From a virus, in the IMG/VR virus record IMGVR_UViG_3300044733_000695, positions 9,029 through 73,028 of that record: a stretch of DNA of 64,000 bases; one strand, written 5' to 3'. A program made the position numbers and the translations under genes. How positions within the stretch are numbered: position 1 is the stretch's first letter; every line of letters begins with the position of its first letter. Below the pieces are notes generated by a model. That model did not search any database, was not told the DNA's origin, and was given only the letters and a program-made list of their open reading frames with translations. Of the stretch, positions 1 through 64,000 are shown piece after piece.

Positions 1-2
1 TC

Positions 3-956
3 CTGTGCCGCAGCTTTGAGAACTGGAGCCGCATCATCGGTTTAAACCTTGCCTGGGTGCTGGCTGATGAGATTGATACGGTGACGCCCAGCATTGCTAA
101 TAAGGCATTCCCCAAAATCCTTGGCCGACTCCGCAGCGGCAATGTCCGGCAGTTTGGCGCGGCATCGACGCCAGAGGGCTTCCGGTGGATGTGGAACACC
201 TTCGGCAGCGACGAGGCCAAGGCAAGGCCTGACCGGCATCTGATCAAGATGCGCACCGTTGACAATCCGCACCTACCACCGGATTTCATCGAGCGGCTGG
301 AAGCCAACTACGACCCAAGCCTGCTGCGGGCGTACCTAGACGGAGAGTTTGTCAACCTGACAACCGGGCAGGTCTATGACCGTTTCGACCGGGCGAAGCA
401 TGTGGTCAGCGAGCTGCCGGATACTGACCGCGAACCCCTAAGGGTTGGCGTTGACTTTAACGTTGGCAACATGTCGGCGGTGATCGCTATCAGGATTGGC
501 AGCAGCCTGCTGGTGATTGATGAGATCAGCGGCGCCCACGACACCGACGCACTGGCGCAGGAGGTGATCAGGCGCTACCCCGATAGGCGGATGTACGCCT
601 ACCCAGATGCCAGCGGCGGCAACCGCAGCACCAACGCAAGCCAGACCGATGTGCAGATCCTTGAGAGCTATGGCATGTCCAACCAGTCACCGCGAGCAAA
701 TCCTCCCGTTCGTGATCGGGTGGCTGCTGTTCAGGCTTTGCTGGAAAACGGCAAAGGGCAGGTCAGGTTGCAGGTGTCAGAAACTTGCAAGCGGGTCATC
801 GAATGCTTAGAGCTGCAGTGCTACACCGACAAGGGCGAGCCGGACAAGGACGCGGGCTTTGACCACATGAACGACGCGCTCGGCTACCTGGTGTGGCGCG
901 AGTTCAACCCGCTGCACGCTGGCGCTGGCCGGAGCACGGGCATTCGGCTTTACTAG
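3..956 (+). CDS. terL: Terminase large subunit, C-terminal part (5' truncated by window), phage A
   Basis: Frame open from base 3; Walker B-like WVLADEID, ASTP motif, nuclease motifs GVDFN, YPDASG, DHMNDALGY; upstream of portal. Confidence 0.92.
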   Translation: MCRSFENWSRIIGLNLAWVLADEIDTVTPSIANKAFPKILGRLRSGNVRQFGAASTPEGFRWMWNTFGSDEAKARPDRHLIKMRTVDNPHLPPDFIERLEANYDPSLLRAYLDGEFVNLTTGQVYDRFDRAKHVVSELPDTDREPLRVGVDFNVGNMSAVIAIRIGSSLLVIDEISGAHDTDALAQEVIRRYPDRRMYAYPDASGGNRSTNASQTDVQILESYGMSNQSPRANPPVRDRVAAVQALLENGKGQVRLQVSETCKRVIECLELQCYTDKGEPDKDAGFDHMNDALGYLVWREFNPLHAGAGRSTGIRLY

Positions 957-958
957 GG

Positions 959-987
959 TTGACCACGGCGGCAAACGCTGGTATCTT
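959..987 (+). promoter_or_regulatory. Sigma70-type promoter
   Basis: TTGACC-17 bp-TATCTT with TGn extension; first 15 bp identical to the minus-strand promoter at 31466-31480. Confidence 0.65.
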
Positions 988-1027
988 TTGCTCACGGCCA
1001 GTCGGCCGCCCACCTACCATCCCAACC

Positions 1028-1171
1028 ATGACCACCAACCCCTGGCTCAATCGCTTTGCAGCCCTGACGCTGCTGTTCATGATGTACGGCGTTGGCATCA
1101 GCGTCGGCCGTGACCAGGCCGTGCAAGCGCATCACAACCACCCGGCCTGCCATCAGGGGCTGAAGCCGTAA
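1028..1171 (+). CDS. Small membrane protein, 47 aa
   Basis: MTTNPWLNRFAALTLLFMMYGVGISVGRDQ...HPACHQGLKP; clear homologue at 35250-35393 (-). Confidence 0.75.
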   Translation: MTTNPWLNRFAALTLLFMMYGVGISVGRDQAVQAHHNHPACHQGLKP

Positions 1172-1200
1172 ACTGACATCATTGTCAGCAGTTAGCGGTC

Positions 1201-2640
1201 GTGTATACAGGCTTTAATGCGTATGACCGGCCGCTAGCGCAGCGCACCGTATCGAAGGTCAATGACCCTAATACAAGCTGGTACGCGCAAGAGCCACACT
1301 GGATCCTGATCGAGGATCTGCTGCAGGGCACCTACGGCATGCGCAAGAAGCATCGCCGTTACCTGCCGCAAGAACCACGCGAGCTAGACGAGTCCTACGA
1401 CAACCGCCTAGCTCGTAGCGTCTGCCCGCCGTATTACATCCGCCTAGAGCGCATGTTGGCCGGCATGCTGACCCGCAAGCCCGTCCGACTGGATGACACC
1501 GCCGACGCAATCCGCGAGCAACTATTCGACGTAGACCTGCAAGGCAATGACCTCAATGTCTGGACCTATGAAGCAGCCCGCAAAATGGTCCGTTATGGCC
1601 ACATTGGTACATTGGTGGATGCACCGGCTAATGGGGGTCGACCCTATTGGGTGACCTACACGCCCCGGCAGATCCTTGGCTGGCGCACCGAGACGCAAGA
1701 GGGCAAGCAAGTGCTGACCCAGTTGCGGCTATCGGAAGTGGTCACAGTGCCAGATGGCGAGTTTGGCGAGAAAGCCGTCGAGCAGGTTCGTGTCCTAACG
1801 CCTGGCGAGTACCGCATCCACCGCAAGCAGGACAGCGGTGAGTTCACCGTTGTCGATGAAGGCCGCACCAGCCTTAGCCAAATCCCGTTCAGCATTGCCT
1901 ACGCGCAACGGCATGGTTTTATGGAGTCGCGCCCGCCGCTGGAAGACATCGCAGAGCTGAACCTAAAGACCTATCAGATCCAGTCAGACCTCGACAATAT
2001 CCTCCATGTCTCAGCGGTGCCCATGCTGGCGCTGTTCGGCTTCCCGTCAAGCGCTGAGGAAGTATCAGCCGGACCCGGCGAGGCGATTGCATTTCCTGCT
2101 GAAGGCCGCGCTGAGTACATCGAACCAGCAGGCCGCAGCTTCGAGGCGCAGTTCCGCCGGCTTGAGCAGCTTGCGTTGCAGATCAATGAGCTTGGCCTGT
2201 CCGCAGTGCTAGGTCAGAAGCTGAGCGCCGAGACCGCTGAGGCAAAGCGCATTGACCGCAGCCAAGGCGACAGCACCATGATGGTGATTGCGCAAAACAT
2301 GCAGGACATGATCGACAACTGCCTGCAGTTTCACGCGCAGTACCTCGGCAATGCCACTGCCGCCGGCAGCGCCTACGTCAACCGTGACTTCCTCGGCGCA
2401 CGCCTTGAACCGCAGGACATCGCCGCGCTGCTGTCGCTGTACACCGCTGGCACCATCTCGCAGGAGACATTGCTCCGCGAGCTTGCGGAAGGCGACGTGT
2501 TGGGCGATAACTTTGATGTGGACGAGGAGCTGGAGGCCACATCCAATGCGGGGCTTGACCTATCGGATGCTGGACGTCCTGACAGACTGGTTGATAGCAG
2601 TGATGATCTGGGTGGAGCCGAAGAAACCGAGGAAACCTGA
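1201..2640 (+). CDS. Portal protein (SPP1 gp6/DUF4055-like)
   Basis: 479 aa after terL; YLPQEPRE...YDNRLARS N-terminal motif; acidic tail. Confidence 0.88.
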   Translation: MYTGFNAYDRPLAQRTVSKVNDPNTSWYAQEPHWILIEDLLQGTYGMRKKHRRYLPQEPRELDESYDNRLARSVCPPYYIRLERMLAGMLTRKPVRLDDTADAIREQLFDVDLQGNDLNVWTYEAARKMVRYGHIGTLVDAPANGGRPYWVTYTPRQILGWRTETQEGKQVLTQLRLSEVVTVPDGEFGEKAVEQVRVLTPGEYRIHRKQDSGEFTVVDEGRTSLSQIPFSIAYAQRHGFMESRPPLEDIAELNLKTYQIQSDLDNILHVSAVPMLALFGFPSSAEEVSAGPGEAIAFPAEGRAEYIEPAGRSFEAQFRRLEQLALQINELGLSAVLGQKLSAETAEAKRIDRSQGDSTMMVIAQNMQDMIDNCLQFHAQYLGNATAAGSAYVNRDFLGARLEPQDIAALLSLYTAGTISQETLLRELAEGDVLGDNFDVDEELEATSNAGLDLSDAGRPDRLVDSSDDLGGAEETEET

Positions 2641-2863
2641 AATTGATTACACCATGTGCGAGCTGCCGGATAACATCCTGGCCATTGTGCGCATGAAGTA
2701 TTACAAAGGCGGCAAGGCTGATGAGGTAGACCAAGTGGTGCTGTACGAGGACGGCCAAAATGGCTATGAGGCCTTTGCGGCAGCGGTTAACGGCGCCCTT
2801 GCCCGTGGTGCTGATGTAAGCATCAGGTCGCAGTACCGCCCCGATCAGCTAGGCATCATCTAA
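2567..2863 (+). CDS. Hypothetical protein
   Basis: ATG at 2567 within ORF 2351-2863; stop abuts the next ATG. Confidence 0.55.
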   Translation: MLDVLTDWLIAVMIWVEPKKPRKPEIDYTMCELPDNILAIVRMKYYKGGKADEVDQVVLYEDGQNGYEAFAAAVNGALARGADVSIRSQYRPDQLGII

Positions 2864-4086
2864 TGTCAACACCAGAATCGCTATACCGCAACGCCATTGA
2901 CCTAAACAGGTTCAGCAATAGCGTTGGCCGGCGCATCATCAATGCCTATAACGACATCATCATTGATGCGGTCAATCAGCTCCGCACTATTGATGAGCTA
3001 GCCGCTCCGGTCAAGGCTGCCAGACTGCGGGCGATCCTTGCGCAGCTAAAGGACAGCCTTGCAACCTGGGCTGGTGACGCAACCGAAATAACCGCAACCG
3101 AGCTGCAGGGCATCGCGCAGTTGCAGTCTGAGTTTGTGGCCGATCAGTTGCAACGTGCATTGCCTGCTGGTGCCCGTGATGCAGTACGCACCGTGGAGAT
3201 CAGCCCGCAGTTTGCGCAGTCGGTGGTCACAACTGACCCAACCCAAATCAACGTGGTGGCGCTTAGTGATGACCTGTTCGCCGCAGTGCAGGGCGCACCG
3301 GCAACTTTCAGCCTGACCGCTGCCCAAGGTGCCACGATCACGTTGCCCAATGGCGAGGTGGTCAGCAAGGCGTTCCGTGGCATTGCCGTTGATCAAGCCG
3401 AGCGGTTCTCGCAGGTCGTCCGCCAAGGACTGCTGACCGGCGAGCCGACTCCTGCTATTGCTAAGCGGCTGATCGGCAGCCTGCAGTTTGGCGAGGAGGC
3501 CAAAACCGTCAAGCAGCTTATCGCCGCAGGCGGGCAGGCAACAGCCGTAGCCGACAATCAAGTCATCGCCCTCGTTCGCACGAGCATCAATCAAGTGGCC
3601 AATACCGCCAGCCAGCAGGTGTACGAGGCGAACCAGGACATCACACCGCGTTATCGGTACGTCGCTACGCTTGACACCCGCACCAGCGCGATCTGCCGGG
3701 CGCTGGATGGCCAAGAGTTTGAATACGGCAAGGGTCCAACGCCGCCGCAGCACTTCAACTGTCGCAGCACGACCGTTCCGGTGATCGATTATGACGCCTT
3801 AGGCTTTGCCCCGCCGCCGCCGAGTAAACGCGCTGCAGCAGGCGGCATGGTGCCGGCAAACGTTAGTTACGGAGAATGGCTAAAGGCAAAGCGGCCAGGA
3901 GAAACGGACGCCGATCTACTAGCTCGCCAAGCAACCGCGCTTGGCGCGGGCAAAGTCCCTTATTTTCGCAAGCTGTCTGAAAAGTATGGACCGCAAAACG
4001 CACTCGCCAAGCTGGTCCGCGACGATGGGTCAGAGCTAACCTTGGATCAGTTGCGGGCTCGATACGGTGCCGTTAAAGCGCGGTAA
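2863..4086 (+). CDS. Minor head morphogenesis protein (MuF/SPP1 gp7 family)
   Basis: ATLDTRTSAICRALDG and PPQHFNCRST motifs; follows portal. Confidence 0.9.
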   Translation: MSTPESLYRNAIDLNRFSNSVGRRIINAYNDIIIDAVNQLRTIDELAAPVKAARLRAILAQLKDSLATWAGDATEITATELQGIAQLQSEFVADQLQRALPAGARDAVRTVEISPQFAQSVVTTDPTQINVVALSDDLFAAVQGAPATFSLTAAQGATITLPNGEVVSKAFRGIAVDQAERFSQVVRQGLLTGEPTPAIAKRLIGSLQFGEEAKTVKQLIAAGGQATAVADNQVIALVRTSINQVANTASQQVYEANQDITPRYRYVATLDTRTSAICRALDGQEFEYGKGPTPPQHFNCRSTTVPVIDYDALGFAPPPPSKRAAAGGMVPANVSYGEWLKAKRPGETDADLLARQATALGAGKVPYFRKLSEKYGPQNALAKLVRDDGSELTLDQLRARYGAVKAR

Positions 4087-4210
4087 GTCTCAGGAGGTCA
4101 TCTCGGAGAACATCCGCCGCGAGATCAAGGCCGGCAAAACGCCAGCCCAAGCGGCAGCCATCGCGTACGCAAAAGCCGGCAAAAGCCGCAAACGTAAACC
4201 CAAGCGCTAA
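4067..4210 (+). CDS. Small basic protein, 47 aa
   Basis: GTG start; MPLKRGKSQEVISENIRREIKAGK...QAAAIAYAKA, a recurrent small phage head-region protein type. Confidence 0.65.
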   Translation: MPLKRGKSQEVISENIRREIKAGKTPAQAAAIAYAKAGKSRKRKPKR

Positions 4211-4279
4211 GGCCATGCCTAAGTACACCGGACCAGCCAAGCCTCAAAAGCCCATGCCTAAGAAAGGAGGCAAGAAAAA

Positions 4280-4501
4280 GTGAAACGCGGCGACCGTGTT
4301 AGCTGGAACTACCAAGGCACGCGCACCTTTGGTGTGATCACCAGCATTGGCGGCGAACGGGCGACCATACCAACGCAAGGCGGTGGCAGCGTCACCCGCG
4401 TTGGCAGCATGGATGATCCAATCGTTCGGATCAAATCCGAGTCAACCGGCAACGCGGTCATCAAAAAGCGGTCAGAGCTGAAACCTGCACCACGGCGATG
4501 A
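4280..4501 (+). CDS. DUF2945/Tudor-like small protein
   Basis: KRGDRVSW...GSMDDPIVRIKSESTGNAVIKKRSEL pattern. Confidence 0.6.
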   Translation: MKRGDRVSWNYQGTRTFGVITSIGGERATIPTQGGGSVTRVGSMDDPIVRIKSESTGNAVIKKRSELKPAPRR

Positions 4502-4770
4502 TTACCTATCGCGGCGAGCAGTTCGAGGGTTACAACAAACCCAAGCGGACGCCTAAGCATCCGACCAAATCGCACGCGGTACTGGCCAAGGATGGCGAAA
4601 CCGTCAAGTTGATCAGGTTCGGCCAGCAGGGGGTATCTGGCTCACCACCACGAACAGGAGAAACAGCAGCAGCGAAGGCCAGACGGGCATCATTTAAAGC
4701 AAGGCACGCCAGTAACATTGCTCGTGGGAAGATGTCACCGGCTTATTGGGCGGACAAGGTGAAATGGTAG
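4498..4770 (+). CDS. Small basic hypothetical protein
   Basis: KLIRFGQQG...RRASFKARH...AYWADKVKW; ATGA coupling. Confidence 0.7.
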   Translation: MITYRGEQFEGYNKPKRTPKHPTKSHAVLAKDGETVKLIRFGQQGVSGSPPRTGETAAAKARRASFKARHASNIARGKMSPAYWADKVKW

Positions 4771-4957
4771 CCCGCTCCTGCTGGTGTATCCAGTCCTTTA
4801 GCTCAGTGATGTACTGCCGCAACTCATGCGCCTTTGCGGCGTGCCAGCCGTTGCCAGTTTTGCGGTACAGGTGCTCATGCCGGTCGATCGCATCTAGCGC
4901 CTGCTTGATCAGTGCATTCCACGGGCCGCGTATTGGTGTATCCCATTCGCGTGCCAT
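4694..4957 (-). CDS. Hypothetical protein, antisense within the head module
   Basis: MAREWDTPIRGPW...AIDRH...LRQYITELKDWI; homologue of 32449-32634. Confidence 0.7.
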   Translation of the reverse strand: MAREWDTPIRGPWNALIKQALDAIDRHEHLYRKTGNGWHAAKAHELRQYITELKDWIHQQERATISPCPPNKPVTSSHEQCYWRALL

Positions 4958-5007
4958 TATCGGCATAGCTGGTACGATGACAGCGTAATTAAGCCTGCGG
5001 CTTATCC

Positions 5008-5688
5008 ATGTCCGATGAAACACAAACCCAGGAGCCTGCGGCTACCGGGGGTGACAATAACGACGCATTGCAACGCAGTGTGGAAGCGCTTGAGCGCAAA
5101 AATAAAGAGCTGATTGCAGAATTGCGTGCTGCCAAAAAGGCGCCAGCATTGCCTGATGGGGTTGATGTCAATGAGCTATTGGAGTTCAAGCGCAACCACG
5201 AGCAACAGCAGCTTGAATCGCAAGGCAAGTATCAAGAGGCGCGACAAGCTCTGGAGCAGCAGTTCCGTGAGGCGACGGCGGAAAAGGACCAGCGCATTGC
5301 CGCACTGGAAAGCCGCGTCCGCGAGTTGGAACTGGTCACGCCAGCAGTAACAGCACTGGCTGACATCGTGCATGACCCCGACCTGGTGCTAAAGACCAAG
5401 CTGAGCGCTGATCAGATTGAACGCGACCCTGACGGCACCGTGGTAGTGGTTGATGGCTACCAGCGCACGCCAGTCAGCGAGTGGGCAAAGACGCTGCCGG
5501 CATGGATGCAAAAGCAACCCAAGCCGCAGGGCAGCGGCGCACCATCAGCCGGTGCTAGCACTGGCGGCATCCCAGCGGGCATGGCAAACCCATTCAGCCG
5601 CGATAGCTTCAATCTGACTGAACAGGCGCGACTGTTCCGCACTGATCGTGATTTGTACGATCGCATGAAAGCAGCAGCTAACCGTTAA
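5008..5688 (+). CDS. Capsid scaffolding protein
   Basis: Coiled-coil-like, acidic N-terminus, NPF...NLTEQ C-terminus; directly before the coat gene. Confidence 0.82.
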   Translation: MSDETQTQEPAATGGDNNDALQRSVEALERKNKELIAELRAAKKAPALPDGVDVNELLEFKRNHEQQQLESQGKYQEARQALEQQFREATAEKDQRIAALESRVRELELVTPAVTALADIVHDPDLVLKTKLSADQIERDPDGTVVVVDGYQRTPVSEWAKTLPAWMQKQPKPQGSGAPSAGASTGGIPAGMANPFSRDSFNLTEQARLFRTDRDLYDRMKAAANR

Positions 5689-5759
5689 GCTATTGCCAAC
5701 CGGCTGCGCTGGTGCTTTGGGCTGCGCCCACACCGTAAACCATTCCCCCGAGATGAATC

Positions 5760-6785
5760 ATGGCGACTCTTCGCTCTGACATCATCATCCCAGAGGTTTT
5801 TACGCCTTACGTCATTGAGCAAACCACGCAGCGTGATGCCTTCCTGGCTAGCGGTGTGGTGCAGCCTCTGGCGGAGCTGAATGCAACTGAGGGTGGTGAC
5901 TTTATCAACGTCCCCTTCTGGAAAGCCAACCTTTCCGGTGACTTCGAGGTGCTGACCGACAGCAGCTCGCTGACCCCCGGCAAGATCACTGCTGACAAGC
6001 AGGTCGGCGTCATCCTGCACCGTGGCCGTGCTTTTGAGGCTCGTGACCTGGCAGCCCTGGCTGCTGGTGCCGATCCCATGGCCGCCATCGGCGCCAAGAT
6101 CGCTGACTACGTTGCCAACCAGCGCCAAAAGGACCTGCTGTCCTGCCTGGCCGGCGTGTTCGGCGCCCTGGGCAATAATGCGACTGCTCCCTTTGTGGAC
6201 CTGTCGATCGACGGCCTGACCGCTGACACCCCGACTGTTCTGAGCCCCCGTCACGTTGCCGAAGCCCGCAGCCTGCTGGGCGACCAAGGCGACAAGCTGA
6301 CTGCCATCTGCATGCACTCCAAGGTCTACTACGACCTGGTTGAGCGTCGTGCTATTGATTACGTCAGCACTGCCGAAGCCCGTGGCAGCACCACCACCCA
6401 GTCGGGCGGTTCGATGGTTGCTGCTTACGGCGGCGAAGTGAACGTGCCGACCTACATGGGTCTGCGCGTGATCGTGTCTGACGATGTGCAGACCGACGGC
6501 AGCGGCGCCAGCACCGAGTACGCCACCTACTTCTTCACCCAGGGCGCTGTTGCCTCCGGCGAACAGCTTGCAATGCAGACTGAAACCGACCGTGACATCC
6601 TCGCCAAGAGCGATGCCATGTCGATCGACCTGCACTACTGCTACCACCCTGTTGGCGCTAAATGGGGCGTCACCACGGTCAACCCGACCCGCGCTCAACT
6701 GGAGACCATCACAAACTGGTCGAAGGTGTACGAGACCAAGAACATTGGTATCGTCCGCGCCACCAACACCTCTAACTTCGATTGA
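5760..6785 (+). CDS. Major capsid protein, phage A
   Basis: 341 aa; TLRSDIIIPEVF, GGDFINVPFW, ETDRDIL motifs; strongly biased codons. Confidence 0.9.
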   Translation: MATLRSDIIIPEVFTPYVIEQTTQRDAFLASGVVQPLAELNATEGGDFINVPFWKANLSGDFEVLTDSSSLTPGKITADKQVGVILHRGRAFEARDLAALAAGADPMAAIGAKIADYVANQRQKDLLSCLAGVFGALGNNATAPFVDLSIDGLTADTPTVLSPRHVAEARSLLGDQGDKLTAICMHSKVYYDLVERRAIDYVSTAEARGSTTTQSGGSMVAAYGGEVNVPTYMGLRVIVSDDVQTDGSGASTEYATYFFTQGAVASGEQLAMQTETDRDILAKSDAMSIDLHYCYHPVGAKWGVTTVNPTRAQLETITNWSKVYETKNIGIVRATNTSNFD

Positions 6786-6796
6786 GGTAACTAACC

Positions 6797-7216
6797 ATGG
6801 CACAACCTTCCCAGTTTGAACTGTCCACAGAGCAGTACATCGTTGCTGACCACTACATCGCCTCCTCGGTGGCTGATGTGCAGTTCTTCACCGCTCCGGT
6901 GAAGTGCGAAGTGGTCAGCATCCGCGAGGTGCATGCAGTCGCTGGCAATGATGGCTCTGATGTGACCGGCACGATTCGTCGTTGCCAAGGCACCGAAGCT
7001 GCCACCGCTGGCGATGACCTGCTAGGCGCCACCAAGATCAACCTCAAGGGCACTGCTCTGACTGAGCAGAAGTTCGATGCTGCTGATTCTGGTGAGCTGA
7101 CCAGCACCACCGCCAACCTGACCCTGGAGGCTGGCGACCGTCTGTCTCTGGACGTGACCGGCACCACCACCACCCTGGCTGGTGTGATCCTTAGCGTGCT
7201 GCTGAAGCGCGTCTGA
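6797..7216 (+). CDS. Putative capsid decoration/virion protein
   Basis: Follows the capsid gene with the same codon bias; beta-rich. Confidence 0.5.
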   Translation: MAQPSQFELSTEQYIVADHYIASSVADVQFFTAPVKCEVVSIREVHAVAGNDGSDVTGTIRRCQGTEAATAGDDLLGATKINLKGTALTEQKFDAADSGELTSTTANLTLEAGDRLSLDVTGTTTTLAGVILSVLLKRV

Positions 7217-7327
7217 TGGGTCTGTTCGCTTTCCGGCGACTGCGTGAAAAGGAGGCTGCTGCTAACGCGGCGGCCTCTCTTTCTATGCCAGAGCCAACTC
7301 CTACACTGACCCCAGAGGTCCAGACCG

Positions 7328-7891
7328 ATGGCAGTAGTAATCGACGCAACAGTGGGCGGCGCAAACGCCAACAGCTACCTGACGCTGGCTGACGCTACCG
7401 CCATCATTGATGGCTTTGTCGAGAATCCAGACGTGCAGCACTGGAACAGCGGCAACACTGATAGCCGCAACCGGGCGCTGTTTACCGCAACGCAACGGCT
7501 AGACCGTGAGCGGTTTCTTGGCGCACGGGCGACTGATACCCAAGCGCTGCAGTGGCCACGCACTGGCGTGCGCAAGCCTGACACCTATATCAATACCTAC
7601 GCGGTTGGGTTCCCGTTCCGCATAACGACGGACTATTTCACCGACACCGAGATCCCGACGCAGATCAAGTATGCGCAGGTGTTGCTGGCGGTCTATCTGC
7701 ACAACAACACCAGCGGCCTTGACCTGAGCGGCCTTGAGGATTACAAAAACGTCAAGATCGGCAGCCTTGACGTGACGCCTAACCTTGGCTATGGCGCTGT
7801 TGGCGCCGACCGCGTGCCGCCGTTGATGGAAAGATACCTGACTGGGCTTAGAATCAGTGGACCAGGCAACGTTTCCATCCGCCGGAGCTGA
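7328..7891 (+). CDS. Head-tail adaptor (DnaT-like phage family)
   Basis: GGANANSYLTLADA and QALQWPR motifs. Confidence 0.78.
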   Translation: MAVVIDATVGGANANSYLTLADATAIIDGFVENPDVQHWNSGNTDSRNRALFTATQRLDRERFLGARATDTQALQWPRTGVRKPDTYINTYAVGFPFRITTDYFTDTEIPTQIKYAQVLLAVYLHNNTSGLDLSGLEDYKNVKIGSLDVTPNLGYGAVGADRVPPLMERYLTGLRISGPGNVSIRRS

Positions 7892-7893
7892 TC

Positions 7894-8124
7894 ATGGGTT
7901 ACAAGTACCCCGGTGCTGAATACATCAGCGACACTGTTGCTCACACTGGCCGCTTCGGCAAGATTGTATCGCTTGAGGCCAGCACTGTGATTAGCAGCCT
8001 GACCGCACTGGACTACACCGGCAACGCACTGACCTCAGTGGTGCTGGACCCTAGCTGCGAGCTGGAAGGTGTGTTTACCAGCATCACACTGGCAACTGGT
8101 TCCGTCGTCGCTTATCGCCTCTGA
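7894..8124 (+). CDS. Small virion protein
   Basis: GVFTSITLATGSVVAY C-terminus; in operon. Confidence 0.6.
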   Translation: MGYKYPGAEYISDTVAHTGRFGKIVSLEASTVISSLTALDYTGNALTSVVLDPSCELEGVFTSITLATGSVVAYRL

Positions 8125-8483
8125 TGGCGCTTGCTGATTCGCTGCGATCAGTCGCCAGCAAAGTGATGGCAAGGTTTGGCGGCGATGTGACGATTCGCAT
8201 CGTGACGCCTGGGACCTACAACACCACTACTGGCGCCATCACCGAGTCAGTTTCTGACACCGGCATCAAGGGCGTGCTTGAAGATGTCAGCGTGCGCGAG
8301 GTCAACGAACTGGTACAGGCAGGCGATAAACGGTTGATCGTGGCTGCGTTGGACCTAAATGGCACAGTGCCTGACACGGTTGACCGTGTGGTGATCAACA
8401 GCATCAGCCATCAAATCATTCGCGTTGACACGATCGAGCAGGACAACACCGCGATCACTTACGAACTGATCCTGAGGGCATAA
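8124..8483 (+). CDS. Head closure/head-tail joining protein
   Basis: GTYNTTTG and VQAGDKR motifs; position. Confidence 0.7.
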   Translation: MALADSLRSVASKVMARFGGDVTIRIVTPGTYNTTTGAITESVSDTGIKGVLEDVSVREVNELVQAGDKRLIVAALDLNGTVPDTVDRVVINSISHQIIRVDTIEQDNTAITYELILRA

Positions 8484-8485
8484 CG

Positions 8486-8926
8486 ATGGCACGCCGCATT
8501 AACCTAGCCGACATCGGCAACTACAGTTTGCAAAAGTATGAGCAGTTGCTGCGTATCACGGTACTAGAAACTGACAGACGGCTTAAAGAGGCTAGTCCGG
8601 TTGATACCGGCAGATTGCGCCTTGCGTGGTCCATCAGCGAGCAAGGCACGCCCGGCTACGACCCTGGCCCGCAAAGTGGTGTTGCTGGCATTGCACCACC
8701 ACGTCGGCTTGACTATCAAGTTGAGCGGGCAGGCAATGTGTACCACATCCATAACAGCTTGCCCTACACCGAGCCTGTGCTGTATGGCAACAATCTGCCA
8801 GCATCATGGCAAGGGCAGTGGCGATCCAAGAACAATCAAATCACCAAGGGATACCCGGACATCATCGCCCGCGAGATGACCGCATGGGCGCGGCAGCAAG
8901 CTGACCGCATCGGGAGGCAAGACTAA
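8486..8926 (+). CDS. Neck/tail completion protein (HK97 gp10-like)
   Basis: SPVDTGRLRLAW and NSLPY motifs. Confidence 0.78.
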   Translation: MARRINLADIGNYSLQKYEQLLRITVLETDRRLKEASPVDTGRLRLAWSISEQGTPGYDPGPQSGVAGIAPPRRLDYQVERAGNVYHIHNSLPYTEPVLYGNNLPASWQGQWRSKNNQITKGYPDIIAREMTAWARQQADRIGRQD

Positions 8927-9564
8927 TGGCAGCTGTCAACCTAAACACCGTTCGCGCCACCATTGAGGCACGATTAACGGCTGAGCTGACCAGCCTCACG
9001 ACGACATACACTCAAACCGGCACTGTCGTTACGATCAACGCCACTGCGCACGGTTACTACGTCGGCCAGTCGCTGACGTTGGACTACACATCTGGCGGCG
9101 GCGTTGACGGCACGTTCACTGTGGTCACCACAGCAACCAACTCTTTTACCGTGACTGCTGCCGGTGCGTTGACAACCAGCGGAAATGTTACAGTGGTTAG
9201 CTCGCTGGGCAGCACCTTGCCGGTTGTCTTCCACAACCAGCCGTACATCCCAACGCCCGGTAGCTCATGGGTGCAGTGCCTGGTCAGCTTTGGCAACAAC
9301 AACTACCTGACCATGGGCGGCACCACTGGCAGCAGCAACAGCGTCATTGGCGCCATCGTGGTCAATATCTTTACCGCTAAGGGCGTTGGCCCTGGCGCTA
9401 ACTACACAATTGGTAAACGCATCAGAGACCTTTACAATAGACAAGTAATCAGCGGCGTCCATTTTGACCCGCCCACTGGCCCAGAGGTGGTGGCTGCGCC
9501 AGCTCCTGAGGGTTACTTCCAAGCACAGGTCAGAATGACCTTTGAAACCTTCGAGGATCTCTAG
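8926..9564 (+). CDS. Tail terminator with inserted Thr-rich beta domain
   Basis: Position before tail tube; VNIFTAKGVG motif; about 70 aa insert near residues 25-93. Confidence 0.7.
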   Translation: MAAVNLNTVRATIEARLTAELTSLTTTYTQTGTVVTINATAHGYYVGQSLTLDYTSGGGVDGTFTVVTTATNSFTVTAAGALTTSGNVTVVSSLGSTLPVVFHNQPYIPTPGSSWVQCLVSFGNNNYLTMGGTTGSSNSVIGAIVVNIFTAKGVGPGANYTIGKRIRDLYNRQVISGVHFDPPTGPEVVAAPAPEGYFQAQVRMTFETFEDL

Positions 9565-9566
9565 CC

Positions 9567-9983
9567 ATGGCTTTTTACCGAGGGCAGCAAGGCAGCGTCA
9601 AGTTTGACGACGGCGGCGCTACTGGCGTCACCATTGCCAGCACCCGCTCATGGTCTCTGACCGTTGAGAAGGAATCACTCGACACCACCGCGCTAGGCGC
9701 CACTTATCGCGCTAATGTCGGCGGCCTGATCAGCGGCAGCGGCACCGTCGAGGTGCTTTACACGGCCAGCAGCGCTGATGAGACGAACGCTTTTATCGAG
9801 CATGTCAACACGGCCACCGACGAAGGCGCAGCCCTGTTTGAGCTGTTCCTTGATACAAACGGCACTAAAAAGGTCAGCTTTGACGGTGTCATCACATCTG
9901 CCGAATATTCGGCTACCGTTGGCGAAATCGAAGTGATCACGGTCAACTTCGTTACCAACGGCGCCATTACCCTGGACATCTGA
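9567..9983 (+). CDS. Tail tube protein, copy 1
   Basis: RSWSLTVEKESLDTT...GGLISGSGTVE; paralogue of the next gene. Confidence 0.8.
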   Translation: MAFYRGQQGSVKFDDGGATGVTIASTRSWSLTVEKESLDTTALGATYRANVGGLISGSGTVEVLYTASSADETNAFIEHVNTATDEGAALFELFLDTNGTKKVSFDGVITSAEYSATVGEIEVITVNFVTNGAITLDI

Positions 9984-9985
9984 TC

Positions 9986-10405
9986 ATGGCTTTTTATCGC
10001 GGGCAACAGGGCACTGTCTTCTTTGATAAAGCTGGTGCAGGCGGCTTGTCTGAGATTGCTGCGGTCCGGTCTTGGACCATGACCGTCGAGAAGGAATCGC
10101 TTGACGTGACCGATCACGGCGACACCTACCGTGCCAACGTGGGTGGCTTGATCAGCGGTTCTGGCACCATTGAGCTGATGTATGACGCTCCAGGTTCTGG
10201 CGACAAGCTGGACCTGATCAAGGATGTCAATCAAGCCACCGATGAAGCTGATGCAGCGTTTGAGCTGTACCTCGATGAAACCGGCGGCAAAAAGATCACC
10301 GGCACGCTGGTGGTGACAGGTTCCGAGTATTCCGCTACTGTGGGCGAAATCGAGATTGTCTCGGTTAATTTCGTTACCTCCGGGGCACTGACCCTTAGCA
10401 TCTAA
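9986..10405 (+). CDS. Tail tube protein, copy 2
   Basis: Same MAFYRGQQG start and motifs as 9567-9983. Confidence 0.8.
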   Translation: MAFYRGQQGTVFFDKAGAGGLSEIAAVRSWTMTVEKESLDVTDHGDTYRANVGGLISGSGTIELMYDAPGSGDKLDLIKDVNQATDEADAAFELYLDETGGKKITGTLVVTGSEYSATVGEIEIVSVNFVTSGALTLSI

Positions 10406-10761
10406 TGCCTGCCGCCCAACGTCCGGTTGACCTGCTCACCGGAGCCTTTGACCTCAATCAAAGGCGCAAGTTTGAAGTGAAGACAGATGCTGGCGACGTG
10501 GTGATGGTGCTTTATTTCAAGCCCATCACCCGCGCTGACCGCAAAAAAGCATCTGCATTGACCGGCACTGATGAAGCGCTAGACGTTAGCACGCAGCTGC
10601 TATGTCAGATTGCTGAGCTTGAAAACGGCACCAAAGCGTTTGCACCGGCTGATGCGGCCAAGCTGCAACGCGAGCTGCCTGAGCGCGTCCTGAACGACCT
10701 AGAGCTGTTCTTGTTCGGCCTTGGTGATGGCGCAGGATTTGAAGAGGCAAAAAAAGACTAG
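10405..10761 (+). CDS. Tail assembly chaperone (gpG-like)
   Basis: Between tube and tape measure; ends in slippery A AAA AAA at 10749-10755. Confidence 0.8.
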   Translation: MPAAQRPVDLLTGAFDLNQRRKFEVKTDAGDVVMVLYFKPITRADRKKASALTGTDEALDVSTQLLCQIAELENGTKAFAPADAAKLQRELPERVLNDLELFLFGLGDGAGFEEAKKD

Positions 10762-10931
10762 AGGAAGACTCGTGGTTGTTCTTCGAGTTCTTCCTCGCAA
10801 CTGAGCTAGGCATGACGGTTAGCCGTTTGCGTACCGAGCTAACCGATGCAGAATTTACGCACTTTGCCGCATACTATGAGGTCAAGGGCAGACGCGAAAA
10901 AGCGGAAATGGATAAGGCCCGGCGGCGGTAG
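10755..10931 (+). CDS. Tail assembly chaperone -1 frameshift extension (gpT-like)
   Basis: -1 frame reads RLEEDSWLFFEFFLATELGMTVSRLRTELTDAEF...; classic G/GT arrangement. Confidence 0.75.
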   Translation, partial: RLEEDSWLFFEFFLATELGMTVSRLRTELTDAEFTHFAAYYEVKGRREKAEMDKARRR

Positions 10932-10956
10932 ACTGCCGCTATAGGGAGGTGTTGCC

Positions 10957-13050
10957 GTGGCCGTTTCGGTTGTTGATATTCAGGTAAACAGCCAGAGTGC
11001 TGTAAGGAATCTTCAGCAGGTTGGCGCAGCATCTAAAGCAGCACAGGCCGGCGTCAGTGGTTTAAAGGATGCTGTAACTGGCCTGCTTGGCGCATTTACG
11101 GCTGTCACTGCTGCCAAGTTTGTATTTGCCAAGACGGCAGAACTTGAATCACAAACCCGCAGCCTGCAGGTGCTGACGGGTAGCGCACAGCAAGCAAAGC
11201 AAATCATTCAAGAGCTGCAGCAGCTTGGTGCGGTAACGCCATTTACCAGCACTGAACTGATTGATGCAGCCAAGCGTCTGCAGGCTTTTGGCGTGCAGGC
11301 CAACAATGTTGTAGAAACCACCCGCAGGCTGGCCGACGCATCAGGTGCAACTGGTGCTGAGCTGCAGGGCCTGGTGACCGCCTACGGTCAGGTCCAAGCC
11401 AAGGGCAGGCTGCAAGGCGAAGAGCTGCTGCAGTTCCAAGAGCGTGGCATCGCGCTGCAGGAAGAGCTGCGCAAGATGTATGGGATGACCGGCGAGGAGT
11501 TCCAAAAGGCTCTAAGTAAAGGTCAGATCAGCGCTAAGGCTGTTGAGGTAGCACTGCAGCGGCTGACCAGTGCCGGCGGCAAATACGCCAATGGCGCTAT
11601 TGCGCAAAGCGATACGCTAAATGGCAAACTCAGCACCTTGCAAGATGGCGTCGATGCGCTAGCTCGACGGATTGGCACAGCGCTTACCCCAGCGCTAAAG
11701 GCCATTTTCAATCAAGCGATCGCAGTTGTTGATGCGATCAATGCTGCATTGTCTGCCGGCAGGGGGGGCGGCTTTACGAGGAGCGTTGCAGGCGCCCGTC
11801 AGTTTTTGAATATCGGCGCCACATCGCAAGCAGTCGACAATATCGCCAAAGGTGTTGGTCAGGTTGGATCTCAGAAAAATAAAACAGGCATTCAGCAGAA
11901 CCTGCAAGCATTGCAGCAATATCAGCGCCTGCTGCAAAGCGTTGGCCCTAATGATCCAAATGCAAATCGCGCTGTTCAGCTACAGGGCACAATTTTGCAA
12001 AAGATAAATCAGAATCTTGCGGCTCAAAAGCAACTGCAGGCAGGTGCAAAACAAACTGATAAATTATTTACCGCTCCGCCATTAGGTGCTGGCACAGGCG
12101 GCGCCGCAAAGGGTGGTGGCGGCAAGTCTGCTGACAAGCAAGCTAAAGAAATCAAAGACATCACAGCGCAAGAGCTTGAGTTGCGGTTGCGGCTTGGTAT
12201 TGCCCAGCGCACCCAGAACGAGCAGCAAGAGGCTTACTATAATAAGCAGCTTGCAATCCTACAGGCCAGTCAGCAGGAGATGGGGCCTAATGAACGCAAG
12301 GCGGCAATCTTTGAAGCAGTGGTGCAATATGCAGAGCGGCTGCGCACGATTGAAGATCAGCGCAACAAGGAAACGCTGCCTGAATACATCACCAAACTGA
12401 CAACCGCAGCATCTGGCTATGCCTCAGTGCTGGAATACTCCAAGCAGCTAACCGAAGAACAAAAGCGACAGCAGGCACTGGCTGACGGGATTAGCAATAC
12501 GGTTGGCCAAGGCATGACATCTGCCTTTAACGCATTGATTCAAGGCAGCCAAGATTTCAATAGCAGCCTGCGGCAGATTGCATCTGGCGTGTTGATCGAC
12601 ATTGCCAGCCAACTCCTGCAGGTATTTGTTATCCAAAAGGCCATCAATGCAATTAGCGGTTTGTTTGGCGGCAATCGCGGTGGCTTTGCATCAGGCGCCA
12701 GCTTCAACCCCGGCGCCTTCGGCATGGCATCAATCGTTCCTGGTCTAAGCGGCGTCGGCAATTTCTTTGGTGGCGCTAGAGCCAACGGCGGCAGCGTGAT
12801 GGGCGGCAAGGGCTACCTCGTTGGCGAGCGCGGTCCTGAGCTGTTTATGCCAGGCCGCAGCGGCGGCATCGCACCAACCGGCAGCTTTGGTGGCGGCGTT
12901 AATGTGGTAGTCAACGTAGACGCAAGCGGCACCAGCGTGGAAGGCAACGAGCCAAATTCCAATCAGATGGGTAGGATCATCGGTGCTGCAGTGCAGGCTG
13001 AGATCGTCAAGATGCAACGTCCTGGCGGTCTGCTGGCAGGTACACGCTGA
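10957..13050 (+). CDS. Tape measure protein, phage A
   Basis: 697 aa, Ala/Gln/Gly-rich; AYGQVQAKGRLQGEELLQ domain; GERGPELF C-terminal motif. Confidence 0.9.
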   Translation: MAVSVVDIQVNSQSAVRNLQQVGAASKAAQAGVSGLKDAVTGLLGAFTAVTAAKFVFAKTAELESQTRSLQVLTGSAQQAKQIIQELQQLGAVTPFTSTELIDAAKRLQAFGVQANNVVETTRRLADASGATGAELQGLVTAYGQVQAKGRLQGEELLQFQERGIALQEELRKMYGMTGEEFQKALSKGQISAKAVEVALQRLTSAGGKYANGAIAQSDTLNGKLSTLQDGVDALARRIGTALTPALKAIFNQAIAVVDAINAALSAGRGGGFTRSVAGARQFLNIGATSQAVDNIAKGVGQVGSQKNKTGIQQNLQALQQYQRLLQSVGPNDPNANRAVQLQGTILQKINQNLAAQKQLQAGAKQTDKLFTAPPLGAGTGGAAKGGGGKSADKQAKEIKDITAQELELRLRLGIAQRTQNEQQEAYYNKQLAILQASQQEMGPNERKAAIFEAVVQYAERLRTIEDQRNKETLPEYITKLTTAASGYASVLEYSKQLTEEQKRQQALADGISNTVGQGMTSAFNALIQGSQDFNSSLRQIASGVLIDIASQLLQVFVIQKAINAISGLFGGNRGGFASGASFNPGAFGMASIVPGLSGVGNFFGGARANGGSVMGGKGYLVGERGPELFMPGRSGGIAPTGSFGGGVNVVVNVDASGTSVEGNEPNSNQMGRIIGAAVQAEIVKMQRPGGLLAGTR

Positions 13051-13394
13051 TGGCTACGTTCCCTGCGATCACTGCAAGCTACGGCGCCGAAAAGCGCAGC
13101 GCTCCAACCGTGCGCACCGTGCAGTTTGGCGATGGCTACCAGCAGCGGCTGACCTACGGCCTGAACCAAAACCCTAAGGAGTGGTCCTTGACATGGAACA
13201 ACATCAGCGAGGCCAATGCGGATACTATTGAAGCCTTCCTTGATGCTCGCGCTGCTGATAGCGCTTCCTTTGACTGGACGCCGCCTGATGAGGTGACAGC
13301 ATACAAATGGATTTGTCCATCATGGAGCAAGTCCATAACGTACGCAGGACGGGCGACCATCAGTGCCACATTTCAGCAAGTGTTTGAGCCCTAA
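13050..13394 (+). CDS. Distal tail protein (lambda gpM-like)
   Basis: FGDGYQQR...SFDWTPP. Confidence 0.88.
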   Translation: MATFPAITASYGAEKRSAPTVRTVQFGDGYQQRLTYGLNQNPKEWSLTWNNISEANADTIEAFLDARAADSASFDWTPPDEVTAYKWICPSWSKSITYAGRATISATFQQVFEP

Positions 13395-14287
13395 TGGCAT
13401 ACGCAGCTTGGGCTAGCAGCACCGCCTACAGCGTTGGCGCAATTGTCCGCGCAACGTCCGTACAGGCCACAGGGCTTGTCTTTCGCTGCACTGTTGCAGG
13501 CACATCAGCTAGCACACAGCCTGCCTGGCCTACCGATATCGGCAGCACCATTGCAGATGGTGGCGTCACATGGGCAGCGATCAGTAGCGTCTACGAAGAA
13601 CTGTCGGTACTGGCGCCGAATGCCATCATCGAGCTGTTTGAGCTGCAGCTTGACACCACGTTGCATGGTGCAAGCACGACGTACTACTGGCATAACGGCG
13701 TCAATGCCAACGTGACTGGCGACATCGTTTTCAACAGCAATACCTACGTCAGGCTTCCGGTCAAGGCGGAGGGTTTTGACTACAGCAACACTGGCAGCCT
13801 GCCACGGCCAACGCTGACGATCAGCAACCTGACTGGTGATATCACAGCAATTCTGCTGCTGGTCAATGCGACGACGCCCGGCAATGACCTTGGTGGCGCC
13901 ACTGTCCGCAGGATCCGCACGCTGAAGAAGTTTCTAGACGGCGAGACCAATGCAGACCCCAATGCACGGTTTCCGACAGAGATCTGGTACGTCGATCGGA
14001 AGTCCAGCGAGAACCGCGATCTGGTGCAATTTGAGCTGGCTAGTAAGTTTGACCTTGCAGGCGTGATGCTGCCAAGGCGTCAGATCATTGCCAACGTGTG
14101 CCAGTGGCAGTACAGATCGGCAGAATGCGGCTACACCGGCAGCAACTACTGGAATGTCAACGATCAGGTGGTCGGCACCTTGGCGCAGGATGTATGCGGT
14201 AAGCGGCTTGGTAGCTGCCGATTGCGGTTTGGCTCCACTGCAGAACTGCCGTTCGGCTCATTCCCTGGTGCTGGTCTAACGCAATGA
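13394..14287 (+). CDS. Minor tail protein L with extra N-terminal module
   Basis: IIELFEL, LPRPTLTISN, Cys cluster CQWQYRSAEC...CGKRLGSCRLRF; about 65 aa extension absent from phage B L. Confidence 0.88.
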   Translation: MAYAAWASSTAYSVGAIVRATSVQATGLVFRCTVAGTSASTQPAWPTDIGSTIADGGVTWAAISSVYEELSVLAPNAIIELFELQLDTTLHGASTTYYWHNGVNANVTGDIVFNSNTYVRLPVKAEGFDYSNTGSLPRPTLTISNLTGDITAILLLVNATTPGNDLGGATVRRIRTLKKFLDGETNADPNARFPTEIWYVDRKSSENRDLVQFELASKFDLAGVMLPRRQIIANVCQWQYRSAECGYTGSNYWNVNDQVVGTLAQDVCGKRLGSCRLRFGSTAELPFGSFPGAGLTQ

Positions 14288-14997
14288 AGCTAGGCACAAC
14301 GCTGCAAACCGAGATCCTTGCCTACGCGCAGGCATGCGACCCCAAGGAAATGTGCGGGGTTGTTCATGTGGTCAAGGGCCGGAAGCGGTTTTACGCCTGC
14401 AGCAACATCGCCGCAACGCCTGATGAGCACTTCGTGTTGGACCCCGCCGACTATGCAGCGGCTGAAGATTTGGGCGAGGTCGTGGCGATCGTTCACAGCC
14501 ACCCTGTCACCAAGCCTGAGCCGTCAGATGCGGACCGTATCGGTTGCAATAGCAGCGGCCTGCCATGGGTGATCGTCAACCCCAAGACTGAGGAATGGGG
14601 CCAGTGCGAGCCGTCTGACTTTGAGCTGCCATATGTCGGGCGTGAGTTTGTCTTTGGCGTGGTGGATTGCTACAGCCTGTGCCGTGACTGGTATCAGCGT
14701 GAATGGGGTTTGGAGCTGGCTGACTTCCCGAGGCGTGATGGTTTCTGGGAGCGTGGTGAAAACCTGTACGTCGATGGGTACAAGTCTCAAGGCTTCCGGC
14801 GCGTGCCGTTTGATGAGTTGCGGTACGGCGACGCGATCTTGATGCAGCTTGGCGCTGACCTGCCTAATCACGGCGCCATTTACCTTGGTGACCAGCAGAT
14901 TTTGCATCATGTGCAGGGGCGGCTATCTAGTCGAGACGTGTACGGCGGCTACTATGTAAAGAGCACTGCCATGGTCCTGCGGCATGAAAGTCGTTAA
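14284..14997 (+). CDS. Tail tip assembly protein K (JAB + NlpC/P60)
   Basis: E-x-CG and HSHP...SDAD JAB motif; DCYSL...NHGAIY NlpC motif. Confidence 0.9.
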   Translation: MKLGTTLQTEILAYAQACDPKEMCGVVHVVKGRKRFYACSNIAATPDEHFVLDPADYAAAEDLGEVVAIVHSHPVTKPEPSDADRIGCNSSGLPWVIVNPKTEEWGQCEPSDFELPYVGREFVFGVVDCYSLCRDWYQREWGLELADFPRRDGFWERGENLYVDGYKSQGFRRVPFDELRYGDAILMQLGADLPNHGAIYLGDQQILHHVQGRLSSRDVYGGYYVKSTAMVLRHESR

Positions 14998-15624
14998 GGT
15001 CTACGGCGCCCTCCGCAAGTTCCTAGGTGGCCGCTGCCGTTTCGAGTTTGAAGTAGACACACCAGCGCAAGCAATTAAAGCGTTGTGTGTGAACTTTCCT
15101 GATCTTGAGCAGTGGCTGATTAAAAGCGATTGGGGTTATCGCGTCACGGTTGGCAAGGAGCGCATTGGGCCAGAGAATGCAGAGCTGGTCTGCCTGCCTT
15201 GGTCAGAGCGTGAGGTGTTCAGCATTGCTCCGGTAATCGCAGGTGCTGGTCAAGGTGTCGGGCAGGTTTTTGCAGGCATCGGTCTTGTCTTGGCTGCCAT
15301 TGTCCTTGGCCCTGCGGCTGGAGGTTTTCTAGGCTTGGGTGCAGGATTGGCTGGGGCTGGAGCCGGAATTATTGGTGGTGCTGCAGCCACGGCAATTGGC
15401 GGACTTGGTGCTGCGCTGTTACTTGGCGGCATCTCGCAGATGATTTCGCCGCAGCCCAACATCTCGCCGTTAGTGCGCGGCAAGGAAGCAGCCAGGCTTG
15501 AAAGCTTCAGCTTCAGCGGCATCAACAACACCAGCCAGCAGGGATTGCCGGTTCCGATCGCTTACGGTCGGGTCTTTGCTGGCTCAGCAGTCCTAAGCGC
15601 TGGCCTTGACGTTGATCAACTGAG

Positions 15625-15628
<4 letters not shown>
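14984..15628 (+). CDS. Tail assembly protein I (ubiquitin-like + Gly-rich hydrophobic segment)
   Basis: VKVYGAL...APVIAGAG; QGLPVPIAYG. Confidence 0.88.
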
Positions 15629-19440
<3,812 letters not shown>

Positions 19441-19468
19441 AGTGTAGACACTGCCTGTCTTGTAAGTT

Positions 19469-21184
19469 GTGGCTCAACACGATTACGTCATCGCGAACGG
19501 CACTGGTGCTGCTGTCCGCTCTGACCTGAACAACGCGCTGGCCGCGATCGTCAGCAACAACAGCGGCGCGACAGAGCCAGCAACGATGTATGCCTACCAG
19601 TGGTGGGCTGATACCAGCACCGGGCTGCTCAAGCTACGCAATGCTGCCAACAACGCTTGGATCACACTGAGAGAACTGGATGGCACGCTAACCATTGAGG
19701 CAGGTACGGTCTCGGCCCCTGGCTTGGCGTTCGCGTCGGACCTGAATACGGGCATCTATAGCCCAAGCGCTGATCAGCTTGCAATCGCAACCAACGGCGT
19801 CGAGCGCGTCGAATGGGGCACCAGCGAGGTGGTGTTCAACGATGGCGGCGCTAATTATGATTTCCGCATTGAAGGCGATACAAACTCTTCGCTTTTCTTT
19901 GTTGATGCGTCAGCAGAAGCGGTAGGGATTGGCACTGCTGCGCCTAGCTCCTTGGGAAGTAATGTAACAACGGTTGAAATCCAAGGACCTACAACTACAA
20001 GAAGTGGCGGGATTCGGCTGTCCTCTAGTGACAGTTCGCAGAAAAGCGCCTTTTATGTTTACGATGGCGCCGCAGTTCTTGGCACAGAAACTGCTCATCC
20101 TTTGGGTCTATACGTCAGCAACACTGAAAGATGCAGGGTCGATACATCAGGTCGTTTTTTAGTTAACACGTCTTCTAGCGTTCCGGTCCTTTCAACGGTC
20201 ACCGGAGCAGCAGTACAGGTCAATTCAAGTGCATTCGGATCTTACGCGCAAACTTGGTTTTATGGCGCAAATAACGAGTTTGCTCCAGTAATTATGCTGG
20301 CAAAAAGCAGAAATACCACCTACGGAAGTTATACAGTTGTCCAGAATAATGACCAGCTTGGAGGGCTTTGGTTTGCCGGTGATGACGGAACTGACTTAAA
20401 CCAGTCCGGCGCAAAAATTGAAGCCTTTGTAGACGGCACGCCCGGCAATAACGACATGCCGGGCAGGCTGGTCTTCAGCACTACCGCCGCCGGAGCGAGC
20501 AGCCCGACGGAGCGGATGAGGATAAACTCGTTTGGATCTATTGGTTTTGGATGTACTCCAGATGGTTCGGCGAGTACACTTGGCGTTCAAACAGGCGGCA
20601 GTGCTGGATGGTTAATAACAAAAAGAAATAGCAATCCTGCGTTGTTTGTCAACAGAGGCGTGGATGATGGTGACCTTGTATTGTTCTATCAAGCTGATGT
20701 TTCAGAAGGGTCTATCTCCGTCTCTGGCACCACCGTTAGCTACAACGGTGCTCACCTTTCCCGCTGGTCGCAGCTGCCTGGCGGCGCAACCCGCGAAGAA
20801 ATCTTACGCGGCACCGTGCTGAGCAACATCGACGAGATGTGCGCCTGGGGCGAGGAAGAAAACGAACAGCTCAACCGCATGAAAGTCTCAGATGTGGAAG
20901 GCGACCCCAACGTGGCCGGCGTGTTCCAAGCCTGGGATGACGACGACGACACCTACACCGACGACTTCTATTGCGCGATGACGGGTGACTTCATCATCCG
21001 CATTGCCGATGGCGTCACGGTGCAACGCGGTGATCTACTCATGTCCGCTGGTGATGGAACGGCCAAGCCCCAAGATGATGACATCATCCGCAGCAAGACC
21101 GTCGCCAAGGTGACTTCAACTCACGTCACCTGCACTTATGACGATGGCAGCTACTGCGTGCCCTGCGTGCTGATGGCTTGCTAA
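19469..21184 (+). CDS. Tail fibre protein, phage A
   Basis: HDYVIANGTGAAVRSDLNNAL N-terminus, ER(M/C)R(I/V) repeats, VPCVLMAC C-terminus. Confidence 0.85.
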   Translation: MAQHDYVIANGTGAAVRSDLNNALAAIVSNNSGATEPATMYAYQWWADTSTGLLKLRNAANNAWITLRELDGTLTIEAGTVSAPGLAFASDLNTGIYSPSADQLAIATNGVERVEWGTSEVVFNDGGANYDFRIEGDTNSSLFFVDASAEAVGIGTAAPSSLGSNVTTVEIQGPTTTRSGGIRLSSSDSSQKSAFYVYDGAAVLGTETAHPLGLYVSNTERCRVDTSGRFLVNTSSSVPVLSTVTGAAVQVNSSAFGSYAQTWFYGANNEFAPVIMLAKSRNTTYGSYTVVQNNDQLGGLWFAGDDGTDLNQSGAKIEAFVDGTPGNNDMPGRLVFSTTAAGASSPTERMRINSFGSIGFGCTPDGSASTLGVQTGGSAGWLITKRNSNPALFVNRGVDDGDLVLFYQADVSEGSISVSGTTVSYNGAHLSRWSQLPGGATREEILRGTVLSNIDEMCAWGEEENEQLNRMKVSDVEGDPNVAGVFQAWDDDDDTYTDDFYCAMTGDFIIRIADGVTVQRGDLLMSAGDGTAKPQDDDIIRSKTVAKVTSTHVTCTYDDGSYCVPCVLMAC

Positions 21185-21190
21185 GCCTCG

Positions 21191-21205
21191 TAGTCCTACT
21201 CACTA
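21191..21205. repeat. TAGTC-N5-CACTA site 1
   Basis: TAGTCCTACTCACTA, preceded by AAGCCTCG, 6 bp after the fibre stop. Confidence 0.85.
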
Positions 21206-21286
21206 ACGCAGATAGCCAGCCCAGCTTTATAGTGGTGGGGCAGCGAGTTTGCGGCTCCTGCCCCTGGCCACAGTTCCCTAGAAACC

Positions 21287-21643
21287 ATGACCCAAGAAGA
21301 CTACAGGTATCCCATTGCCCCGCCGCCGGAGCTGGTGCAGCAGTGGTACGACCAAGCCAAACAAGACCCATGTGGTCCAATTAACTGGGTTGCTGTCCGC
21401 GCCGCCCAATGGGGCGCCGACCAGGAGCTGGAGGTGTGCTGTGAGGCACTGGACAATTTGAATGATGGGTTCTGGAGTGAAAAACTCCGCGCCGCCCGCC
21501 GCCCCAAGCCGCAGAGCTTGAAGGAGCAGGCGTTACAAGCACTTTCTGAAGCCGTCAAAATGGCCGATGACGTCCCGCCAGAGGGGATTTGCTCAGGCCA
21601 AGCAGACATTATCCGCCACGCACTGGAGCAACTTGATGACTGA
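21287..21643 (+). CDS. Cassette gene, hypothetical
   Basis: PPPELVQQW...AAQWGADQELE...LRAARRPKP; upstream TATAGT and GGGGCAG/CTGCCCC hairpin. Confidence 0.75.
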   Translation: MTQEDYRYPIAPPPELVQQWYDQAKQDPCGPINWVAVRAAQWGADQELEVCCEALDNLNDGFWSEKLRAARRPKPQSLKEQALQALSEAVKMADDVPPEGICSGQADIIRHALEQLDD

Positions 21644-21713
21644 TTACCAGTCCACGGTACTTTCTGCCGTCTTGATTATTTTCATCATTATCGTTGATTG
21701 GCACTTCAAATGA
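21636..21713 (+). CDS. 25-aa hydrophobic peptide
   Basis: MTDYQSTVLSAVLIIFIIIVDWHFK; overlaps both neighbouring genes. Confidence 0.5.
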   Translation: MTDYQSTVLSAVLIIFIIIVDWHFK

Positions 21714-22030
21714 CTGACTTCCGAGAGCTGTGCGCCTGCATGGCTGACGAGCTTGATCATTACCGCCAGCTCCTAATGGATGATCGCCGCGAAACTCATG
21801 CGTTGGCGACCAAAGCCCGAGCCGCCCTAGCCCAGCCCGAGCCGGTGGCGCCTACGGATGAGGAGCTACTGGAGCTGATGCCTGAGACCATGCGGGATGA
21901 GTTTTCCTACGCGGCCAAGGTCTGCTCTGACGCAACCGGCGGCAAAGTCGAACCCGGCATCTTTCGCGTGGCGCTCAACACCGCTGCGCTGGAGTACGCC
22001 CAAGCTGTTTTGGCTCGTTACGCCCATTAG
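21710..22030 (+). CDS. Cassette gene, hypothetical
   Basis: MTDFRELC...RAALAQPEPVAPTDEEL...AVLARY; stop codon is the TAG of site 2. Confidence 0.75.
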   Translation: MTDFRELCACMADELDHYRQLLMDDRRETHALATKARAALAQPEPVAPTDEELLELMPETMRDEFSYAAKVCSDATGGKVEPGIFRVALNTAALEYAQAVLARYAH

Positions 22031-22042
22031 TCATTCCCACTA
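22028..22042. repeat. TAGTC-N5-CACTA site 2
   Basis: TAGTCATTCCCACTA. Confidence 0.85.
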
Positions 22043-22067
22043 AAACCTTTTTGTTGATGTCACCAAA

Positions 22068-22361
22068 ATGGTCCGAATCATTCGACAATGGTTATCGAAC
22101 CGCCGTGCTAGGCGTGTCCTGAATCAGCCCGCCCCGTGGGAACGGCAGCTCATCCCAAACATGGGTATGAGATACCGGCATGACTACGGGCTGCTGAATG
22201 AAGACGAACGCGCTGCCGTGGATCAGCAGATGCTTCAGCTTGCAGAGGAGGTGGTGACGTGGTTCCGTCGTGAGGCTGATAACCACCATCTCAGCGTTGG
22301 CGGCGCGATCCTGCGGTTCAAGGCATCCAACATCCTTGAAGACCACATCAAAGCCTCGTAG
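22068..22361 (+). CDS. Cassette gene, hypothetical
   Basis: 97 aa; fills the interval between sites 2 and 3; stop codon is the TAG of site 3. Confidence 0.7.
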   Translation: MVRIIRQWLSNRRARRVLNQPAPWERQLIPNMGMRYRHDYGLLNEDERAAVDQQMLQLAEEVVTWFRREADNHHLSVGGAILRFKASNILEDHIKAS

Positions 22362-22373
22362 TCACCTTCACTA
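22359..22373. repeat. TAGTC-N5-CACTA site 3
   Basis: TAGTCACCTTCACTA, preceded by AAGCCTCG as in site 1. Confidence 0.85.
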
Positions 22374-22410
22374 GACACCCGTCTTAGACTCCCACCAACC
22401 ACACAGCATC

Positions 22411-22740
22411 ATGAGCATCACCTACAACTGGGCCATCGCCAACCTAGAACGCGAGGTTTCGGACGGTTACGTCTTTACCGCGCACTGGACGGTGGTGGGC
22501 ATCTCTGATGACGTTGACCCCGAAGGCAATCCCTACAACTCCGGTGCCTATGGCTCCATGGGTCTGGAGCGTCCTGAGGGCAGCATGATCCCGTTCAGCC
22601 AGCTCACCCAAGAGCTTTGCGTTCAGTGGGTCAAGGACAAGTTTGGCCCGGATAAGGTCACCGAGATCGAGGAAGCGCTCGCTGCACGGATCGTAGACCA
22701 GCAGTTTCCGACCGTTGAAGCTGGCGTCCCGTGGCAGTAA
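22411..22740 (+). CDS. Tail fibre-associated protein (chaperone-like)
   Basis: YNWAIANLERE...IPFSQLTQE...GVPW, a type I recognise downstream of fibre genes. Confidence 0.65.
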   Translation: MSITYNWAIANLEREVSDGYVFTAHWTVVGISDDVDPEGNPYNSGAYGSMGLERPEGSMIPFSQLTQELCVQWVKDKFGPDKVTEIEEALAARIVDQQFPTVEAGVPWQ

Positions 22741-22868
22741 AAGCAAAGGCTGGTCTAAGCGGCACCGTCCGCAAGGATCCTGTCCCCAAGACAACCAGCC
22801 AAGGGCAAGGGCAGCGCTCCAGGCCGCGACGTCGTGGCCGCAAAAAGCTGCGCGGGCAGGGTCGTTAA
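22731..22868 (+). CDS. Small basic protein
   Basis: GTG start; MAVKAK...KTTSQGQG...KKLRGQGR. Confidence 0.6.
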   Translation: MAVKAKAGLSGTVRKDPVPKTTSQGQGQRSRPRRRGRKKLRGQGR

Positions 22869-22877
22869 ACTGATTAC

Positions 22878-23126
22878 ATGATCGAGGTCATCGCTGCTAT
22901 TGCTGGAGCGTCGATCTCCGTTGCCGCGATGGGCGCGATGGGCTTTAGCCGTCGCAACGATGAAGCACGCGAAGCTGTAATTAGACTGACCGCTGCCGTA
23001 GAGCATATTGCCACACAGCTAGAGGTGCTGCATAAGGACATCAAGGAGGACCGTAAGGAAACTTTTTCACGTCTTAATGGCGTTGAGCAGCGCGTGACTA
23101 TGCTTGAGGCACGGCCTACACGCTAA
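22878..23126 (+). CDS. Membrane-anchored coiled-coil protein (lysis cassette)
   Basis: N-terminal hydrophobic helix plus heptad pattern. Confidence 0.65.
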   Translation: MIEVIAAIAGASISVAAMGAMGFSRRNDEAREAVIRLTAAVEHIATQLEVLHKDIKEDRKETFSRLNGVEQRVTMLEARPTR

Positions 23127-23130
23127 CCCA

Positions 23131-23271
23131 GTGGACTTCCTTTCTCATCCCGCCTTCTGGATCATCGTCGCTGCTGCTAGCGAGCTGATCGCGATTAGCC
23201 CACTGAAGAGCAACAGCATTGTGCAGCTGGTGTTTCAGGTGCTGAACCTGTTGAAGGCAAAAAAGCGCTGA
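23131..23271 (+). CDS. Holin-like small membrane protein
   Basis: GTG start; MDFLSHPAFWIIVAAASELIAISPLKSNSIVQLVFQVLNLLKAKKR; upstream of endolysin. Confidence 0.65.
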   Translation: MDFLSHPAFWIIVAAASELIAISPLKSNSIVQLVFQVLNLLKAKKR

Positions 23272-23458
23272 CCTCGTTCGCTATTCGCAAACAGCGATTC
23301 GAGGCCCAGTTGCCGGCCAAGCTAGACCAAGCCGAAGCGGACTGGCACGCAGCGCAGCCCGTAGGCCCTGAGCCGGTGATTACGCATCACCCGGTAGACG
23401 ACACACTGCAAACCGGAGATAGCCGCCTACTTGGCGGTGCAATGGAGATCAAGTCACC

Positions 23459-24517
23459 ATGGTCAAACTGAGCGACCTGTTCCGGTACTACAAGCACGGC
23501 ACGCCGCATCAGATGGCGGCCATCTCTGAATTGGAAGCAGAGCTGTTAAAGGTTGCGCCTGCAATCTTGAATAGGGACCAAGCCTGGTACAAAACCTGGC
23601 AGCAAGGCGGCAAGCTGCATAATTATGGGCCAGCGATAAAGCTGATAAAAGAGTTTGAGGGCTGCCACCTAAGCGCTTACCCTGATCCGCTTAGCGGCGG
23701 CGACCCGTGGACCATCGGCTATGGCACCACCAGGTACAGCGATGGCCGCAAGGTGCAACGCGGCGACAAGATTACAGTTATTGAAGCCAGCAGCCTGCTT
23801 GAACTTGAGATAGACCGCATTGCCGCCAAGCTGCGTGCGACGGTGCCGTTTTGGAATGCCATGAGCGGCAACCAGCAATGTGCGCTGATTAGCTTTGCCT
23901 ACAACCTGGGCAGCGGGTTCTACGGATCCGAAGGATTCGAGACGATCAGCAAGCGCCTGAAAGAGAAGGACTGGGCAGGGGTGCCAGCAGCGATGCTGTT
24001 GTATCGCAACCCCGGCACCAGCGTCGAGGCTGGTTTGCTACGTCGCCGGCAGGCAGAAGGCAGACTGTGGGTTGGCGATCAGCAGCAGGGAGCAGCCAAA
24101 CTGACGCCTAGCAGTCCGTTCAGCGCACGGATCACGCCGCACATCCGAATCGGTGAGTTTGCGCTAGACCAAGAGGCACGGCGCTTTGATCACCAGTACC
24201 AAGTAGATACCGCAGCTGAGCTGGCAGCATTCCTAGAACGCGCTCGTGGTGCATTTGGCAACAAGCCGCTCATCATCACGTCGGGTTACAGACCAGCAAT
24301 CATCAATCGGCAGGTAGGTGGTGCCAGCGGCAGCGAGCACCTATTTAATGCGCCTGGCGTGGGTGCAGTTGACTGGTATATCAACGGCGTGGACATCTAC
24401 AAGCTGCAGGACTGGTGCGTCAAGCATTGGCCATACAGCACTGGACTAGGCGCACCCAAGGGCTTTATCCATACCGGCATCCGTCAAGGCAGGCCGCGTC
24501 TCACTTGGCCTTATTAG
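23459..24517 (+). CDS. Endolysin: GH24 lysozyme + M15 peptidase
   Basis: EFEGC...YPDP...WTIGYG and GLLRRRQAE; ITSGYR...SEH...AVD...FIH. Confidence 0.88.
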   Translation: MVKLSDLFRYYKHGTPHQMAAISELEAELLKVAPAILNRDQAWYKTWQQGGKLHNYGPAIKLIKEFEGCHLSAYPDPLSGGDPWTIGYGTTRYSDGRKVQRGDKITVIEASSLLELEIDRIAAKLRATVPFWNAMSGNQQCALISFAYNLGSGFYGSEGFETISKRLKEKDWAGVPAAMLLYRNPGTSVEAGLLRRRQAEGRLWVGDQQQGAAKLTPSSPFSARITPHIRIGEFALDQEARRFDHQYQVDTAAELAAFLERARGAFGNKPLIITSGYRPAIINRQVGGASGSEHLFNAPGVGAVDWYINGVDIYKLQDWCVKHWPYSTGLGAPKGFIHTGIRQGRPRLTWPY

Positions 24518-24545
24518 ACTGCCTGTGTAAGCCGCTACCAACGGC

Positions 24546-25397
24546 ATGGCGATCACGTCTACGCGAGTATCGCCAGAGCTTTTGGAGATACGGATACCGT
24601 ACAACAGCACCAAGGAAGAAGCAACCTTTCTACTGCTGTCGGACATCCACCTAGATAACCCAAAGTGCAACCGCAAGCTGCTGCTGCAGCACTTGGATGA
24701 GTGCAAGGCGATTGGCGGCCATGCTTTGATGTTTGGCGACGTGCTTTGCCTGATGCAAGGCAAAAAGGATCGGCGCGGCAGCAAGGGCGACATCAGGCCA
24801 GAGCATCTTGGCGGCAACTATTTTGATCTGGTGTTCCGCGAGTCAGCCGACCTGCTCCGGCCATACGGTGACATGATCCTGATGATGGGCGACGGCAACC
24901 ACGAGACTGCCGTGCTCAACAATCAAGAGATCGACCCGCTAGAGAACGTGGTCAGGCTCATGCGCAACGATGGCGCGGTTACCGAACACATGGGATACCA
25001 GGGCTTTGTGCGGTTTGCGTTCCGGCAGTCAGCCGGCCGTACACGCCGCTGCACATTGTTCTTCCACCACGGCGCATGGGGCGGCATCGTCACCAAAGGC
25101 ACCATGGGTGGCGGCCGCTACGCGCAGATCGCACCTGATGCAGACATCATGCTTAACGGCCACAACCACGAGCGCAGCATTGTGGCACACCCGTGCTACC
25201 GCATCGCAGAAAACGGCAAGGCATGGATTGAGCAGCGCTGGCACCTGCAAACCGGCACCTACAAGCAGGAGTTTGGCGCTACTGGTGGCTGGGCGATTGA
25301 GCGCATCGTAATGCCTAAGTCACTTGGCGGGATATGGCTAACGCTGCGGCCACGAGAGCGCGGCGGCGTTGACATCTCCTGCAGGCCAACCGTATGA
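24546..25397 (+). CDS. Calcineurin-like metallophosphoesterase
   Basis: SDIH, GD, GNHE, HHG, GHNH motifs. Confidence 0.85.
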   Translation: MAITSTRVSPELLEIRIPYNSTKEEATFLLLSDIHLDNPKCNRKLLLQHLDECKAIGGHALMFGDVLCLMQGKKDRRGSKGDIRPEHLGGNYFDLVFRESADLLRPYGDMILMMGDGNHETAVLNNQEIDPLENVVRLMRNDGAVTEHMGYQGFVRFAFRQSAGRTRRCTLFFHHGAWGGIVTKGTMGGGRYAQIAPDADIMLNGHNHERSIVAHPCYRIAENGKAWIEQRWHLQTGTYKQEFGATGGWAIERIVMPKSLGGIWLTLRPRERGGVDISCRPTV

Positions 25398-25576
25398 GAC
25401 AGTACGTCCTTGAGATTGAGTACACCATTGTGGTGGAATCTGAAGACGACGACCCAGAAGAGGTATCGGACAATTTCGTGGCGCGGCTCACTGAGCTAGC
25501 GCCGTCCAACGATCACGTCCTGGGCCTCACGGTTCAGGTGTTACCCATCCCGGAACTGCGTGGATCATTTGATTGA
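25394..25576 (+). CDS. Small acidic protein paired with HNH
   Basis: Similar in size, composition and position to 31726-31911. Confidence 0.65.
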   Translation: MRQYVLEIEYTIVVESEDDDPEEVSDNFVARLTELAPSNDHVLGLTVQVLPIPELRGSFD

Positions 25577-25859
25577 TGGCTCCAACCTCGTATCAAAACG
25601 CAGCGCAAAGCATCAATTTAGACAGCAAATTTTTGAAGCATGGGGCCATACATGCGCGTATTGCGGCGCCCCGGCTGACACGCTAGACCATGTGAAGCCA
25701 CGTCATAAAGGTGGCGCTACTGTTGCTTGCAATCTTGTACCGGCGTGCAAGAATTGCAACCGTAAGAAAGGCAGCGAGGAATGGCGCGAATGGTTTAGCC
25801 GTCAAGATTCGTGGTCTGTTGATCGCGTTCTAAAGATTCAGGATTGGTTGGTTGATTGA
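25560..25859 (+). CDS. HNH endonuclease
   Basis: CAYC...TLDHVKP...NLVPACKNCNRKK. Confidence 0.88.
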   Translation: MDHLIDGSNLVSKRSAKHQFRQQIFEAWGHTCAYCGAPADTLDHVKPRHKGGATVACNLVPACKNCNRKKGSEEWREWFSRQDSWSVDRVLKIQDWLVD

Positions 25860-25977
25860 GCATCTGATGGTAAAAAATCAGTGCTTGCCACTGCTGCCTG
25901 TGCTCTCGGCACATACCGTTGAAGCAAACCCTCCATACATCCTGATAGCGGCTGATTGTTGGTTTCGACATGGCCAA
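25795..25977 (-). CDS. Hypothetical protein
   Basis: C..GMCR...WQA motif shared with 32283-32456. Confidence 0.5.
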   Translation of the reverse strand: MAMSKPTISRYQDVWRVCFNGMCREHRQQWQALIFYHQMLNQPTNPESLERDQQTTNLDG

Positions 25978-26851
25978 GCGGGGTATTGCTTAATGGGTTG
26001 CTCATCAGCATACGAAGGCGGCTAATGCCACGACGCTCTAGGTTTTGCAGCTTGGTGCGGCTGACGCCTGTTTGTTGTTCAAGTTGCGCCCAGGTGACAG
26101 GCCGCGCAAGGTTTCTGGCATGGATTACCTGTTTGGTCAACGGGTCTAAGTATTTGTTAAAACAATCCATCAATTCGCGTATCTCTTGCCGGGTTTCTAT
26201 CAGGTCATTGTCGTAGTTAGGGTCAGCAATGTTGTCACCGATGCATGTGGTCTCGGTGTCAGCAACACGCTGGTCTAGGCTTGTCACTTTATAGGTTTGC
26301 TTTAACAAGTATGACAGTTCTTCTACATCCATATCCAGTGCGTTAGATATTTCGCTCATGGTTGGCTGTCTGCCGATCTTATGGCTTAGATCCTGCATGG
26401 TGCGGTTTATCTTGTACAGCATCTCATGCAAACTGGTTGGCAGGCGAATTATGGAGTCATGCTGGATCAATGCCCGCGTAATGCCTTGCCTGATCCACCA
26501 ATAGGCATAAGTTGAAAACTTGTAACCGCGTGACGGGTCGAATAGCTCAACCGCACGCGCAAGGCCGATATTGCCCTCTTGGATCAAGTCCATCAACTCA
26601 AGCGTCTTATTGCTGCGCTTGTCGTACTTGCGGGCTACATGGACTACAAGCTGCAGGTTGGACTTAATAAACCGTTGCCTAGCGCGTTCACCGCTTCGCA
26701 ACTCGCGTTGCTCATCACGGGTTAGCTCCCTGTCGCATTGTCTTAATTCTTGCCATCTAATGACACGCCTGCCGAGTTGTATCTCTTGTTGCGGTGTCAG
26801 TAGTGGATATTTGGCGATACTGTTGAGGTAGTCTTTGATGCTGTCGGCCAT
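25838..26851 (-). CDS. RNA polymerase sigma factor, cyanobacterial RpoD-like
   Basis: YLNSIAKYPLLT region 1.2; DLIQEGNIGL and GYKFSTYAYWWIRQGITRA region 2; divergent region 4. Confidence 0.92.
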   Translation of the reverse strand: MADSIKDYLNSIAKYPLLTPQQEIQLGRRVIRWQELRQCDRELTRDEQRELRSGERARQRFIKSNLQLVVHVARKYDKRSNKTLELMDLIQEGNIGLARAVELFDPSRGYKFSTYAYWWIRQGITRALIQHDSIIRLPTSLHEMLYKINRTMQDLSHKIGRQPTMSEISNALDMDVEELSYLLKQTYKVTSLDQRVADTETTCIGDNIADPNYDNDLIETRQEIRELMDCFNKYLDPLTKQVIHARNLARPVTWAQLEQQTGVSRTKLQNLERRGISRLRMLMSNPLSNTPLGHVETNNQPLSGCMEGLLQRYVPRAQAAVASTDFLPSDAQSTNQS

Positions 26852-27095
26852 GATGAATCCATTAGTTCACACAATGGAAGCACAGTTCCACGGCGCTGCC
26901 AACGCTAACATGTTGCGCCAGCTACATGCAGCAAAAGATTGGAATGCGTTACTTGAGTACAGCTTGCTACTGGCTGAGCAGGAGGCTAGCCAGCGCTCGC
27001 AGATTAAGTGGCTAGCTGCCGAGGCGATGCGCTCATGCAGCATCGAGCCTTGGCATTTGGCTGCGGCCGAGGAACTGCTTGGAGGCAGCCACTAG
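26850..27095 (+). CDS. Hypothetical protein (start uncertain)
   Basis: Helical ORF filling the sigma-dcd gap on the opposite strand. Confidence 0.5.
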   Translation: MMNPLVHTMEAQFHGAANANMLRQLHAAKDWNALLEYSLLLAEQEASQRSQIKWLAAEAMRSCSIEPWHLAAAEELLGGSH

Positions 27096-27587
27096 CTTGT
27101 CATTGTTGTAGTGCCCAACCTGCGCATAGCTCAGCGCTGGCTGCTGGCTCATGCGGAAAAACACCATCTGACCAATCTTGAGCCCTGGGTAAATGGGCAG
27201 CGGCTGCAGCTGACGGGCGTTTTTCAGCTCTAGCGTTAGCGTGCTGCCATTCCAGCCGGGATCGGCATAGCCGGCGTGGAGGTTCTCATAGCCCTCCCTA
27301 GCGCGGCTTGACTTCAGGAAGAACAGGCCGGCGATATCTTCCGGCATGTAAAAGGTCTCCACCGTCTGGGCCAGCACAAACTGACCAGGCACCAACTCGT
27401 ATGGATGCTCCACGGTGTAACCGCTGATGTCAAGCGGAATCATCTGGTGCCCTTGGACCGATTCGAGCATGATCAGGTTGCCAAGCCGCAGGTCCAAGCT
27501 GGCAGGATTGATCAGCTCTGGGTCATGGCCCTGCACCATCCCCTGAGTGACGATCAGGTCTTCGATTTCGGTGTCAGATAGGATCAT
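27033..27587 (-). CDS. dcd: dCTP deaminase
   Basis: MILSD, NPASLDLRLG, KSSRAREG, AGYADPGW, KIGQMVF. Confidence 0.9.
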   Translation of the reverse strand: MILSDTEIEDLIVTQGMVQGHDPELINPASLDLRLGNLIMLESVQGHQMIPLDISGYTVEHPYELVPGQFVLAQTVETFYMPEDIAGLFFLKSSRAREGYENLHAGYADPGWNGSTLTLELKNARQLQPLPIYPGLKIGQMVFFRMSQQPALSYAQVGHYNNDKLVAASKQFLGRSQMPRLDAA

Positions 27588-27807
27588 TGATGTCGATAAC
27601 GTGTTTACCAGTGCAGTGCTTAGATGCTGACCATTTCAGGTCATACTTTGAAATTTGAATTTCTGCCGGTTGCTTGGTGTACCAGCGGTGATTACACCCA
27701 TCGCAGCGGCGACGCCTAACAATCGTACCGTCAGCCAATTGATTGGTCATAACGACATACGTCTGCTGGCATGAGCAGCTAGGGCATCGGACTTGAACTG
27801 CTGGCAC
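27574..27807 (-). CDS. NrdR N-terminal-like zinc ribbon protein
   Basis: CPSC...RRRRCDGCNHRWYT. Confidence 0.7.
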   Translation of the reverse strand: MPAVQVRCPSCSCQQTYVVMTNQLADGTIVRRRRCDGCNHRWYTKQPAEIQISKYDLKWSASKHCTGKHVIDINDPI

Positions 27808-28069
27808 GTCTAACTCGGCTCATAGCATCGGACCTGAATTGCTTGCATGTATCTTCTAAATCTTGGGCAAGGACGGCAGCCGAACGCAGCAGCGTTGTAA
27901 GCGTCACCGGCTTCATGTCACGATCCGTCGCATAGCGAATGGCGTGCCTGAAGCCTTGACTGATGTTGCCGCCGCCGAGTTTGCGGGCAGCTTCAATCTC
28001 CTCGCGGCTCATGCGAATGTTCACCGTGTAGTTGCGACCGCGCTGCGTTGGTATGCGCGGGCTAGGCAT
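27779..28069 (-). CDS. Putative ribbon-helix-helix DNA-binding protein
   Basis: TVNIRMSREEIEAARKLGGGNISQGFR; close homologue at 33923-34204. Confidence 0.65.
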   Translation of the reverse strand: MPSPRIPTQRGRNYTVNIRMSREEIEAARKLGGGNISQGFRHAIRYATDRDMKPVTLTTLLRSAAVLAQDLEDTCKQFRSDAMSRVRRASSSSPMP

Positions 28070-28304
28070 TGCCCTCTAGCTCGGCAGCGATGGCGAGAAA
28101 ATGAGCGCGAATGGCGTGATGTGCGGCGAACACGCCTGCATCAGCGTCGGTGTCACCTAATGGCGTGTTCATCTGCACCTGATCCGCAGCAGCTCGCAGA
28201 GCGGCGGCAATCGCGGGCAGGTAATGCCAGTCATCCGGCTTGCCGCTGGCGGCGCGGTTGAACTCCCAGAACACTTGTTGCGCGGCAGGGGAGAGGTTAG
28301 TCAT
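28062..28304 (-). CDS. Hypothetical protein
   Basis: LSPAAQ...IAAALRAAADQV...LAIAAELEG. Confidence 0.7.
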   Translation of the reverse strand: MTNLSPAAQQVFWEFNRAASGKPDDWHYLPAIAAALRAAADQVQMNTPLGDTDADAGVFAAHHAIRAHFLAIAAELEGNA

Positions 28305-28449
28305 CCAAGGCCTCCTCCATGTCGCGCTTTACCAAATCAGCAATGCGCTGCTGATACAGCCCGGTGTAGGTTTCGCAGGTGCGGCCATAGTGGTGATACA
28401 ACCACTCCAAGTAGTCCTGCCGTTGCTGGTCAGCTATTGGGTTGTTCAC
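28297..28449 (-). CDS. Hypothetical protein
   Basis: DQQRQDYLEWLY...GRTC.TYTGL; similar to the N-terminus of 34197-34466. Confidence 0.55.
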   Translation of the reverse strand: MNNPIADQQRQDYLEWLYHHYGRTCETYTGLYQQRIADLVKRDMEEALDD

Positions 28450-28581
28450 TGATAAGCTCCATCAACTCAAGGACATGGGCCGCAAAGGCGGCATGGGTCA
28501 TCACTGCATGGGTGCCAGGAGGGCGCCCGTAGGACGCCTCCCACCACTCCTTGAATGCAGCTTCAAGGCTGGTTTGGTTCA

Positions 28582-28932
28582 TCAGAATGCAGACTCCTCG
28601 CTAGCAGCAGCAGCAGCACGCGGCAGGTATTCAAACCGGGTGACGTTCAGCACATGCTTAGAGCGCTTAGCGCCGCTCTCCTTATCCTGCCAGTCCTGAC
28701 GGCGAATGCCGCCGGTAACCATGATGCTGTCGCCTTTTTTGCAGTTGTCGGCAATCATTTGACCGCCTTTACCCCAGACCTCTACGTCAATTGCATTGTT
28801 GATGTAGTTGCCATCTTTATCTTTGCCTTCCTGAATGCCTGCACCAAAGTTGCAAACACAAGTACCGGAATCAAAAAACTTAATTTGCGGCTCGCTAATA
28901 ATGCGCACGACGCCGGAAGCATACAAACTCAT
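28582..28932 (-). CDS. ssb: Single-stranded DNA-binding protein
   Basis: OB-fold VEVWGK...KKGDSIMVTG...WQDKESGAKRSK; acidic-Phe tail. Confidence 0.85.
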   Translation of the reverse strand: MSLYASGVVRIISEPQIKFFDSGTCVCNFGAGIQEGKDKDGNYINNAIDVEVWGKGGQMIADNCKKGDSIMVTGGIRRQDWQDKESGAKRSKHVLNVTRFEYLPRAAAAASEESAF

Positions 28933-29147
28933 GGGTTGATTGGTGTAATGGAATGGGTCTCTTCAAAGGCCAGTACATCAGGCAGGTTGTACCTGACGCG
29001 GGACTGGCCGAGTGGACATCCTAGCCTCGGGACTGTGTAATAGCTAGGTCCTTGGCCGCGTAATCGTTGAGACTTAATGCTGGACGGCTTGAGGCCCCAA
29101 CGCTCGGCTAGTTGCTCAGTTGTCAGATAACTCATTCTCTTTTTCAA
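28929..29147 (-). CDS. AlpA/excisionase-like HTH protein
   Basis: [10 protein letters not shown]...GPSY...VRY. Confidence 0.75.
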
Positions 29148-29862
29148 GCATTAGTTGCAAAAGTTGATCGTGCTGCTCTTGGCTGATCTCACCGGCTTCT
29201 AGCCGTGCCGCCATACGCGGTTGCAGGTCTTCTAGATCCTGCAGGGTTTTGGCCTTAGCGATGGCCGCCTTACCAGCGGTGAACGTCTTGCTGCTGTCTA
29301 CCTTGGTGGTAGCAGGCAGCTTGACCTGCTCAGCTGGCGTGACCGTAACAGTCTCGGCTTGGTCCATTTCGTCGGTGCTGTACACACCAGACATGTCGGC
29401 AGGGAATGCCTTACGAAGCGCCAGCGCCTCAGAGCATTTGGCAATCATGGCGGCTGGCATTTTGGACCACAGCCCTTGGCCGGCGTTGTAGTCAGCAAAG
29501 CGGGCAACACCAATAAAAGGGTGTTGGCTGCCTTTGCGATGCACGATGGTCTTAGCTGCAGCGGGCGGCTTGCTGGAGAGCCATACGTCGCGCCATTCGC
29601 CTTCATCACCACACCAGTACGTCTCGCTGCCGTCTAGTTGTCCGGTGCGTTCGGCAATGGCACGCAAACCGTCAATGCCGGCCTGAATGGTCATCTTGCC
29701 GCCACGCTTGATGGCGTAAATCTGCTTGCTGAATGGGTCAAGGCCAGTGCGCTGGCACGCATAGGCGAACAGCCGCAGCTCATCATTGCTGCAGCCTGGC
29801 GCAATGGTGCTGCTAATAAGCTGCGTTTGCTCTGGGGTCCAAAGGGTGATAGCGGTTGACAT
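29116..29862 (-). CDS. bet: Single-strand annealing protein Bet (Red-beta family)
   Basis: [43 protein letters not shown]. Confidence 0.88.
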
Positions 29863-30656
29863 CAGAACTCGATGGGTGATTGCTGGTTGGCATTAAGTGC
29901 CCAGCCGGGCAGGCTGAGCGTTTGGACTGAGGTGTCGCCGTAGCCGGGCCACATGTCAGCGGCCTTGCAGGTGGCGATCACGTCCAGTGCATTATCGCGC
30001 ATGGTCCGCCCTAGTGCCATAGCGGCATGGTCCAGTTCGTAAACGGCGACCGCATACGGCGCAGTCTTTTCCACTGCGATAAACACAAACCGGCCAGCAC
30101 CGTGCAAACCAGCGAGGTAATGCGCTGCCTGGACGTGGTAGGCGAAGGTCGCCACGCTACGCGCAAACGCTGCAGGGCTGGCGTCTTGGCATGTCTTCAG
30201 GTCAACGATGGTGCTGCCTTGATACCAGTCTGGGCGGCATTTGCAGCGCAGTCCTGTTGGCAGGTCATCCCACCAGAACGACTGCTCAGCCTTGCCATGA
30301 GCGAGCAGCGCTGATGCAGCAGGATGCCGTCGGACGCTATCGGCCATGCAGTTAGCGGTCAGCATGTCGCCGGCCGTTACGGCTTCGATGCCAGCAGTAG
30401 CCATCTGCTCAGCCTGTTCCTTGCCTGCTTTGGTGTTGCGTGGCCCGCAGACGCCATAGCGGGATGACAGCTCATCAGGCTCCAGCACGGCGCAATGCAC
30501 CAAGCTGCCTAGCTTCATCGCTGCTGTCGGTTCAACCGGCAAGCGATGCGGGTCCAGATATCGCGCCCAATAGTGGTAAGGCGATTGCATTACCGCTTTG
30601 AGGTGACTGGCGCTGACGGCTGGGTCGGCGTGATAGTCGGCACTAGAGATGGTCAT
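29862..30656 (-). CDS. Exonuclease VIII-like PD-(D/E)XK nuclease (DUF3799-like)
   Basis: [32 protein letters not shown]. Confidence 0.88.
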
Positions 30657-30853
30657 GCTTCCACCCCCTCGCGCAGTTTGCGGTGCAGCCGGCTGCTAGG
30701 GCCATAGGTTGCGTAAATCTCCGGGAATGCCAGCAGCAGGCGCTCGCGGTTGATCGGGTCAGCCTTGAGGCCGGCTTCAGCCAAGGCGGTAAAGAAGTTA
30801 CCGGCATACTGCGCTGCAGTGATGAAAGTCCAGTAGCGGTCTGAGTCGGTCAT
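30653..30853 (-). CDS. Hypothetical protein
   Basis: ADPINRERLLLAFPEI; ATGA coupling to the exonuclease. Confidence 0.65.
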   Translation of the reverse strand: MTDSDRYWTFITAAQYAGNFFTALAEAGLKADPINRERLLLAFPEIYATYGPSSRLHRKLREGVEA

Positions 30854-30907
30854 AGAATTAACGCGGTGTGTTGAGGTGGGGCGGTTGGTGTGGCCGCCCC
30901 GTTTTCT

Positions 30908-31087
30908 TTACGCCAGTGCTAGACGGACGCGGTAACGGCTGATGTGCATGTGCTCCGCAATGCGGCGCTGCGTCCAGCCGTAGCCGCGCAGTCGCTTGGC
31001 GCGTTGCTCGGTTGACTCCGTTGCCCAGAGCAGAACCAGCAGTGGTAGCAGCAGCAAGGCGGTCAACAGGGCAATTGTGGTTGTCAT
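30908..31087 (-). CDS. Membrane-anchored HTH protein, 59 aa
   Basis: Hydrophobic N-terminus then GWTQRRIAEHMHISRYRVRLALA; homologue at 35390-35584. Confidence 0.7.
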   Translation of the reverse strand: MTTTIALLTALLLLPLLVLLWATESTEQRAKRLRGYGWTQRRIAEHMHISRYRVRLALA

Positions 31088-31147
31088 GGTGTTAAAGCGG
31101 GTGGAATGGTGCCGGGATTGGGTGCGGCTCCCGGTTGGCCGCGTGGG

Positions 31148-31399
31148 TCAAGCCCCGGCAGGTCCCAGTCGATAGCCCGGAGAAAAGATCATGAACTCGT
31201 CATTCCAGCCCAGATCCTTCACCGTGACAGGCGCAGCGGTGTAGTAACCGATTGCAGAAACGGTGACGTGCACTTCGTCCCGGTCAACAACTGCGTAGTT
31301 GATGGGATTGCGCCAATCGGCAGGATCGGCAACCTTGGCAAAAGCAGCATCAAGCTGTGCCTCAGTAAACGGAGTACCAGTTTCCTGAAGGATCAGCAT
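31148..31399 (-). CDS. Hypothetical early protein
   Basis: Probable ATG at 31399 downstream of the promoter; AFAKVADPADWRNPI. Confidence 0.6.
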   Translation of the reverse strand: MLILQETGTPFTEAQLDAAFAKVADPADWRNPINYAVVDRDEVHVTVSAIGYYTAAPVTVKDLGWNDEFMIFSPGYRLGPAGA

Positions 31400-31452
31400 C
31401 TGAAGCGCAGCCTCCGGGCTGCCGAGTGGGGGTCTTGCCCCCTGATGCACAT

Positions 31453-31480
31453 ATCCTACACCATGTGCCGCCGTGGTCAA
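31453..31480 (-). promoter_or_regulatory. Early sigma70-type promoter
   Basis: TTGACC-16 bp-TAGGAT; shares TTGACCACGGCGGCA with 959-973. Confidence 0.6.
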
Positions 31481-31499
31481 GCGTGGTGAGGGGAATGGA

Positions 31500-31645
31500 T
31501 GAGGTCAGGTAACGCCCGACCCCCGAGGCGGCCGACCTGCGTCGTCGGCGGGACTATCTCCGGCCCCTGCATCCGGCTTATGGGTGATGGTCAGCCTTCG
31601 TCGCTGACAGGACTAACTCCGGGCCATGCATCCGGCTTGTGGCTG
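31500..31645 (-). ncRNA. Candidate structured RNA: two 54-nt tandem units plus a third hairpin
   Basis: Units 31530-31583 and 31589-31642, 42/54 identical, three compensatory pair changes; TATATT -10 box at 31651-31656. Confidence 0.7.
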
Positions 31646-31725
31646 AAAACAATATACACCGTGCGCAGCGTTATCGGGGTTGATCCGGTCGCAGCGGTTA
31701 CCGTTGGCCAAGCAGCAGCCAGCCC

Positions 31726-31911
31726 ATGCGGGCGTTCCTGATCGAGATCACCGCGAAGGTGGTGCTCCGCTCCGACACTGACCCCGACGAGCTGCCAGCC
31801 AACCTCTACAGCCGCCTTTCGGAACACTTCGGCAACGACGACGACATCCTCGATCTTTGCATCGAGGCGATGCCCCTGCCGCTTGATCTCAGTGGACAAG
31901 GCGCACATTGA
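31726..31911 (+). CDS. Small acidic protein paired with HNH (phage B)
   Basis: Counterpart of 25394-25576. Confidence 0.65.
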   Translation: MRAFLIEITAKVVLRSDTDPDELPANLYSRLSEHFGNDDDILDLCIEAMPLPLDLSGQGAH

Positions 31912-32197
31912 TGAGACGCGGCTGGTCACAAGGCGCCACGCGCGCGATCAGATCCATCTGGCATGGGACTATCGCTGCGCCTACTGCGACGATCCGCTTG
32001 GGCGATCGCCCACTCTGGACCATGTCATCCCCAAGGTCCATGGCGGCCTGACCGTCCGCGAGAACCTGATCAGCTGCTGCCTTAGCTGCAACAGCCGCAA
32101 GGGCCACAAGGCGTGGCTCGACTGGTATCGCCAGCAAGAGTTCTGGTCAGCATCCCGTGAGTGGGCCATCGCCATGTGGGTGGCGGGTGAAAACTAG
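31883..32197 (+). CDS. HNH endonuclease
   Basis: CAYC...TLDHVIP...NLISCCLSCNSRK. Confidence 0.88.
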   Translation: MISVDKAHIDETRLVTRRHARDQIHLAWDYRCAYCDDPLGRSPTLDHVIPKVHGGLTVRENLISCCLSCNSRKGHKAWLDWYRQQEFWSASREWAIAMWVAGEN

Positions 32198-32282
32198 GGC
32201 AGGATCTTCTTCAGCAGGCAGATCACCAGCGCGCAGATCACCCAGTACATCACCGCCAGGTAGGCAATCACGGCAAGACTGC

Positions 32283-32456
32283 TCATCGGGCCAGCAGATG
32301 ATCAAGGTACAGCTCAGCCTGCCAGAGGTCGCTTGAGTATCGGCACATGCCGTGCGCGCAGCTGCGGTAGTACAGCTCTCCGCCGCCAGCAGGTTCCAGC
32401 GTTTCGATCCAGCCGCCGTCGCGATCCATGCGGCTCACGCAAACCGGCTCACTCAT
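32283..32456 (-). CDS. Hypothetical protein
   Basis: MSEPVCVS...YYRSCAHGMCRYSSDLWQA; overlaps both neighbours. Confidence 0.55.
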   Translation of the reverse strand: MSEPVCVSRMDRDGGWIETLEPAGGGELYYRSCAHGMCRYSSDLWQAELYLDHLLAR

Positions 32457-32634
32457 GGCGGCGAATCCAGTCCTTCAGGCTGATCACATACTGACGCAGG
32501 TCTTGGGCCCGCTCGAGGTGCCACCGGTCACCCGTCGCGAAATACAGACCGTTATGCCGGTCGATCGCGTGCAGCAGATCACGGATCAACGGGCACCACG
32601 GCTCACGGGTTGGCGTCAACCATTCGCGCGGCAT
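32449..32634 (-). CDS. Hypothetical protein
   Basis: Homologue of 4694-4957. Confidence 0.72.
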   Translation of the reverse strand: MPREWLTPTREPWCPLIRDLLHAIDRHNGLYFATGDRWHLERAQDLRQYVISLKDWIRRHE

Positions 32635-32637
32635 GGT

Positions 32638-32964
32638 TCACCGATCAGGCGTGAACATGGCGCAGCGTGCCGCAAATCGACCGCCAGTCTGCCGCGCTTC
32701 AGGAAACTGCAGGTTGCAGCGATTCCGCGTCGCTTCCCATTGCACGCAGTCCCAACACATCGGCACCGCCCCGGCTGGTCGGATGTTGGCGCACGCCATC
32801 TGATAGATGGACTGCGCACGCAGCATCGCATCCTGCAGCCGGATGGCGCCGGTGTCGGCTTCGAGCTGATGCTCAGGCTTGGGCCCTAACACCACACGCG
32901 CGTGCCAGGTACGGTCGGCGCGATCGCAGAAGAGAAGCAACCGGCCGCCGTAGAACGTGATCAT
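32638..32964 (-). CDS. Hypothetical protein with C-terminal Cys cluster
   Basis: CWDC...C...C; ATGA coupling. Confidence 0.65.
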   Translation of the reverse strand: MITFYGGRLLLFCDRADRTWHARVVLGPKPEHQLEADTGAIRLQDAMLRAQSIYQMACANIRPAGAVPMCWDCVQWEATRNRCNLQFPEARQTGGRFAARCAMFTPDR

Positions 32965-33193
32965 TCCGGCTCGCCGTAGCTGGGCGCGTGATACAACCGC
33001 TCAAGCAGCATCGAGGCCGGTTCACCGTCGCCGCTCATGATGGCCCGCGCTACCGGATCCGATTGATCCGCTGCGACGAACACTTCAAGGGCGTCATGCT
33101 CCTTCACCATCACCAAGCTGGTGCGAGGGCTGCGGACCAGCATCGCGACCGCCAGCCGCTCGAGGAAGGTCAGACCTGGCAGGTGGTGGTCGT

Positions 33194-33409
33194 TCATTGG
33201 CTCATGGTGCCAAGCAAACGGGTTAGGTACCACTGGGCCTTCATTAAGGATTCCTTGCCTCCTTTGTGCCGTTCACGCCAGGCGTACTTCATCAAGTTCC
33301 CCTTACAAAACCCGCGGAACTCCTCAGCCGTTAGCGCCGCTTGGATCGCGTCGATGCATTCAATCTCGCCCTGCCGGTAGTGGCCGGGCTGGTTGACGGG
33401 ATCAGACAT
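33194..33409 (-). CDS. DUF3310 (SaV-like) protein
   Basis: DPVNQPGHY...IECIDAI...GFCKGNLMKYAWR...KGG. Confidence 0.85.
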   Translation of the reverse strand: MSDPVNQPGHYRQGEIECIDAIQAALTAEEFRGFCKGNLMKYAWRERHKGGKESLMKAQWYLTRLLGTMSQ

Positions 33410-33926
33410 TGAACTGCCTCGAGGCGGTGGCAAGCTGGTCGTTGTTGTAGTGGCCAGTGACGGCATAGCTAACTGCTGGCCGCTGACTCATGCGGAAGAA
33501 CACCATCTGGCCAATCTTCAGACCGGGCCAGATCGGCAGCGATTGCAGCTGGCGCGCGTTCTTCAGCTCAAGCGTGAGCGTGCTGTCATGCCAGCCAGGA
33601 TCGGCATATCCAGCGTGCAGGTTCTCATAGCCCTCCCTGGCGCGGCTCGACTTCAGAAAGAACAGGCCGGCCACATCTTCGGGCATGTTGAAGGTCTCGA
33701 CCGTTTGGGCCAGTACAAACTGACCAGGCACCAACTGATAAGGATGCTCTGGCGTGTACCGGCTGATCTCGAGCGGGATCATCTGGTGGTTCTGGACCGA
33801 TTCAAGCATGATCAGGTTGCCAAGCCGCAGGTCCAAGCTGGCTGGATTGATCAGGTCTGGGTCATGGCCCTGCACCATCCCTTGAGTGGCGATCAGGTCT
33901 TCGATTTCGGTGTCGGAGAGAATCAT
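33402..33926 (-). CDS. dcd: dCTP deaminase (phage B)
   Basis: Same motifs as 27033-27587 and closely similar at DNA level. Confidence 0.9.
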   Translation of the reverse strand: MILSDTEIEDLIATQGMVQGHDPDLINPASLDLRLGNLIMLESVQNHQMIPLEISRYTPEHPYQLVPGQFVLAQTVETFNMPEDVAGLFFLKSSRAREGYENLHAGYADPGWHDSTLTLELKNARQLQSLPIWPGLKIGQMVFFRMSQRPAVSYAVTGHYNNDQLATASRQFNV

Positions 33927-34204
33927 GGTTTGGTGGTAGCGCGTCTGACGCGGCTCATGGCGTCAGACTTGAACTGTTGACAGGCATCTTCAAGGTCCTG
34001 CGCCAGCACAGCGGCTGAGCGGAGCATGGTGGCCAGCTTCACCGGCTTAAGGTCGCGCTCGGTCGCGTAACGGATCGCCTGCCGAAAACCTTGGCTGATG
34101 TTGCCGCCGCCAAGTTTGCGGGCAGCTTCGATCTCCTCGCGGCTCATGCGGATGTTGACCGTGAAGTTGCGACCGCGCTGCGTTGGTATGCGCGGGCTAG
34201 GCAT
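33923..34204 (-). CDS. Putative RHH DNA-binding protein
   Basis: Homologue of 27779-28069. Confidence 0.65.
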   Translation of the reverse strand: MPSPRIPTQRGRNFTVNIRMSREEIEAARKLGGGNISQGFRQAIRYATERDLKPVKLATMLRSAAVLAQDLEDACQQFKSDAMSRVRRATTKP

Positions 34205-34466
34205 TGCCCCACTTGCCAAGCAAGAACTGCCGGCACACATGGATGCACTGCTGCGCGTGTTTGTCAGCCAGATGGCTCTCGGTTTCGCCAATCGCCAGCA
34301 CACACGCGGCATGGAGTTCGGCGTAATCGGTGTCGCGGAAGTTGGCGCCCAGGTCCATGCTGAACTCCTCCCACAGGCCGGTATAGGTGCAGCAGGTGCG
34401 GCCACTGGCTTGGTAAAGCGCCTCGAGCATGTCGGCGCGTTGCTGATCGAGTTGAACCCGGTTCAT
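34197..34466 (-). CDS. Hypothetical protein
   Basis: MNRVQLDQQRADMLEALY; coupled to neighbours. Confidence 0.6.
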   Translation of the reverse strand: MNRVQLDQQRADMLEALYQASGRTCCTYTGLWEEFSMDLGANFRDTDYAELHAACVLAIGETESHLADKHAQQCIHVCRQFLLGKWGNA

Positions 34467-34669
34467 TGGTGTGGGTGCATGGCTTGGCGGATCGTAAGCA
34501 GTTCTTCCCGGCGTGCCGAGATGTGCGGGTGACTGGGCAGCCCAGCCAGCTGGTCGAGCCGTGCATCGATCAAGGCGCACAGCCGCAGCCGTTCTTCGAC
34601 CTGGCCGGCGTTGAACATGCCCGAATCGCTGATGAGCGCTTCAAGTTTGGCGCGAATGTGGTCGGTCAT
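34463..34669 (-). CDS. Hypothetical protein
   Basis: ATGA-coupled early gene. Confidence 0.6.
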   Translation of the reverse strand: MTDHIRAKLEALISDSGMFNAGQVEERLRLCALIDARLDQLAGLPSHPHISARREELLTIRQAMHPHQ

Positions 34670-34863
34670 CGCAGGCTCGGGTTCCGCTCTGCAGCGGTCA
34701 GTGATGGGTGGTCATCGTCATCGTCTTCCCAGTCGGGCTGAAGCAGCACGCTCAGCACCTGCTGGCCTGGGTACAGCTCCATCGCGCTCAGCGCAGCGGT
34801 GGCCGCGTTCGGTGCCAGCAGCTCAACCTGATCGATCGCGAGGGTGACGCGGTAGCAGTTCAT
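34666..34863 (-). CDS. Hypothetical protein
   Basis: HPSLTAAERNPSL C-terminus; ATGA coupling. Confidence 0.6.
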   Translation of the reverse strand: MNCYRVTLAIDQVELLAPNAATAALSAMELYPGQQVLSVLLQPDWEDDDDDHPSLTAAERNPSLR

Positions 34864-35078
34864 GCCACCTCCACCTCAGAGCCGGGCCAGCGAGCCTGCG
34901 CGTATTTGATCGCGTGCCGTTTCGTCTCGGCGCGGGTGATCCATGTCATCGGCTGAGAGCCGGGCTTGAACACCAGCAGCCTGAACTCGCGTGTCCGGGC
35001 CTTGGGCTTCGGGCGGCTGATGCCGTCGCCGTAGCGGCCCTGCTGCTGGTCATCCCACTGAAGGCAGACGTTATCCAT
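34860..35078 (-). CDS. Hypothetical protein
   Basis: AETKRHAIKYAQARWP; coupled. Confidence 0.6.
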   Translation of the reverse strand: MDNVCLQWDDQQQGRYGDGISRPKPKARTREFRLLVFKPGSQPMTWITRAETKRHAIKYAQARWPGSEVEVA

Positions 35079-35253
35079 CGATGGTGCGGGCGATGTGTTG
35101 CGGGTCGATCCATTCCATCTCGTCCCAGAACGGCAACCAGTCAGTGGCTGCTTTGGCCTTGGCATCCGTCAGGCTGTACGCCCAGATGCATTCGATCACG
35201 TTGGCGTCGCGGATAGTGAAGTAAAAGCGGCGCAGCTCAGGGGCGTCAGTCAT
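35071..35253 (-). CDS. Hypothetical protein
   Basis: RRFYFTI...AYSLTDAK; coupled. Confidence 0.55.
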   Translation of the reverse strand: MTDAPELRRFYFTIRDANVIECIWAYSLTDAKAKAATDWLPFWDEMEWIDPQHIARTIDG

Positions 35254-35393
35254 GGCTTCAACCCCGGATGGCACGCAGGGTGTTGGTGGTGGGCCAGCGT
35301 GGCCTGATCGCGGCCGGCAGCGATGCCGATGCCGTAGAGCATGAACATCAGCACAAGCAGGCCGACGCGATTCCAGAAGCGGTTGGTGATCAT
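35250..35393 (-). CDS. Small membrane protein, 47 aa
   Basis: MITNRFWNRVGLLVLMFMLYGIGIAAGRDQ...HPACHPGLKP; homologue of 1028-1171. Confidence 0.75.
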   Translation of the reverse strand: MITNRFWNRVGLLVLMFMLYGIGIAAGRDQATLAHHQHPACHPGLKP

Positions 35394-35584
35394 GATGCGA
35401 GCGCCCGGCGGACGCGGTAGCGGGTGAGGTTGAGGCGATCTGCGATCTGCTGCTGGGTGAGACCAGCGCGACGCAGGATGAGAACACGGCGATCGGTGGA
35501 AGCCGTCAGCCAGTCGATCAGAGCGACCAGCACTAGCAGCGGCAGGATCAGCTTCCAGATCACCAGAGCAGTGGCGGTGAACAT
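35390..35584 (-). CDS. Membrane-anchored HTH protein
   Basis: Hydrophobic segment then GLTQQQIADRLNLTRYRVRRALA. Confidence 0.7.
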   Translation of the reverse strand: MFTATALVIWKLILPLLVLVALIDWLTASTDRRVLILRRAGLTQQQIADRLNLTRYRVRRALAS

Positions 35585-35618
35585 GGCGTGGTGGGGTGGG
35601 TGAAGAGCCCCGGAGGGC

Positions 35619-35843
35619 TCAGACGACGGCAACCAGGCGGTCCTTGCCCATGCGCTTCTCCCAAGTGGTGCCGTCGTTGTTGGCGAATTGTGCGATCACC
35701 TGAGCCTTTGTCTCCTTGACAAAACCAACGAAGGCGTGGGTGTAACCAAAGTTCCAAATAGTCACGTCGCCGGCTTGAAGCTGACCGGCGGGTTTGCCTT
35801 TGCAGCGGCCGACGGACTGGATCTGAACGGTGGCGGTGGTCAT
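35619..35843 (-). CDS. Hypothetical early protein
   Basis: ATG at 35843 after a leader resembling 990-1030; followed by a GAGCCC/GGGCTC hairpin. Confidence 0.6.
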   Translation of the reverse strand: MTTATVQIQSVGRCKGKPAGQLQAGDVTIWNFGYTHAFVGFVKETKAQVIAQFANNDGTTWEKRMGKDRLVAVV

Positions 35844-35930
35844 GGTTGGCGGGGTGGGTAGTGGCCTCGTCGGCCGTGCACACAGTATGGGACACCGCCG
35901 GCAGTGCACGCTAGGGGGCTGTAACAGTTC

Positions 35931-36176
35931 TTAATCCGGCGAGTCGGCAAGGCCGCCTGGCGTCACCTCAGCAGCAAGCTCCACCGGCACCCGCAACACT
36001 GGCTTGTTCATGTGATCGTGGCTGTAACCGATGGCGTACCGGCTCACTGGCAGCTCGACCGTGAACCACACATGCTTGCACTGGCGGCATTGCCGTTTAC
36101 GCACCGTCTGGTTCTCATACACGTTGTTGGTGATCACCGCATAGAAGCGGCCGGCACCGCATTGGGGGCATTTCAT
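35931..36176 (-). CDS. NrdR N-terminal-like zinc ribbon protein
   Basis: MKCPQC...RKRQCRQCKHVWFTVE. Confidence 0.72.
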   Translation of the reverse strand: MKCPQCGAGRFYAVITNNVYENQTVRKRQCRQCKHVWFTVELPVSRYAIGYSHDHMNKPVLRVPVELAAEVTPGGLADSPD

Positions 36177-36205
36177 GGGCAACATGGGGCAACTGCCCCG
36201 ATTCG

Positions 36206-36421
36206 ATGGACTTCGGAAAATGGCTGCAAGTCGAGATCGCCCCTGAGAAGCTGTTCAAGCTGGAAGGCGACTGCCGGATGCTTGAAGCCAATGGCAAAGC
36301 CGGGCAGCTTGCCGCCCAGCTCCTTAGGCAGACCTACCGCCAGCAGGAAATGCTCCAGGCGGCGGTCCATGAGATCGCACGCCTGGAGCTGATGCTGCTG
36401 CATCAGAACACGTCAGCCTGA
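36206..36421 (+). CDS. Hypothetical protein
   Basis: Helical ORF opposite to its neighbours; AVHEIARLE. Confidence 0.55.
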   Translation: MDFGKWLQVEIAPEKLFKLEGDCRMLEANGKAGQLAAQLLRQTYRQQEMLQAAVHEIARLELMLLHQNTSA

Positions 36422-36768
36422 ACCACCACGCCGCCGGTAGCAGCCGCCAGGCTCTCAGCCGCAGCAGGTGCCGACTCCTCGATCGCCTTTTGCGTCTTGT
36501 AGTCGGGCTCGATCGCCATCGATACATAGGCATCGCCGCCGCTGGCAGGTTCCTTCCGCCAGCCGCTGATCCGCATCGGGATCTGATCGCGTTCGTTCGG
36601 CTTTGCATCCATCAAGTACTTAGCCATCGCATACGCCTGATCGGCCGGCACGCTGATTACGCCGTCATACATCGGATAGTTCTTGGACGGGTCGAACCGA
36701 TCCTTCAGCCGCGCGCGCAGCTTTTCCTCGGTGTTTCTGAACAATGCGCCGTTTGCTTTGAAGGTCAT
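36403..36768 (-). CDS. Putative ssDNA-binding protein, non-SSB type
   Basis: Occupies the ssb position; GALFRN...PMYDG...ISGW...YVSM; DVF tail. Confidence 0.5.
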   Translation of the reverse strand: MTFKANGALFRNTEEKLRARLKDRFDPSKNYPMYDGVISVPADQAYAMAKYLMDAKPNERDQIPMRISGWRKEPASGGDAYVSMAIEPDYKTQKAIEESAPAAAESLAAATGGVVVQADVF

Positions 36769-36771
36769 GGG

Positions 36772-36957
36772 TTAGTCGTGAGTGATGGTGTTGGCCTGTT
36801 CGTAACGCTCCACCTCGGCCAATGGGTAGAGCACGCGCCCTTCGATGCGCGCATAGGCTGGCCCAGTTGCCTGCCGGCGCCACCTAAGCAGCGTCTGCCG
36901 GTGAACTTGCCATCGTGCAGCCAACTGCACATCAGTCAAAAAATCAGAAGAGTTCAT
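36772..36957 (-). CDS. AlpA/excisionase-like HTH protein
   Basis: FLTDVQLAARW...GPAY...RVLYP. Confidence 0.75.
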   Translation of the reverse strand: MNSSDFLTDVQLAARWQVHRQTLLRWRRQATGPAYARIEGRVLYPLAEVERYEQANTITHD

Positions 36958-37612
36958 CAGTCACCACCTCCACGGGTTCGGGCTCAGGCTGAGCGATCGC
37001 AGCGTTCAACTGATCCAGGCTGGTCTTCGGCAATTCAGGCTTGACCGTCACCGGCTCAATGTCAACTACTTCCTCCTGCGTCTGGATGCCGACCAACAAC
37101 TCAGGGATGTAAAGCCGCCCCCAGAAAGCCGCGGCCCTGTACCTGATCATCAGATCCGGCATGGTCTGCCACTTGCTGCCTGATTTCGTTGCCCATCCTT
37201 CCTTCTTGGCCATCGCCATCGTGACGGTTGGCCCGCGCAAATCTTTGCCACTGGCCAGCTCGGTGGCGACACAGGTGCAGGCCAAAGAGTCGCCCTGACC
37301 TGTCACCTCATACTGCAGCGGGCTGAAGCGGCCGCAGCCGTTGATCAGGCCGATGATGAACTGGCTGCTCCACGATGGGCGCCCATGGATGATGTGCAGG
37401 TTCTGCATCACCTGGAAGGGTGACATCCGCATCCGGTTCGCAATCTCAAGCGCAACCAGGCAATTGGCGAACCCTTGCTGTCCTTGAAATTGCGGCGGGA
37501 TCAACGTGCTGCTAGCCAATGCCTTGGCGATCCGTTGAGCGTCCTCGAAGGCTTGAATGCCCGAGAACACCGAACCTGCTGGCTGGGTGGTGATCGCTGT
37601 GGATTCGGTCAT
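36944..37612 (-). CDS. RecT-like single-strand annealing protein
   Basis: VMQNLHIIHGRPSW, KWQTMPDLMIRYRAAAFWGR; next to the exonuclease. Confidence 0.72.
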   Translation of the reverse strand: MTESTAITTQPAGSVFSGIQAFEDAQRIAKALASSTLIPPQFQGQQGFANCLVALEIANRMRMSPFQVMQNLHIIHGRPSWSSQFIIGLINGCGRFSPLQYEVTGQGDSLACTCVATELASGKDLRGPTVTMAMAKKEGWATKSGSKWQTMPDLMIRYRAAAFWGRLYIPELLVGIQTQEEVVDIEPVTVKPELPKTSLDQLNAAIAQPEPEPVEVVTDELF

Positions 37613-37614
37613 GA

Positions 37615-38457
37615 TCAGTAGGTTTCGATTTCAGTGGGTGGTTGCATCGTCGATCCATCCGGCCGCGGCAGCATCCATGGCGGCAGGCTGATCGGCTCGA
37701 TCTGGTCGCTGTAACCAGGCCAGACGTTGCCAGCCTTGCAAGTGGCAAGCACATCCAGATCGCGGGCAGCAGTCTCGGCGCCGATCGTCACCATTACCGG
37801 CGACGCGGCATAAACCGCCACGCAATAGGGCGGACGCTTTTCAACGCAGATAAACAAGAACTGATCAGGTCGGTGGCCGGTTGCGTGCTCGATGCCGTCC
37901 AGATACCAGCTGGCTTGGACGTGATACCGATAAGCGCCGATCGACTTGCGAAACCCTTCGGGGCTGGCATCCTCGGTCGTCTTCAGGTCAACGATCAGGT
38001 TGCCGTCATTGGTCAGCCAGTCGGGGCGGCACTTACAGGCCAGACCCGTCGCCTGATCAGTCCACATGTGGGTGGTCTCCGCCTTGCCCTGCCAATGAAG
38101 CAGCGCCGCTGCTGCTGGATGCGACCACACAGCTTCAGCCATGCGGCTGATCTGCGCGCGATCGTCGGCCGCGATCAGCTCACGACCGCCAGCTTCAGCC
38201 TCGAACTCTGCCCAGGCTTCTTTGCCCGCCTTGGTACGGCGATCGACCTGCGGCGCCGTGACGTAGCGGCTTTCGAATTGATCCTGCTCGAGCACCAGCG
38301 TGTGGATCGCGGTGCCGATACGCATCGCTGCGGTCGGCTCTGGCACCTCCCGCTTTGGGTCGAGGTAGCGCGCCCAGTAATGCAGCGGGCTGCGGGCCAC
38401 CAGGTCGAGGTGCGACTTGCTGACCGCTGGGTGGGCGTGATAGGTGGCGTTGTCCAT
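37615..38457 (-). CDS. Exonuclease VIII-like nuclease (DUF3799-like)
   Basis: YHAHPAVSKS, KCRPD, DLKT, YHVQASWY; likely ATG at 38457. Confidence 0.88.
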   Translation of the reverse strand: MDNATYHAHPAVSKSHLDLVARSPLHYWARYLDPKREVPEPTAAMRIGTAIHTLVLEQDQFESRYVTAPQVDRRTKAGKEAWAEFEAEAGGRELIAADDRAQISRMAEAVWSHPAAAALLHWQGKAETTHMWTDQATGLACKCRPDWLTNDGNLIVDLKTTEDASPEGFRKSIGAYRYHVQASWYLDGIEHATGHRPDQFLFICVEKRPPYCVAVYAASPVMVTIGAETAARDLDVLATCKAGNVWPGYSDQIEPISLPPWMLPRPDGSTMQPPTEIETY

Positions 38458-38477
38458 GGCGTGACGCAACAAGCCAC

Positions 38478-38506
38478 ATCGTATAGCATCAGCACACACG
38501 CTGCAA
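38478..38506 (-). promoter_or_regulatory. Promoter for the recombination operon
   Basis: TTGCAG-17 bp-TACGAT in the divergent intergenic gap. Confidence 0.55.
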
Positions 38507-38510
38507 CAGC

Positions 38511-40154
38511 TTGAACCTCCGCCCCTACCAACACCGCGCGATCGATGATCTCCGCAATGCCTACCGCTCAGGCGCGCGCGCGCCCCTGCTGGTGGCTCCA
38601 ACTGGGGCAGGCAAGACCGTCATCTTGGCCGCCATCACCGCGAGTGCCACAGCCCGCGGCCGCAAGGTGCTCATCCTTGTGCATCGACGTGAGCTGATCC
38701 ATCAAGCCAGCAGCAAACTCACAGCCGCCGGCGTCGAGCACGGCATTATCGCCGCTGGCGTTCAACGTGCAGATGCAACAGTCCAGGTCGCATCCGTGCA
38801 AACGCTCGTCCGCCGGCTCGCCACCACCGACTGGGAGCCGTGCCTGATCATCATCGATGAAGCACACCACGCCGCGGCTGGCTCCTGGTCGCAGATCATC
38901 AGCCACTGGCCTGGTGCGTTGCGCCTGGGCGTCACGGCCACACCTTGCCGCCTTGATGGCCGCGGCCTTGGCGACACCTTCGATGCGCTCATCGAAGGCC
39001 CATCGGTCCAGATGCTCACTTCGGCCGGCTACCTGTCACCCGCGCGGATCTTTGCGCCGCCCATCGTGGCCGATCTGTCGCAGCTGCGCCGCCGTGCTGG
39101 CGATTACGCCATCGACCAAGCTGCAGACGCCATGACCCGGCCAACGGTGACCGGTGACGCCATCCACCACTACCGCAAGCTGGGCGGCGCTCAGCAGGCG
39201 ATCGCGTTCTGCTGCAATGTCAACCACGCCGTCTCAGTTCGGGACTCATTTGAGACGGCAGGGATCAGCTCAGCTCTGCTGCTGGGCGAGACAGCCGATC
39301 GGGATGCGGTGGTTGCCGCGTTTGCGGCTGGCACCATCCGCGTGCTGGTGACGGTCGACGTCGTCTCAGAGGGATTCGACATCCCCGCCGCCAGCGTCGC
39401 CATCCTGCTAAGGCCGACCCAGTCGCTCGGCCTGTACCTGCAGCAGGTTGGTCGCGTGCTCAGGCCCGCACCAGGCAAGGACGCCGCGTTGATCCTCGAT
39501 CACGTCGGTAACGTCACCCGGCACGGCTTTCCTGATGACATCCGCCAGTGGTCGCTCGAGCATGGCGCCAAGCGCGCAGGTGGCAACGAGCAAGCGCCAT
39601 CAGTGCGGACATGTTCGCAATGCTTCGCGGCATTCAAGCCGGCACCAATCTGTCCATGCTGTGGCTTTAACTGTGTGCCTGATACCCACGAAATCCGCGT
39701 GGTAGACGGGGAATTAGTAGAAGTCGAAAAACCATGGAAACCTCGCCTAGGAGAAGAAGTGATATGTAATCTTTTTAGACAACGATATTACTTCGCAGGT
39801 ATAACCTCAACAGGTCAAGCAAGATTGTCGCTAGATCGCCTTTTCGCTGAAAAAGGAGAGTGTTCAATTCTTGAGGCAAAATCAGTGATAGACAGGCTTG
39901 GACATTTTGCAATTGTTAACGCAGACTTAGAAACATTGAAGCAAGTTGAACCAAGCCATGCGTTAAAAGCCGCTCGCCGCGAACAAGGCAAAGCCCAAAC
40001 CCTCCAGCAGCTCATCGCCATCGGCCATGCCCGCAACATGCGCAACCCCGTAGCGTGGGCCAAGCATGTGCTTTATGCCAGGTCGCTGAAGGATGGCCAA
40101 CGCCGAAACCACCCTGCAGCAGCAGATACGCCTGGCGGTCGGTTCCCGATCTGA
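38511..40154 (+). CDS. SF2 DEAD/DEAH helicase with C-terminal Zn finger
   Basis: PTGAGKT, IIDEAHH, TAT, EGFDIP, QQVGRVLR; CSQC...CPCC. Confidence 0.92.
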   Translation: MNLRPYQHRAIDDLRNAYRSGARAPLLVAPTGAGKTVILAAITASATARGRKVLILVHRRELIHQASSKLTAAGVEHGIIAAGVQRADATVQVASVQTLVRRLATTDWEPCLIIIDEAHHAAAGSWSQIISHWPGALRLGVTATPCRLDGRGLGDTFDALIEGPSVQMLTSAGYLSPARIFAPPIVADLSQLRRRAGDYAIDQAADAMTRPTVTGDAIHHYRKLGGAQQAIAFCCNVNHAVSVRDSFETAGISSALLLGETADRDAVVAAFAAGTIRVLVTVDVVSEGFDIPAASVAILLRPTQSLGLYLQQVGRVLRPAPGKDAALILDHVGNVTRHGFPDDIRQWSLEHGAKRAGGNEQAPSVRTCSQCFAAFKPAPICPCCGFNCVPDTHEIRVVDGELVEVEKPWKPRLGEEVICNLFRQRYYFAGITSTGQARLSLDRLFAEKGECSILEAKSVIDRLGHFAIVNADLETLKQVEPSHALKAARREQGKAQTLQQLIAIGHARNMRNPVAWAKHVLYARSLKDGQRRNHPAAADTPGGRFPI

Positions 40155-40458
40155 CCTGCGCCTGTTCCGCAATCAGGTGGGCAGCCTGCCTGACCCGCGC
40201 ACCGGCAGGCTGGTGACGTTCGGCCTTGCCCGTGGTTCTGCTGATCTGATCGGCTGGCGCACGGTGGTGGTGACCCCTGAGATGGTCGGCCAGCGCATCG
40301 CCGTGTTCACCAGCATCGAGGTCAAGACTCCCACCGGCCGGCTCAGACCAGAGCAGCAGGCCTGGCTGGGCGTGGTGCGCGGTGCTGGCGGAATCGCCGG
40401 GGTGGCCCGCTCTGTTTCAGATGTTGAAGATCTACTCTCCAACCTGCCAACCTGCTAG
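40093..40458 (+). CDS. VRR-NUC domain nuclease
   Basis: GSADLIG...IEVKTPTGRLRPEQQAW. Confidence 0.85.
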   Translation: MANAETTLQQQIRLAVGSRSDLRLFRNQVGSLPDPRTGRLVTFGLARGSADLIGWRTVVVTPEMVGQRIAVFTSIEVKTPTGRLRPEQQAWLGVVRGAGGIAGVARSVSDVEDLLSNLPTC

Positions 40459-40485
40459 CTAAACTTCGGGACCCCACAGGTCAGC

Positions 40486-42576
40486 ATGGACCCGATCACT
40501 CTCGCCGCTCAGCTCGAGCGGCTCCCATCCGCCTGGGCGCTTGTAGCCGTCGGCAACGACAAGCGTCCCTATCAGCCTGAATGGCAGAAGAATCCCATCT
40601 CGCGCGATCAACTCGCCGCTGAGATCACAGCCGGCCGTGCCGTTGCGATCGGTGTCCTTGCAGGTCCCCAATCTGGTGGTCTGCTGTTCGTCGATCACGA
40701 CGGCCTCGGCGCGTCCGAAGTCCTCGAGCAGATCGGCGCACCCCTTCGTGATCTCCCCAAATCCTGGGCGGTAACCTCTGGCCGCGATGGCCGGTTGCAG
40801 ATCATCTACCAGGTCCCCGAACCGTTCTGGGCGACTATCAAGACAACTAAGCTCCGCAGCTCCATCAAAGGCGAGCAGCTCGAACTTCGCTGGTCCGGCT
40901 GTCAGTCCGTCGTGGCCGGCACCCATCCCATGACCGGCGCCTACCGCTGGCTCAAGGATCGATCACCTGATGATCTGCCCATCGCAGAAGCGCCATCGGT
41001 CCTGCTGCAGCAGATGCAGCGCAAGCAGCCAGACCCAGCGCCCTTGCTGCAGCTTCCACAGCTACAGACACAAGCCGATCGGACCGATGAAGAGTGGGCG
41101 CGCATCTGGCTCGATGCGCTCAACTCATCACGCGCTGATGATTACGACTATTGGATCGAGGTCGGTCAATGCCTCCATTCAGTCGGTGATCACATGCTCG
41201 CGGACTGGGATGCCTGGTCCCGGCAATCCCCAAAGTGGGAAGCCAATGCCTGCGCCTATCACTGGGGCACTTTTAAGGCCGGCGGCAATCGCGACATTCG
41301 GCACCTCTGCAACCTCGCTAAGGAAGACGGCTGGCAGCCAAAATCACGCCATGAAAAAAGCCGCCCAGTCGCACCGACCAAGCGGCTAAAGGCTGCATCC
41401 CACCCACAGGAGCATGACGCCAACAAGCCTACAGCGGCAGATGGCAAGCTCCTGAAGCTCGAATCGAACGAGCTGCTTGAACTGCTGCGTCAGCAACTCG
41501 GCGCTGCACTCCGCTGGAACCTGTTCACTTCAGCCATCGAACTCGATCAGAAGCCGGTCGAGCACATCGATCACTTCTACCTGCAGCTTGCACAGCAGGG
41601 CGTCAAGGTATCCAAAGAACTCGCAGCAGACGCGATCCATGTCGTCGCGCTTGAGAACCCCTACGACCCCGTTCGCGAATATCTCGAGCACGTTGCCGAT
41701 CACGTTCCCGCCACGTCGATCGAAAACCTCGCAACCGCTTACCTACGCCCCAAAGACGAACCAGGCAGTCTTTATGACGCCATGATCAAGGCGACCCTGA
41801 TAGCCGCGGTCCGACGCATCTTTGAGCCCGGCTGCAAGCATGACTCGGCCTGCGTGCTCATGGGTCCGCAAGGCTGCGGCAAATCAACCTTCTGGCGCAA
41901 CCTCGGCGGCCTCTGGTTCAGCGATGCTCTCCGCGACATCGGATCTAAGGATGACCTGATGGTCCTGCACCGCTCCTGGATCATGGAGTGGGCCGAGCTG
42001 GATCACATCACTGGCCGCAAGCACGCCGGGCAGATCAAGGCGTTCCTCACCCAGCAGACCGACATGTTCCGCGCGCCATACCAACGCGCAACTGAGTCGT
42101 TCCCACGCCGATCCATCATCGTCGGCTCCACCAACCGGGACACCGGCTTTTTGGTCGATGACACCGGCAACCGCCGCTTCTGGGTGATCCCTGTCACGGC
42201 CGCGCCGCACATTCCCGTCGATGGCCTGCTGCTCGAGCGCGATGCCATCTGGTCCGCAGCCGTCGCCGCCTATCGCAACGGCGACCCCAACCACCTCAGC
42301 CGCGAGCACGCCCAGCAGGTGGACACCGAAAACGAAACCTATCTCGTTGACAGCCCATGGAAGGCGGCCATCCAGGAGTGGCTGACCAACCGCAGAAGCG
42401 TTGAACCAATCACCAGCGAGGCCATCCTGACCCAGGCGATCAACAAGCCGGTCGAGCGCCAAGGGCGCGCCGACCAGATGCAGGTGGCCGGGATCCTGCG
42501 TGAACTTGGTTACGAAAAGAAGCGCGCATGGTTGGGAGGTAGGAACAAATGGGTGTTTGTCCAACCTCCAGGATGA
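40486..42576 (+). CDS. Primase-polymerase + PriCT-2 + VirE/VapE helicase
   Basis: DHD prim-pol; YDYWIEVGQCLH PriCT-2; GPQGCGKST and DDTGNRRF VapE. Confidence 0.9.
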   Translation: MDPITLAAQLERLPSAWALVAVGNDKRPYQPEWQKNPISRDQLAAEITAGRAVAIGVLAGPQSGGLLFVDHDGLGASEVLEQIGAPLRDLPKSWAVTSGRDGRLQIIYQVPEPFWATIKTTKLRSSIKGEQLELRWSGCQSVVAGTHPMTGAYRWLKDRSPDDLPIAEAPSVLLQQMQRKQPDPAPLLQLPQLQTQADRTDEEWARIWLDALNSSRADDYDYWIEVGQCLHSVGDHMLADWDAWSRQSPKWEANACAYHWGTFKAGGNRDIRHLCNLAKEDGWQPKSRHEKSRPVAPTKRLKAASHPQEHDANKPTAADGKLLKLESNELLELLRQQLGAALRWNLFTSAIELDQKPVEHIDHFYLQLAQQGVKVSKELAADAIHVVALENPYDPVREYLEHVADHVPATSIENLATAYLRPKDEPGSLYDAMIKATLIAAVRRIFEPGCKHDSACVLMGPQGCGKSTFWRNLGGLWFSDALRDIGSKDDLMVLHRSWIMEWAELDHITGRKHAGQIKAFLTQQTDMFRAPYQRATESFPRRSIIVGSTNRDTGFLVDDTGNRRFWVIPVTAAPHIPVDGLLLERDAIWSAAVAAYRNGDPNHLSREHAQQVDTENETYLVDSPWKAAIQEWLTNRRSVEPITSEAILTQAINKPVERQGRADQMQVAGILRELGYEKKRAWLGGRNKWVFVQPPG

Positions 42577-42725
42577 GGTTGGAGAGTCCAGATCCATTCC
42601 CCTGCAGTCCTTTTACTAACCTTACTAACCTACTAACCTAGGTAATAAACCCAGGAGAGGGAGGGAGGGTAGGGGCGTTTTCCGTCTAAGTGCACCTAGG
42701 GGGGAGGTTGGATAGGTTGGCAGGT
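42531..42725. repeat. Iteron-like (C/T)AACCT repeats, candidate replication origin
   Basis: TACTAACC x3 at about 42615-42640, inverted AGGTTGG copies; CCAACCTG x2 also at 40439-40454. Confidence 0.55.
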
Positions 42726-42736
42726 GTATTACTCTG

Positions 42737-43042
42737 TTGCTGTATTGCATTGGTACTTCAATGGGCACCTTCCGAGAGGTTGACGGGCGGACTGTCTGGA
42801 TTGGTCGCAACACCTACGAGAAGCCCACATGGCCGCTCGGCTCGTTGGCTCCTGGTGATTCGTTCTTGATCCCCATGGATGACGGCGTTGATGCCACTGG
42901 TAGGACTGAGCCCGTAATCCGCGCATACATCACCCGCTACAGCCGGATGAACTGGATCAAGCACCACGTCCACCGCGTCGATGGGGGGCTGCTCGTAATC
43001 CGCAGCACCAAGCCACACATCCGCTTGAGCGCCCTACGTTGA
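42737..43042 (+). CDS. Hypothetical protein
   Basis: WPLGSLAPGDSFLIP...GLLVIR. Confidence 0.6.
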   Translation: MLYCIGTSMGTFREVDGRTVWIGRNTYEKPTWPLGSLAPGDSFLIPMDDGVDATGRTEPVIRAYITRYSRMNWIKHHVHRVDGGLLVIRSTKPHIRLSALR

Positions 43043-43046
43043 ACCC

Positions 43047-43715
43047 ATGGCATCCATCACCCTCGACGCTGATCTCTCAGGTGCTGCCAACTGGTCGGCG
43101 ACCATGGCGCGGCAAATGCCATTTGCCACATCGGTTGCGCTCAACCGCACAGCGTTCGACATCCGCCAGGTCTTCAACTACGAAACCCTGCGCTTCTTTG
43201 ATCGCCCTGTTCCGTTCACACAGCGAGCTTTCCTTGTCGACAGGAGCACCAAGCAGAACCTGGAGGCTGTGGTCTACGCCGAGGCTCGCCGGGCTCGATA
43301 CCTGCGGTTTGGCATTGATGGCGGCCTGCGTCCCCAGAAGGGCCTGGAACGCAAGTTTCTGGGCCAGCAGGTGGGGAATGTCCCACCAGGGGCTCAGCTG
43401 CGCCCTACAGGGGCTCTGAGGCGTGACTCAGGGGGCAACGTGGGTCTGGCCACCATCCGATCGATCAGCGCCAAGGTGGGGACCAGTGGGCCTAACAGCG
43501 TGATGGTGGGCAAGCCACGCGGTGGGGCGCGTCCTGCTGGCATCTATCAGCGCACCCCAGCCGGCAAGCTCCGGCCTTTGTTCATTGCCGACCCTGGCCG
43601 AGCCGCCTACCGCGCCCGCTTCCCGATCGGTCAGATCGGCACCCAGGTGGCTGAGCAGCGCTTCATGGGCTACCTGGTCAGCAGCCTGGAGCAGGCTCTG
43701 GCCACAGCCCGCTGA
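43047..43715 (+). CDS. Basic protein resembling gpZ-like tail completion proteins
   Basis: QMPFATSVALNRTA...FDRPVPFT; ALATAR end. Confidence 0.55.
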   Translation: MASITLDADLSGAANWSATMARQMPFATSVALNRTAFDIRQVFNYETLRFFDRPVPFTQRAFLVDRSTKQNLEAVVYAEARRARYLRFGIDGGLRPQKGLERKFLGQQVGNVPPGAQLRPTGALRRDSGGNVGLATIRSISAKVGTSGPNSVMVGKPRGGARPAGIYQRTPAGKLRPLFIADPGRAAYRARFPIGQIGTQVAEQRFMGYLVSSLEQALATAR

Positions 43716-43718
43716 GAT

Positions 43719-43868
43719 CCCTTGCGCCGCAAGGGGTTTGGGGCATGACCCCATCGGCTATGCCTTTGAGCGCATTGGGTCCTTTCCGGGCAAACCTCCG
43801 CGGGTCGTTCGCGCGCGCACGCTTTCTCTAGCGTCAGCGTTAACAACCCCTAAACCCTTGCGCCGCAA
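43719..43868 (+). other. Predicted cos packaging region
   Basis: GGGTCCTTTCCGG at 43777-43789 (lambda cosQ context) flanked by CCCTTGCGCCGCAA repeats at 43719 and 43855, upstream of terS. Confidence 0.7.
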
Positions 43869-43956
43869 TGAGTCTCAGTGAGTCTTACTTTGAGACACCC
43901 CGAGAGCGTTAAGCGCGGTTTAGCATCAGTTAACTAAGCCTAGCCGTCATTTAACT

Positions 43957-44496
43957 TTGCTGGTCACGTTCTCCGAGTTCGCGGCAATCAAGGGCTGCAC
44001 CAAGGCTGCGGTGACTCATGCAACAAAGAGTCGGATCGCTGCGGCGGTGGTTGAGCAAGACGGCAAGCGCTGGCTGGATCGTGACCTGGCGTTGGAGCTG
44101 TGGCGCAAGAACACGCTGAAGAACAACGCGGCGAAGGTGGACGAACCGGACCCGATCGAACCGCCACCACCACCACGGGATGCGCAAGAGCTGCGGCGCC
44201 GGGTGGAGGGGTTGCCTGATGATGAGATCCCGGAGCTGAACGAGAGCCGTGCGCGGCGCGAGCATTACCAGGCGGAGCTGGCCAAGCTGGAAGTGGACTT
44301 GAAGCGCCGGGAGCTGGTGCCAGCGGTGGAAGTGCAGAAGGAAGCGTTCGCGTTGGGGCGCAGCGTGCGCGAGGCACTGGCTAACTTGGCTGACCGGTTG
44401 AGCCACCAGCTGGCGGGTGAGACGGACCCGGCACGGATCCATGCGGTGCTGACGGATGAGCACCGGGCGGCGTTGGTGGAGCTGAGCAATGGCTAA
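43957..44496 (+). CDS. terS: Terminase small subunit (Nu1-like)
   Basis: N-terminal wHTH, ESRARREHYQAELAKLE...ELVP; precedes GpA. Confidence 0.8.
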   Translation: MLVTFSEFAAIKGCTKAAVTHATKSRIAAAVVEQDGKRWLDRDLALELWRKNTLKNNAAKVDEPDPIEPPPPPRDAQELRRRVEGLPDDEIPELNESRARREHYQAELAKLEVDLKRRELVPAVEVQKEAFALGRSVREALANLADRLSHQLAGETDPARIHAVLTDEHRAALVELSNG

Positions 44497-46351
44497 TCCA
44501 TGGCGCGATGGGTTCTTGGATGGGCTGCGGCCTGAAGATCCGCTGACGGTGAGCGAGTGGTCTGATCGTTATCGGAAACTGAGCAGCAAGGCGAGTGCTG
44601 AACCTGGGCCATGGCGCACCAGCCGGACGCCTTACCTGCGCGAGCCGATGGATTGCCTGAGCAGCAACAACCCGATCCAGAGGGTGGTGATGATGTTTGC
44701 TGCGCAGACGGGCAAGACGGAGGCTGGCAGCAACTGGCTGGGTTATGTGATCGACCACGCACCGGGACCGATGCTTTGCGTGCAGCCGACGGTGGAGATG
44801 GCGAAGCGGCTTAGCAAGCAGCGGCTCGAGAGCATGATCACCGACACGCCATGTTTGGCCGCGAAGATCGCGCCCAGCCGCAGCCGCGACAGCGGGAACA
44901 CGATGTTCAGCAAAGAGTATGCAGGCGGGATCATGTTGCTGACCGGGGCCAACAGCGCCACTGGTCTGCGATCGGCGCCGTGCCGCTACCTGTTCGCTGA
45001 CGAGGTGGACGCCTTTCCTAGCGATGTGGACGGCGAGGGCGACCCGGTGGCACTGGCCGAGCGGCGGACGACGACGTTCGCGCGTCGGAAGATCCTGCTG
45101 ACCAGCACGCCAACGGTGAAGGACTTCAGCCGGATTGAGGCGGAGTACCTGCGCAGCGATCAGCGGCGGTTTTATGTGCCGTGTCCGAGCTGCGGCGGAA
45201 TGCAGTGGTTGCAATGGCCGCGGCTGAAGTGGGATGCGAAGCGGCCGGGTGATGTGAGGTATCAGTGCGAGCACTGCGGCGAGCGGTTTGAGGAGAACCA
45301 CAAACCGGCGATGCTCGCGGCGGGCGAGTGGCGCGCGACCGCACCAAGCGATGGCAGGACGGCTGGGTTCCAGCTCAGTGGGCTTTACAGCCCGCTCGGG
45401 TGGTGCAGCTGGGAGCAACTGGTCGATGACTTCCTGCGGGCCAAGTCAGACGCGCCAGCGCTGAAGGCGTTTGTCAACACCCGGCTGGCTGAGACCTGGG
45501 AAGAGGACTATGCCGCGGCCGTGAGTGCTGATGGCTTGATGACCAAGCGGCTGGCGTATGAGTCGGGCACCTGCCCCGATGGCGTGGTGCTGCTGACGTG
45601 TGGCGTGGACGTGCAGGACAACCGGCTGGCGGTGAGCGTGTGGGGCTGGGGCGAGGGCGAGACGGGCTGGTTGATCTGGCACCAGGAGCTGATGGGCGAC
45701 CCGACGCAGGTGGAGGTGTGGGGCCAACTGGATCAGGTGCTGGTAACTGAGTGGGCCACGGCTGCGGGCAATGCGCTGAAGGTGTCGCAGGTGGCGGTGG
45801 ACAGTGGCGGCCACTGCACCCATGAGGTGTATCGGTATGTACGCGATCGCGTACGGCAAAACGTGGTGGCGATCAAGGGCAGCAGCAGACGCAACAGCCC
45901 AGCGGTGGGCAAGGGCAGCAAAGTGGATGTGAGCTGGCAGGGCCGGGTGCTGAAGCGTGGCGTGACGCTGTATCAGCTGGGCACTGACACGATCAAGACA
46001 ACCCTGTTCGGCCGGTTGCGGCATAACGAAGTGGGCGGCGTCGGGACGCTGCACTTCGGCATGGCTGCTGATGAGGAGTACTTCAGGCAGTTGACCAGCG
46101 AGCGGCAGGCATTGCGTTATCACCGCGGGTTTCCGATCCGTGAGTGGGTGAAGAAAGCTGGTGATCGAAACGAGGCGCTGGATTGCGTGGTCTATGCCTA
46201 CGCGGCGATGCTGCTGTTCTCGCGGCGGATGAACAAGGCGACGATGTGGCAGCAGCTGGCGGATCAGTTGGAGAACGGGAAGAAGGCGCCGCTAAGATCG
46301 AAACGGCAGCCGGCCTCTGCGGCTGCCAGTGGCTTTGTTACCAACTGGTAG
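44489..46351 (+). CDS. terL: Terminase large subunit, lambda GpA family
   Basis: AAQTGKT, LFADEVD, STPT, CPSC/CEHC, GVDVQ, RNEALDC. Confidence 0.95.
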   Translation: MANPWRDGFLDGLRPEDPLTVSEWSDRYRKLSSKASAEPGPWRTSRTPYLREPMDCLSSNNPIQRVVMMFAAQTGKTEAGSNWLGYVIDHAPGPMLCVQPTVEMAKRLSKQRLESMITDTPCLAAKIAPSRSRDSGNTMFSKEYAGGIMLLTGANSATGLRSAPCRYLFADEVDAFPSDVDGEGDPVALAERRTTTFARRKILLTSTPTVKDFSRIEAEYLRSDQRRFYVPCPSCGGMQWLQWPRLKWDAKRPGDVRYQCEHCGERFEENHKPAMLAAGEWRATAPSDGRTAGFQLSGLYSPLGWCSWEQLVDDFLRAKSDAPALKAFVNTRLAETWEEDYAAAVSADGLMTKRLAYESGTCPDGVVLLTCGVDVQDNRLAVSVWGWGEGETGWLIWHQELMGDPTQVEVWGQLDQVLVTEWATAAGNALKVSQVAVDSGGHCTHEVYRYVRDRVRQNVVAIKGSSRRNSPAVGKGSKVDVSWQGRVLKRGVTLYQLGTDTIKTTLFGRLRHNEVGGVGTLHFGMAADEEYFRQLTSERQALRYHRGFPIREWVKKAGDRNEALDCVVYAYAAMLLFSRRMNKATMWQQLADQLENGKKAPLRSKRQPASAAASGFVTNW

Positions 46352-46354
46352 GTC

Positions 46355-46924
46355 GTGAACATCCCCAGCGAAATCAGGGCCGGCGACACCATCCAGTGGA
46401 GGGATGTTCCTGGCGCTGACAATTTGGGGAATGCAATTGACAGCGGAAGTTGGACGCTGACCTACTACCTGCGGACGAACACGGCCAGCGAAGGCGCGAC
46501 GGTAGTGGGCACGGCCTACGGCACTGGATGGGAGTTCACGATCGCCGCGGCTACCAGCACAGGCTTCGACGCTGGGCAATGGTTTTGGCAGGCGGTCGCG
46601 ACCAAGACCGGCAGCACGGTCACGATAGGCTCGGGCCAGCTGATGGTTCTGCGAAGCCTTAGCTATAGCGGCACGCCTGGCGCGGTTGATGGCCGATCGC
46701 AAGCGCAGAAGGATCTGGACGCGGTGCAGGCGGCGATCCGCGCGATCGTGGCTGGCGGTGTTGCCAAGGAGTACACGATCGGCAACCGCAATCTGAAGAA
46801 GTACGACATGGCGGACTTGCTTCAGCTCGAGGCTAAGCTCAAAGCCGAGGTCAAGCGTGAGCAGATGGCGGACCTGATCGCCAACGGGCTCGGCAACCCG
46901 CACAACCTATTCGTGAGGTTCTGA
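46355..46924 (+). CDS. Head-tail joining protein (gpW-like C-terminus)
   Basis: EYTIGNRNL...L motif between terL and portal. Confidence 0.7.
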   Translation: MNIPSEIRAGDTIQWRDVPGADNLGNAIDSGSWTLTYYLRTNTASEGATVVGTAYGTGWEFTIAAATSTGFDAGQWFWQAVATKTGSTVTIGSGQLMVLRSLSYSGTPGAVDGRSQAQKDLDAVQAAIRAIVAGGVAKEYTIGNRNLKKYDMADLLQLEAKLKAEVKREQMADLIANGLGNPHNLFVRF

Positions 46925-48468
46925 TGGGTCTGCGCACGCGGCTATTCCGGGCGATGGGTTTTGAACCAGTGCGGCCGCAGCGGCGGGCGTATCAGGGCGC
47001 GCGCGTTAGCCGGCTGACCGCTGACTGGGTGACGAGCGGCACCAGCGCTGACAGCGAGATCAAGTCCAGCTTCAAGTCACTGCGCAATCGTGCGCGGCAG
47101 CTGGTGCGTGATAACGACTACGCCCGGCAGGCGGTGCGCGCGATCCAGAACAATGTGATCGGCCACGGCATCAAGCATCAGTCGCAGGTGCGGATGCTGC
47201 GCGGCGGGCAACTGGATGAGGCGATCAACGGCCAGATCCATGAGCAGTGGGAACGGTGGATGCATAAGAGCCGCTGTGATGTGAGCGGGCTGCTGGGCTT
47301 CCATGACATCGAGCGGTTGCTGGCGCGGAGCATGGCCGAGTCGGGCGAGGTGTTCGTGCGGATGATCCGCCGACCGTTTGGTGATTCGCGGGTGCCGTTT
47401 GCGCTGCAGATCCTCGAGGCGGATTACCTGATCGATGACGACGTGCCGCAGGCAGCGGACGGCAACACGGTTCGGATGGGCATCGAGGTGGACGGCTACC
47501 TGCGGCCCCAGGCTTATCACTTCTACGCGAACCATCCTGGCGACACCTATGCGGGCAACCCGCGGACCAATGGCCGGCGGATCCGAGTTCCTGCTGATGA
47601 GGTGATTCATCTGTTCCTGCCGGAGCGGCCGGGCCAGACCAGGGGCGTGACGTGGTTCGCGTCGGCGTTGATGCGGCTTCACATGCTGCAAGGCTATGAG
47701 GAGGCCGAGGTGGTGCGGGCGCGAGCCAGCAGCGCGCTGATGGGCTTCATCCAATCGCCTGAGGGCGAGCTGGTTGGGGATGAGATCTACGAAGGCGAGC
47801 GAGTTAGCGAGTTCAGTCCGGGCGTGTTCAAGTACCTGGCACCGGGCGAAAGCGTGACGGTTCCGGATCTGAATGCACCTGATGGCCAGCTTGAGCCGTT
47901 CACGCGGTCGATGCTGCGGGCCGTGGCGGCTGGTGTTGGCGTCAGCTTTGAGAGCATCAGCAAGAACTTCAGCGAGAGCAATTACAGCAGCAGCCGGCTA
48001 AGCCTGCTCGAGGAGCGCGACACGTATCGGGTGCTGCAGCGGTACATGATCGAGAACTTCCACCAACCGGTCTTTGAGGCATGGCTCGAGATGGCGGTGC
48101 TTAGCGGTGCGCTGAACCTGCCGGGCTATGAGACCAATCCTGATCGTTACCGGGCCAGCCGTTGGATCCCGAGGAGCTGGGAATGGGTGGACCCACAGCG
48201 CGAAGTGGAGGCGTACAAGACAGCCGTGCGGTGTGGCTTCAAGACACTGGGCCAGGTGATCAGCGAGCAAGGCGGCGATCTGGATGATGTGCTGATCGCA
48301 CGTCAGGCCGAGCTGGCGATGTTGGATGAGATGGGTATCGTGACAGACAGCGATCCGAGCGAGGTGACCGAGAGCGGCGTGGTGCATCCGATGCCAGTGC
48401 CTGAAACTGAGCCGCCGATGGATGATGAGGAAGAAGAGGACGACGAACCCCTCGAGCTGGACGACTGA
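46924..48468 (+). CDS. Portal protein, lambda family
   Basis: LRNRARQLVRDN, RPGQTRG, NYSSSR, WVDPQRE. Confidence 0.93.
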   Translation: MGLRTRLFRAMGFEPVRPQRRAYQGARVSRLTADWVTSGTSADSEIKSSFKSLRNRARQLVRDNDYARQAVRAIQNNVIGHGIKHQSQVRMLRGGQLDEAINGQIHEQWERWMHKSRCDVSGLLGFHDIERLLARSMAESGEVFVRMIRRPFGDSRVPFALQILEADYLIDDDVPQAADGNTVRMGIEVDGYLRPQAYHFYANHPGDTYAGNPRTNGRRIRVPADEVIHLFLPERPGQTRGVTWFASALMRLHMLQGYEEAEVVRARASSALMGFIQSPEGELVGDEIYEGERVSEFSPGVFKYLAPGESVTVPDLNAPDGQLEPFTRSMLRAVAAGVGVSFESISKNFSESNYSSSRLSLLEERDTYRVLQRYMIENFHQPVFEAWLEMAVLSGALNLPGYETNPDRYRASRWIPRSWEWVDPQREVEAYKTAVRCGFKTLGQVISEQGGDLDDVLIARQAELAMLDEMGIVTDSDPSEVTESGVVHPMPVPETEPPMDDEEEEDDEPLELDD

Positions 48469-51104
48469 TGGCCAACGTCAACGGCACCGAGATCGACCTG
48501 ATGCCGACCGATGGGATGCGCACGGAGGCGCAGCGTTATCGCGACTGGAAGAGCGAAGGCCAGCAGGGCGGCACTGAGGTTGCTGCGACTAGGGCCAGCC
48601 AGATTTTAAGCGGTGATGAACTGTCGCCTGACACTGTCATCACAATGGCGGCGTGGTTCGCGCGGCATGAGGTGGACAAACAAGGCGAGGGCTTCAGTCC
48701 TGATCAAGATGGCTATCCGTCACCGGGCCGTGTCGCATGGGCGGCATGGGGCGGCGATGCTGGGCAGAGTTGGTCGAATGGCAAGGCAGATAGAATCAAG
48801 GCATTACAAGAGAGAAGCGCTGTGGAGATGGAGCGCCCCTATCCGAATGAGCACGCTGCGCGATTGAAAGATCCCGGGCAGTATGACTCGCTGCGCCGTG
48901 TGAATGACGAAGGCGGCAACGGTGTGGATTTCATCTATGGGATCAAGGAAGGCGAGAGCGAGGTACAGGCGATCCGGTTCCGCAGCTCGGTTTTTACCGT
49001 TGATGAGGCGCGCGCGTGGCTGGCTGATCATGACTTCGAGCCGATCGAGTTCGAGGAGGCCACCGGCGATGGGCAGGCTGATCGCGCCGAACCTGGCAGC
49101 CTGAGCGTTGGCGACTTCGTCCGCTGGGATTCAAGTGGCGGCACTGCTCAGGGCCAGATCGAGCGGATCGAGCGCGATGGCCAGATTGATGTGCCGAATG
49201 CTGATGTGGTCATCAACGGGACCCCGGATGATCCAGCAGCGCTGATCCAGATTTTTCGAGAGGTTGATGGCAATTGGGAGAGCACGCCAGTCCGTGTGGC
49301 GCATCGCTTCAGCACGCTGAACAAGATCGACGCCCTGCGCTCCATGCCTGGCATCGGCAAGCACCAACGCGCCGAACTGACCACCTTCGACGAAGTGGAG
49401 GATCGGACCTATGAGTTCCCCTTCAGCTCTGAGTTCCCTGTTGCGCGCTACTTCGGCAACGAGATCCTGAGCCATGAGGCTGATGCGGCAGATCTGAGCC
49501 GTTTGAACGATGGCGCGCCGCTGCTGTTCAATCACAACCCTGACCGTGTGATCGGTGTGGTTGAGCGCGCGAGGATCGACAGCAAAGGACGGCGCGGCTA
49601 TGCGCGGGTGCGGTTCAGCCGCAACCCGTTCGCTCAGGAAGTCCTAAGCGACGTGAAGGACGGCGTTCTACGGAACGTGTCCTTTGGCTACTCCATCGAC
49701 AAAATGGAGGAGCGTGGCAGCGGCGACTATGTCGCTACTGCCTGGGCACCTTACGAGGTGTCGATCGTCAGCGTTCCCGCTGACAAAACCGTGGGCATCG
49801 GCCGCGCGTTGACGCCCACAGAACCCGCTGCTTCGGCAGCACCATCCCACGATCCCATTCCTTCAATGGAAACCAACACCACCGATCTGGCCGTGGTGCG
49901 GGCCGAAGCCATCGAGGCTGAGCGCACCCGCATCGCTGAGATCTCCGCCCTGTGCGACAAGCATGGGATGGGCGATCTGGGCCGCCAGCTGGTCGAGTCT
50001 GGTCGTTCAATCGACGAGGCCCGGGCTGCTGTTCTTGACAAAATGAACATTCCCCAGGAACCCGTCACCATGAGCGCCGCCGATCTCGGCATGAGCGAGA
50101 AGGAAGCCCGCAGCTTCTCCTTCTTGCGTGCCATCAACTATCTGTCCAACCCGACCGATCGCTCGGCCCGCGAGGCTGCTGCGTTCGAGATCGAAGCATC
50201 TGAAGCCGCTGCTGCCAAGCTCGGCCGCCAGTCCCGTGGCATCACCATCCCTCAGGATGTGTTGCGTCGTGACCTGAACGTTGGCGCTGCCACCGCCGGC
50301 GGCAACCTGGTCGAGACCATGCTCGACGCTGGCAGCTTCATCGACCTGCTGCGCAACGCTTCGGCACTGGATCAAGCTGGCGCCACCGTGCTGACCGGCC
50401 TGACCGGCAACGTCGCCATCCCCCGCCAGTCGGGTGCTGCCACCGCCTACTGGGTGGCTGAGAGCGGCGCTCCTACCGAGTCGCAGCAGACCGTGGATCA
50501 GGTCAGCCTGACCCCCAAGACCGTGGCTGCTTACACCGACTACAGCCGCCGTCTGATGATCCAGTCCTCCATAGACGTGGAGAACATGGTTCGCACTGAT
50601 CTCGCCAGCGTTCTGGCGCTCAAGATCGACCTGGCTGGCCTGTATGGCACAGGTAGCAACAGCGAGCCCCTGGGCCTCAAGTTCACCACCGGCATCGGCA
50701 CCGAGAACTTTGCAGCTGCTGCTCCCACCTTCGAGGAAGTGGTGGCACTCGAGAGCGACGTGGCAACCGCCAACGCACTGCTCGGAAGCCCTGTCTACCT
50801 GATGAACGCTGCCATGCGCGGCGGCCTCAAGACCACCAAGAAGGACGCCGGTTCCGGCATGTTCGTCATGGAGGGCAACGAGGTCAACGGTTACCGCGGC
50901 GTGCTGTCCAACCAAGTGGCAGCCGGCGATCTGTGGTTCGGCAACTTTGCCGACCTGATCATCGGTTACTTCAGCGGCCTCGACATCATGGTTGACCCCT
51001 ACAGCAACAGCACCAGCGGCACGGTTCGCGTGGTTGCTATGCAGGATGTGGACATCGCCGTCCGCCATCCTGAGTCCTTCAGCCGCGGCGCTGACACCCT
51101 CTGA
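48468..51104 (+). CDS. Multidomain prohead protease-major capsid fusion
   Basis: LLFNHN, NVSFGY, EVSIVSVPAD protease motifs; HK97-fold capsid from about 49866; about 300 aa of extra N-terminal domains. Confidence 0.9.
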   Translation: MANVNGTEIDLMPTDGMRTEAQRYRDWKSEGQQGGTEVAATRASQILSGDELSPDTVITMAAWFARHEVDKQGEGFSPDQDGYPSPGRVAWAAWGGDAGQSWSNGKADRIKALQERSAVEMERPYPNEHAARLKDPGQYDSLRRVNDEGGNGVDFIYGIKEGESEVQAIRFRSSVFTVDEARAWLADHDFEPIEFEEATGDGQADRAEPGSLSVGDFVRWDSSGGTAQGQIERIERDGQIDVPNADVVINGTPDDPAALIQIFREVDGNWESTPVRVAHRFSTLNKIDALRSMPGIGKHQRAELTTFDEVEDRTYEFPFSSEFPVARYFGNEILSHEADAADLSRLNDGAPLLFNHNPDRVIGVVERARIDSKGRRGYARVRFSRNPFAQEVLSDVKDGVLRNVSFGYSIDKMEERGSGDYVATAWAPYEVSIVSVPADKTVGIGRALTPTEPAASAAPSHDPIPSMETNTTDLAVVRAEAIEAERTRIAEISALCDKHGMGDLGRQLVESGRSIDEARAAVLDKMNIPQEPVTMSAADLGMSEKEARSFSFLRAINYLSNPTDRSAREAAAFEIEASEAAAAKLGRQSRGITIPQDVLRRDLNVGAATAGGNLVETMLDAGSFIDLLRNASALDQAGATVLTGLTGNVAIPRQSGAATAYWVAESGAPTESQQTVDQVSLTPKTVAAYTDYSRRLMIQSSIDVENMVRTDLASVLALKIDLAGLYGTGSNSEPLGLKFTTGIGTENFAAAAPTFEEVVALESDVATANALLGSPVYLMNAAMRGGLKTTKKDAGSGMFVMEGNEVNGYRGVLSNQVAAGDLWFGNFADLIIGYFSGLDIMVDPYSNSTSGTVRVVAMQDVDIAVRHPESFSRGADTL

Positions 51105-51310
51105 TGTTGATCGAGGTCCTACGGCAAACGATGCTGGCGGGCCGGGTGGTTCGTGTTGGGGATGTCATTGAGGCATCCCCTTCCGACGCCAAGCTATTGA
51201 TCGGCATCGGCAAAGCAATCGAGGCCGCCGCCCAGGTGGCCGATGTGGTTGAGACTATTGCTCAGCCGCCCCGCAAACCATCATCCCCTCGACGGAGGGC
51301 GAAACCATGA
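51104..51310 (+). CDS. Small head-associated protein
   Basis: GDVIE...AKLLIGIGKA; follows capsid. Confidence 0.6.
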   Translation: MLIEVLRQTMLAGRVVRVGDVIEASPSDAKLLIGIGKAIEAAAQVADVVETIAQPPRKPSSPRRRAKP

Positions 51311-51696
51311 CCATTCACAACCTCGGATCTAAAACCGATCTGCTCGAGCTGCATAACAATGCAGTGGTCGCATCGACCGGCGCTGGCACACCCGCCAACG
51401 TTGACCTGGTCGATTACGAAGGCGACGTTGCCTTCATCATTGACGCAGCTGCCGCTGGCTCTGGCGTCACCCTGACCGCCAAGATTCAGCACAGCAACAC
51501 CACCACCGCTGGCGACTTCGTCGATGTGACCGGTGGCGGCTTCACTGCTGCTGCTGCTAACACCGCCTTCCAGGAGAAGATTTACCTGAACAGCAACGAC
51601 CTGCGTCGTTATGTTCGCGTGCTCTTCACGGTGACCGGCGGCACTGGCACCGGCGCTGTTTCCGTGGTCGCTCTCGGCTCGAAGAAGTACAGCTGA
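51307..51696 (+). CDS. Putative capsid cement/decoration protein
   Basis: KIQHS...RRYVRV beta-rich; highly biased codons. Confidence 0.6.
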   Translation: MTIHNLGSKTDLLELHNNAVVASTGAGTPANVDLVDYEGDVAFIIDAAAAGSGVTLTAKIQHSNTTTAGDFVDVTGGGFTAAAANTAFQEKIYLNSNDLRRYVRVLFTVTGGTGTGAVSVVALGSKKYS

Positions 51697-51974
51697 TGGC
51701 GATCACGGAAGATCTGGACATCTTCCTGGCAGACTTCGGCGTCAGCTGCACAGCTGGCGCCGTTACTGCTAATGGGATTTTGGACATGCCGAGCCAGATC
51801 CTGAGCGATGGCATGGTGCTCAGCACTGACTACACCTTGACGGCACGGGCATCCAACTTCGGCACCTTGATCCGCGGCAGCTCTATCACGGTTGATGGCG
51901 CGGCCTACACCGTGCGCGAGACGATGCTGATCGATGACGGCAAGTTTGTTCAGATCGCTTTGCAGAAGACATGA
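51696..51974 (+). CDS. Head-tail joining protein (gpFII-like)
   Basis: FLADFG...GILD...ITVDG...Y...DDG. Confidence 0.7.
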   Translation: MAITEDLDIFLADFGVSCTAGAVTANGILDMPSQILSDGMVLSTDYTLTARASNFGTLIRGSSITVDGAAYTVRETMLIDDGKFVQIALQKT

Positions 51975-52609
51975 GCAGCCCCTTCAAGGTCAACACACGC
52001 AGCCAGTGGGCAACGCTGAACCCGGTGCTGATGGCCGGCGAGCCTGGCCTTGAAAGTGACACCAGCAACCTAAAGATTGGCAACGGCCGGTCGCCATGGT
52101 CAAGCCTGCCGTATCACGGCTGTCCTGGCTATTGGGGCTCTTTCTGGGATGGCACATCGCAAGTGGCGGCGCTGGCTAACACGGCCTACGCAATCAAGCT
52201 GCGGCAAGCTGACAACGCCAGTCGGGCCGTAAGAATCATCTCAGACGGCCGCATCACGGTCGATCACGCTGGCGTGTACAGCCTCACGTTCTCGATCCAG
52301 TTCAGCAATACGGACAACGAAATTCACGACATCAACGTCTGGTTGCGCAAGAACAACGAAGGCAGCGCTGGTGACGTGCCGGCCAGCGACAGCCGATTTA
52401 GCATCATCGCAAGGCATGGCAACGTTGACGGCAACGTGATTGGTTGCGTTAACTTCGTCACTCCCCTGGCCGCAAACGACTACATCGAGCTGATGTGGAT
52501 GACCAGCAACGTGGCGGCGTACATCCACGCGGAGCCAGCTGAAACCAGTCCGCCGCATCCCAGCATTCCTGGGATCATCTGCACTGTTGTCCAAGTCGCA
52601 TCGGCTTAA
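51971..52609 (+). CDS. Virion appendage protein with Mtd N-terminal-like motif
   Basis: WATLNPVLMAGEPGLESDT...KIGNG...W..LPY, then a beta-sandwich-like domain. Confidence 0.6.
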   Translation: MSSPFKVNTRSQWATLNPVLMAGEPGLESDTSNLKIGNGRSPWSSLPYHGCPGYWGSFWDGTSQVAALANTAYAIKLRQADNASRAVRIISDGRITVDHAGVYSLTFSIQFSNTDNEIHDINVWLRKNNEGSAGDVPASDSRFSIIARHGNVDGNVIGCVNFVTPLAANDYIELMWMTSNVAAYIHAEPAETSPPHPSIPGIICTVVQVASA

Positions 52610-52612
52610 GCC

Positions 52613-53044
52613 ATGGCCACCAAACGCGAGACCATCCTGGCGGCGATCCGCACGGCGTTAACCAATACAACTGGCGTCAGCACGCGGATCTACCGCAGCC
52701 GCGTCGAGCCGTTAACCAGAGGCGAGCTGCCGGCAATCGTGGTCGAACCGATCAGCGACACGGCCGAGCAGAACACCAGCCTGCCGACGCTGGACTGGAC
52801 GCTGACCGTTCGGATCTCGGTGATCGTCCGCGGTAACATCCCGGACCAAGTGGCTGATGCAACAGTCGAAAGCCTGCACGCCAAGGTGATGGCCGATCTC
52901 ACCCTTGGCGGCAATGCCTACGATGTGCAGCCCGTTTCGGTTTCTTTTGATCTGGTCGAGGCTGATCAGCCAAGCGGTGTGATCAGTTGCGACTACGCTG
53001 TCAGGTATCGGACCAGAGTGGCCGATCTATCCCTCAGCCCGTAG
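52613..53044 (+). CDS. Tail terminator (gpU-like)
   Basis: RETILAAI...LPAIVV...ADLTLGG; before tube. Confidence 0.72.
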   Translation: MATKRETILAAIRTALTNTTGVSTRIYRSRVEPLTRGELPAIVVEPISDTAEQNTSLPTLDWTLTVRISVIVRGNIPDQVADATVESLHAKVMADLTLGGNAYDVQPVSVSFDLVEADQPSGVISCDYAVRYRTRVADLSLSP

Positions 53045-53170
53045 CAGCTACGATAATGGACGAACACAAAGGCCAGGGCGGCAGCTATCTGGTCGATCCC
53101 AAAACCGGCAAGCGAAAGCTCGTCGAGCGGACCCAGCCGGCCCCTCATCCAACCTCCGAGGTAGCCTCCG

Positions 53171-54109
53171 ATGGCATCAGTTCTGACTCGCCGACGCCTG
53201 ATTCTGGCGAAGATTGAAAGTACATACGGGACCGACTCTTCGCCGACCGGCAGCAGCAACGCGATCCTGGTGCGCAATCTTGAGATCCAGCCGCTGGTTG
53301 CTGACACGGTGAACCGCGATCTGGTGCGGCCGTACATGGGCCAAGCCGATCAACTGCTGGCGCAGGTTCGCGTTGAAGTCAGCTTTGAGGTTGAGCTGGC
53401 CGGTTCTGGCACTGCTGGCACCGCCCCCGCTTATGGTCCGGTGCTCCGCAGCTGCGGCCTGAGCGAGACGCTGGTCACCAGCACCAGCGCCACTTACGCG
53501 CCCGAGAGCGCTGGCTTTGAGAGCTGCACCATTCACTACCACGAAGACGGCATCCGTCACAAGCTGACGGGCTGCCGCGGCACCTTTGAGATCACCGGTG
53601 AAGTTGGTCAGATCCCTGTCATCGCGTTCACGATGACCGGCATCTACAACGCCCCCACGGACGAGACTCTGCCGACCCCCACCTATGCCAACCAAGCGGC
53701 CCCGCTGCTGTTCAAGCAGGGCAACACAACCAGCTTCGATATCTTCTCCTATAGCGGCTGTATGCAGTCTTACAGCTTCTCGATGGCGAACGATGTCATC
53801 TATCGCGAGCTGGTCGGCTGCACCAAGGAGATCCTGATCACCAACCGCGCACCTAACGGCACCGTTGTGATCGAGGCCCCAACCATCGCGGCTAAGGACT
53901 TCTTCACGGCAGCCACTGGCAGCAGCACTGGCAGCATTGACTTCCAGCACGGCACAACTGCAGGGAACATCGTCACGATCACGACCGCTCAGTCTGACCT
54001 GGGCAACCTGACCTACAGCGATCAGGACGGGATCCAGATGCTGAACATCCCCTTTATTGCGGTTCCGACCAGTGCAGGCAATGATGAGCTGTCAATCGTC
54101 TACACCTGA
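53171..54109 (+). CDS. Tail tube protein, phage B
   Basis: 312 aa; ILAKIESTYG, ELAGSGTAGTAP, GNDELSI. Confidence 0.8.
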   Translation: MASVLTRRRLILAKIESTYGTDSSPTGSSNAILVRNLEIQPLVADTVNRDLVRPYMGQADQLLAQVRVEVSFEVELAGSGTAGTAPAYGPVLRSCGLSETLVTSTSATYAPESAGFESCTIHYHEDGIRHKLTGCRGTFEITGEVGQIPVIAFTMTGIYNAPTDETLPTPTYANQAAPLLFKQGNTTSFDIFSYSGCMQSYSFSMANDVIYRELVGCTKEILITNRAPNGTVVIEAPTIAAKDFFTAATGSSTGSIDFQHGTTAGNIVTITTAQSDLGNLTYSDQDGIQMLNIPFIAVPTSAGNDELSIVYT

Positions 54110-54114
54110 TCCGC

Positions 54115-54459
54115 GTGGCATTCGTCCTAAAAAAGTCTGGCTCTTACAGCTGGCCGGTCCATTTCGACATTCCAGTCGATGGCGGCCGCTTTGAGCGCCA
54201 GACCTTTGACTGTGAGTTCAAGCAGATCTCTCAGACCCGCATCCGGGAGATCAGTGAAGGCATCGGGTCCGATGGCATGACTGATGGCGATGTGGCCGCC
54301 GAAGTCTTGGTCGGATGGTCTGGCGTTACCGATGACAACGGTAAGGACGTGCCATTCAGCCAAAGCGCTTTGGCAGATCTGCTGGAGGTTCCAATGTTGG
54401 CTGGCGCGATCGTGCTGGCTTACTTCGACAGTCTGCAGGGAGCCAAGCGAAAAAACTGA
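54115..54459 (+). CDS. Tail assembly chaperone (gpG-like)
   Basis: Ends in slippery A AAA AAC at 54450-54456. Confidence 0.8.
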   Translation: MAFVLKKSGSYSWPVHFDIPVDGGRFERQTFDCEFKQISQTRIREISEGIGSDGMTDGDVAAEVLVGWSGVTDDNGKDVPFSQSALADLLEVPMLAGAIVLAYFDSLQGAKRKN

Positions 54460-54785
54460 TAGAGGCCGCCGAGCATTGGGCAGGTGGCAGCGTCGTCGAT
54501 CAAACAGCCGACGATGCGGCCGCCTTTGGCCTTGCCTTGCCTGATCCGGAGCGGCCGCAAGATCTCGACTTTGAAGTCCTGCCAGAAAACTGGCCTACGA
54601 TCCAGATGTTCTTGCGCGTCCAAACTCAATGGCGCACAGCCATGAACGGCTTGGTCGGACTTGACTATGGTGCAGTTGAGTGGCTCTTTAGACTGTATGC
54701 AGTGGACGACCCACGCGCGCTGCTGGAGGGGCTGCAAGTGATGGAGGCCGCCGCCATCGTAAAACTTAACGATCAGGGGAAATGA
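54456..54785 (+). CDS. Chaperone -1 frameshift extension (DUF1799/gpT-like)
   Basis: -1 frame open from 54456; ENW...TQWR...GLDY...LQVME. Confidence 0.75.
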   Translation: MIEAAEHWAGGSVVDQTADDAAAFGLALPDPERPQDLDFEVLPENWPTIQMFLRVQTQWRTAMNGLVGLDYGAVEWLFRLYAVDDPRALLEGLQVMEAAAIVKLNDQGK

Positions 54786-54786
54786 G

Positions 54787-57126
54787 ATGGCGCTGAACCG
54801 TGACGCGGCATTTCGACTTAAGGTCAACGTTGACGGCGCCAACCAGATCAGCGCGTTCAGCCGCAGCCTGAAGGGCCTTGAAGGCACGGCTCAGTTGAGC
54901 AAGACCCAGCTGGGCCAGATGAACATCCAGATCAACCGCATGGCGCGGGAGGCTGGAAATACGACCGCAGGGATCCGGCAGCACATCGCAGCACTGACTT
55001 CGTTGCGCGATCGTGTTGAGCTGAATAGCAAGGCGTATCAGCGACTAGGCAACGACATCGATCGCTTGCAGGCAAAGCTGAGGGCAGCATCAGACGTCTC
55101 GGCAGCGGGCGGTGGCGCAGGTGCGTTGCAGGGTCTTCAAGCGCTCCCCGGGCGCCTGGCAGCAGTTGCAGCTGCCACGGCCGGCATCGTGTTGGCCACG
55201 CGGTCAATCGTTGACACCGGCATCGCGGCGATCGAGTCAGAGCGTCGCCTGCGTTCTCTGAGTCAAGGCTTCGACGCTTTTACGCAAGTTCAGTATGCAG
55301 CCGCCCAAGCCGCTCAAAGGTTTGGCATCACTCAGACTCAGGCGAATCAAGAGTTTGCGCAGATCTACGCCAGGCTCCGACCGATCGGGTTGACCCTTGA
55401 CGAGATCACGACGGTCTACAACGGCTTCAATACCGCGGCAAAGCTGAGCGGCACCAATGCACAAGAAGCTGGCGCTGCATTCCTGCAGCTGAGTCAAGGA
55501 TTGGGGACTGGGGTTCTGCGCGGCGAAGAGCTGAACAGCGTCTTTGAGCAGACGCCAGTGGTGGTTCAGGCGATCGCCAAGGAGATGGGCGTTGGCGTTG
55601 GACAGATCCGTGAGCTGGCCAAAGAAGGGAAGATCACCAGCGACATCGTCATTGATGCCTTGCGCAGCATTGAGAGGGATGGGGCATCCAAGTTGGAAGA
55701 AGCACTGAAGGGTCCCGAGCAGCAATTTAGAAACCTAAGCATTGCTGTCGAGGATCTGAAGTTGACGGCTGCAGATTTTGCATTGCCGGCGATTATCTCT
55801 GGCGTTCAGGCATTGACGTCTGCCGTTCGCTTTTTGAATGACATTGTCAAAAGCGTCGACTGGGACCTAATTGGTCGTGCATTGGCGCAAGCCGGTCCAA
55901 TCGCGACCGGTGGCGGATTGGCAGACATGCCCCCAGCTGGACAGCGTCGCATGACGAGGCGGTCGATGGGGCCTGCATTGACCCCTGACATCATCGCGGG
56001 AGTGCAGGCACGCAGCGCAGCTGGCAGGCGACGGCCGCGCGCAGCAGCTGGCGGCGGCGGCGGCGGCGGCGGGAAATCCGCAAAAAGCGAAATCAGAGAG
56101 ATCACGCAGGCAGAGCTGGACGCCAGCATCAAAATCAACGCAGCCCGTTTGGCAGAGAACGAACTGCTTGTGGCACAGGCTCAGTTTGATTTGAGCATTT
56201 TAGAAATCGACAAGCAAAAACTAGGAGTCAGGGCAAAACAAAAAGAGCAAGGCGAGGCGATCAACCGGTTGCAGATGGCAGAAGTTTCGGCCGCAAAAGA
56301 ATTGGGCTCGGCAATAGCGCAGGACTTCCTCGAGAGGACAAAGCTGCAGGAGAATTACAACCGCACAGTCGAAGATCTGGAGATTAAAGCTGGCATAATT
56401 ACCGGCGAAAAACTTAAAGAGCTGGAGATCGACCGAGAAGTTAAAGTTATTCGCGAGCAGTTCCCAGCCCTGACTCAGGCTCAAATTGACAAGATCCGCG
56501 GATTGATTGTTGCCAGTAAAGAAGTTAAAGACAGCTTCCGGGATACATTTGGCGCCAGCCTGAAGGAATACTACCAACAGCTGACCAACTTCGGCACGCA
56601 GGTGGCCGATTCGGTGAAGGGCGCGTTCCAAGGGCTTGAGGATCAGCTGACCAGCTTCGTTACGACCGGCAAAGCAAACTTTGCAGACCTGGCCAACAGC
56701 ATCATCCAAGACATCGCCCGGATCGCGATCCGACAAGCGATCATCGCCCCCTTGGTCAAAGGCGTGGGCGGCATCTTTGGTCTCAAGTTTGCCGACGGCG
56801 GCATGTTCGCTCAGAACGGAATCCAGAAGTTCGCCCGCGGTGGCATCGTTGACAAGCCGACCCTGTTCCCGTTTGCCAATGGCACGGGCCTCATGGGTGA
56901 GGCTGGCCCGGAGGCGATCCTGCCGCTGCGTCGTGGTCGCGATGGCCGGCTCGGCGTCGAAGCTGGCGGCGGCGCTGGTGGCATCAACGTCACCGTCAAC
57001 GTGGACGCAACAGGCACGAAAGCTCAGGGCGACGACGGCCGTGCTGGACAGTTTGCCCGCGCGATCAGCGAAGCCGTCAAGAATGAGATCGTCACCCAGA
57101 AGCGCCCCGGAGGACTGCTCGCATAA
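54787..57126 (+). CDS. Tape measure protein, phage B
   Basis: 779 aa; QLSQGLGTGVLRGEELNSV; MGEAGPEAILPL. Confidence 0.9.
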   Translation: MALNRDAAFRLKVNVDGANQISAFSRSLKGLEGTAQLSKTQLGQMNIQINRMAREAGNTTAGIRQHIAALTSLRDRVELNSKAYQRLGNDIDRLQAKLRAASDVSAAGGGAGALQGLQALPGRLAAVAAATAGIVLATRSIVDTGIAAIESERRLRSLSQGFDAFTQVQYAAAQAAQRFGITQTQANQEFAQIYARLRPIGLTLDEITTVYNGFNTAAKLSGTNAQEAGAAFLQLSQGLGTGVLRGEELNSVFEQTPVVVQAIAKEMGVGVGQIRELAKEGKITSDIVIDALRSIERDGASKLEEALKGPEQQFRNLSIAVEDLKLTAADFALPAIISGVQALTSAVRFLNDIVKSVDWDLIGRALAQAGPIATGGGLADMPPAGQRRMTRRSMGPALTPDIIAGVQARSAAGRRRPRAAAGGGGGGGGKSAKSEIREITQAELDASIKINAARLAENELLVAQAQFDLSILEIDKQKLGVRAKQKEQGEAINRLQMAEVSAAKELGSAIAQDFLERTKLQENYNRTVEDLEIKAGIITGEKLKELEIDREVKVIREQFPALTQAQIDKIRGLIVASKEVKDSFRDTFGASLKEYYQQLTNFGTQVADSVKGAFQGLEDQLTSFVTTGKANFADLANSIIQDIARIAIRQAIIAPLVKGVGGIFGLKFADGGMFAQNGIQKFARGGIVDKPTLFPFANGTGLMGEAGPEAILPLRRGRDGRLGVEAGGGAGGINVTVNVDATGTKAQGDDGRAGQFARAISEAVKNEIVTQKRPGGLLA

Positions 57127-57461
57127 TGGCCACCTTCACCTACACGCCCAGCTTTGAGGCGACCGAGATCAGCAAGCCGCGCGTCGTCACCTTCCAGGCT
57201 GGCGACGGCTACCAGCAGCGCGTCGGGTTTGGCCTACATCGCGATGGCAAGGAGTGGCAACTGCAGTTCCTGAACCGGGACGACACCGAGCGTGACAACA
57301 TCCTTGCGTTTCTCGAGGCCCGTGCTGCTGTCGAGTCGTTCGACTGGACGCCACCGCGCGGCACCGCTGGAAAATACATCTGCAAGGAGTGGCAAGCCAC
57401 GCTGCGGTCCTGCAACTTCAACAACATCAGCGCCACCTTCGTCGAAGTCTTCGAGCCTTAA
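57126..57461 (+). CDS. Distal tail protein (gpM-like)
   Basis: GDGYQQR...SFDWTPP. Confidence 0.88.
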   Translation: MATFTYTPSFEATEISKPRVVTFQAGDGYQQRVGFGLHRDGKEWQLQFLNRDDTERDNILAFLEARAAVESFDWTPPRGTAGKYICKEWQATLRSCNFNNISATFVEVFEP

Positions 57462-57464
57462 GCC

Positions 57465-58202
57465 ATGGCTATCCCAGTCTCAGAGCTGCAGAAGATCGCA
57501 CCCAGCTCGGTGATCGAGCTGTTCGAGCTGCAGCTGATCGCCGCATTGCATGGCAGCAACACGGTCTATCGGTTCCATGCCGGCAGCAACATGGACGCGA
57601 ACGGCGAACTGGTCTGGGATGGCAACGCATACCAGCGGCTGCCGCTTGAGATGGATGGGTTTGAGTACACCGGCAACGGCCAGTTGCCGCGACCGAAAGT
57701 GAAGGTGAGCAACGTGCTCGGCACGATGAGCACCATCCTCGCAACCGTGAACGCGGTCACGCCCAACAACGACCTGGCCGGCGCGAAGCTGACTCGGATC
57801 CGCACCATGGCGCGGTACATCGACGGCGCTAACTTCCCCGGCGGCACCAACCCCTACGGCACGCCAGACCCGACCGCAGAGTTTCCGCGCGAGATCTACT
57901 ATCTGAGCCGCAAATCAACCGAGAGCCGGCAGCTGGTCGAATGGGAGTGCGCTGCGGCGTTTGATCTGGCAGGCGTGCGCGCACCAAAGCGGCAATGCAT
58001 CAGCAGCATCTGCCAATGGGTCTACCGATCCACTGAATGCGGATACACCGGCAGCAACTACTGGAACGCCAGCGACCAACCGGTCGGCACGCTTGCCTTG
58101 GACGTTTGCGGCAAGCGGCTGAATAGCTGCAAACTGAGGTTCGGATCGACCGGGTCGCTGCCGTTTGGATCCTTTCCTGGCATTGGAGCATTCACCTCAT
58201 GA
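57465..58202 (+). CDS. Minor tail protein L
   Basis: VIELFEL, LPRP, Cys cluster. Confidence 0.9.
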
Positions 58203-58918
58203 GTTGGCGCGACGCGGCAATGGATCACGCCAAAGCCGACGACCCGCGCGAGGCATGTGGGCTGGTGGTGGTGGTCAAAGGCCGGCGACGGTATTGGCCT
58301 TGCCGCAACCTGGCGATCGATGCAGAGCAGTTCATCCTCGACCCGGCCGACTTCGCGGCGGCCGAAGATGCAGGTGAGATCGAGGCGATCTTTCACAGCC
58401 ATCCGATCACACCAGCAGAACCAAGCCAGGCGGATCTGCTCAGCATCGAGACCAGCGGGCTGCCGTGGCACATCTGCAATCCGAAAACAGGCGCATGGTC
58501 AGAGACCGCACCAAGCGGCTACAAGGCGTTGCTGATCGGCCGCGAATGGGTGTGGGCGGTTGCCGACTGCTGGACGCTGGTGCGCGACTGGTACGGCCAG
58601 CATGGGATCAAGTTGCCGGATTGGCCGCGGCCAACCACGCCAGCAGAGTTTGAGGCGGCGCCGCAGTTCGACCAATTCTGGCGTGATGCAGGATTCCGTG
58701 AGCTGCTGCCAGAGGAGGATCTGCAGTTCGGTGACGGTCTGATCATGAGCATCGAAGGGCAGGGCCTGAATCACGTCGGCGTGTACATCGGCGACCAGCT
58801 GGTACTGCATCATCTACGCGGTCGGCTGAGCAGTCGTGATCTGTACGGCGGCTGGCTGCAGAAATGCACGGGCAGGCGGCTGCGGCATCATGCCGCCGAT
58901 ACACTGGTTGCAGGCTGA
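58199..58918 (+). CDS. Tail tip assembly protein K (JAB + NlpC/P60)
   Basis: EACG, HSHP...SQAD; DCWTL...NHVGVY. Confidence 0.9.
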
Positions 58919-58926
58919 AGCTGGCC

Positions 58927-59532
58927 ATGCTGCGCGAGATCCGACTCTATGGACAGCTGGCCAAGTTCGTCGGACGGCGGCGCTTCATGGCGGCGGTAGA
59001 CAGCGCAGCCGAAGCAGTCAGGTTCCTGATCGCCAACTTCCCCGGCCTCGAGGCGCACATCAGTCAACCTGGGCGGCATTACCGCGTGAAGGTCGGTGAT
59101 CGCGCGATCGGCAGCGATGAGCTGCACGGCCCGGTCGGCAGCGAAGCGATCAGCATCATCCCCGTGATCGGCGGCGCTGGTGGTGGCATTGGCCAGATCC
59201 TGGCCGGCATCGCGCTCGTGGCTCTGGCGATCTTCGTCCCGGGCCTTGGCCTTGGCCTTGCAGGTGCAACGGTGACAAAGATCGGTTTACTTGGTGGCGC
59301 GCTGATCCTGGGCGGCGTTAGCCAGCTGTTGACGCCAACGCCAACGATCGCGCAATCGAACACCAACAGCGGCACGCTTGAGACTCAGCTGGATCCTCAG
59401 AAGTCCTACAGCTTCAGCGGCGTGCAGAACACCAGCCGCCAGGGCGTGCCCGTGCCGATCATTTACGGCGAGACGATCTGCGGCTCAGTCGTGATCTCGG
59501 CCGGCATTGACACTGTGCAGGTGGCGGCATGA
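58927..59532 (+). CDS. Tail assembly protein I
   Basis: IRLYGQL...IPVIGGAG; QGVPVPIIYG; ATG at 58927. Confidence 0.88.
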   Translation: MLREIRLYGQLAKFVGRRRFMAAVDSAAEAVRFLIANFPGLEAHISQPGRHYRVKVGDRAIGSDELHGPVGSEAISIIPVIGGAGGGIGQILAGIALVALAIFVPGLGLGLAGATVTKIGLLGGALILGGVSQLLTPTPTIAQSNTNSGTLETQLDPQKSYSFSGVQNTSRQGVPVPIIYGETICGSVVISAGIDTVQVAA

Positions 59533-62500
59533 CGGACATCATCCGCGGCGCTGGTGGTGGTGGCGGCCAGCAGCAAACCGTCGTTCAGCAGGTAGCAGCA
59601 CCAACTCGGACCCCGGTTCGTGATGCCGACAGTCTTGCGTCAAAGCAGTTTGGCACCTTTGTCGATCTGCTCAGTGAAGGCGAGATCGAAGGGTTCCCAT
59701 CAGCTCGGGCCTACACCCGCGGCGACGCCAACTACAACCGCGCGCTGCTGAAGGACATCTTCCTGAACGGCACGCAGATCTTGCGGCAAGGTGCAGACCC
59801 AACTGGTCCGCAGGCGGCTGATTACAACTTCCAAAACATCACGGTCGAAGCGCGTTACGGCACGCAGGCGCAGACCTACATCCCTGGGTTCTCAGACATC
59901 GAGGATGAGACCAGCGTTAACACGATCGTCCAACAGGCGTCACCGCTGACGCGCACGATCACCGACAGCAACGTGAACGCTGTTCGAGTGACGATTACCG
60001 TGCCGCGTCTTGAGAAGTTCACGGATGAGGGCGATGTCTACGGCACCAGCGTGAACCTGCAGATCCGGGTGCAGTACAACGGCGGTGGTTACACCACCGT
60101 GATCGATGACACAATCAGCGGCCGCACGGCTGACCAGTATCAGCGCGACTACAAGATCGCGATTAGCGGTGCCTTTCCTGTCGATGTGCGCGTGGTGCGC
60201 GTCACGGCAGACAGTGGCAGCAGCCAGCTGCTGAATGATCTGTACTGGTCGAGCTACACCGAGATCATCGAGCAGAAGCTGAAATACCCCAACAGCGCGA
60301 TCGTGGCATTGCGGCTGGATGCGGAGCAGTTCAGCAGCGTCCCGAACCGCACCTATCGGGTCCGCGGGATCAAGGTGCAGATCCCCAACAACGGCACGGT
60401 CAACGCCACCACCGGCGCGATCAGTTACGCAGGCGTCTGGGATGGCACCTTCGCGGCAGCAACCTGGACAAGTGACCCGGCTTGGATCCTGTACGACCTG
60501 CTCACGTCTAGGCGCTACGGATTCGGCGATCACATCGCCGCCGCCCAACTGGATAAGTTTGCCTTCTATTCCGCGTCGCAGTACTGCGGCACGCTGGTGC
60601 CGGATGGCTTCGGTGGCACCGAACCACGCTTCAGCTGCAATGCCCTGATCCAGAACCAGGAAGAGGCGTACAAGCTGATCAACGATCTGTGCAGCGTCAT
60701 GCGCGTGATGCCGTACTGGTCAACCGGTGCGCTCACGATCAGCCAAGACAAGCCGACCGATGCCAGCTACCTGTTCACGCTGGCGAACGTAAGCGAGGAA
60801 GGATTCAAGTACACCGGCTCAGATCTGAAGACCCGGCACACGGTCGCGGTGGTCAGCTACCTGGACATGACAACCCAGGACCTGGCCTACGAGGTGGTCG
60901 AGGATACGACCGCGATCGCGAAGTACGGTGTCGTCACCACCAACCTAAAGGCGTTCGCCTGTACCAGCCGCGGCCAAGCTGCGCGGCTGGGTGAATGGCT
61001 GCTGTACTCCGAGGGTTACGAGACGGAGGTTGTCGAGTTCAAGGCGTCGATTGATGCCGGTGTGCTGGTGCGTCCAGGCGCGGTGATCTCAATTGCCGAT
61101 CCGGTCAAGTCCGGAGTGCGTCGCGGCGGCCGCATCGCTGCAGCAACAACCACAGCGATCACGGTGGACGACACTGCCGAGACCAGCCTGCCAACAACCG
61201 GCACGCCGACGATTTCGGTGGTGATGCCTGACGGCACGGTCGAGACCAAAGCGATCAGCGGCATCGCCGGCGCTGTTGTCACGGTCGCGTCAGCATTCAG
61301 CGTTGCGCCGAATGTCAACAGCATCTGGGTCATCAACAACTCAACCGTGAACACCACCCTCTGGAGGGTGCTGAGCGTTGGAGAAACCGATCAGGCGCAA
61401 TACGAGATCACGGCGCTCGCGTATGACCCCAGCAAGTACAACTACGTCGAGCGGGGCGCAGCATTGCAGCCTCGAGTGATCACGCAGTTGAATCAGCCGC
61501 CGATCGCACCCAACGGCCTCTCGGCCAGCGAGACGTTCTACGAGTCGCAGGGCCAAGCGAAGGTAAAGATCATTACCAGCTGGAACAGTGTGCCCGGCGT
61601 TAGCCAGTATCGCGTGCAGTACCGGCAAAGCGAAGGTAACTGGACCAGCGTGGTCGTCCCGCGAACCGACTACGAGATCCTCGACTCGGTCGCTGATACC
61701 TACACGATCAACGTCTACAGCCTGAACGGCGCCAACACGCCCAGTACCCAGCCGGCGGTGCTGACCTTCGCAGCGGTCGGCAAGACGGCGGTCCCGGGCA
61801 ATGTGCAGGACCTGACGTTCGAGGCGATCAACGCCAACTCTGGCCGGCTGCGGTGGGCACCAACGACCGACCTGGACGTGAAGGTAGGAGGTCGCGTTCA
61901 CATCCGGCACACCAGCCTGACGGACGGGACCGGTACATGGGGCAACAGCGTCGATCTCGTCGAGGCAAAGGCCGGCAGCGCTACTGAGGCGATCATCCCT
62001 TTGGTCGAGGGTGAGATCCTGGTCAAGTTTGAGGATGACGGCGGCCGGCAGTCTGCATCTGAGGCAAGCGTCATCATCGACTTCCCTGATGCGCTCGGCC
62101 AATTGCTGGTGCAGTCAAGGCGCGAGGATGCCGATACCCCGCCATTCCAAGGCAGCAAAACCAGCTGTTTCTACAGCGATGAGTACGACGCGCTCACGCT
62201 GGAAGCGACTGGGCTGTTTGATGACGTGGCAGATCTGGATCTTCTGCCGGTGATGGACTTCATCGGCAACGTGGCCACCAGCGGCTCCTATGAGTTTGCC
62301 AACACGCTCGACCTAGGTGCGTCCTACAGCTTGGATCTGAAGCGCTTCTTCGTCACCCGCGGCTACTTCCCCAGCGATCTGATCGACAGCCGCAGCGGAT
62401 TGGTCGATGACTGGGCCGATTGGGATGGTGCCGCATCGTCAGCCGTCAACGCCAAGATGTATCTGCGCAACACCAACGACAACCCCAGCGGCAGCCCGAC

Positions 62501-62912
62501 ATGGTCAGCCTGGCAGGAGTTTGTCAACGGCACCTTCAAAGCGCGCGCCTTCCAGTTCAAGGCTGAGCTGACCAGTAGCGATCCGGGCCAGAACATCCTG
62601 ATCGACGAACTGGGTTATGAAGCCACCTTCCAGCGGCGGCAGGATCAAAGCGTTGGCAGCATCCCAAGCGGCGCGGGTGTCAAGACGGTCACCTTCGACA
62701 AGCCATTCTTCACTGGCACGGCCGGCTTGGGTGGCGTCAACAGCAGCCTGCCAAGCGTGGGCATCACCGCGCAGAACATGGCAACAGGCGACTACTTCGT
62801 CGTGGGCAGCGTTAGCAGCAGCCAGTTCGTGGTGACCTTCCGCAACAGCGGCGGCACCGCGATCGACCGTAACTTTGCATGGTCGGCTGTCGGCTATGGA
62901 AAGGGCGCCTAA
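59529..62912 (+). CDS. Tail tip/host specificity protein J, no Hint domain
   Basis: DLLSEGEIEG, YPNSA, PAWILYDL, EPRFSCN; colinear with phage A J after the Hint. Confidence 0.92.
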   Translation: MTDIIRGAGGGGGQQQTVVQQVAAPTRTPVRDADSLASKQFGTFVDLLSEGEIEGFPSARAYTRGDANYNRALLKDIFLNGTQILRQGADPTGPQAADYNFQNITVEARYGTQAQTYIPGFSDIEDETSVNTIVQQASPLTRTITDSNVNAVRVTITVPRLEKFTDEGDVYGTSVNLQIRVQYNGGGYTTVIDDTISGRTADQYQRDYKIAISGAFPVDVRVVRVTADSGSSQLLNDLYWSSYTEIIEQKLKYPNSAIVALRLDAEQFSSVPNRTYRVRGIKVQIPNNGTVNATTGAISYAGVWDGTFAAATWTSDPAWILYDLLTSRRYGFGDHIAAAQLDKFAFYSASQYCGTLVPDGFGGTEPRFSCNALIQNQEEAYKLINDLCSVMRVMPYWSTGALTISQDKPTDASYLFTLANVSEEGFKYTGSDLKTRHTVAVVSYLDMTTQDLAYEVVEDTTAIAKYGVVTTNLKAFACTSRGQAARLGEWLLYSEGYETEVVEFKASIDAGVLVRPGAVISIADPVKSGVRRGGRIAAATTTAITVDDTAETSLPTTGTPTISVVMPDGTVETKAISGIAGAVVTVASAFSVAPNVNSIWVINNSTVNTTLWRVLSVGETDQAQYEITALAYDPSKYNYVERGAALQPRVITQLNQPPIAPNGLSASETFYESQGQAKVKIITSWNSVPGVSQYRVQYRQSEGNWTSVVVPRTDYEILDSVADTYTINVYSLNGANTPSTQPAVLTFAAVGKTAVPGNVQDLTFEAINANSGRLRWAPTTDLDVKVGGRVHIRHTSLTDGTGTWGNSVDLVEAKAGSATEAIIPLVEGEILVKFEDDGGRQSASEASVIIDFPDALGQLLVQSRREDADTPPFQGSKTSCFYSDEYDALTLEATGLFDDVADLDLLPVMDFIGNVATSGSYEFANTLDLGASYSLDLKRFFVTRGYFPSDLIDSRSGLVDDWADWDGAASSAVNAKMYLRNTNDNPSGSPTWSAWQEFVNGTFKARAFQFKAELTSSDPGQNILIDELGYEATFQRRQDQSVGSIPSGAGVKTVTFDKPFFTGTAGLGGVNSSLPSVGITAQNMATGDYFVVGSVSSSQFVVTFRNSGGTAIDRNFAWSAVGYGKGA

Positions 62913-62946
62913 GCCCTGCCAGAATCAACCTACTACCTGATCGATC

Positions 62947-64000
62947 ATGAGCCAGCACGACTACGTCATCGCCAACGGAACAGGCGCTGCCGTCCGCTCT
63001 GACCTGAACAACGCGCTGGCCGCCATCGTCAGCAACAACAGCGGCGCGACAGAGCCAGCAACCATGTATGCCTACCAGTGGTGGGCTGATACCAGCACCG
63101 GGCTGTTGAAGCTCCGTAATGCTGCCAACAACGCTTGGATCACACTGAGAGAGCTGGATGGCACGCTAACCATTGAGGCAGGTACGGTCTCGGCCCCTGG
63201 CTTGGCGTTCGCGTCGGACCTGAATACGGGCATCTATAGCCCAAGCGCTGATCAGCTTGCAATCGCAACCAACGGCGTCGAGCGCGTCGAATGGGGCACC
63301 AGCGAGGTGGTGTTCAACGATGGCGGTGCTAATTATGATTTCCGCATTGAAGGCGATACAAACTCTTCGCTTTTCTTTGTCGATGCGTCAGCAGAAGCGG
63401 TAGGGATTGGCACTACTGCGCCCATCGCTGCTACTCACATCATGCTTTCTGATGTGACCGGTTTCACATCTCCAGCAAATGATGGTCTTGTTGTTGAACG
63501 AGGCGGTGGAAATGATCTGGGGATTACCATTGCCACCAATAATGATCGTAACGGCTACCTGTTATTCGCTGACTCTGACTCCTCTAATCCCGCTTGGGTT
63601 GGCTATGACCATAGCGTTAATGCTATGTCATTCAAGGTCAACGCATCTGAACGCGCCCGCATCGACAGCTCCGGCAGGCTGTTAGTTGGCACGTCTACTG
63701 CTCGTGACAAGTTTAACAACGCATCTGGCGAAACTCCTAATGTTCAAATAGAAGGCACTGGAACAACTGCGTCTGGTTTGTACATGCTGTCTATGACAGC
63801 CAACAACACAAGCTCTTCAGCAGCAGCCGGACCGGCCATGTTTTTTGGTCGCTCTGAAGGAACTACGACTGGGTCTTACACGGTTGTTTCAGCCGACAAG
63901 AACCTTGGTCGAATCAGTTTTCAAGGCGCTGATGGGACCGAGTTTGTTGAGGCGGCAAAAATTGATTGTTTTGTAGACGGCACCCCCGGCGCTAACGACA
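62947..64000 (+). CDS. Tail fibre protein, phage B (3' truncated by window)
   Basis: ATG at 62947; first 468 bp align without gaps to 19469-19936. Confidence 0.88.
   Translation, partial: MSQHDYVIANGTGAAVRSDLNNALAAIVSNNSGATEPATMYAYQWWADTSTGLLKLRNAANNAWITLRELDGTLTIEAGTVSAPGLAFASDLNTGIYSPSADQLAIATNGVERVEWGTSEVVFNDGGANYDFRIEGDTNSSLFFVDASAEAVGIGTTAPIAATHIMLSDVTGFTSPANDGLVVERGGGNDLGITIATNNDRNGYLLFADSDSSNPAWVGYDHSVNAMSFKVNASERARIDSSGRLLVGTSTARDKFNNASGETPNVQIEGTGTTASGLYMLSMTANNTSSSAAAGPAMFFGRSEGTTTGSYTVVSADKNLGRISFQGADGTEFVEAAKIDCFVDGTPGAND

Follow-up and report, generated by a model that had tools for sequence, protein, structure and literature searches.

A short intercistronic motif marks the joints of swappable accessory-gene blocks in many related lake phages

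Introduction

The gain and loss of small accessory genes and the movement of fibre modules from one phage family to another are mostly attributed to rare illegitimate recombination followed by selection. In lambdoid phages, accessory genes (morons), which have a promoter and a terminator of their own, lie at the end of an operon behind the tail-fibre genes, and short conserved boundary sequences form their borders. The attC sites of integrons are imperfect palindromes, some 57-141 bp long and bounded by RYYYAAC...GTTRRRY. The inverted arms of tyrosine-recombinase core sites usually measure 11-13 bp, and heterospecific lox and FRT sites as well as Rci/sfx shufflons combine fixed arms with variant centres, one flank of sfx being better conserved than the other. 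The PeSLs of T4-type phages, reportedly also treated by Comeau et al. in 2014, come closest to the locus analysed here. According to the accessible part of their published description, PeSLs (promoter-early stem-loops) are short conserved sequences on either side of small, dispensable genes within a hypervariable region. Where close relatives differ by an insertion, deletion, or replacement, the difference ends at a PeSL, and recombination between the repeats is thought to be responsible (Arbiol et al. 2010, PMC2839356).

Three copies of one motif behind the tail fibre

The window, a stretch of 64,000 nucleotides at positions 9,029 to 73,028 of the IMG/VR virus record IMGVR_UViG_3300044733_000695, contains three exact copies of TAGTC-N5-CACTA, all on the + strand (0.03 expected; none of 100 shuffles reached three or more). 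The whole 73,028-base record holds no further exact copy. The three sites follow the tail fibre gene in this arrangement:

19469..21184, + strand, tail fibre gene, 571 aa, PHROG tail-fibre families
21183..21205, + strand, junction site 1, core and left flank AAGCCTCG, TAGTC-CTACT-CACTA; the 15-mer TAGTCCTACTCACTA at 21191-21205 is an exact motif match
21228..21286, + strand, conserved -10-like box (TATAGT) and hairpin leader before c1, with copies in other loci
21287..21643, + strand, c1, 118-aa protein, phrog_32006 family, an early-type multi-copy family
21636..21713, + strand, c2, 25-codon hydrophobic ORF that overlaps the c1 stop and the c3 start
21710..22030, + strand, c3, 106-aa protein, ends on the site 2 TAG
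22028..22042, + strand, junction site 2, TAGTC-ATTCC-CACTA = TAGTCATTCCCACTA, exact motif match
22068..22361, + strand, c4, 97-aa protein, ends on the site 3 TAG
22351..22373, + strand, junction site 3, left flank AAGCCTCG and TAGTC-ACCTT-CACTA; the 15-mer TAGTCACCTTCACTA at 22359-22373 is an exact motif match
22411..22740, + strand, DUF7936 gene (PF25590), usual neighbour of the window's fibre type
22878-23126, + strand, small membrane protein, holin-like by profile matches
23459-24517, + strand, endolysin by profile matches
29116-29862, - strand, RecT, candidate enzyme for short-homology exchange
29862-30656, - strand, PD-(D/E)XK nuclease paired with RecT, candidate for short-homology exchange
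36944-37612, - strand, second RecT-like gene, of the record's second RecT/nuclease pair
37615-38601, - strand, PD-(D/E)XK nuclease paired with the second RecT-like gene

An earlier reading of the locus from its letters alone (the sequence-only reading) had proposed a gene-cassette array delimited by these sites, and its account of their anatomy was accurate. Sites 1 and 3 have AAGCCTCGTAGTC in common, and the arms of the TAGT/ACTA dyad enclose 7 bases in all copies, in the window as well as in relatives. Site 1 starts 6 bases after the TAA stop of the fibre ORF (19469-21184), and sites 2 and 3 each supply, with their TAG, the stop codon of an ORF (21698/21710-22030 and 22068-22361, respectively). 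The two cassette units between the sites indeed measure 837 and 331 bp, and unit 1 consists, as described, of the three overlapping genes c1, c2, and c3, preceded by a TATAGT box at 21228-21233 and a hairpin at 21237-21264. Its box and hairpin leader recur in 24 distinct copies in other loci at 87-100% identity, yet a consensus scan gave no full promoter there. The scan detected one terminator-like hairpin, inside c2 (21654-21670). At 21648-21662, c2 also includes a look-alike of the sites with 3 mismatches. Unit 2 has neither a promoter-like box nor a terminator-like hairpin of its own. That DUF7936 usually follows this fibre type was likewise borne out: of 57 related loci, 35 have a gap of at most 134 bp between the two genes.

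When up to 2 mismatches are allowed, the window contains 28 motif matches versus 23.4 expected; this is the chance level, and therefore the exact copies alone stand out. In the consensus scan, no promoter-like or terminator-like match fell on any of the three sites. An Rfam search of 20800-23000 yielded no match at E up to 1, and the RNA fold of the site 1 region (21180-21300) was no better than that of shuffles (z-score 0.22). A literal search of a paper library for all three 15-mers and for DUF7936 found no mention of them.

Distribution of the motif among relatives

The 57 related loci form the non-redundant set on which counts in the gap between fibre and DUF7936 are based. On the + strand the exact motif occurs 23 times in 26,517 bp of gaps, taken from the fibre stop to the DUF7936 start, versus once in the remaining 552,367 bp; the - strand has one copy in the gaps and none elsewhere. 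Among the 12 related loci whose fibre and DUF7936 genes are 36-50 bp apart, 11 are siteless and one (L121) has a copy with one mismatch. Extended forms of 23 bases were found at 130 IMG/VR loci (13 + 117), some of them on contigs already in the fetched set; a first IMG/VR scan, which used 14 fixed bases only, returned mostly chance matches and was left out of the counts. Upstream of the core TAGTC-N5-CACTA the flank often reads AAGCC(C/T)(A/C)G. This left flank shows weak conservation, the right flank none. A further look-alike, TAGTGTTCTCCACTA, is present in the fibre genes of relatives (as TGGTCTTCAGCACTA in the window); it codes for the conserved fibre peptide LVFST and is therefore a coding coincidence and no site.

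The motif is also carried by early-type operons of small genes far from any fibre. Copies of the c1 family in the early regions of phages L138, L224, L225, and L136 have no site within 400 bp. In S-CBP4, a T7-like Synechococcus podovirus, 25 bases after the fibre gene are identical to the site 1 region, and the flanks are unlike. An identical site in a T7-like cyanopodovirus would fit a T7-type promoter, read by a single-subunit RNA polymerase; site 1 agrees with the T7 promoter at 12 of the 15 positions from -17 to -3, and the CACTA block and the 5+5+5 layout resemble T7-group promoters. Such promoters would be expected in many like copies with a fixed -12 to -8 region. However, the 44-kb genome of S-CBP4 contains a single exact copy, the presumed specificity region (the centre) differs between copies of the same genome, and the record has no match to PF00940, a model that gave none in control genomes either. 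With no polymerase match, a variable centre, and this lone S-CBP4 copy, the promoter reading is close to refuted.

Cassette content and break points

The exact motif is confined to such joints, the content between its copies varies, and homology end points pile up on it. At least 8 unrelated protein clusters occupy the slot between the ATTCC and ACCTT sites, and one cluster can turn up in different slots. The site 2 15-mer is found with 8 different flank pairs in relatives, and c4 lacks relatives among the 125 loci retrieved through their fibre or DUF7936 genes. The order of the site classes is largely kept. In blastn comparisons, the 3' part of the fibre gene (the last ~480-520 bases) is 75-91% conserved in most related loci, where the homology stops at 21180-21209; on the right-hand side, homology begins at 22349-22360, at site 3, in 16 loci. 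Altogether, 388 of 1,588 homology end points lie within ±5 bp of a site, versus 2.1% expected; these counts are pairwise and therefore not independent. Their density is 2.26 per site versus 0.61 per other ORF end and 0.19 in the background, a 3.7-fold excess over the other ORF ends, which include spurious ORFs. Comparison with the L120 group, the closest relatives (100% identity in J, 98% in DUF7936), places the right break point at 22408, which is 35 bases beyond site 3 and outside the site.

Variants in lake metagenomes, read from assembled Logan contigs with parts lacking cover left out, add further arrangements. One contig joins 21183 to 22368 and so represents a single-site allele, others join c1 to site 2 (~21634 to ~22020) without c2-c3, and a different right flank that begins after 21205 is also seen. 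Single-site alleles between fibre and DUF7936, which the sequence-only reading had named as evidence for cassette movement, exist, for example, in L128, L164, and L176 besides the lake contig. Cassettes that differ in number and content among relatives, with break points at the motif, had been anticipated as well and are present. As for the outcomes named as speaking against such an array, the gene content is variable rather than constant, the break points track the motif, and its copies are not dispersed. The motif is a marker of the joints of swappable accessory-gene blocks, a pattern common to many related lake phages.

We give a probability of about 0.5 to the explanation that the motif is a conserved intercistronic linker in which homologous recombination shuffles cassettes, like the PeSLs of T4-type phages. 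The three sites would then be copies of one joint of freshwater Synechococcus-type cyanophages, in which the TAG of the linker would end one small gene and the next start codon would usually come shortly after. An accessory-gene block with such joints, probably derived from early-type operons, would sit between tail fibre and DUF7936. Since many co-circulating phages share the same 15-25 bases, these may serve as cross-over points, and homologous recombination in the linker would insert, delete, or replace the genes between two linkers. This recombination may plausibly be carried out by the phage's own RecT/nuclease pair, and the two pairs of RecT and PD-(D/E)XK nuclease encoded in the record are consistent with recombination inside the linker. 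However, 15-25 bases are short for efficient RecT-type recombination. Also weighing against this explanation are the 11 siteless loci with a narrow gap, the L120-group break point at 22408, the shared arms with class-specific centres, and the lack of a promoter, terminator, Rfam, or fold match that would account for 10 outer bases being fixed in all N5 classes. The linker may in addition be retained for gene expression, either for translation termination and restart or for RNA processing.

A tyrosine recombinase in some relatives

The sequence-only reading had found no recombinase in the window and named a co-occurring one as support. Its negative finding extends to the whole 73-kb record, which has no match to PF00589 or PF00239. 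Such co-occurrence was seen in relatives, where a 284-aa tyrosine recombinase is encoded at the locus in 23 of 125 loci, but not in the window's record. One of these loci is that of L120, which is near-identical in J and DUF7936; here, a PF00589 protein (L120:8304-9155, E 6.9e-14) follows directly past TAGTCACCTTCACAA and ends 30 bp before DUF7936. The sites might thus be minimal core sites of this enzyme, and cassettes might be exchanged by site-specific recombination. The small recombinase, brought in by some co-infecting phages, would swap blocks between sites with matching 7-bp centres: it would work in cis in its carriers and in trans, during co-infection, on phages like the one analysed here, and because like centres would recombine, the blocks between two unlike sites would be swapped. 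We regard this mechanism as unlikely.

The fixed arms, the discrete centre classes, and the use of one strand throughout do look like variant sites of one recombinase. The protein is short and probably lacks the length for an arm-binding domain, like recombinases that act on simple sites, and its PF00589 match is the sole one in all five of the carrier records examined. It matches the XerC/XerD models of NCBIfam weakly and no integron-integrase model (E up to 1). With the integrase of Synechococcus phage S-LBS1, whose gene also follows the fibre, it shares 85% identity, and the accessible part of the S-LBS1 report gives no evidence of integration (PMC6157547), which would suit a function in exchange.

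The distribution of the enzyme argues against such exchange. None of the 10 further motif-carrying records tested, of which three have a completeness rating of 100% and one of 85%, contains a recombinase, and it is missing from 125 of the 130 loci found by the motif alone. Where it is present, the sites are mostly one base off the consensus, and its varying position (before DUF7936, after DUF7936, or inverted) fits a cargo gene. Upstream of the gene in L018, L318, L241, and L288, no site-like sequence travels with it. A genome-contig search with the recombinase returned six loci, in non-cyanobacterial genomes, the three good matches being metagenome-assembled genomes. The site itself is a poor fit: the arms of the dyad comprise just 4-5 bp, the site is kept in a lytic T7-like podovirus, and the centre classes differ by single bases and re-assort with both flanks. 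Cross-over mapping from this re-assortment of flank and centre is compatible with both exchange models. Two proteins of the locus were considered as hidden recombinases or DNA binders and rejected: c1 has an all-helical model (pLDDT 78) whose best PDB match has an E value of 1.8, and DUF7936 has a model with pLDDT 93 and a best PDB match at E 0.13. If site-specific exchange did operate, it would reach across siphoviruses and podoviruses beside the host-range (fibre) module, as a naturally occurring equivalent of recombinase-mediated cassette exchange, and in S-LBS1-like cyanophages the 'integrase' would then serve something other than lysogeny.

Gene expression at the joints

A purely expression-related role is similarly improbable in our judgement. 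The motif would in this case be a conserved intercistronic element with no part in recombination, composed of a stop, a CA-rich unstructured spacer, and a restart, or else an RNA-processing or protein-binding site on the mRNA. Mosaic borders would then coincide with the motif because viable recombinants must join at gene borders. Consistently, 44 of 46 distinct motif contexts run in the direction of the genes. Of 148 contexts, 115 have a TAG that ends an open frame of at least 30 codons, and 67 have an ATG 0-12 nt past the motif. A purine run resembling a Shine-Dalgarno sequence is absent ahead of the genes at motif joints, as read from the sequences, and the motif occurs in early-type operons and behind fibre genes alike, its retention in the lytic podovirus also being in line with a role in expression. 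However, the next start is 41-150 nt away in 46 of the 148 contexts, and 8 have none within 150 nt. Behind fibres, the next feature is a terminator-like hairpin and not a start codon. Moreover, the 3.7-fold excess of end points at sites over other ORF ends speaks against a pure expression signal, and 15-25 identical bases over very diverged phages are probably more than known translation signals need.

Comparison with known systems

A defined joint of 15-23 bases borders accessory genes in far more than a hundred contigs of lake and estuarine cyanophages. It adjoins a host-range gene and can be used to list cassettes in viromes. Of the integron-like capture locus put forward in the sequence-only reading, the varying cassettes bordered by sites stand, whereas the integron mechanism is not supported: neither IntI nor an attC-like site was found. 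Like an integron, the locus is an array in one orientation, mostly of single-ORF units that each end in a repeat which the ORF may enter; its content varies among relatives, and a tyrosine recombinase adjoins the array in some. It differs in the lack of an IntI-type integrase, of attI, of imperfect palindromes of attC length, and of the GTTRRRY core, and in that most motif carriers have no recombinase. Because the order of the site classes is largely kept, replacement fits better than insertion at one attI.

The fixed arms, the variant centre of ~7 bp, and the one better-conserved flank recall lox/FRT and sfx sites. Among the features of simple core sites, a centre in the range of 6-8 bp is present, and arms of 11-13 bp and an encoded cognate recombinase are not; unlike in lox/FRT and sfx, the arms are far shorter and the window's genome has no cognate enzyme. 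All copies of the motif are direct repeats and therefore, in contrast to shufflons, would not support inversion. The accessory genes lie behind the fibre, as morons do, and the box of unit 1 may recall a moron promoter, but unlike at lambdoid linkers, one defined motif is found at every joint and is shared across phage families.

The closest agreement is with PeSLs, as they appear in the accessible part of their description (PMC2839356): here too, small ORFs of a hypervariable region lie between repeats, and the motif is where indels and replacements end. In that same part, a PeSL combines a sigma-70 promoter with a terminator stem-loop, whereas the motif is a joint of 15-23 bases without either consensus; unlike a PeSL as described there, it overlaps a stop codon, has discrete centre classes, and occurs in cyanobacterial sipho- and podoviruses. 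Mini-circles are documented there for PeSLs, while the motif arrays are known here from assembled contigs alone. By analogy, the locus may be a case of PeSL-like cassette shuffling, with a motif that differs from PeSLs in its build and its hosts.

Sites between the tail fibre and DUF7936 genes

The motif TAGTC-N5-CACTA (the site, with N5 as its centre) matches the 64-kb window exactly three times, always on the + strand (21191, 22028 and 22359, sites 1 to 3), versus 0.03 matches expected, and three were reached in 0 of 100 shuffles. With up to two mismatches the count equals chance (28 vs 23.4 expected). The window covers bases 9029-73028 of a 73,028-base IMG/VR virus record, and the rest of that record adds no exact copy. 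The sequence-only reading, which had proposed an integron-like gene-capture array behind the tail fibre, described these copies correctly: site 1 starts six bases past the fibre ORF's TAA, ORFs ending at 22030 and 22361 take their stop codon from the TAG of sites 2 and 3, and AAGCCTCGTAGTC is present in sites 1 and 3. The two units measure 837 and 331 bp, and the first contains a TATAGT box, a hairpin and three overlapping ORFs. The gene order around the sites is as follows.

15625-19440: lambda-J-like tail tip protein (J)
19469-21184: tail fibre
between fibre and DUF7936: small ORFs c1 (phrog_32006), c2, c3 and c4
22411-22740: DUF7936 gene
after DUF7936: small membrane protein, then endolysin
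25838-26851, - strand: phage-encoded sigma-70-type factor

In the phage collection, the DNA relatives of the window are Synechococcus cyanophages. None of c1 to c4 matches Pfam. The DUF7936 model (pLDDT 93) has a three-stranded sheet and two helices, and no solved structure resembles it (best E 0.13, LptE-like). The sigma-70-type factor matches Pfam regions 1.2, 2 and 3, with no Pfam match for region 4. J begins (15625-16150) with two poly-Gly runs, one on either side of a Hint/intein-like domain (CFPGYTLV ... IRVHN, then Ala); the Pfam Hint and Intein_splicing matches are below cut-offs. The J proteins of most relatives align only from about residue 172 and therefore lack this domain. Fibre segment 20416-20523, encoding ...PGRLVFSTTAAGASSPTERMRI..., shows ~80% DNA identity across Synechococcus sipho-, podo- and myoviruses, and in relatives it yields a one-mismatch look-alike of the motif; its contigs in the lake runs are of very high depth. 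The leader ahead of c1 (21228-21286, a -10-like box and hairpin) has 24 distinct copies of 87-100% identity in otherwise diverged phages, one of which (locus L333) has the stem altered on both sides; it matches no Rfam family.

The record has two related head-tail modules (window 1-25400 and 44400-64000), whose tape measure, minor tail proteins, J and fibre share 27-60% amino-acid identity. It therefore probably joins two ~36 kb phage genomes, in tandem or as an assembly chimera, despite a completeness rating of 100%. Two pairs of RecT and PD-(D/E)XK nuclease genes are also present (29116-30656 and 36944-38601). The window had been said to lack a recombinase, and this extends to the whole 73-kb record, which has no tyrosine or serine recombinase.

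Distribution of the motif in related loci

The window and 125 IMG/VR loci fetched via fibre and via DUF7936 (1.23 Mb) contain 46 distinct contexts of the exact motif, 44 of which share the orientation of the genes. Of the exact + strand copies in a non-redundant set of 57 loci with both fibre end and DUF7936, 23 fall in the gap between these genes (26,517 bp) and only one outside it (552,367 bp); the - strand has one in the gap and none outside. When five relatives (exact or one mismatch) and four isolates were scanned over their whole records, exact copies turned up only at such loci or singly. These scans and the locus counts therefore rule out a dispersed repressor operator, which the earlier reading had named as a possible refutation. 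The gap occurs in three states. It spans 36-50 bp in 12 loci, of which 11 lack a site and L121 has a copy with one mismatch; it contains a single site, behind which a terminator-like hairpin and a TAAACT box are often found; or it contains two to five sites with genes in between. Centres fall into few classes (CTACT, ATTAC, ATTCC, GCTTC, ACCTT, CCCTT and CACGC-like), and every whole 15-mer was found again with unlike flanks, left and right.

As a wider, unbiased sample, IMG/VR was searched with the 23-base forms AAGCCTCG+site (13 loci) and AAGCCCAG+site (117 loci), some of which sit on contigs fetched before via fibre or DUF7936. DUF7936 starts at most 400 bp past a site in 45 of these 130 loci, 58 have a c1-family gene no more than 1.5 kb from a site, and an endolysin is on the opposite strand in 25; in L111 and L263, for example, sites end small-gene operons and the lysis genes are convergent. 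Further centre classes (AGACC, AAGCC and others) often precede a dCTP-deaminase-like gene. Thus, the motif is part of small early-type gene arrays in general, and the window has one of these arrays behind its fibre. S-CBP4 (NC_025464.1), a T7-like podovirus from an estuary, has only one exact copy in its genome, within 25 bases (4634-4658) identical to window 21181-21205. This stretch directly follows the tail-fibre gene and precedes a terminator and a DUF7936 gene; its flanks are otherwise unlike those of the window.

Among 148 distinct contexts, 115 have their TAG at the end of an open frame of 30 codons or more (62 and 10 for the other two frames). Downstream of the site, an ATG that starts a frame of 30 or more open codons lies 0-12 nt away in 67 contexts, 13-40 nt in 27 and 41-150 nt in 46, and is lacking in eight. 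The sites fit neither a promoter nor a terminator consensus, Rfam gives no family for them, and the site 1 region folds no better than shuffled sequence; none of these tests accounts for the ten fixed outer bases. It is unlikely that the motif is purely an expression signal, and a T7-type promoter is highly improbable.

Array content and break points

In 20 arrays with 27 units (one-mismatch sites counted if the centre was of a known class), most units consist of one ORF, its start 0-7 nt past CACTA and its stop the TAG of the following site. Their ORFs form 21 clusters. Gene content, whose invariance the sequence-only reading had named as a refutation, varies: the ATTCC-to-ACCTT slot accommodates at least eight unrelated clusters, among them c4, a gene without relatives in the 125 fibre/DUF7936-fetched loci. 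Some clusters, for example c1 and the MSELSP family, are found in several kinds of slot. Across the 27 transitions, the centre classes keep a constant order; exceptions in the larger set are GCTTC ahead of ATTAC or ATTCC, and one array in which ATTAC appears twice. Flanks and centres are re-assorted on both sides of the site.

Homology to the window's fibre ends at 21180-21209 in most loci. On the right, homology sets in at 22349-22360 in 16 loci, and at 22408, downstream of site 3, in the L120 group and other carriers of a recombinase, which are the closest relatives. Break points had been predicted at the motif, and in 129 non-redundant, site-centred segments of 1,615 bp, 388 of 1,588 homology end points lie within 5 bp of the site (2.1% expected). 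Per 25-bp window, there are 2.26 end points at a site, 0.61 at other ORF ends and 0.19 in the background, these being pairwise counts that are not independent. The contigs of four metagenome runs from lake water, which show standing variants and not excision, include 21183 joined to 22368 via one CTACT-type site, the c1 end joined to site 2 with c2-c3 absent, and sequence departing directly after 21205. Lake contigs without exactly c2-c3 exist, and CAGTCCACGGTACTT at 21648-21662, a three-mismatch look-alike of a CACGC-class site, follows the c1 stop closely.

A tyrosine recombinase in relatives

The L120 locus derives from a 41-kb record rated complete, with J 100% and DUF7936 98% identical to those of the window. 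The interval between its fibre and DUF7936 genes comprises a CTACT site that has decayed, TAGTCATTCCCACTT, a short gene resembling c1, TAGTCACCTTCACAA and a 284-aa PF00589 recombinase (L120:8304-9155), whose start is nine bases further on. This gene occurs in 23 of the 125 fibre/DUF7936-fetched and five of the 130 motif-selected loci, mostly before DUF7936 and sometimes after it or inverted. It always adjoins the fibre/DUF7936 pair (L120, 22 further loci and gene A12 of Synechococcus phage S-LBS1) and is the sole PF00589 match in 5/5 carrier records. It is absent from 10/10 other site-bearing records, three rated 100% and one 85% complete. The recombinase is 85% identical to the S-LBS1 integrase, which likewise follows a fibre and decayed site; the part of the S-LBS1 report consulted states that no evidence of integration was found (PMC6157547). 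NCBIfam matches to XerC/XerD are weak, and a sequence search gave no relative of solved structure. Exchange by this enzyme, acting in trans for the window's phage, would suit the arms that are fixed around class-specific centres and the place of the recombinase within the locus; we consider it doubtful.

Comparison with known systems

The array is real, as are the sites at its joints and the variation in its content. The integron mechanism proposed for them is not supported, because the site type and the integrase type of the relatives' recombinase differ from those of integrons and the majority of carriers have no recombinase at all. The simplest reading, with a probability of roughly 0.5, is a conserved intercistronic linker doubling as a cross-over point for homologous recombination, for which the RecT/nuclease genes of the record would be on hand. 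A literal literature search for the three 15-mers and DUF7936 found no paper, and a topical search found no description of such joints in titles and abstracts. Linker-mediated modular shuffling is known in kind: as far as the consulted part of the source describes them, the promoter-early stem-loops (PeSLs) of T4-type phages resemble the linker proposed here (PMC2839356).

Follow-up and report, generated by a model that had tools for sequence, protein, structure and literature searches.

Genes and features of the locus

The window analysed here is a 64,000-nt stretch of viral DNA, bases 9029-73028 of a 73,028-nt IMG/VR virus record (IMGVR_UViG_3300044733_000695). On its minus strand, a promoter-like hexamer and a repeated RNA element precede an operon of small regulatory and recombination genes, which is laid out as follows:

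31148..31399, minus strand: first downstream open reading frame, 83 aa, no family
30908..31087, minus strand: 59-aa protein, hydrophobic helix at the N-terminus and helix-turn-helix (HTH; sub-threshold matches only) at the C-terminus
25838..30656, minus strand: rest of the operon, including the five genes below
29862-30656, minus strand: RecE-like exonuclease (Pfam, PHROGs)
29116-29862, minus strand: RecT (Pfam, PHROGs)
28582-28932, minus strand: SSB (Pfam, PHROGs)
27033-27587, minus strand: dCTP deaminase (Pfam, PHROGs)
25838-26851, minus strand: sigma factor (Pfam, PHROGs)

Since, among cultured phages, the cyanosiphoviruses S-CBS1, S-CBS3, KBS-S-2A and S-H1 are closest at the protein level, the host is very probably a picocyanobacterium. 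The sigma factor (25838-26851, minus strand) is group-2-like and 39-44% identical to those of S-CBS1 and S-CBS3, and the DNA of an HNH endonuclease gene on the plus strand (31883-32197) is 70% identical to that of S-CBS3.

Upstream of these genes, minus-strand bases 31490-31644 hold 1.6 copies of a conserved RNA module. Its unit consists of a 5′ pseudoknot domain, in which a 3-bp helix (P1) crosses a 4-bp helix (S2), followed by a hairpin (P3); AAGCCGGAU and CCGGA are invariant in the 5′ domain. The window carries unit 1 (domain and P3), unit 2 (domain and P3) and a terminal third hairpin:

31651..31656, minus strand: -10-like hexamer TATATT of the upstream promoter-like site (flank type a), from the sequence
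31644, minus strand: predicted transcription start A, 1 nt before P1 and the seventh nucleotide after the -10 hexamer
31619..31643, minus strand: unit 1, 5′ pseudoknot domain (sequence; covariation in relatives)
31641-31643 with 31623-31625, minus strand: unit 1 P1, GCC with GGC
31636-31640, minus strand: unit 1 ACAAG
31632-31635 with 31619-31622, minus strand: unit 1 S2, CCGG with CCGG
31626-31631, minus strand: unit 1 loop AUGCAU
31609..31618, minus strand: unit 1 linker AGUUAGUCCU, specific to the window subtype (alignment A1)
31590..31608, minus strand: unit 1 P3, GUCAGC, loop GACGAAG, GCUGAC
31560..31584, minus strand: unit 2, 5′ pseudoknot domain (sequence; within the match 31486-31588 of the covariance model R1, described below)
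31582-31584 with 31564-31566, minus strand: unit 2 P1, CCC with GGG
31577-31581, minus strand: unit 2 AUAAG
31573-31576 with 31560-31563, minus strand: unit 2 S2, CCGG with CCGG
31531..31549, minus strand: unit 2 P3, GCCGAC, loop GACGCAG, GUCGGC
31501..31523, minus strand: third hairpin, GGGGUCGGG, loop CGUUA, CCUGACCUC, with two G-U pairs
31490..31500, minus strand: C/A-rich conserved tail AUCCAUUCCCC (by eye, unscored)
31453..31480, minus strand: second promoter-like site, TTGACC-16-TAGGAT, between the element and the first gene

A repeat search of the window returns the two units as a 52-nt direct repeat with a spacing of 59 nt and 81% identity, and a 29-position pattern of the part common to both units has two matches in the window and none in 100 shuffles. 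An earlier note, made from the letters alone, had quoted the two minus-strand units correctly, and its count of 12 differences over 53 nt is right, six of them forming three compensatory pairs in a 6-bp stem (GUCAGC/GCUGAC versus GCCGAC/GUCGGC). Just beyond the unit as drawn there, a fourth such pair joins the base before CC-AYAAG to the last base before the second CCGG; it belongs to P1, is G:C in unit 1 and C:G in unit 2, and brings the total to four (three in P3, one in P1). The third hairpin pairs as was claimed for it (31515-31523 with 31501-31509, 9/9 on the minus strand, two G-U), and TATATT at 31651-31656 does lie 8 nt before CCACAAG. What has to be redrawn is the fold, which had been given as three simple hairpins: the unit is a pseudoknot domain plus a hairpin.

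Both window units carry the invariant domain AYAAG-CCGG-AU ... CCGG-A exactly, and P1 is complementary at 3/3 positions in each (GCC:GGC; CCC:GGG). The subtype departs from the majority in having AGWYAGUCCY after S2, where other subtypes have AUYCUC, and in its P3 loops (GACGAAG and GACGCAG; GACA(A/C)G in most relatives). Together with the preceding GG, the AGUUAGUCCU linker could form a GGA/UCC mini-hairpin, in which only loop positions vary (GUUAG, GAUAG, GACAG). The third hairpin occupies the place of P4, the last hairpin of most relatives. Its homology to P4 is uncertain; locus L187 carries both a P4 and a CGUUA-loop hairpin, and a U-to-C change in relatives converts one of the G-U pairs to G-C. 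The CGUUA loop has no complement in the P3-P4 linker of the window (CGCCUC), where we thus find no second pseudoknot of the kind described below. The CCAUUC motif also follows P4 in other subtypes (by eye).

The record contains the element twice. A 108-nt copy at record positions 1-108 is 100% identical to window 31540-31647; its upstream flank is a different one, in which TTGACC-17-TAGTAT keeps the spacing to the element. The record's two halves represent separate though related phage genomes, 65-85% identical in patches only. In other contigs the upstream flank of the window always leads to another downstream flank (5/5), the record-start flank leads to the window-type downstream flank (12/12), and the combination seen in the window occurs in no other contig found. 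Judging by the repeated element and these pairings, the record is probably an assembly artefact in which two phages were fused at the element they share, and a circle closed at the element would take in the first ~40.6 kb of the record. As both upstream flanks place a -10-like hexamer equally far from the element, a position downstream of a promoter holds whichever flank is the true one.

Relatives, structure and covariation

We built a covariance model, R1, from 33 distinct relatives of the largest subtype (alignment A2), a step that had been proposed earlier, and pattern scans of viral and metagenome contigs show homologues to be widespread. In all, the family has members in at least ~122 stretches of viral contigs, in 40 of metagenomes and in one isolate, Synechococcus phage S-CBS1. 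True members account for 18/18 stretches found with the exact pattern in viral contigs, 5/23 new viral stretches found with a looser pattern, 69/112 further new viral stretches among the matches listed for the looser pattern (all 69 confirmed by R1, E<=5e-6), 13/16 stretches of a CCAG...CUGG variant, 17/32 of a CCCG...CGGG variant and 40/43 stretches in metagenome contigs. In the window R1 matches unit 2 and the third hairpin over the full model (31486-31588, minus strand, 21 bits, E=2.5e-4, filters off) and unit 1 only locally (5′ domain, 31623-31643, E=0.23), with no further match elsewhere in the window; the model comes from another subtype, which explains the modest score. Most relatives have a single unit, tandems occurring in the window type, L018, L152/L160 and L183, so that of the proposed tandem structured RNA the structure stands and the tandem, real in the window, is not the essence.

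In S-CBS1 the element lies between the RusA gene and gp37 (R1: 41 bits, E=8e-9), and the predicted start A before P1 falls at about position 26,237 on the minus strand of record HM480106. It was found by the covariance model only, as blastn with the elements of two subtypes gave no match in 50,697 phage records. R1 on parts of KBS-S-2A, S-H1 and S-CBS3 gave nothing at E<0.1; S-CBS3 has only the 3′ part of the S-CBS1 leader and is without the 5′ domain. At this place (L299:3820-3990) S-CBS3 has a promoter-like TTGACC-17-CATAGT and the same kind of small gene as S-CBS1. R1 found no match in 151 sampled Cyanobacteriota genomes under strict filters. The bare pattern AAGCCGGAT-N6-10-CCGGA occurs at 63 places in 401 sampled Cyanobacteriota genomes, against 12 in the reversed control; none of the 63 has the family flanks, R1 gave nothing at E<0.1 in 20 of the loci, and one 24-nt version recurs in three genomes. 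These places may represent another hairpin-type repeat. A 16-base pattern matched 120 stretches in genome contigs, all of them chance by inspection.

Five helices are proposed for A2: P1 (3 bp, the bases just before AYAAG with the last three loop bases), S2 (4 bp, CCGG:CCGG, crossing P1), P3 (5 bp in A2, 6-bp stems in the window), P4 (6 bp in A2) and a second pseudoknot of the P3-P4 linker (CWGC) with the P4 loop (GCWG). In these helices 90.7% of the A2 cells are paired, compared to 32-44% with slid partners, and the covariation score is 0.307 versus 0.103 for shuffled alignments, a value reached by 0/500 shuffles. Double changes are seen in P1 (G:C to C:G in 6 and 2 sequences), at three pairs of P3, at five pairs of P4 and in the linker-loop helix (A:U 22, U:A 6, G:C 2), and the P3 stem variants of relatives, some with U-G or G-U changes, stay paired. 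RNAalifold arrives at S2, P3 and P4 on its own. S2 is invariant within A2 and changes between subtypes: it is CCGG:CCGG, CCAG:CUGG (13 loci and S-CBS1) or CCCG:CGGG (17 loci), so that its third pair is seen as G:C, A:U and C:G, and it is 4/4 complementary in 29/29 distinct 5′ domains. Scans for the unmatched combinations CCAG with CCGG (0 true of 2 matches) and CCGG with CUGG (0 true of 8) yielded no member, nor did a scan for CUGG with CCAG (0 true of 15). P1 is 3/3 complementary in 28/29 distinct 5′ domains of all subtypes, in four versions (GGC:GCC, CGC:GCG, GCC:GGC, CCC:GGG), and its register moves by one base where the loop is one base longer.

Around the P1 and S2 helices the unpaired stretches AYAAG and AU plus a pyrimidine-rich tail are invariant, P3 presents a GAC-purine loop, and some subtypes have a small extra hairpin within the S2 loop. 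The predicted loop arrangement of the P1-S2 pseudoknot is unusual, with 0 nt between the 3′ strands of P1 and S2. A pairing of UCUC in the tail with GAGA in the P3 loop was considered and rejected: the loop variants GUGA, GUUA and GAUA are uncompensated, and the geometry of a 1-nt linker makes it impossible by reasoning. In minimum free energy the 261-nt region does not stand out from shuffles (z=0.0 for the minus strand, -0.89 for the plus strand), and the case therefore rests on comparative evidence and not on stability.

One-sided changes in the helices yield U-G or G-U on the minus strand only, which marks the element as an RNA read from that strand and not as a duplex-DNA site; single-stranded DNA of the minus strand instead of RNA is less likely. 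The suggestion of a strand-specific RNA with compensatory covariation is thus borne out, all helices covarying among homologues. We considered whether the conserved sequence could act as DNA, as an operator, a set of iterons, an origin, or an att or packaging site, since the element lies in a divergent control region in the window, contains the direct repeat CCGGAT...CCGGAT and adjoins recombinase genes in some loci. However, the CCGGAT copies change complementarily and not identically (CCAGAT...CTGGAT; CCCGAT...CGGGAT), the helices covary while the loops are fixed, the G-U pairs would be C-A mismatches on the opposite strand, and conservation begins at the predicted transcription start with promoters that differ. 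We disfavour a DNA-level site and give it almost no credence. We conclude that the element belongs to a real, strand-specific, pseudoknotted leader RNA family of cyanosiphoviruses, present in tandem in the window.

The family is new to Rfam, in line with the earlier note, which could match it to no family it knew: the models of Rfam 15 give no match in the whole window at gathering thresholds, and at E<=10 the region and 13 related loci give chance-level matches only. The best of the exoribonuclease-resistant RNA (xrRNA) family models reaches 12.2 bits (gathering threshold 31, E=9.4), which is chance level. A ribozyme that cleaves itself and so trims early transcripts at the 5′ end would also have a small pseudoknotted core with invariant unpaired bases, occur in phages and sometimes stand in tandem; yet the element matches no Rfam 15 ribozyme family and its topology is, in our own reading, unlike the HDV-like fold, and we hold this explanation to be highly improbable. 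Our literature searches found no description of the motif. A 2023 survey gives 8,495 unnamed candidate structured RNAs predicted from IMG/VR (PMC10690425), among which the motif may be catalogued without description.

Predicted promoters and genomic contexts

We collected 81 distinct upstream flanks of 45 nt and set aside four chance matches and 12 second units of tandems, leaving 65 first units. TAnnnT ends 6-7 nt before P1 in 39/65, and in 17 of these a TTGnnn -35 stands 16-18 nt further upstream, one of them being a perfect TTGACA-17-TATAAT. The spacing recurs as the hexamer, 6 nt, an A and then P1. The promoter sequences are otherwise unrelated and conservation begins at the predicted +1, the A one base before P1, which is conserved in many independent contexts. 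We infer that transcription starts 1 nt before P1. Contigs from one public sequencing run, probably of DNA, cover 31450-31561 only. In the window 7 nt separate TATATT (31651-31656) from P1, in agreement with the earlier placement of the element directly downstream of a promoter-like site and with the spacing in the 39/65 flanks. The other 26/65 flanks have no -10 there; instead a GC-rich hairpin stands right after the stop codon of the upstream gene. The GC-rich hairpin GGGCACCGCCCCUUCGGGGGC just 5′ of many copies has a weak partial match to the PhotoRC-I 3′ hairpin (L210:3860-3876, L263:1954-1970, L245:603-619, L254:1-16; 18-20 bits, gathering threshold 45), a similarity that is probably chance.

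The gene after the element is, in most relatives, a 60-64-aa protein with a hydrophobic helix and an HTH. These 59-64-aa proteins, among them the 59-aa product of the window, have a hydrophobic N-terminal helix, an arginine-rich stretch and an HTH; they are without a curated family and give sub-threshold HTH matches only. Other genes in this position are small open reading frames and a 602-aa serine recombinase (L183), and in L018 the element follows an integrase. A truncated element that consists of the 5′ domain only (L167, L169, L170, L174, L188 and others) precedes a 104-aa secreted protein, RlpA-like by eye, whose start codon is ~21 nt away. The distance from the structured part to the start codon is ~16-25 nt in most contexts, and the spacer is C/A-rich with a recurrent CCAUUC (by reading). 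It is 156-183 nt in the window type with its second promoter-like site, TTGACC-16-TAGGAT, a site also conserved across 12 related contigs. In the flank-b type (L003-L020) the two promoters together contain three copies of TTGACCAYGG, which might be operator sites.

Such an arrangement could also serve a small RNA that acts in trans, or a protein decoy, freed from the leader by termination or processing. The element has its own strong predicted promoter, UUUU follows the last hairpin in a terminator-like manner in the marine relatives L151, L207 and L242, the second promoter-like site of the window type lies after the element, and units are repeated in four lineages. However, the U-tract is not conserved (L212, L227, L154), and in many loci the start codon is within ~20 nt and there is no second promoter. 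The antitoxin version of this idea recalls the RNAs of type III toxin-antitoxin systems (ToxI-like), which are tandem pseudoknotted repeats behind a promoter. The window likewise has tandem pseudoknotted repeats after a promoter-like site on a mobile element, but only 1-2 units of 57-82 nt occur, most loci being single-unit. We find no ToxN-like or other endoribonuclease toxin gene: the first two downstream open reading frames have no nuclease family, the downstream genes of relatives likewise, and no toxin-like gene follows the element. The antitoxin or decoy reading of the earlier note lacks its partner, as the downstream genes are small regulators and recombination genes, and we regard a trans-acting RNA of any of these kinds as distinctly unlikely.

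Possible functions of the leader

We are highly confident that the element is the 5′ leader of an early operon (regulatory and recombination genes) of a picocyanobacterial siphovirus, built from a conserved RNA module. For its function we tentatively favour, at somewhat less than an even chance, a cis-acting leader that seals and protects the 5′ ends of early mRNAs. The enzymes of 5′-end-dependent decay require a few unpaired 5′ nucleotides. With a transcription start 1 nt before P1, the triphosphate end would be locked into the compact pseudoknot, and enzymes that need a free 5′ end (an RppH-type pyrophosphohydrolase, the 5′ sensor of RNase E, the 5′-to-3′ exonuclease RNase J) would be shut out. 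Early phage messages would thereby be stabilised while the unstructured C/A-rich ribosome-loading stretch would stay free. After an endonucleolytic cut, internal copies (unit 2 and, elsewhere, those that follow a hairpin) would shield the downstream fragment, and the unpaired invariant bases would either keep the fold in place or serve as a docking site for a conserved host factor. Consistent with this, the truncated form retains the 5′ domain alone, and the promoters differ while conservation begins at the predicted start.

Stabilisers at the 5′ end are known from the ompA 5′ hairpin, the Bacillus 5′ stabilisers and the viral xrRNAs. The cyanophage leader resembles them in that a compact structure takes in the first nucleotides of the transcript, in its independence of the gene that follows and in leaving the ribosome-loading stretch free. 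It differs in being a sequence-invariant double-pseudoknot module and not a generic hairpin, and it has no sequence or model similarity to xrRNAs. Several observations count against sealing. In the 26/65 first-unit flanks without a -10, and in the 12 further flanks that are second tandem units, the 5′ end would be sealed only if the RNA were cut first. The second promoter-like site between element and gene in the window and 12 relatives means that some transcripts would lack the leader. The predicted fold is no more stable than those of shuffles, and the loop arrangement of P1 and S2 is unusual. Finally, the conservation of unpaired bases and the two pseudoknots exceed what a simple protective structure needs; such features are more typical of RNAs that bind a ligand or factor, which suggests a specific partner.

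That partner could be RNA polymerase. In processive antitermination the nascent leader would remain attached to the polymerase, alone as put does or nut-like with a phage protein, and let it read through terminators in the long early operon. As with HK022 put and the nut sites of lambda and P22, a phage leader RNA lies just after early promoters, stems are kept by compensatory change, and the operon that it heads carries recombination genes, here in a lambda-PL-like order of small regulators, exonuclease, RecT and SSB. The element stands at operon starts whichever gene follows, and strict conservation would suit contact with a conserved host enzyme. The linear, pyrimidine-rich AUYCUC and, after it, a hairpin whose purine-rich loop is of the GACAA type may recall boxA-boxB by analogy, and a small downstream protein has an arginine-rich stretch. 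Yet a simple scan finds no intrinsic terminators in the minus-strand operon (25.9-31.4 kb), although its criteria may miss cyanobacterial ones, and the truncated form precedes a single gene, that of the secreted protein. Unlike put and nut, the leader has pseudoknots and belongs to phages of another host phylum, and to our knowledge put and nut sites are not coupled to the exact first bases of the transcript, as P1 is. Antitermination is in our estimate unlikely, with a chance that is still worth keeping in view.

A second kind of partner would be a small molecule or a protein. The leader would then be a sensor (a riboswitch, or an operator bound by a protein of the phage or host) through which the translation or stability of the early regulatory genes is set, and possibly the choice between lysis and lysogeny. 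The combination of two compact pseudoknots and unpaired bases that do not vary is what aptamers typically show, and the setting is suggestive: a small HTH regulator after the element in most loci, the serine recombinase in L183 and the integrase before it in L018. There is a partial likeness to a guanidine-III riboswitch sequence given in a preprint, which has a CCGG:CCGG stem, a G/C-rich loop segment in a pseudoknot and GGACAAGA nearby. Compared with that sequence, the pseudoknot partner of the cyanophage leader is 5′ and not 3′ of the stem, no ACGR follows the first CCGG, and GGACAAGA is within a hairpin loop. The guanidine-III (ykkC-III) model gives no match at E<=10, and no genes for guanidine export or breakdown lie downstream. 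The T4 gene 32 leader, a translational operator mentioned in the 2023 survey, has in common with the element a 5′ pseudoknot followed by an unstructured leader on a phage mRNA, and the operon of the cyanophage leader also encodes an ssDNA-binding protein (PMC10690425). The SSB gene is ~2.6 kb downstream and not adjacent, and the element precedes many unrelated genes.

Against a sensor stand the lack of any match to an Rfam riboswitch model even at E<=10 and the failure to find a conserved terminator or an alternative helix that masks the start site (the UCUC:GAGA pairing is not kept when the loop changes, by eye). The downstream genes vary and none is for metabolism or transport, the element is found in 0/151 sampled Cyanobacteriota genomes, and the downstream HTH proteins are strongly divergent while the RNA is nearly invariant. 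With neither an expression platform nor a ligand-related gene set in its favour, the tandem riboswitch of the earlier note is not upheld, and we consider a sensor of either kind improbable, to about the same degree as antitermination.

Picocyanobacteria are major primary producers, and little is known of early gene control in their siphoviruses. An elaborate, strongly conserved RNA is tied to the predicted transcription start in >150 environmental phage sequences, and its presence in the cultured phage S-CBS1, which grows on Synechococcus CB0201, makes it directly testable. There is some small prospect, which we think doubtful, that it represents a kind of phage RNA device not seen before, with a double-pseudoknot module at the first nucleotide of early transcripts, which would be either the counterpart of xrRNAs in viruses of bacteria or a sensor of a host metabolite or factor and would gate the early lysis-lysogeny and recombination programme. 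If the leader does seal 5′ ends, recruit RNA polymerase or sense a signal, it would represent a new regulatory principle for cyanophages, and a compact, portable leader of this kind might find use in cyanobacterial engineering. Were it merely a stabilising structure, it would still be a new RNA family with unusually clean covariation.
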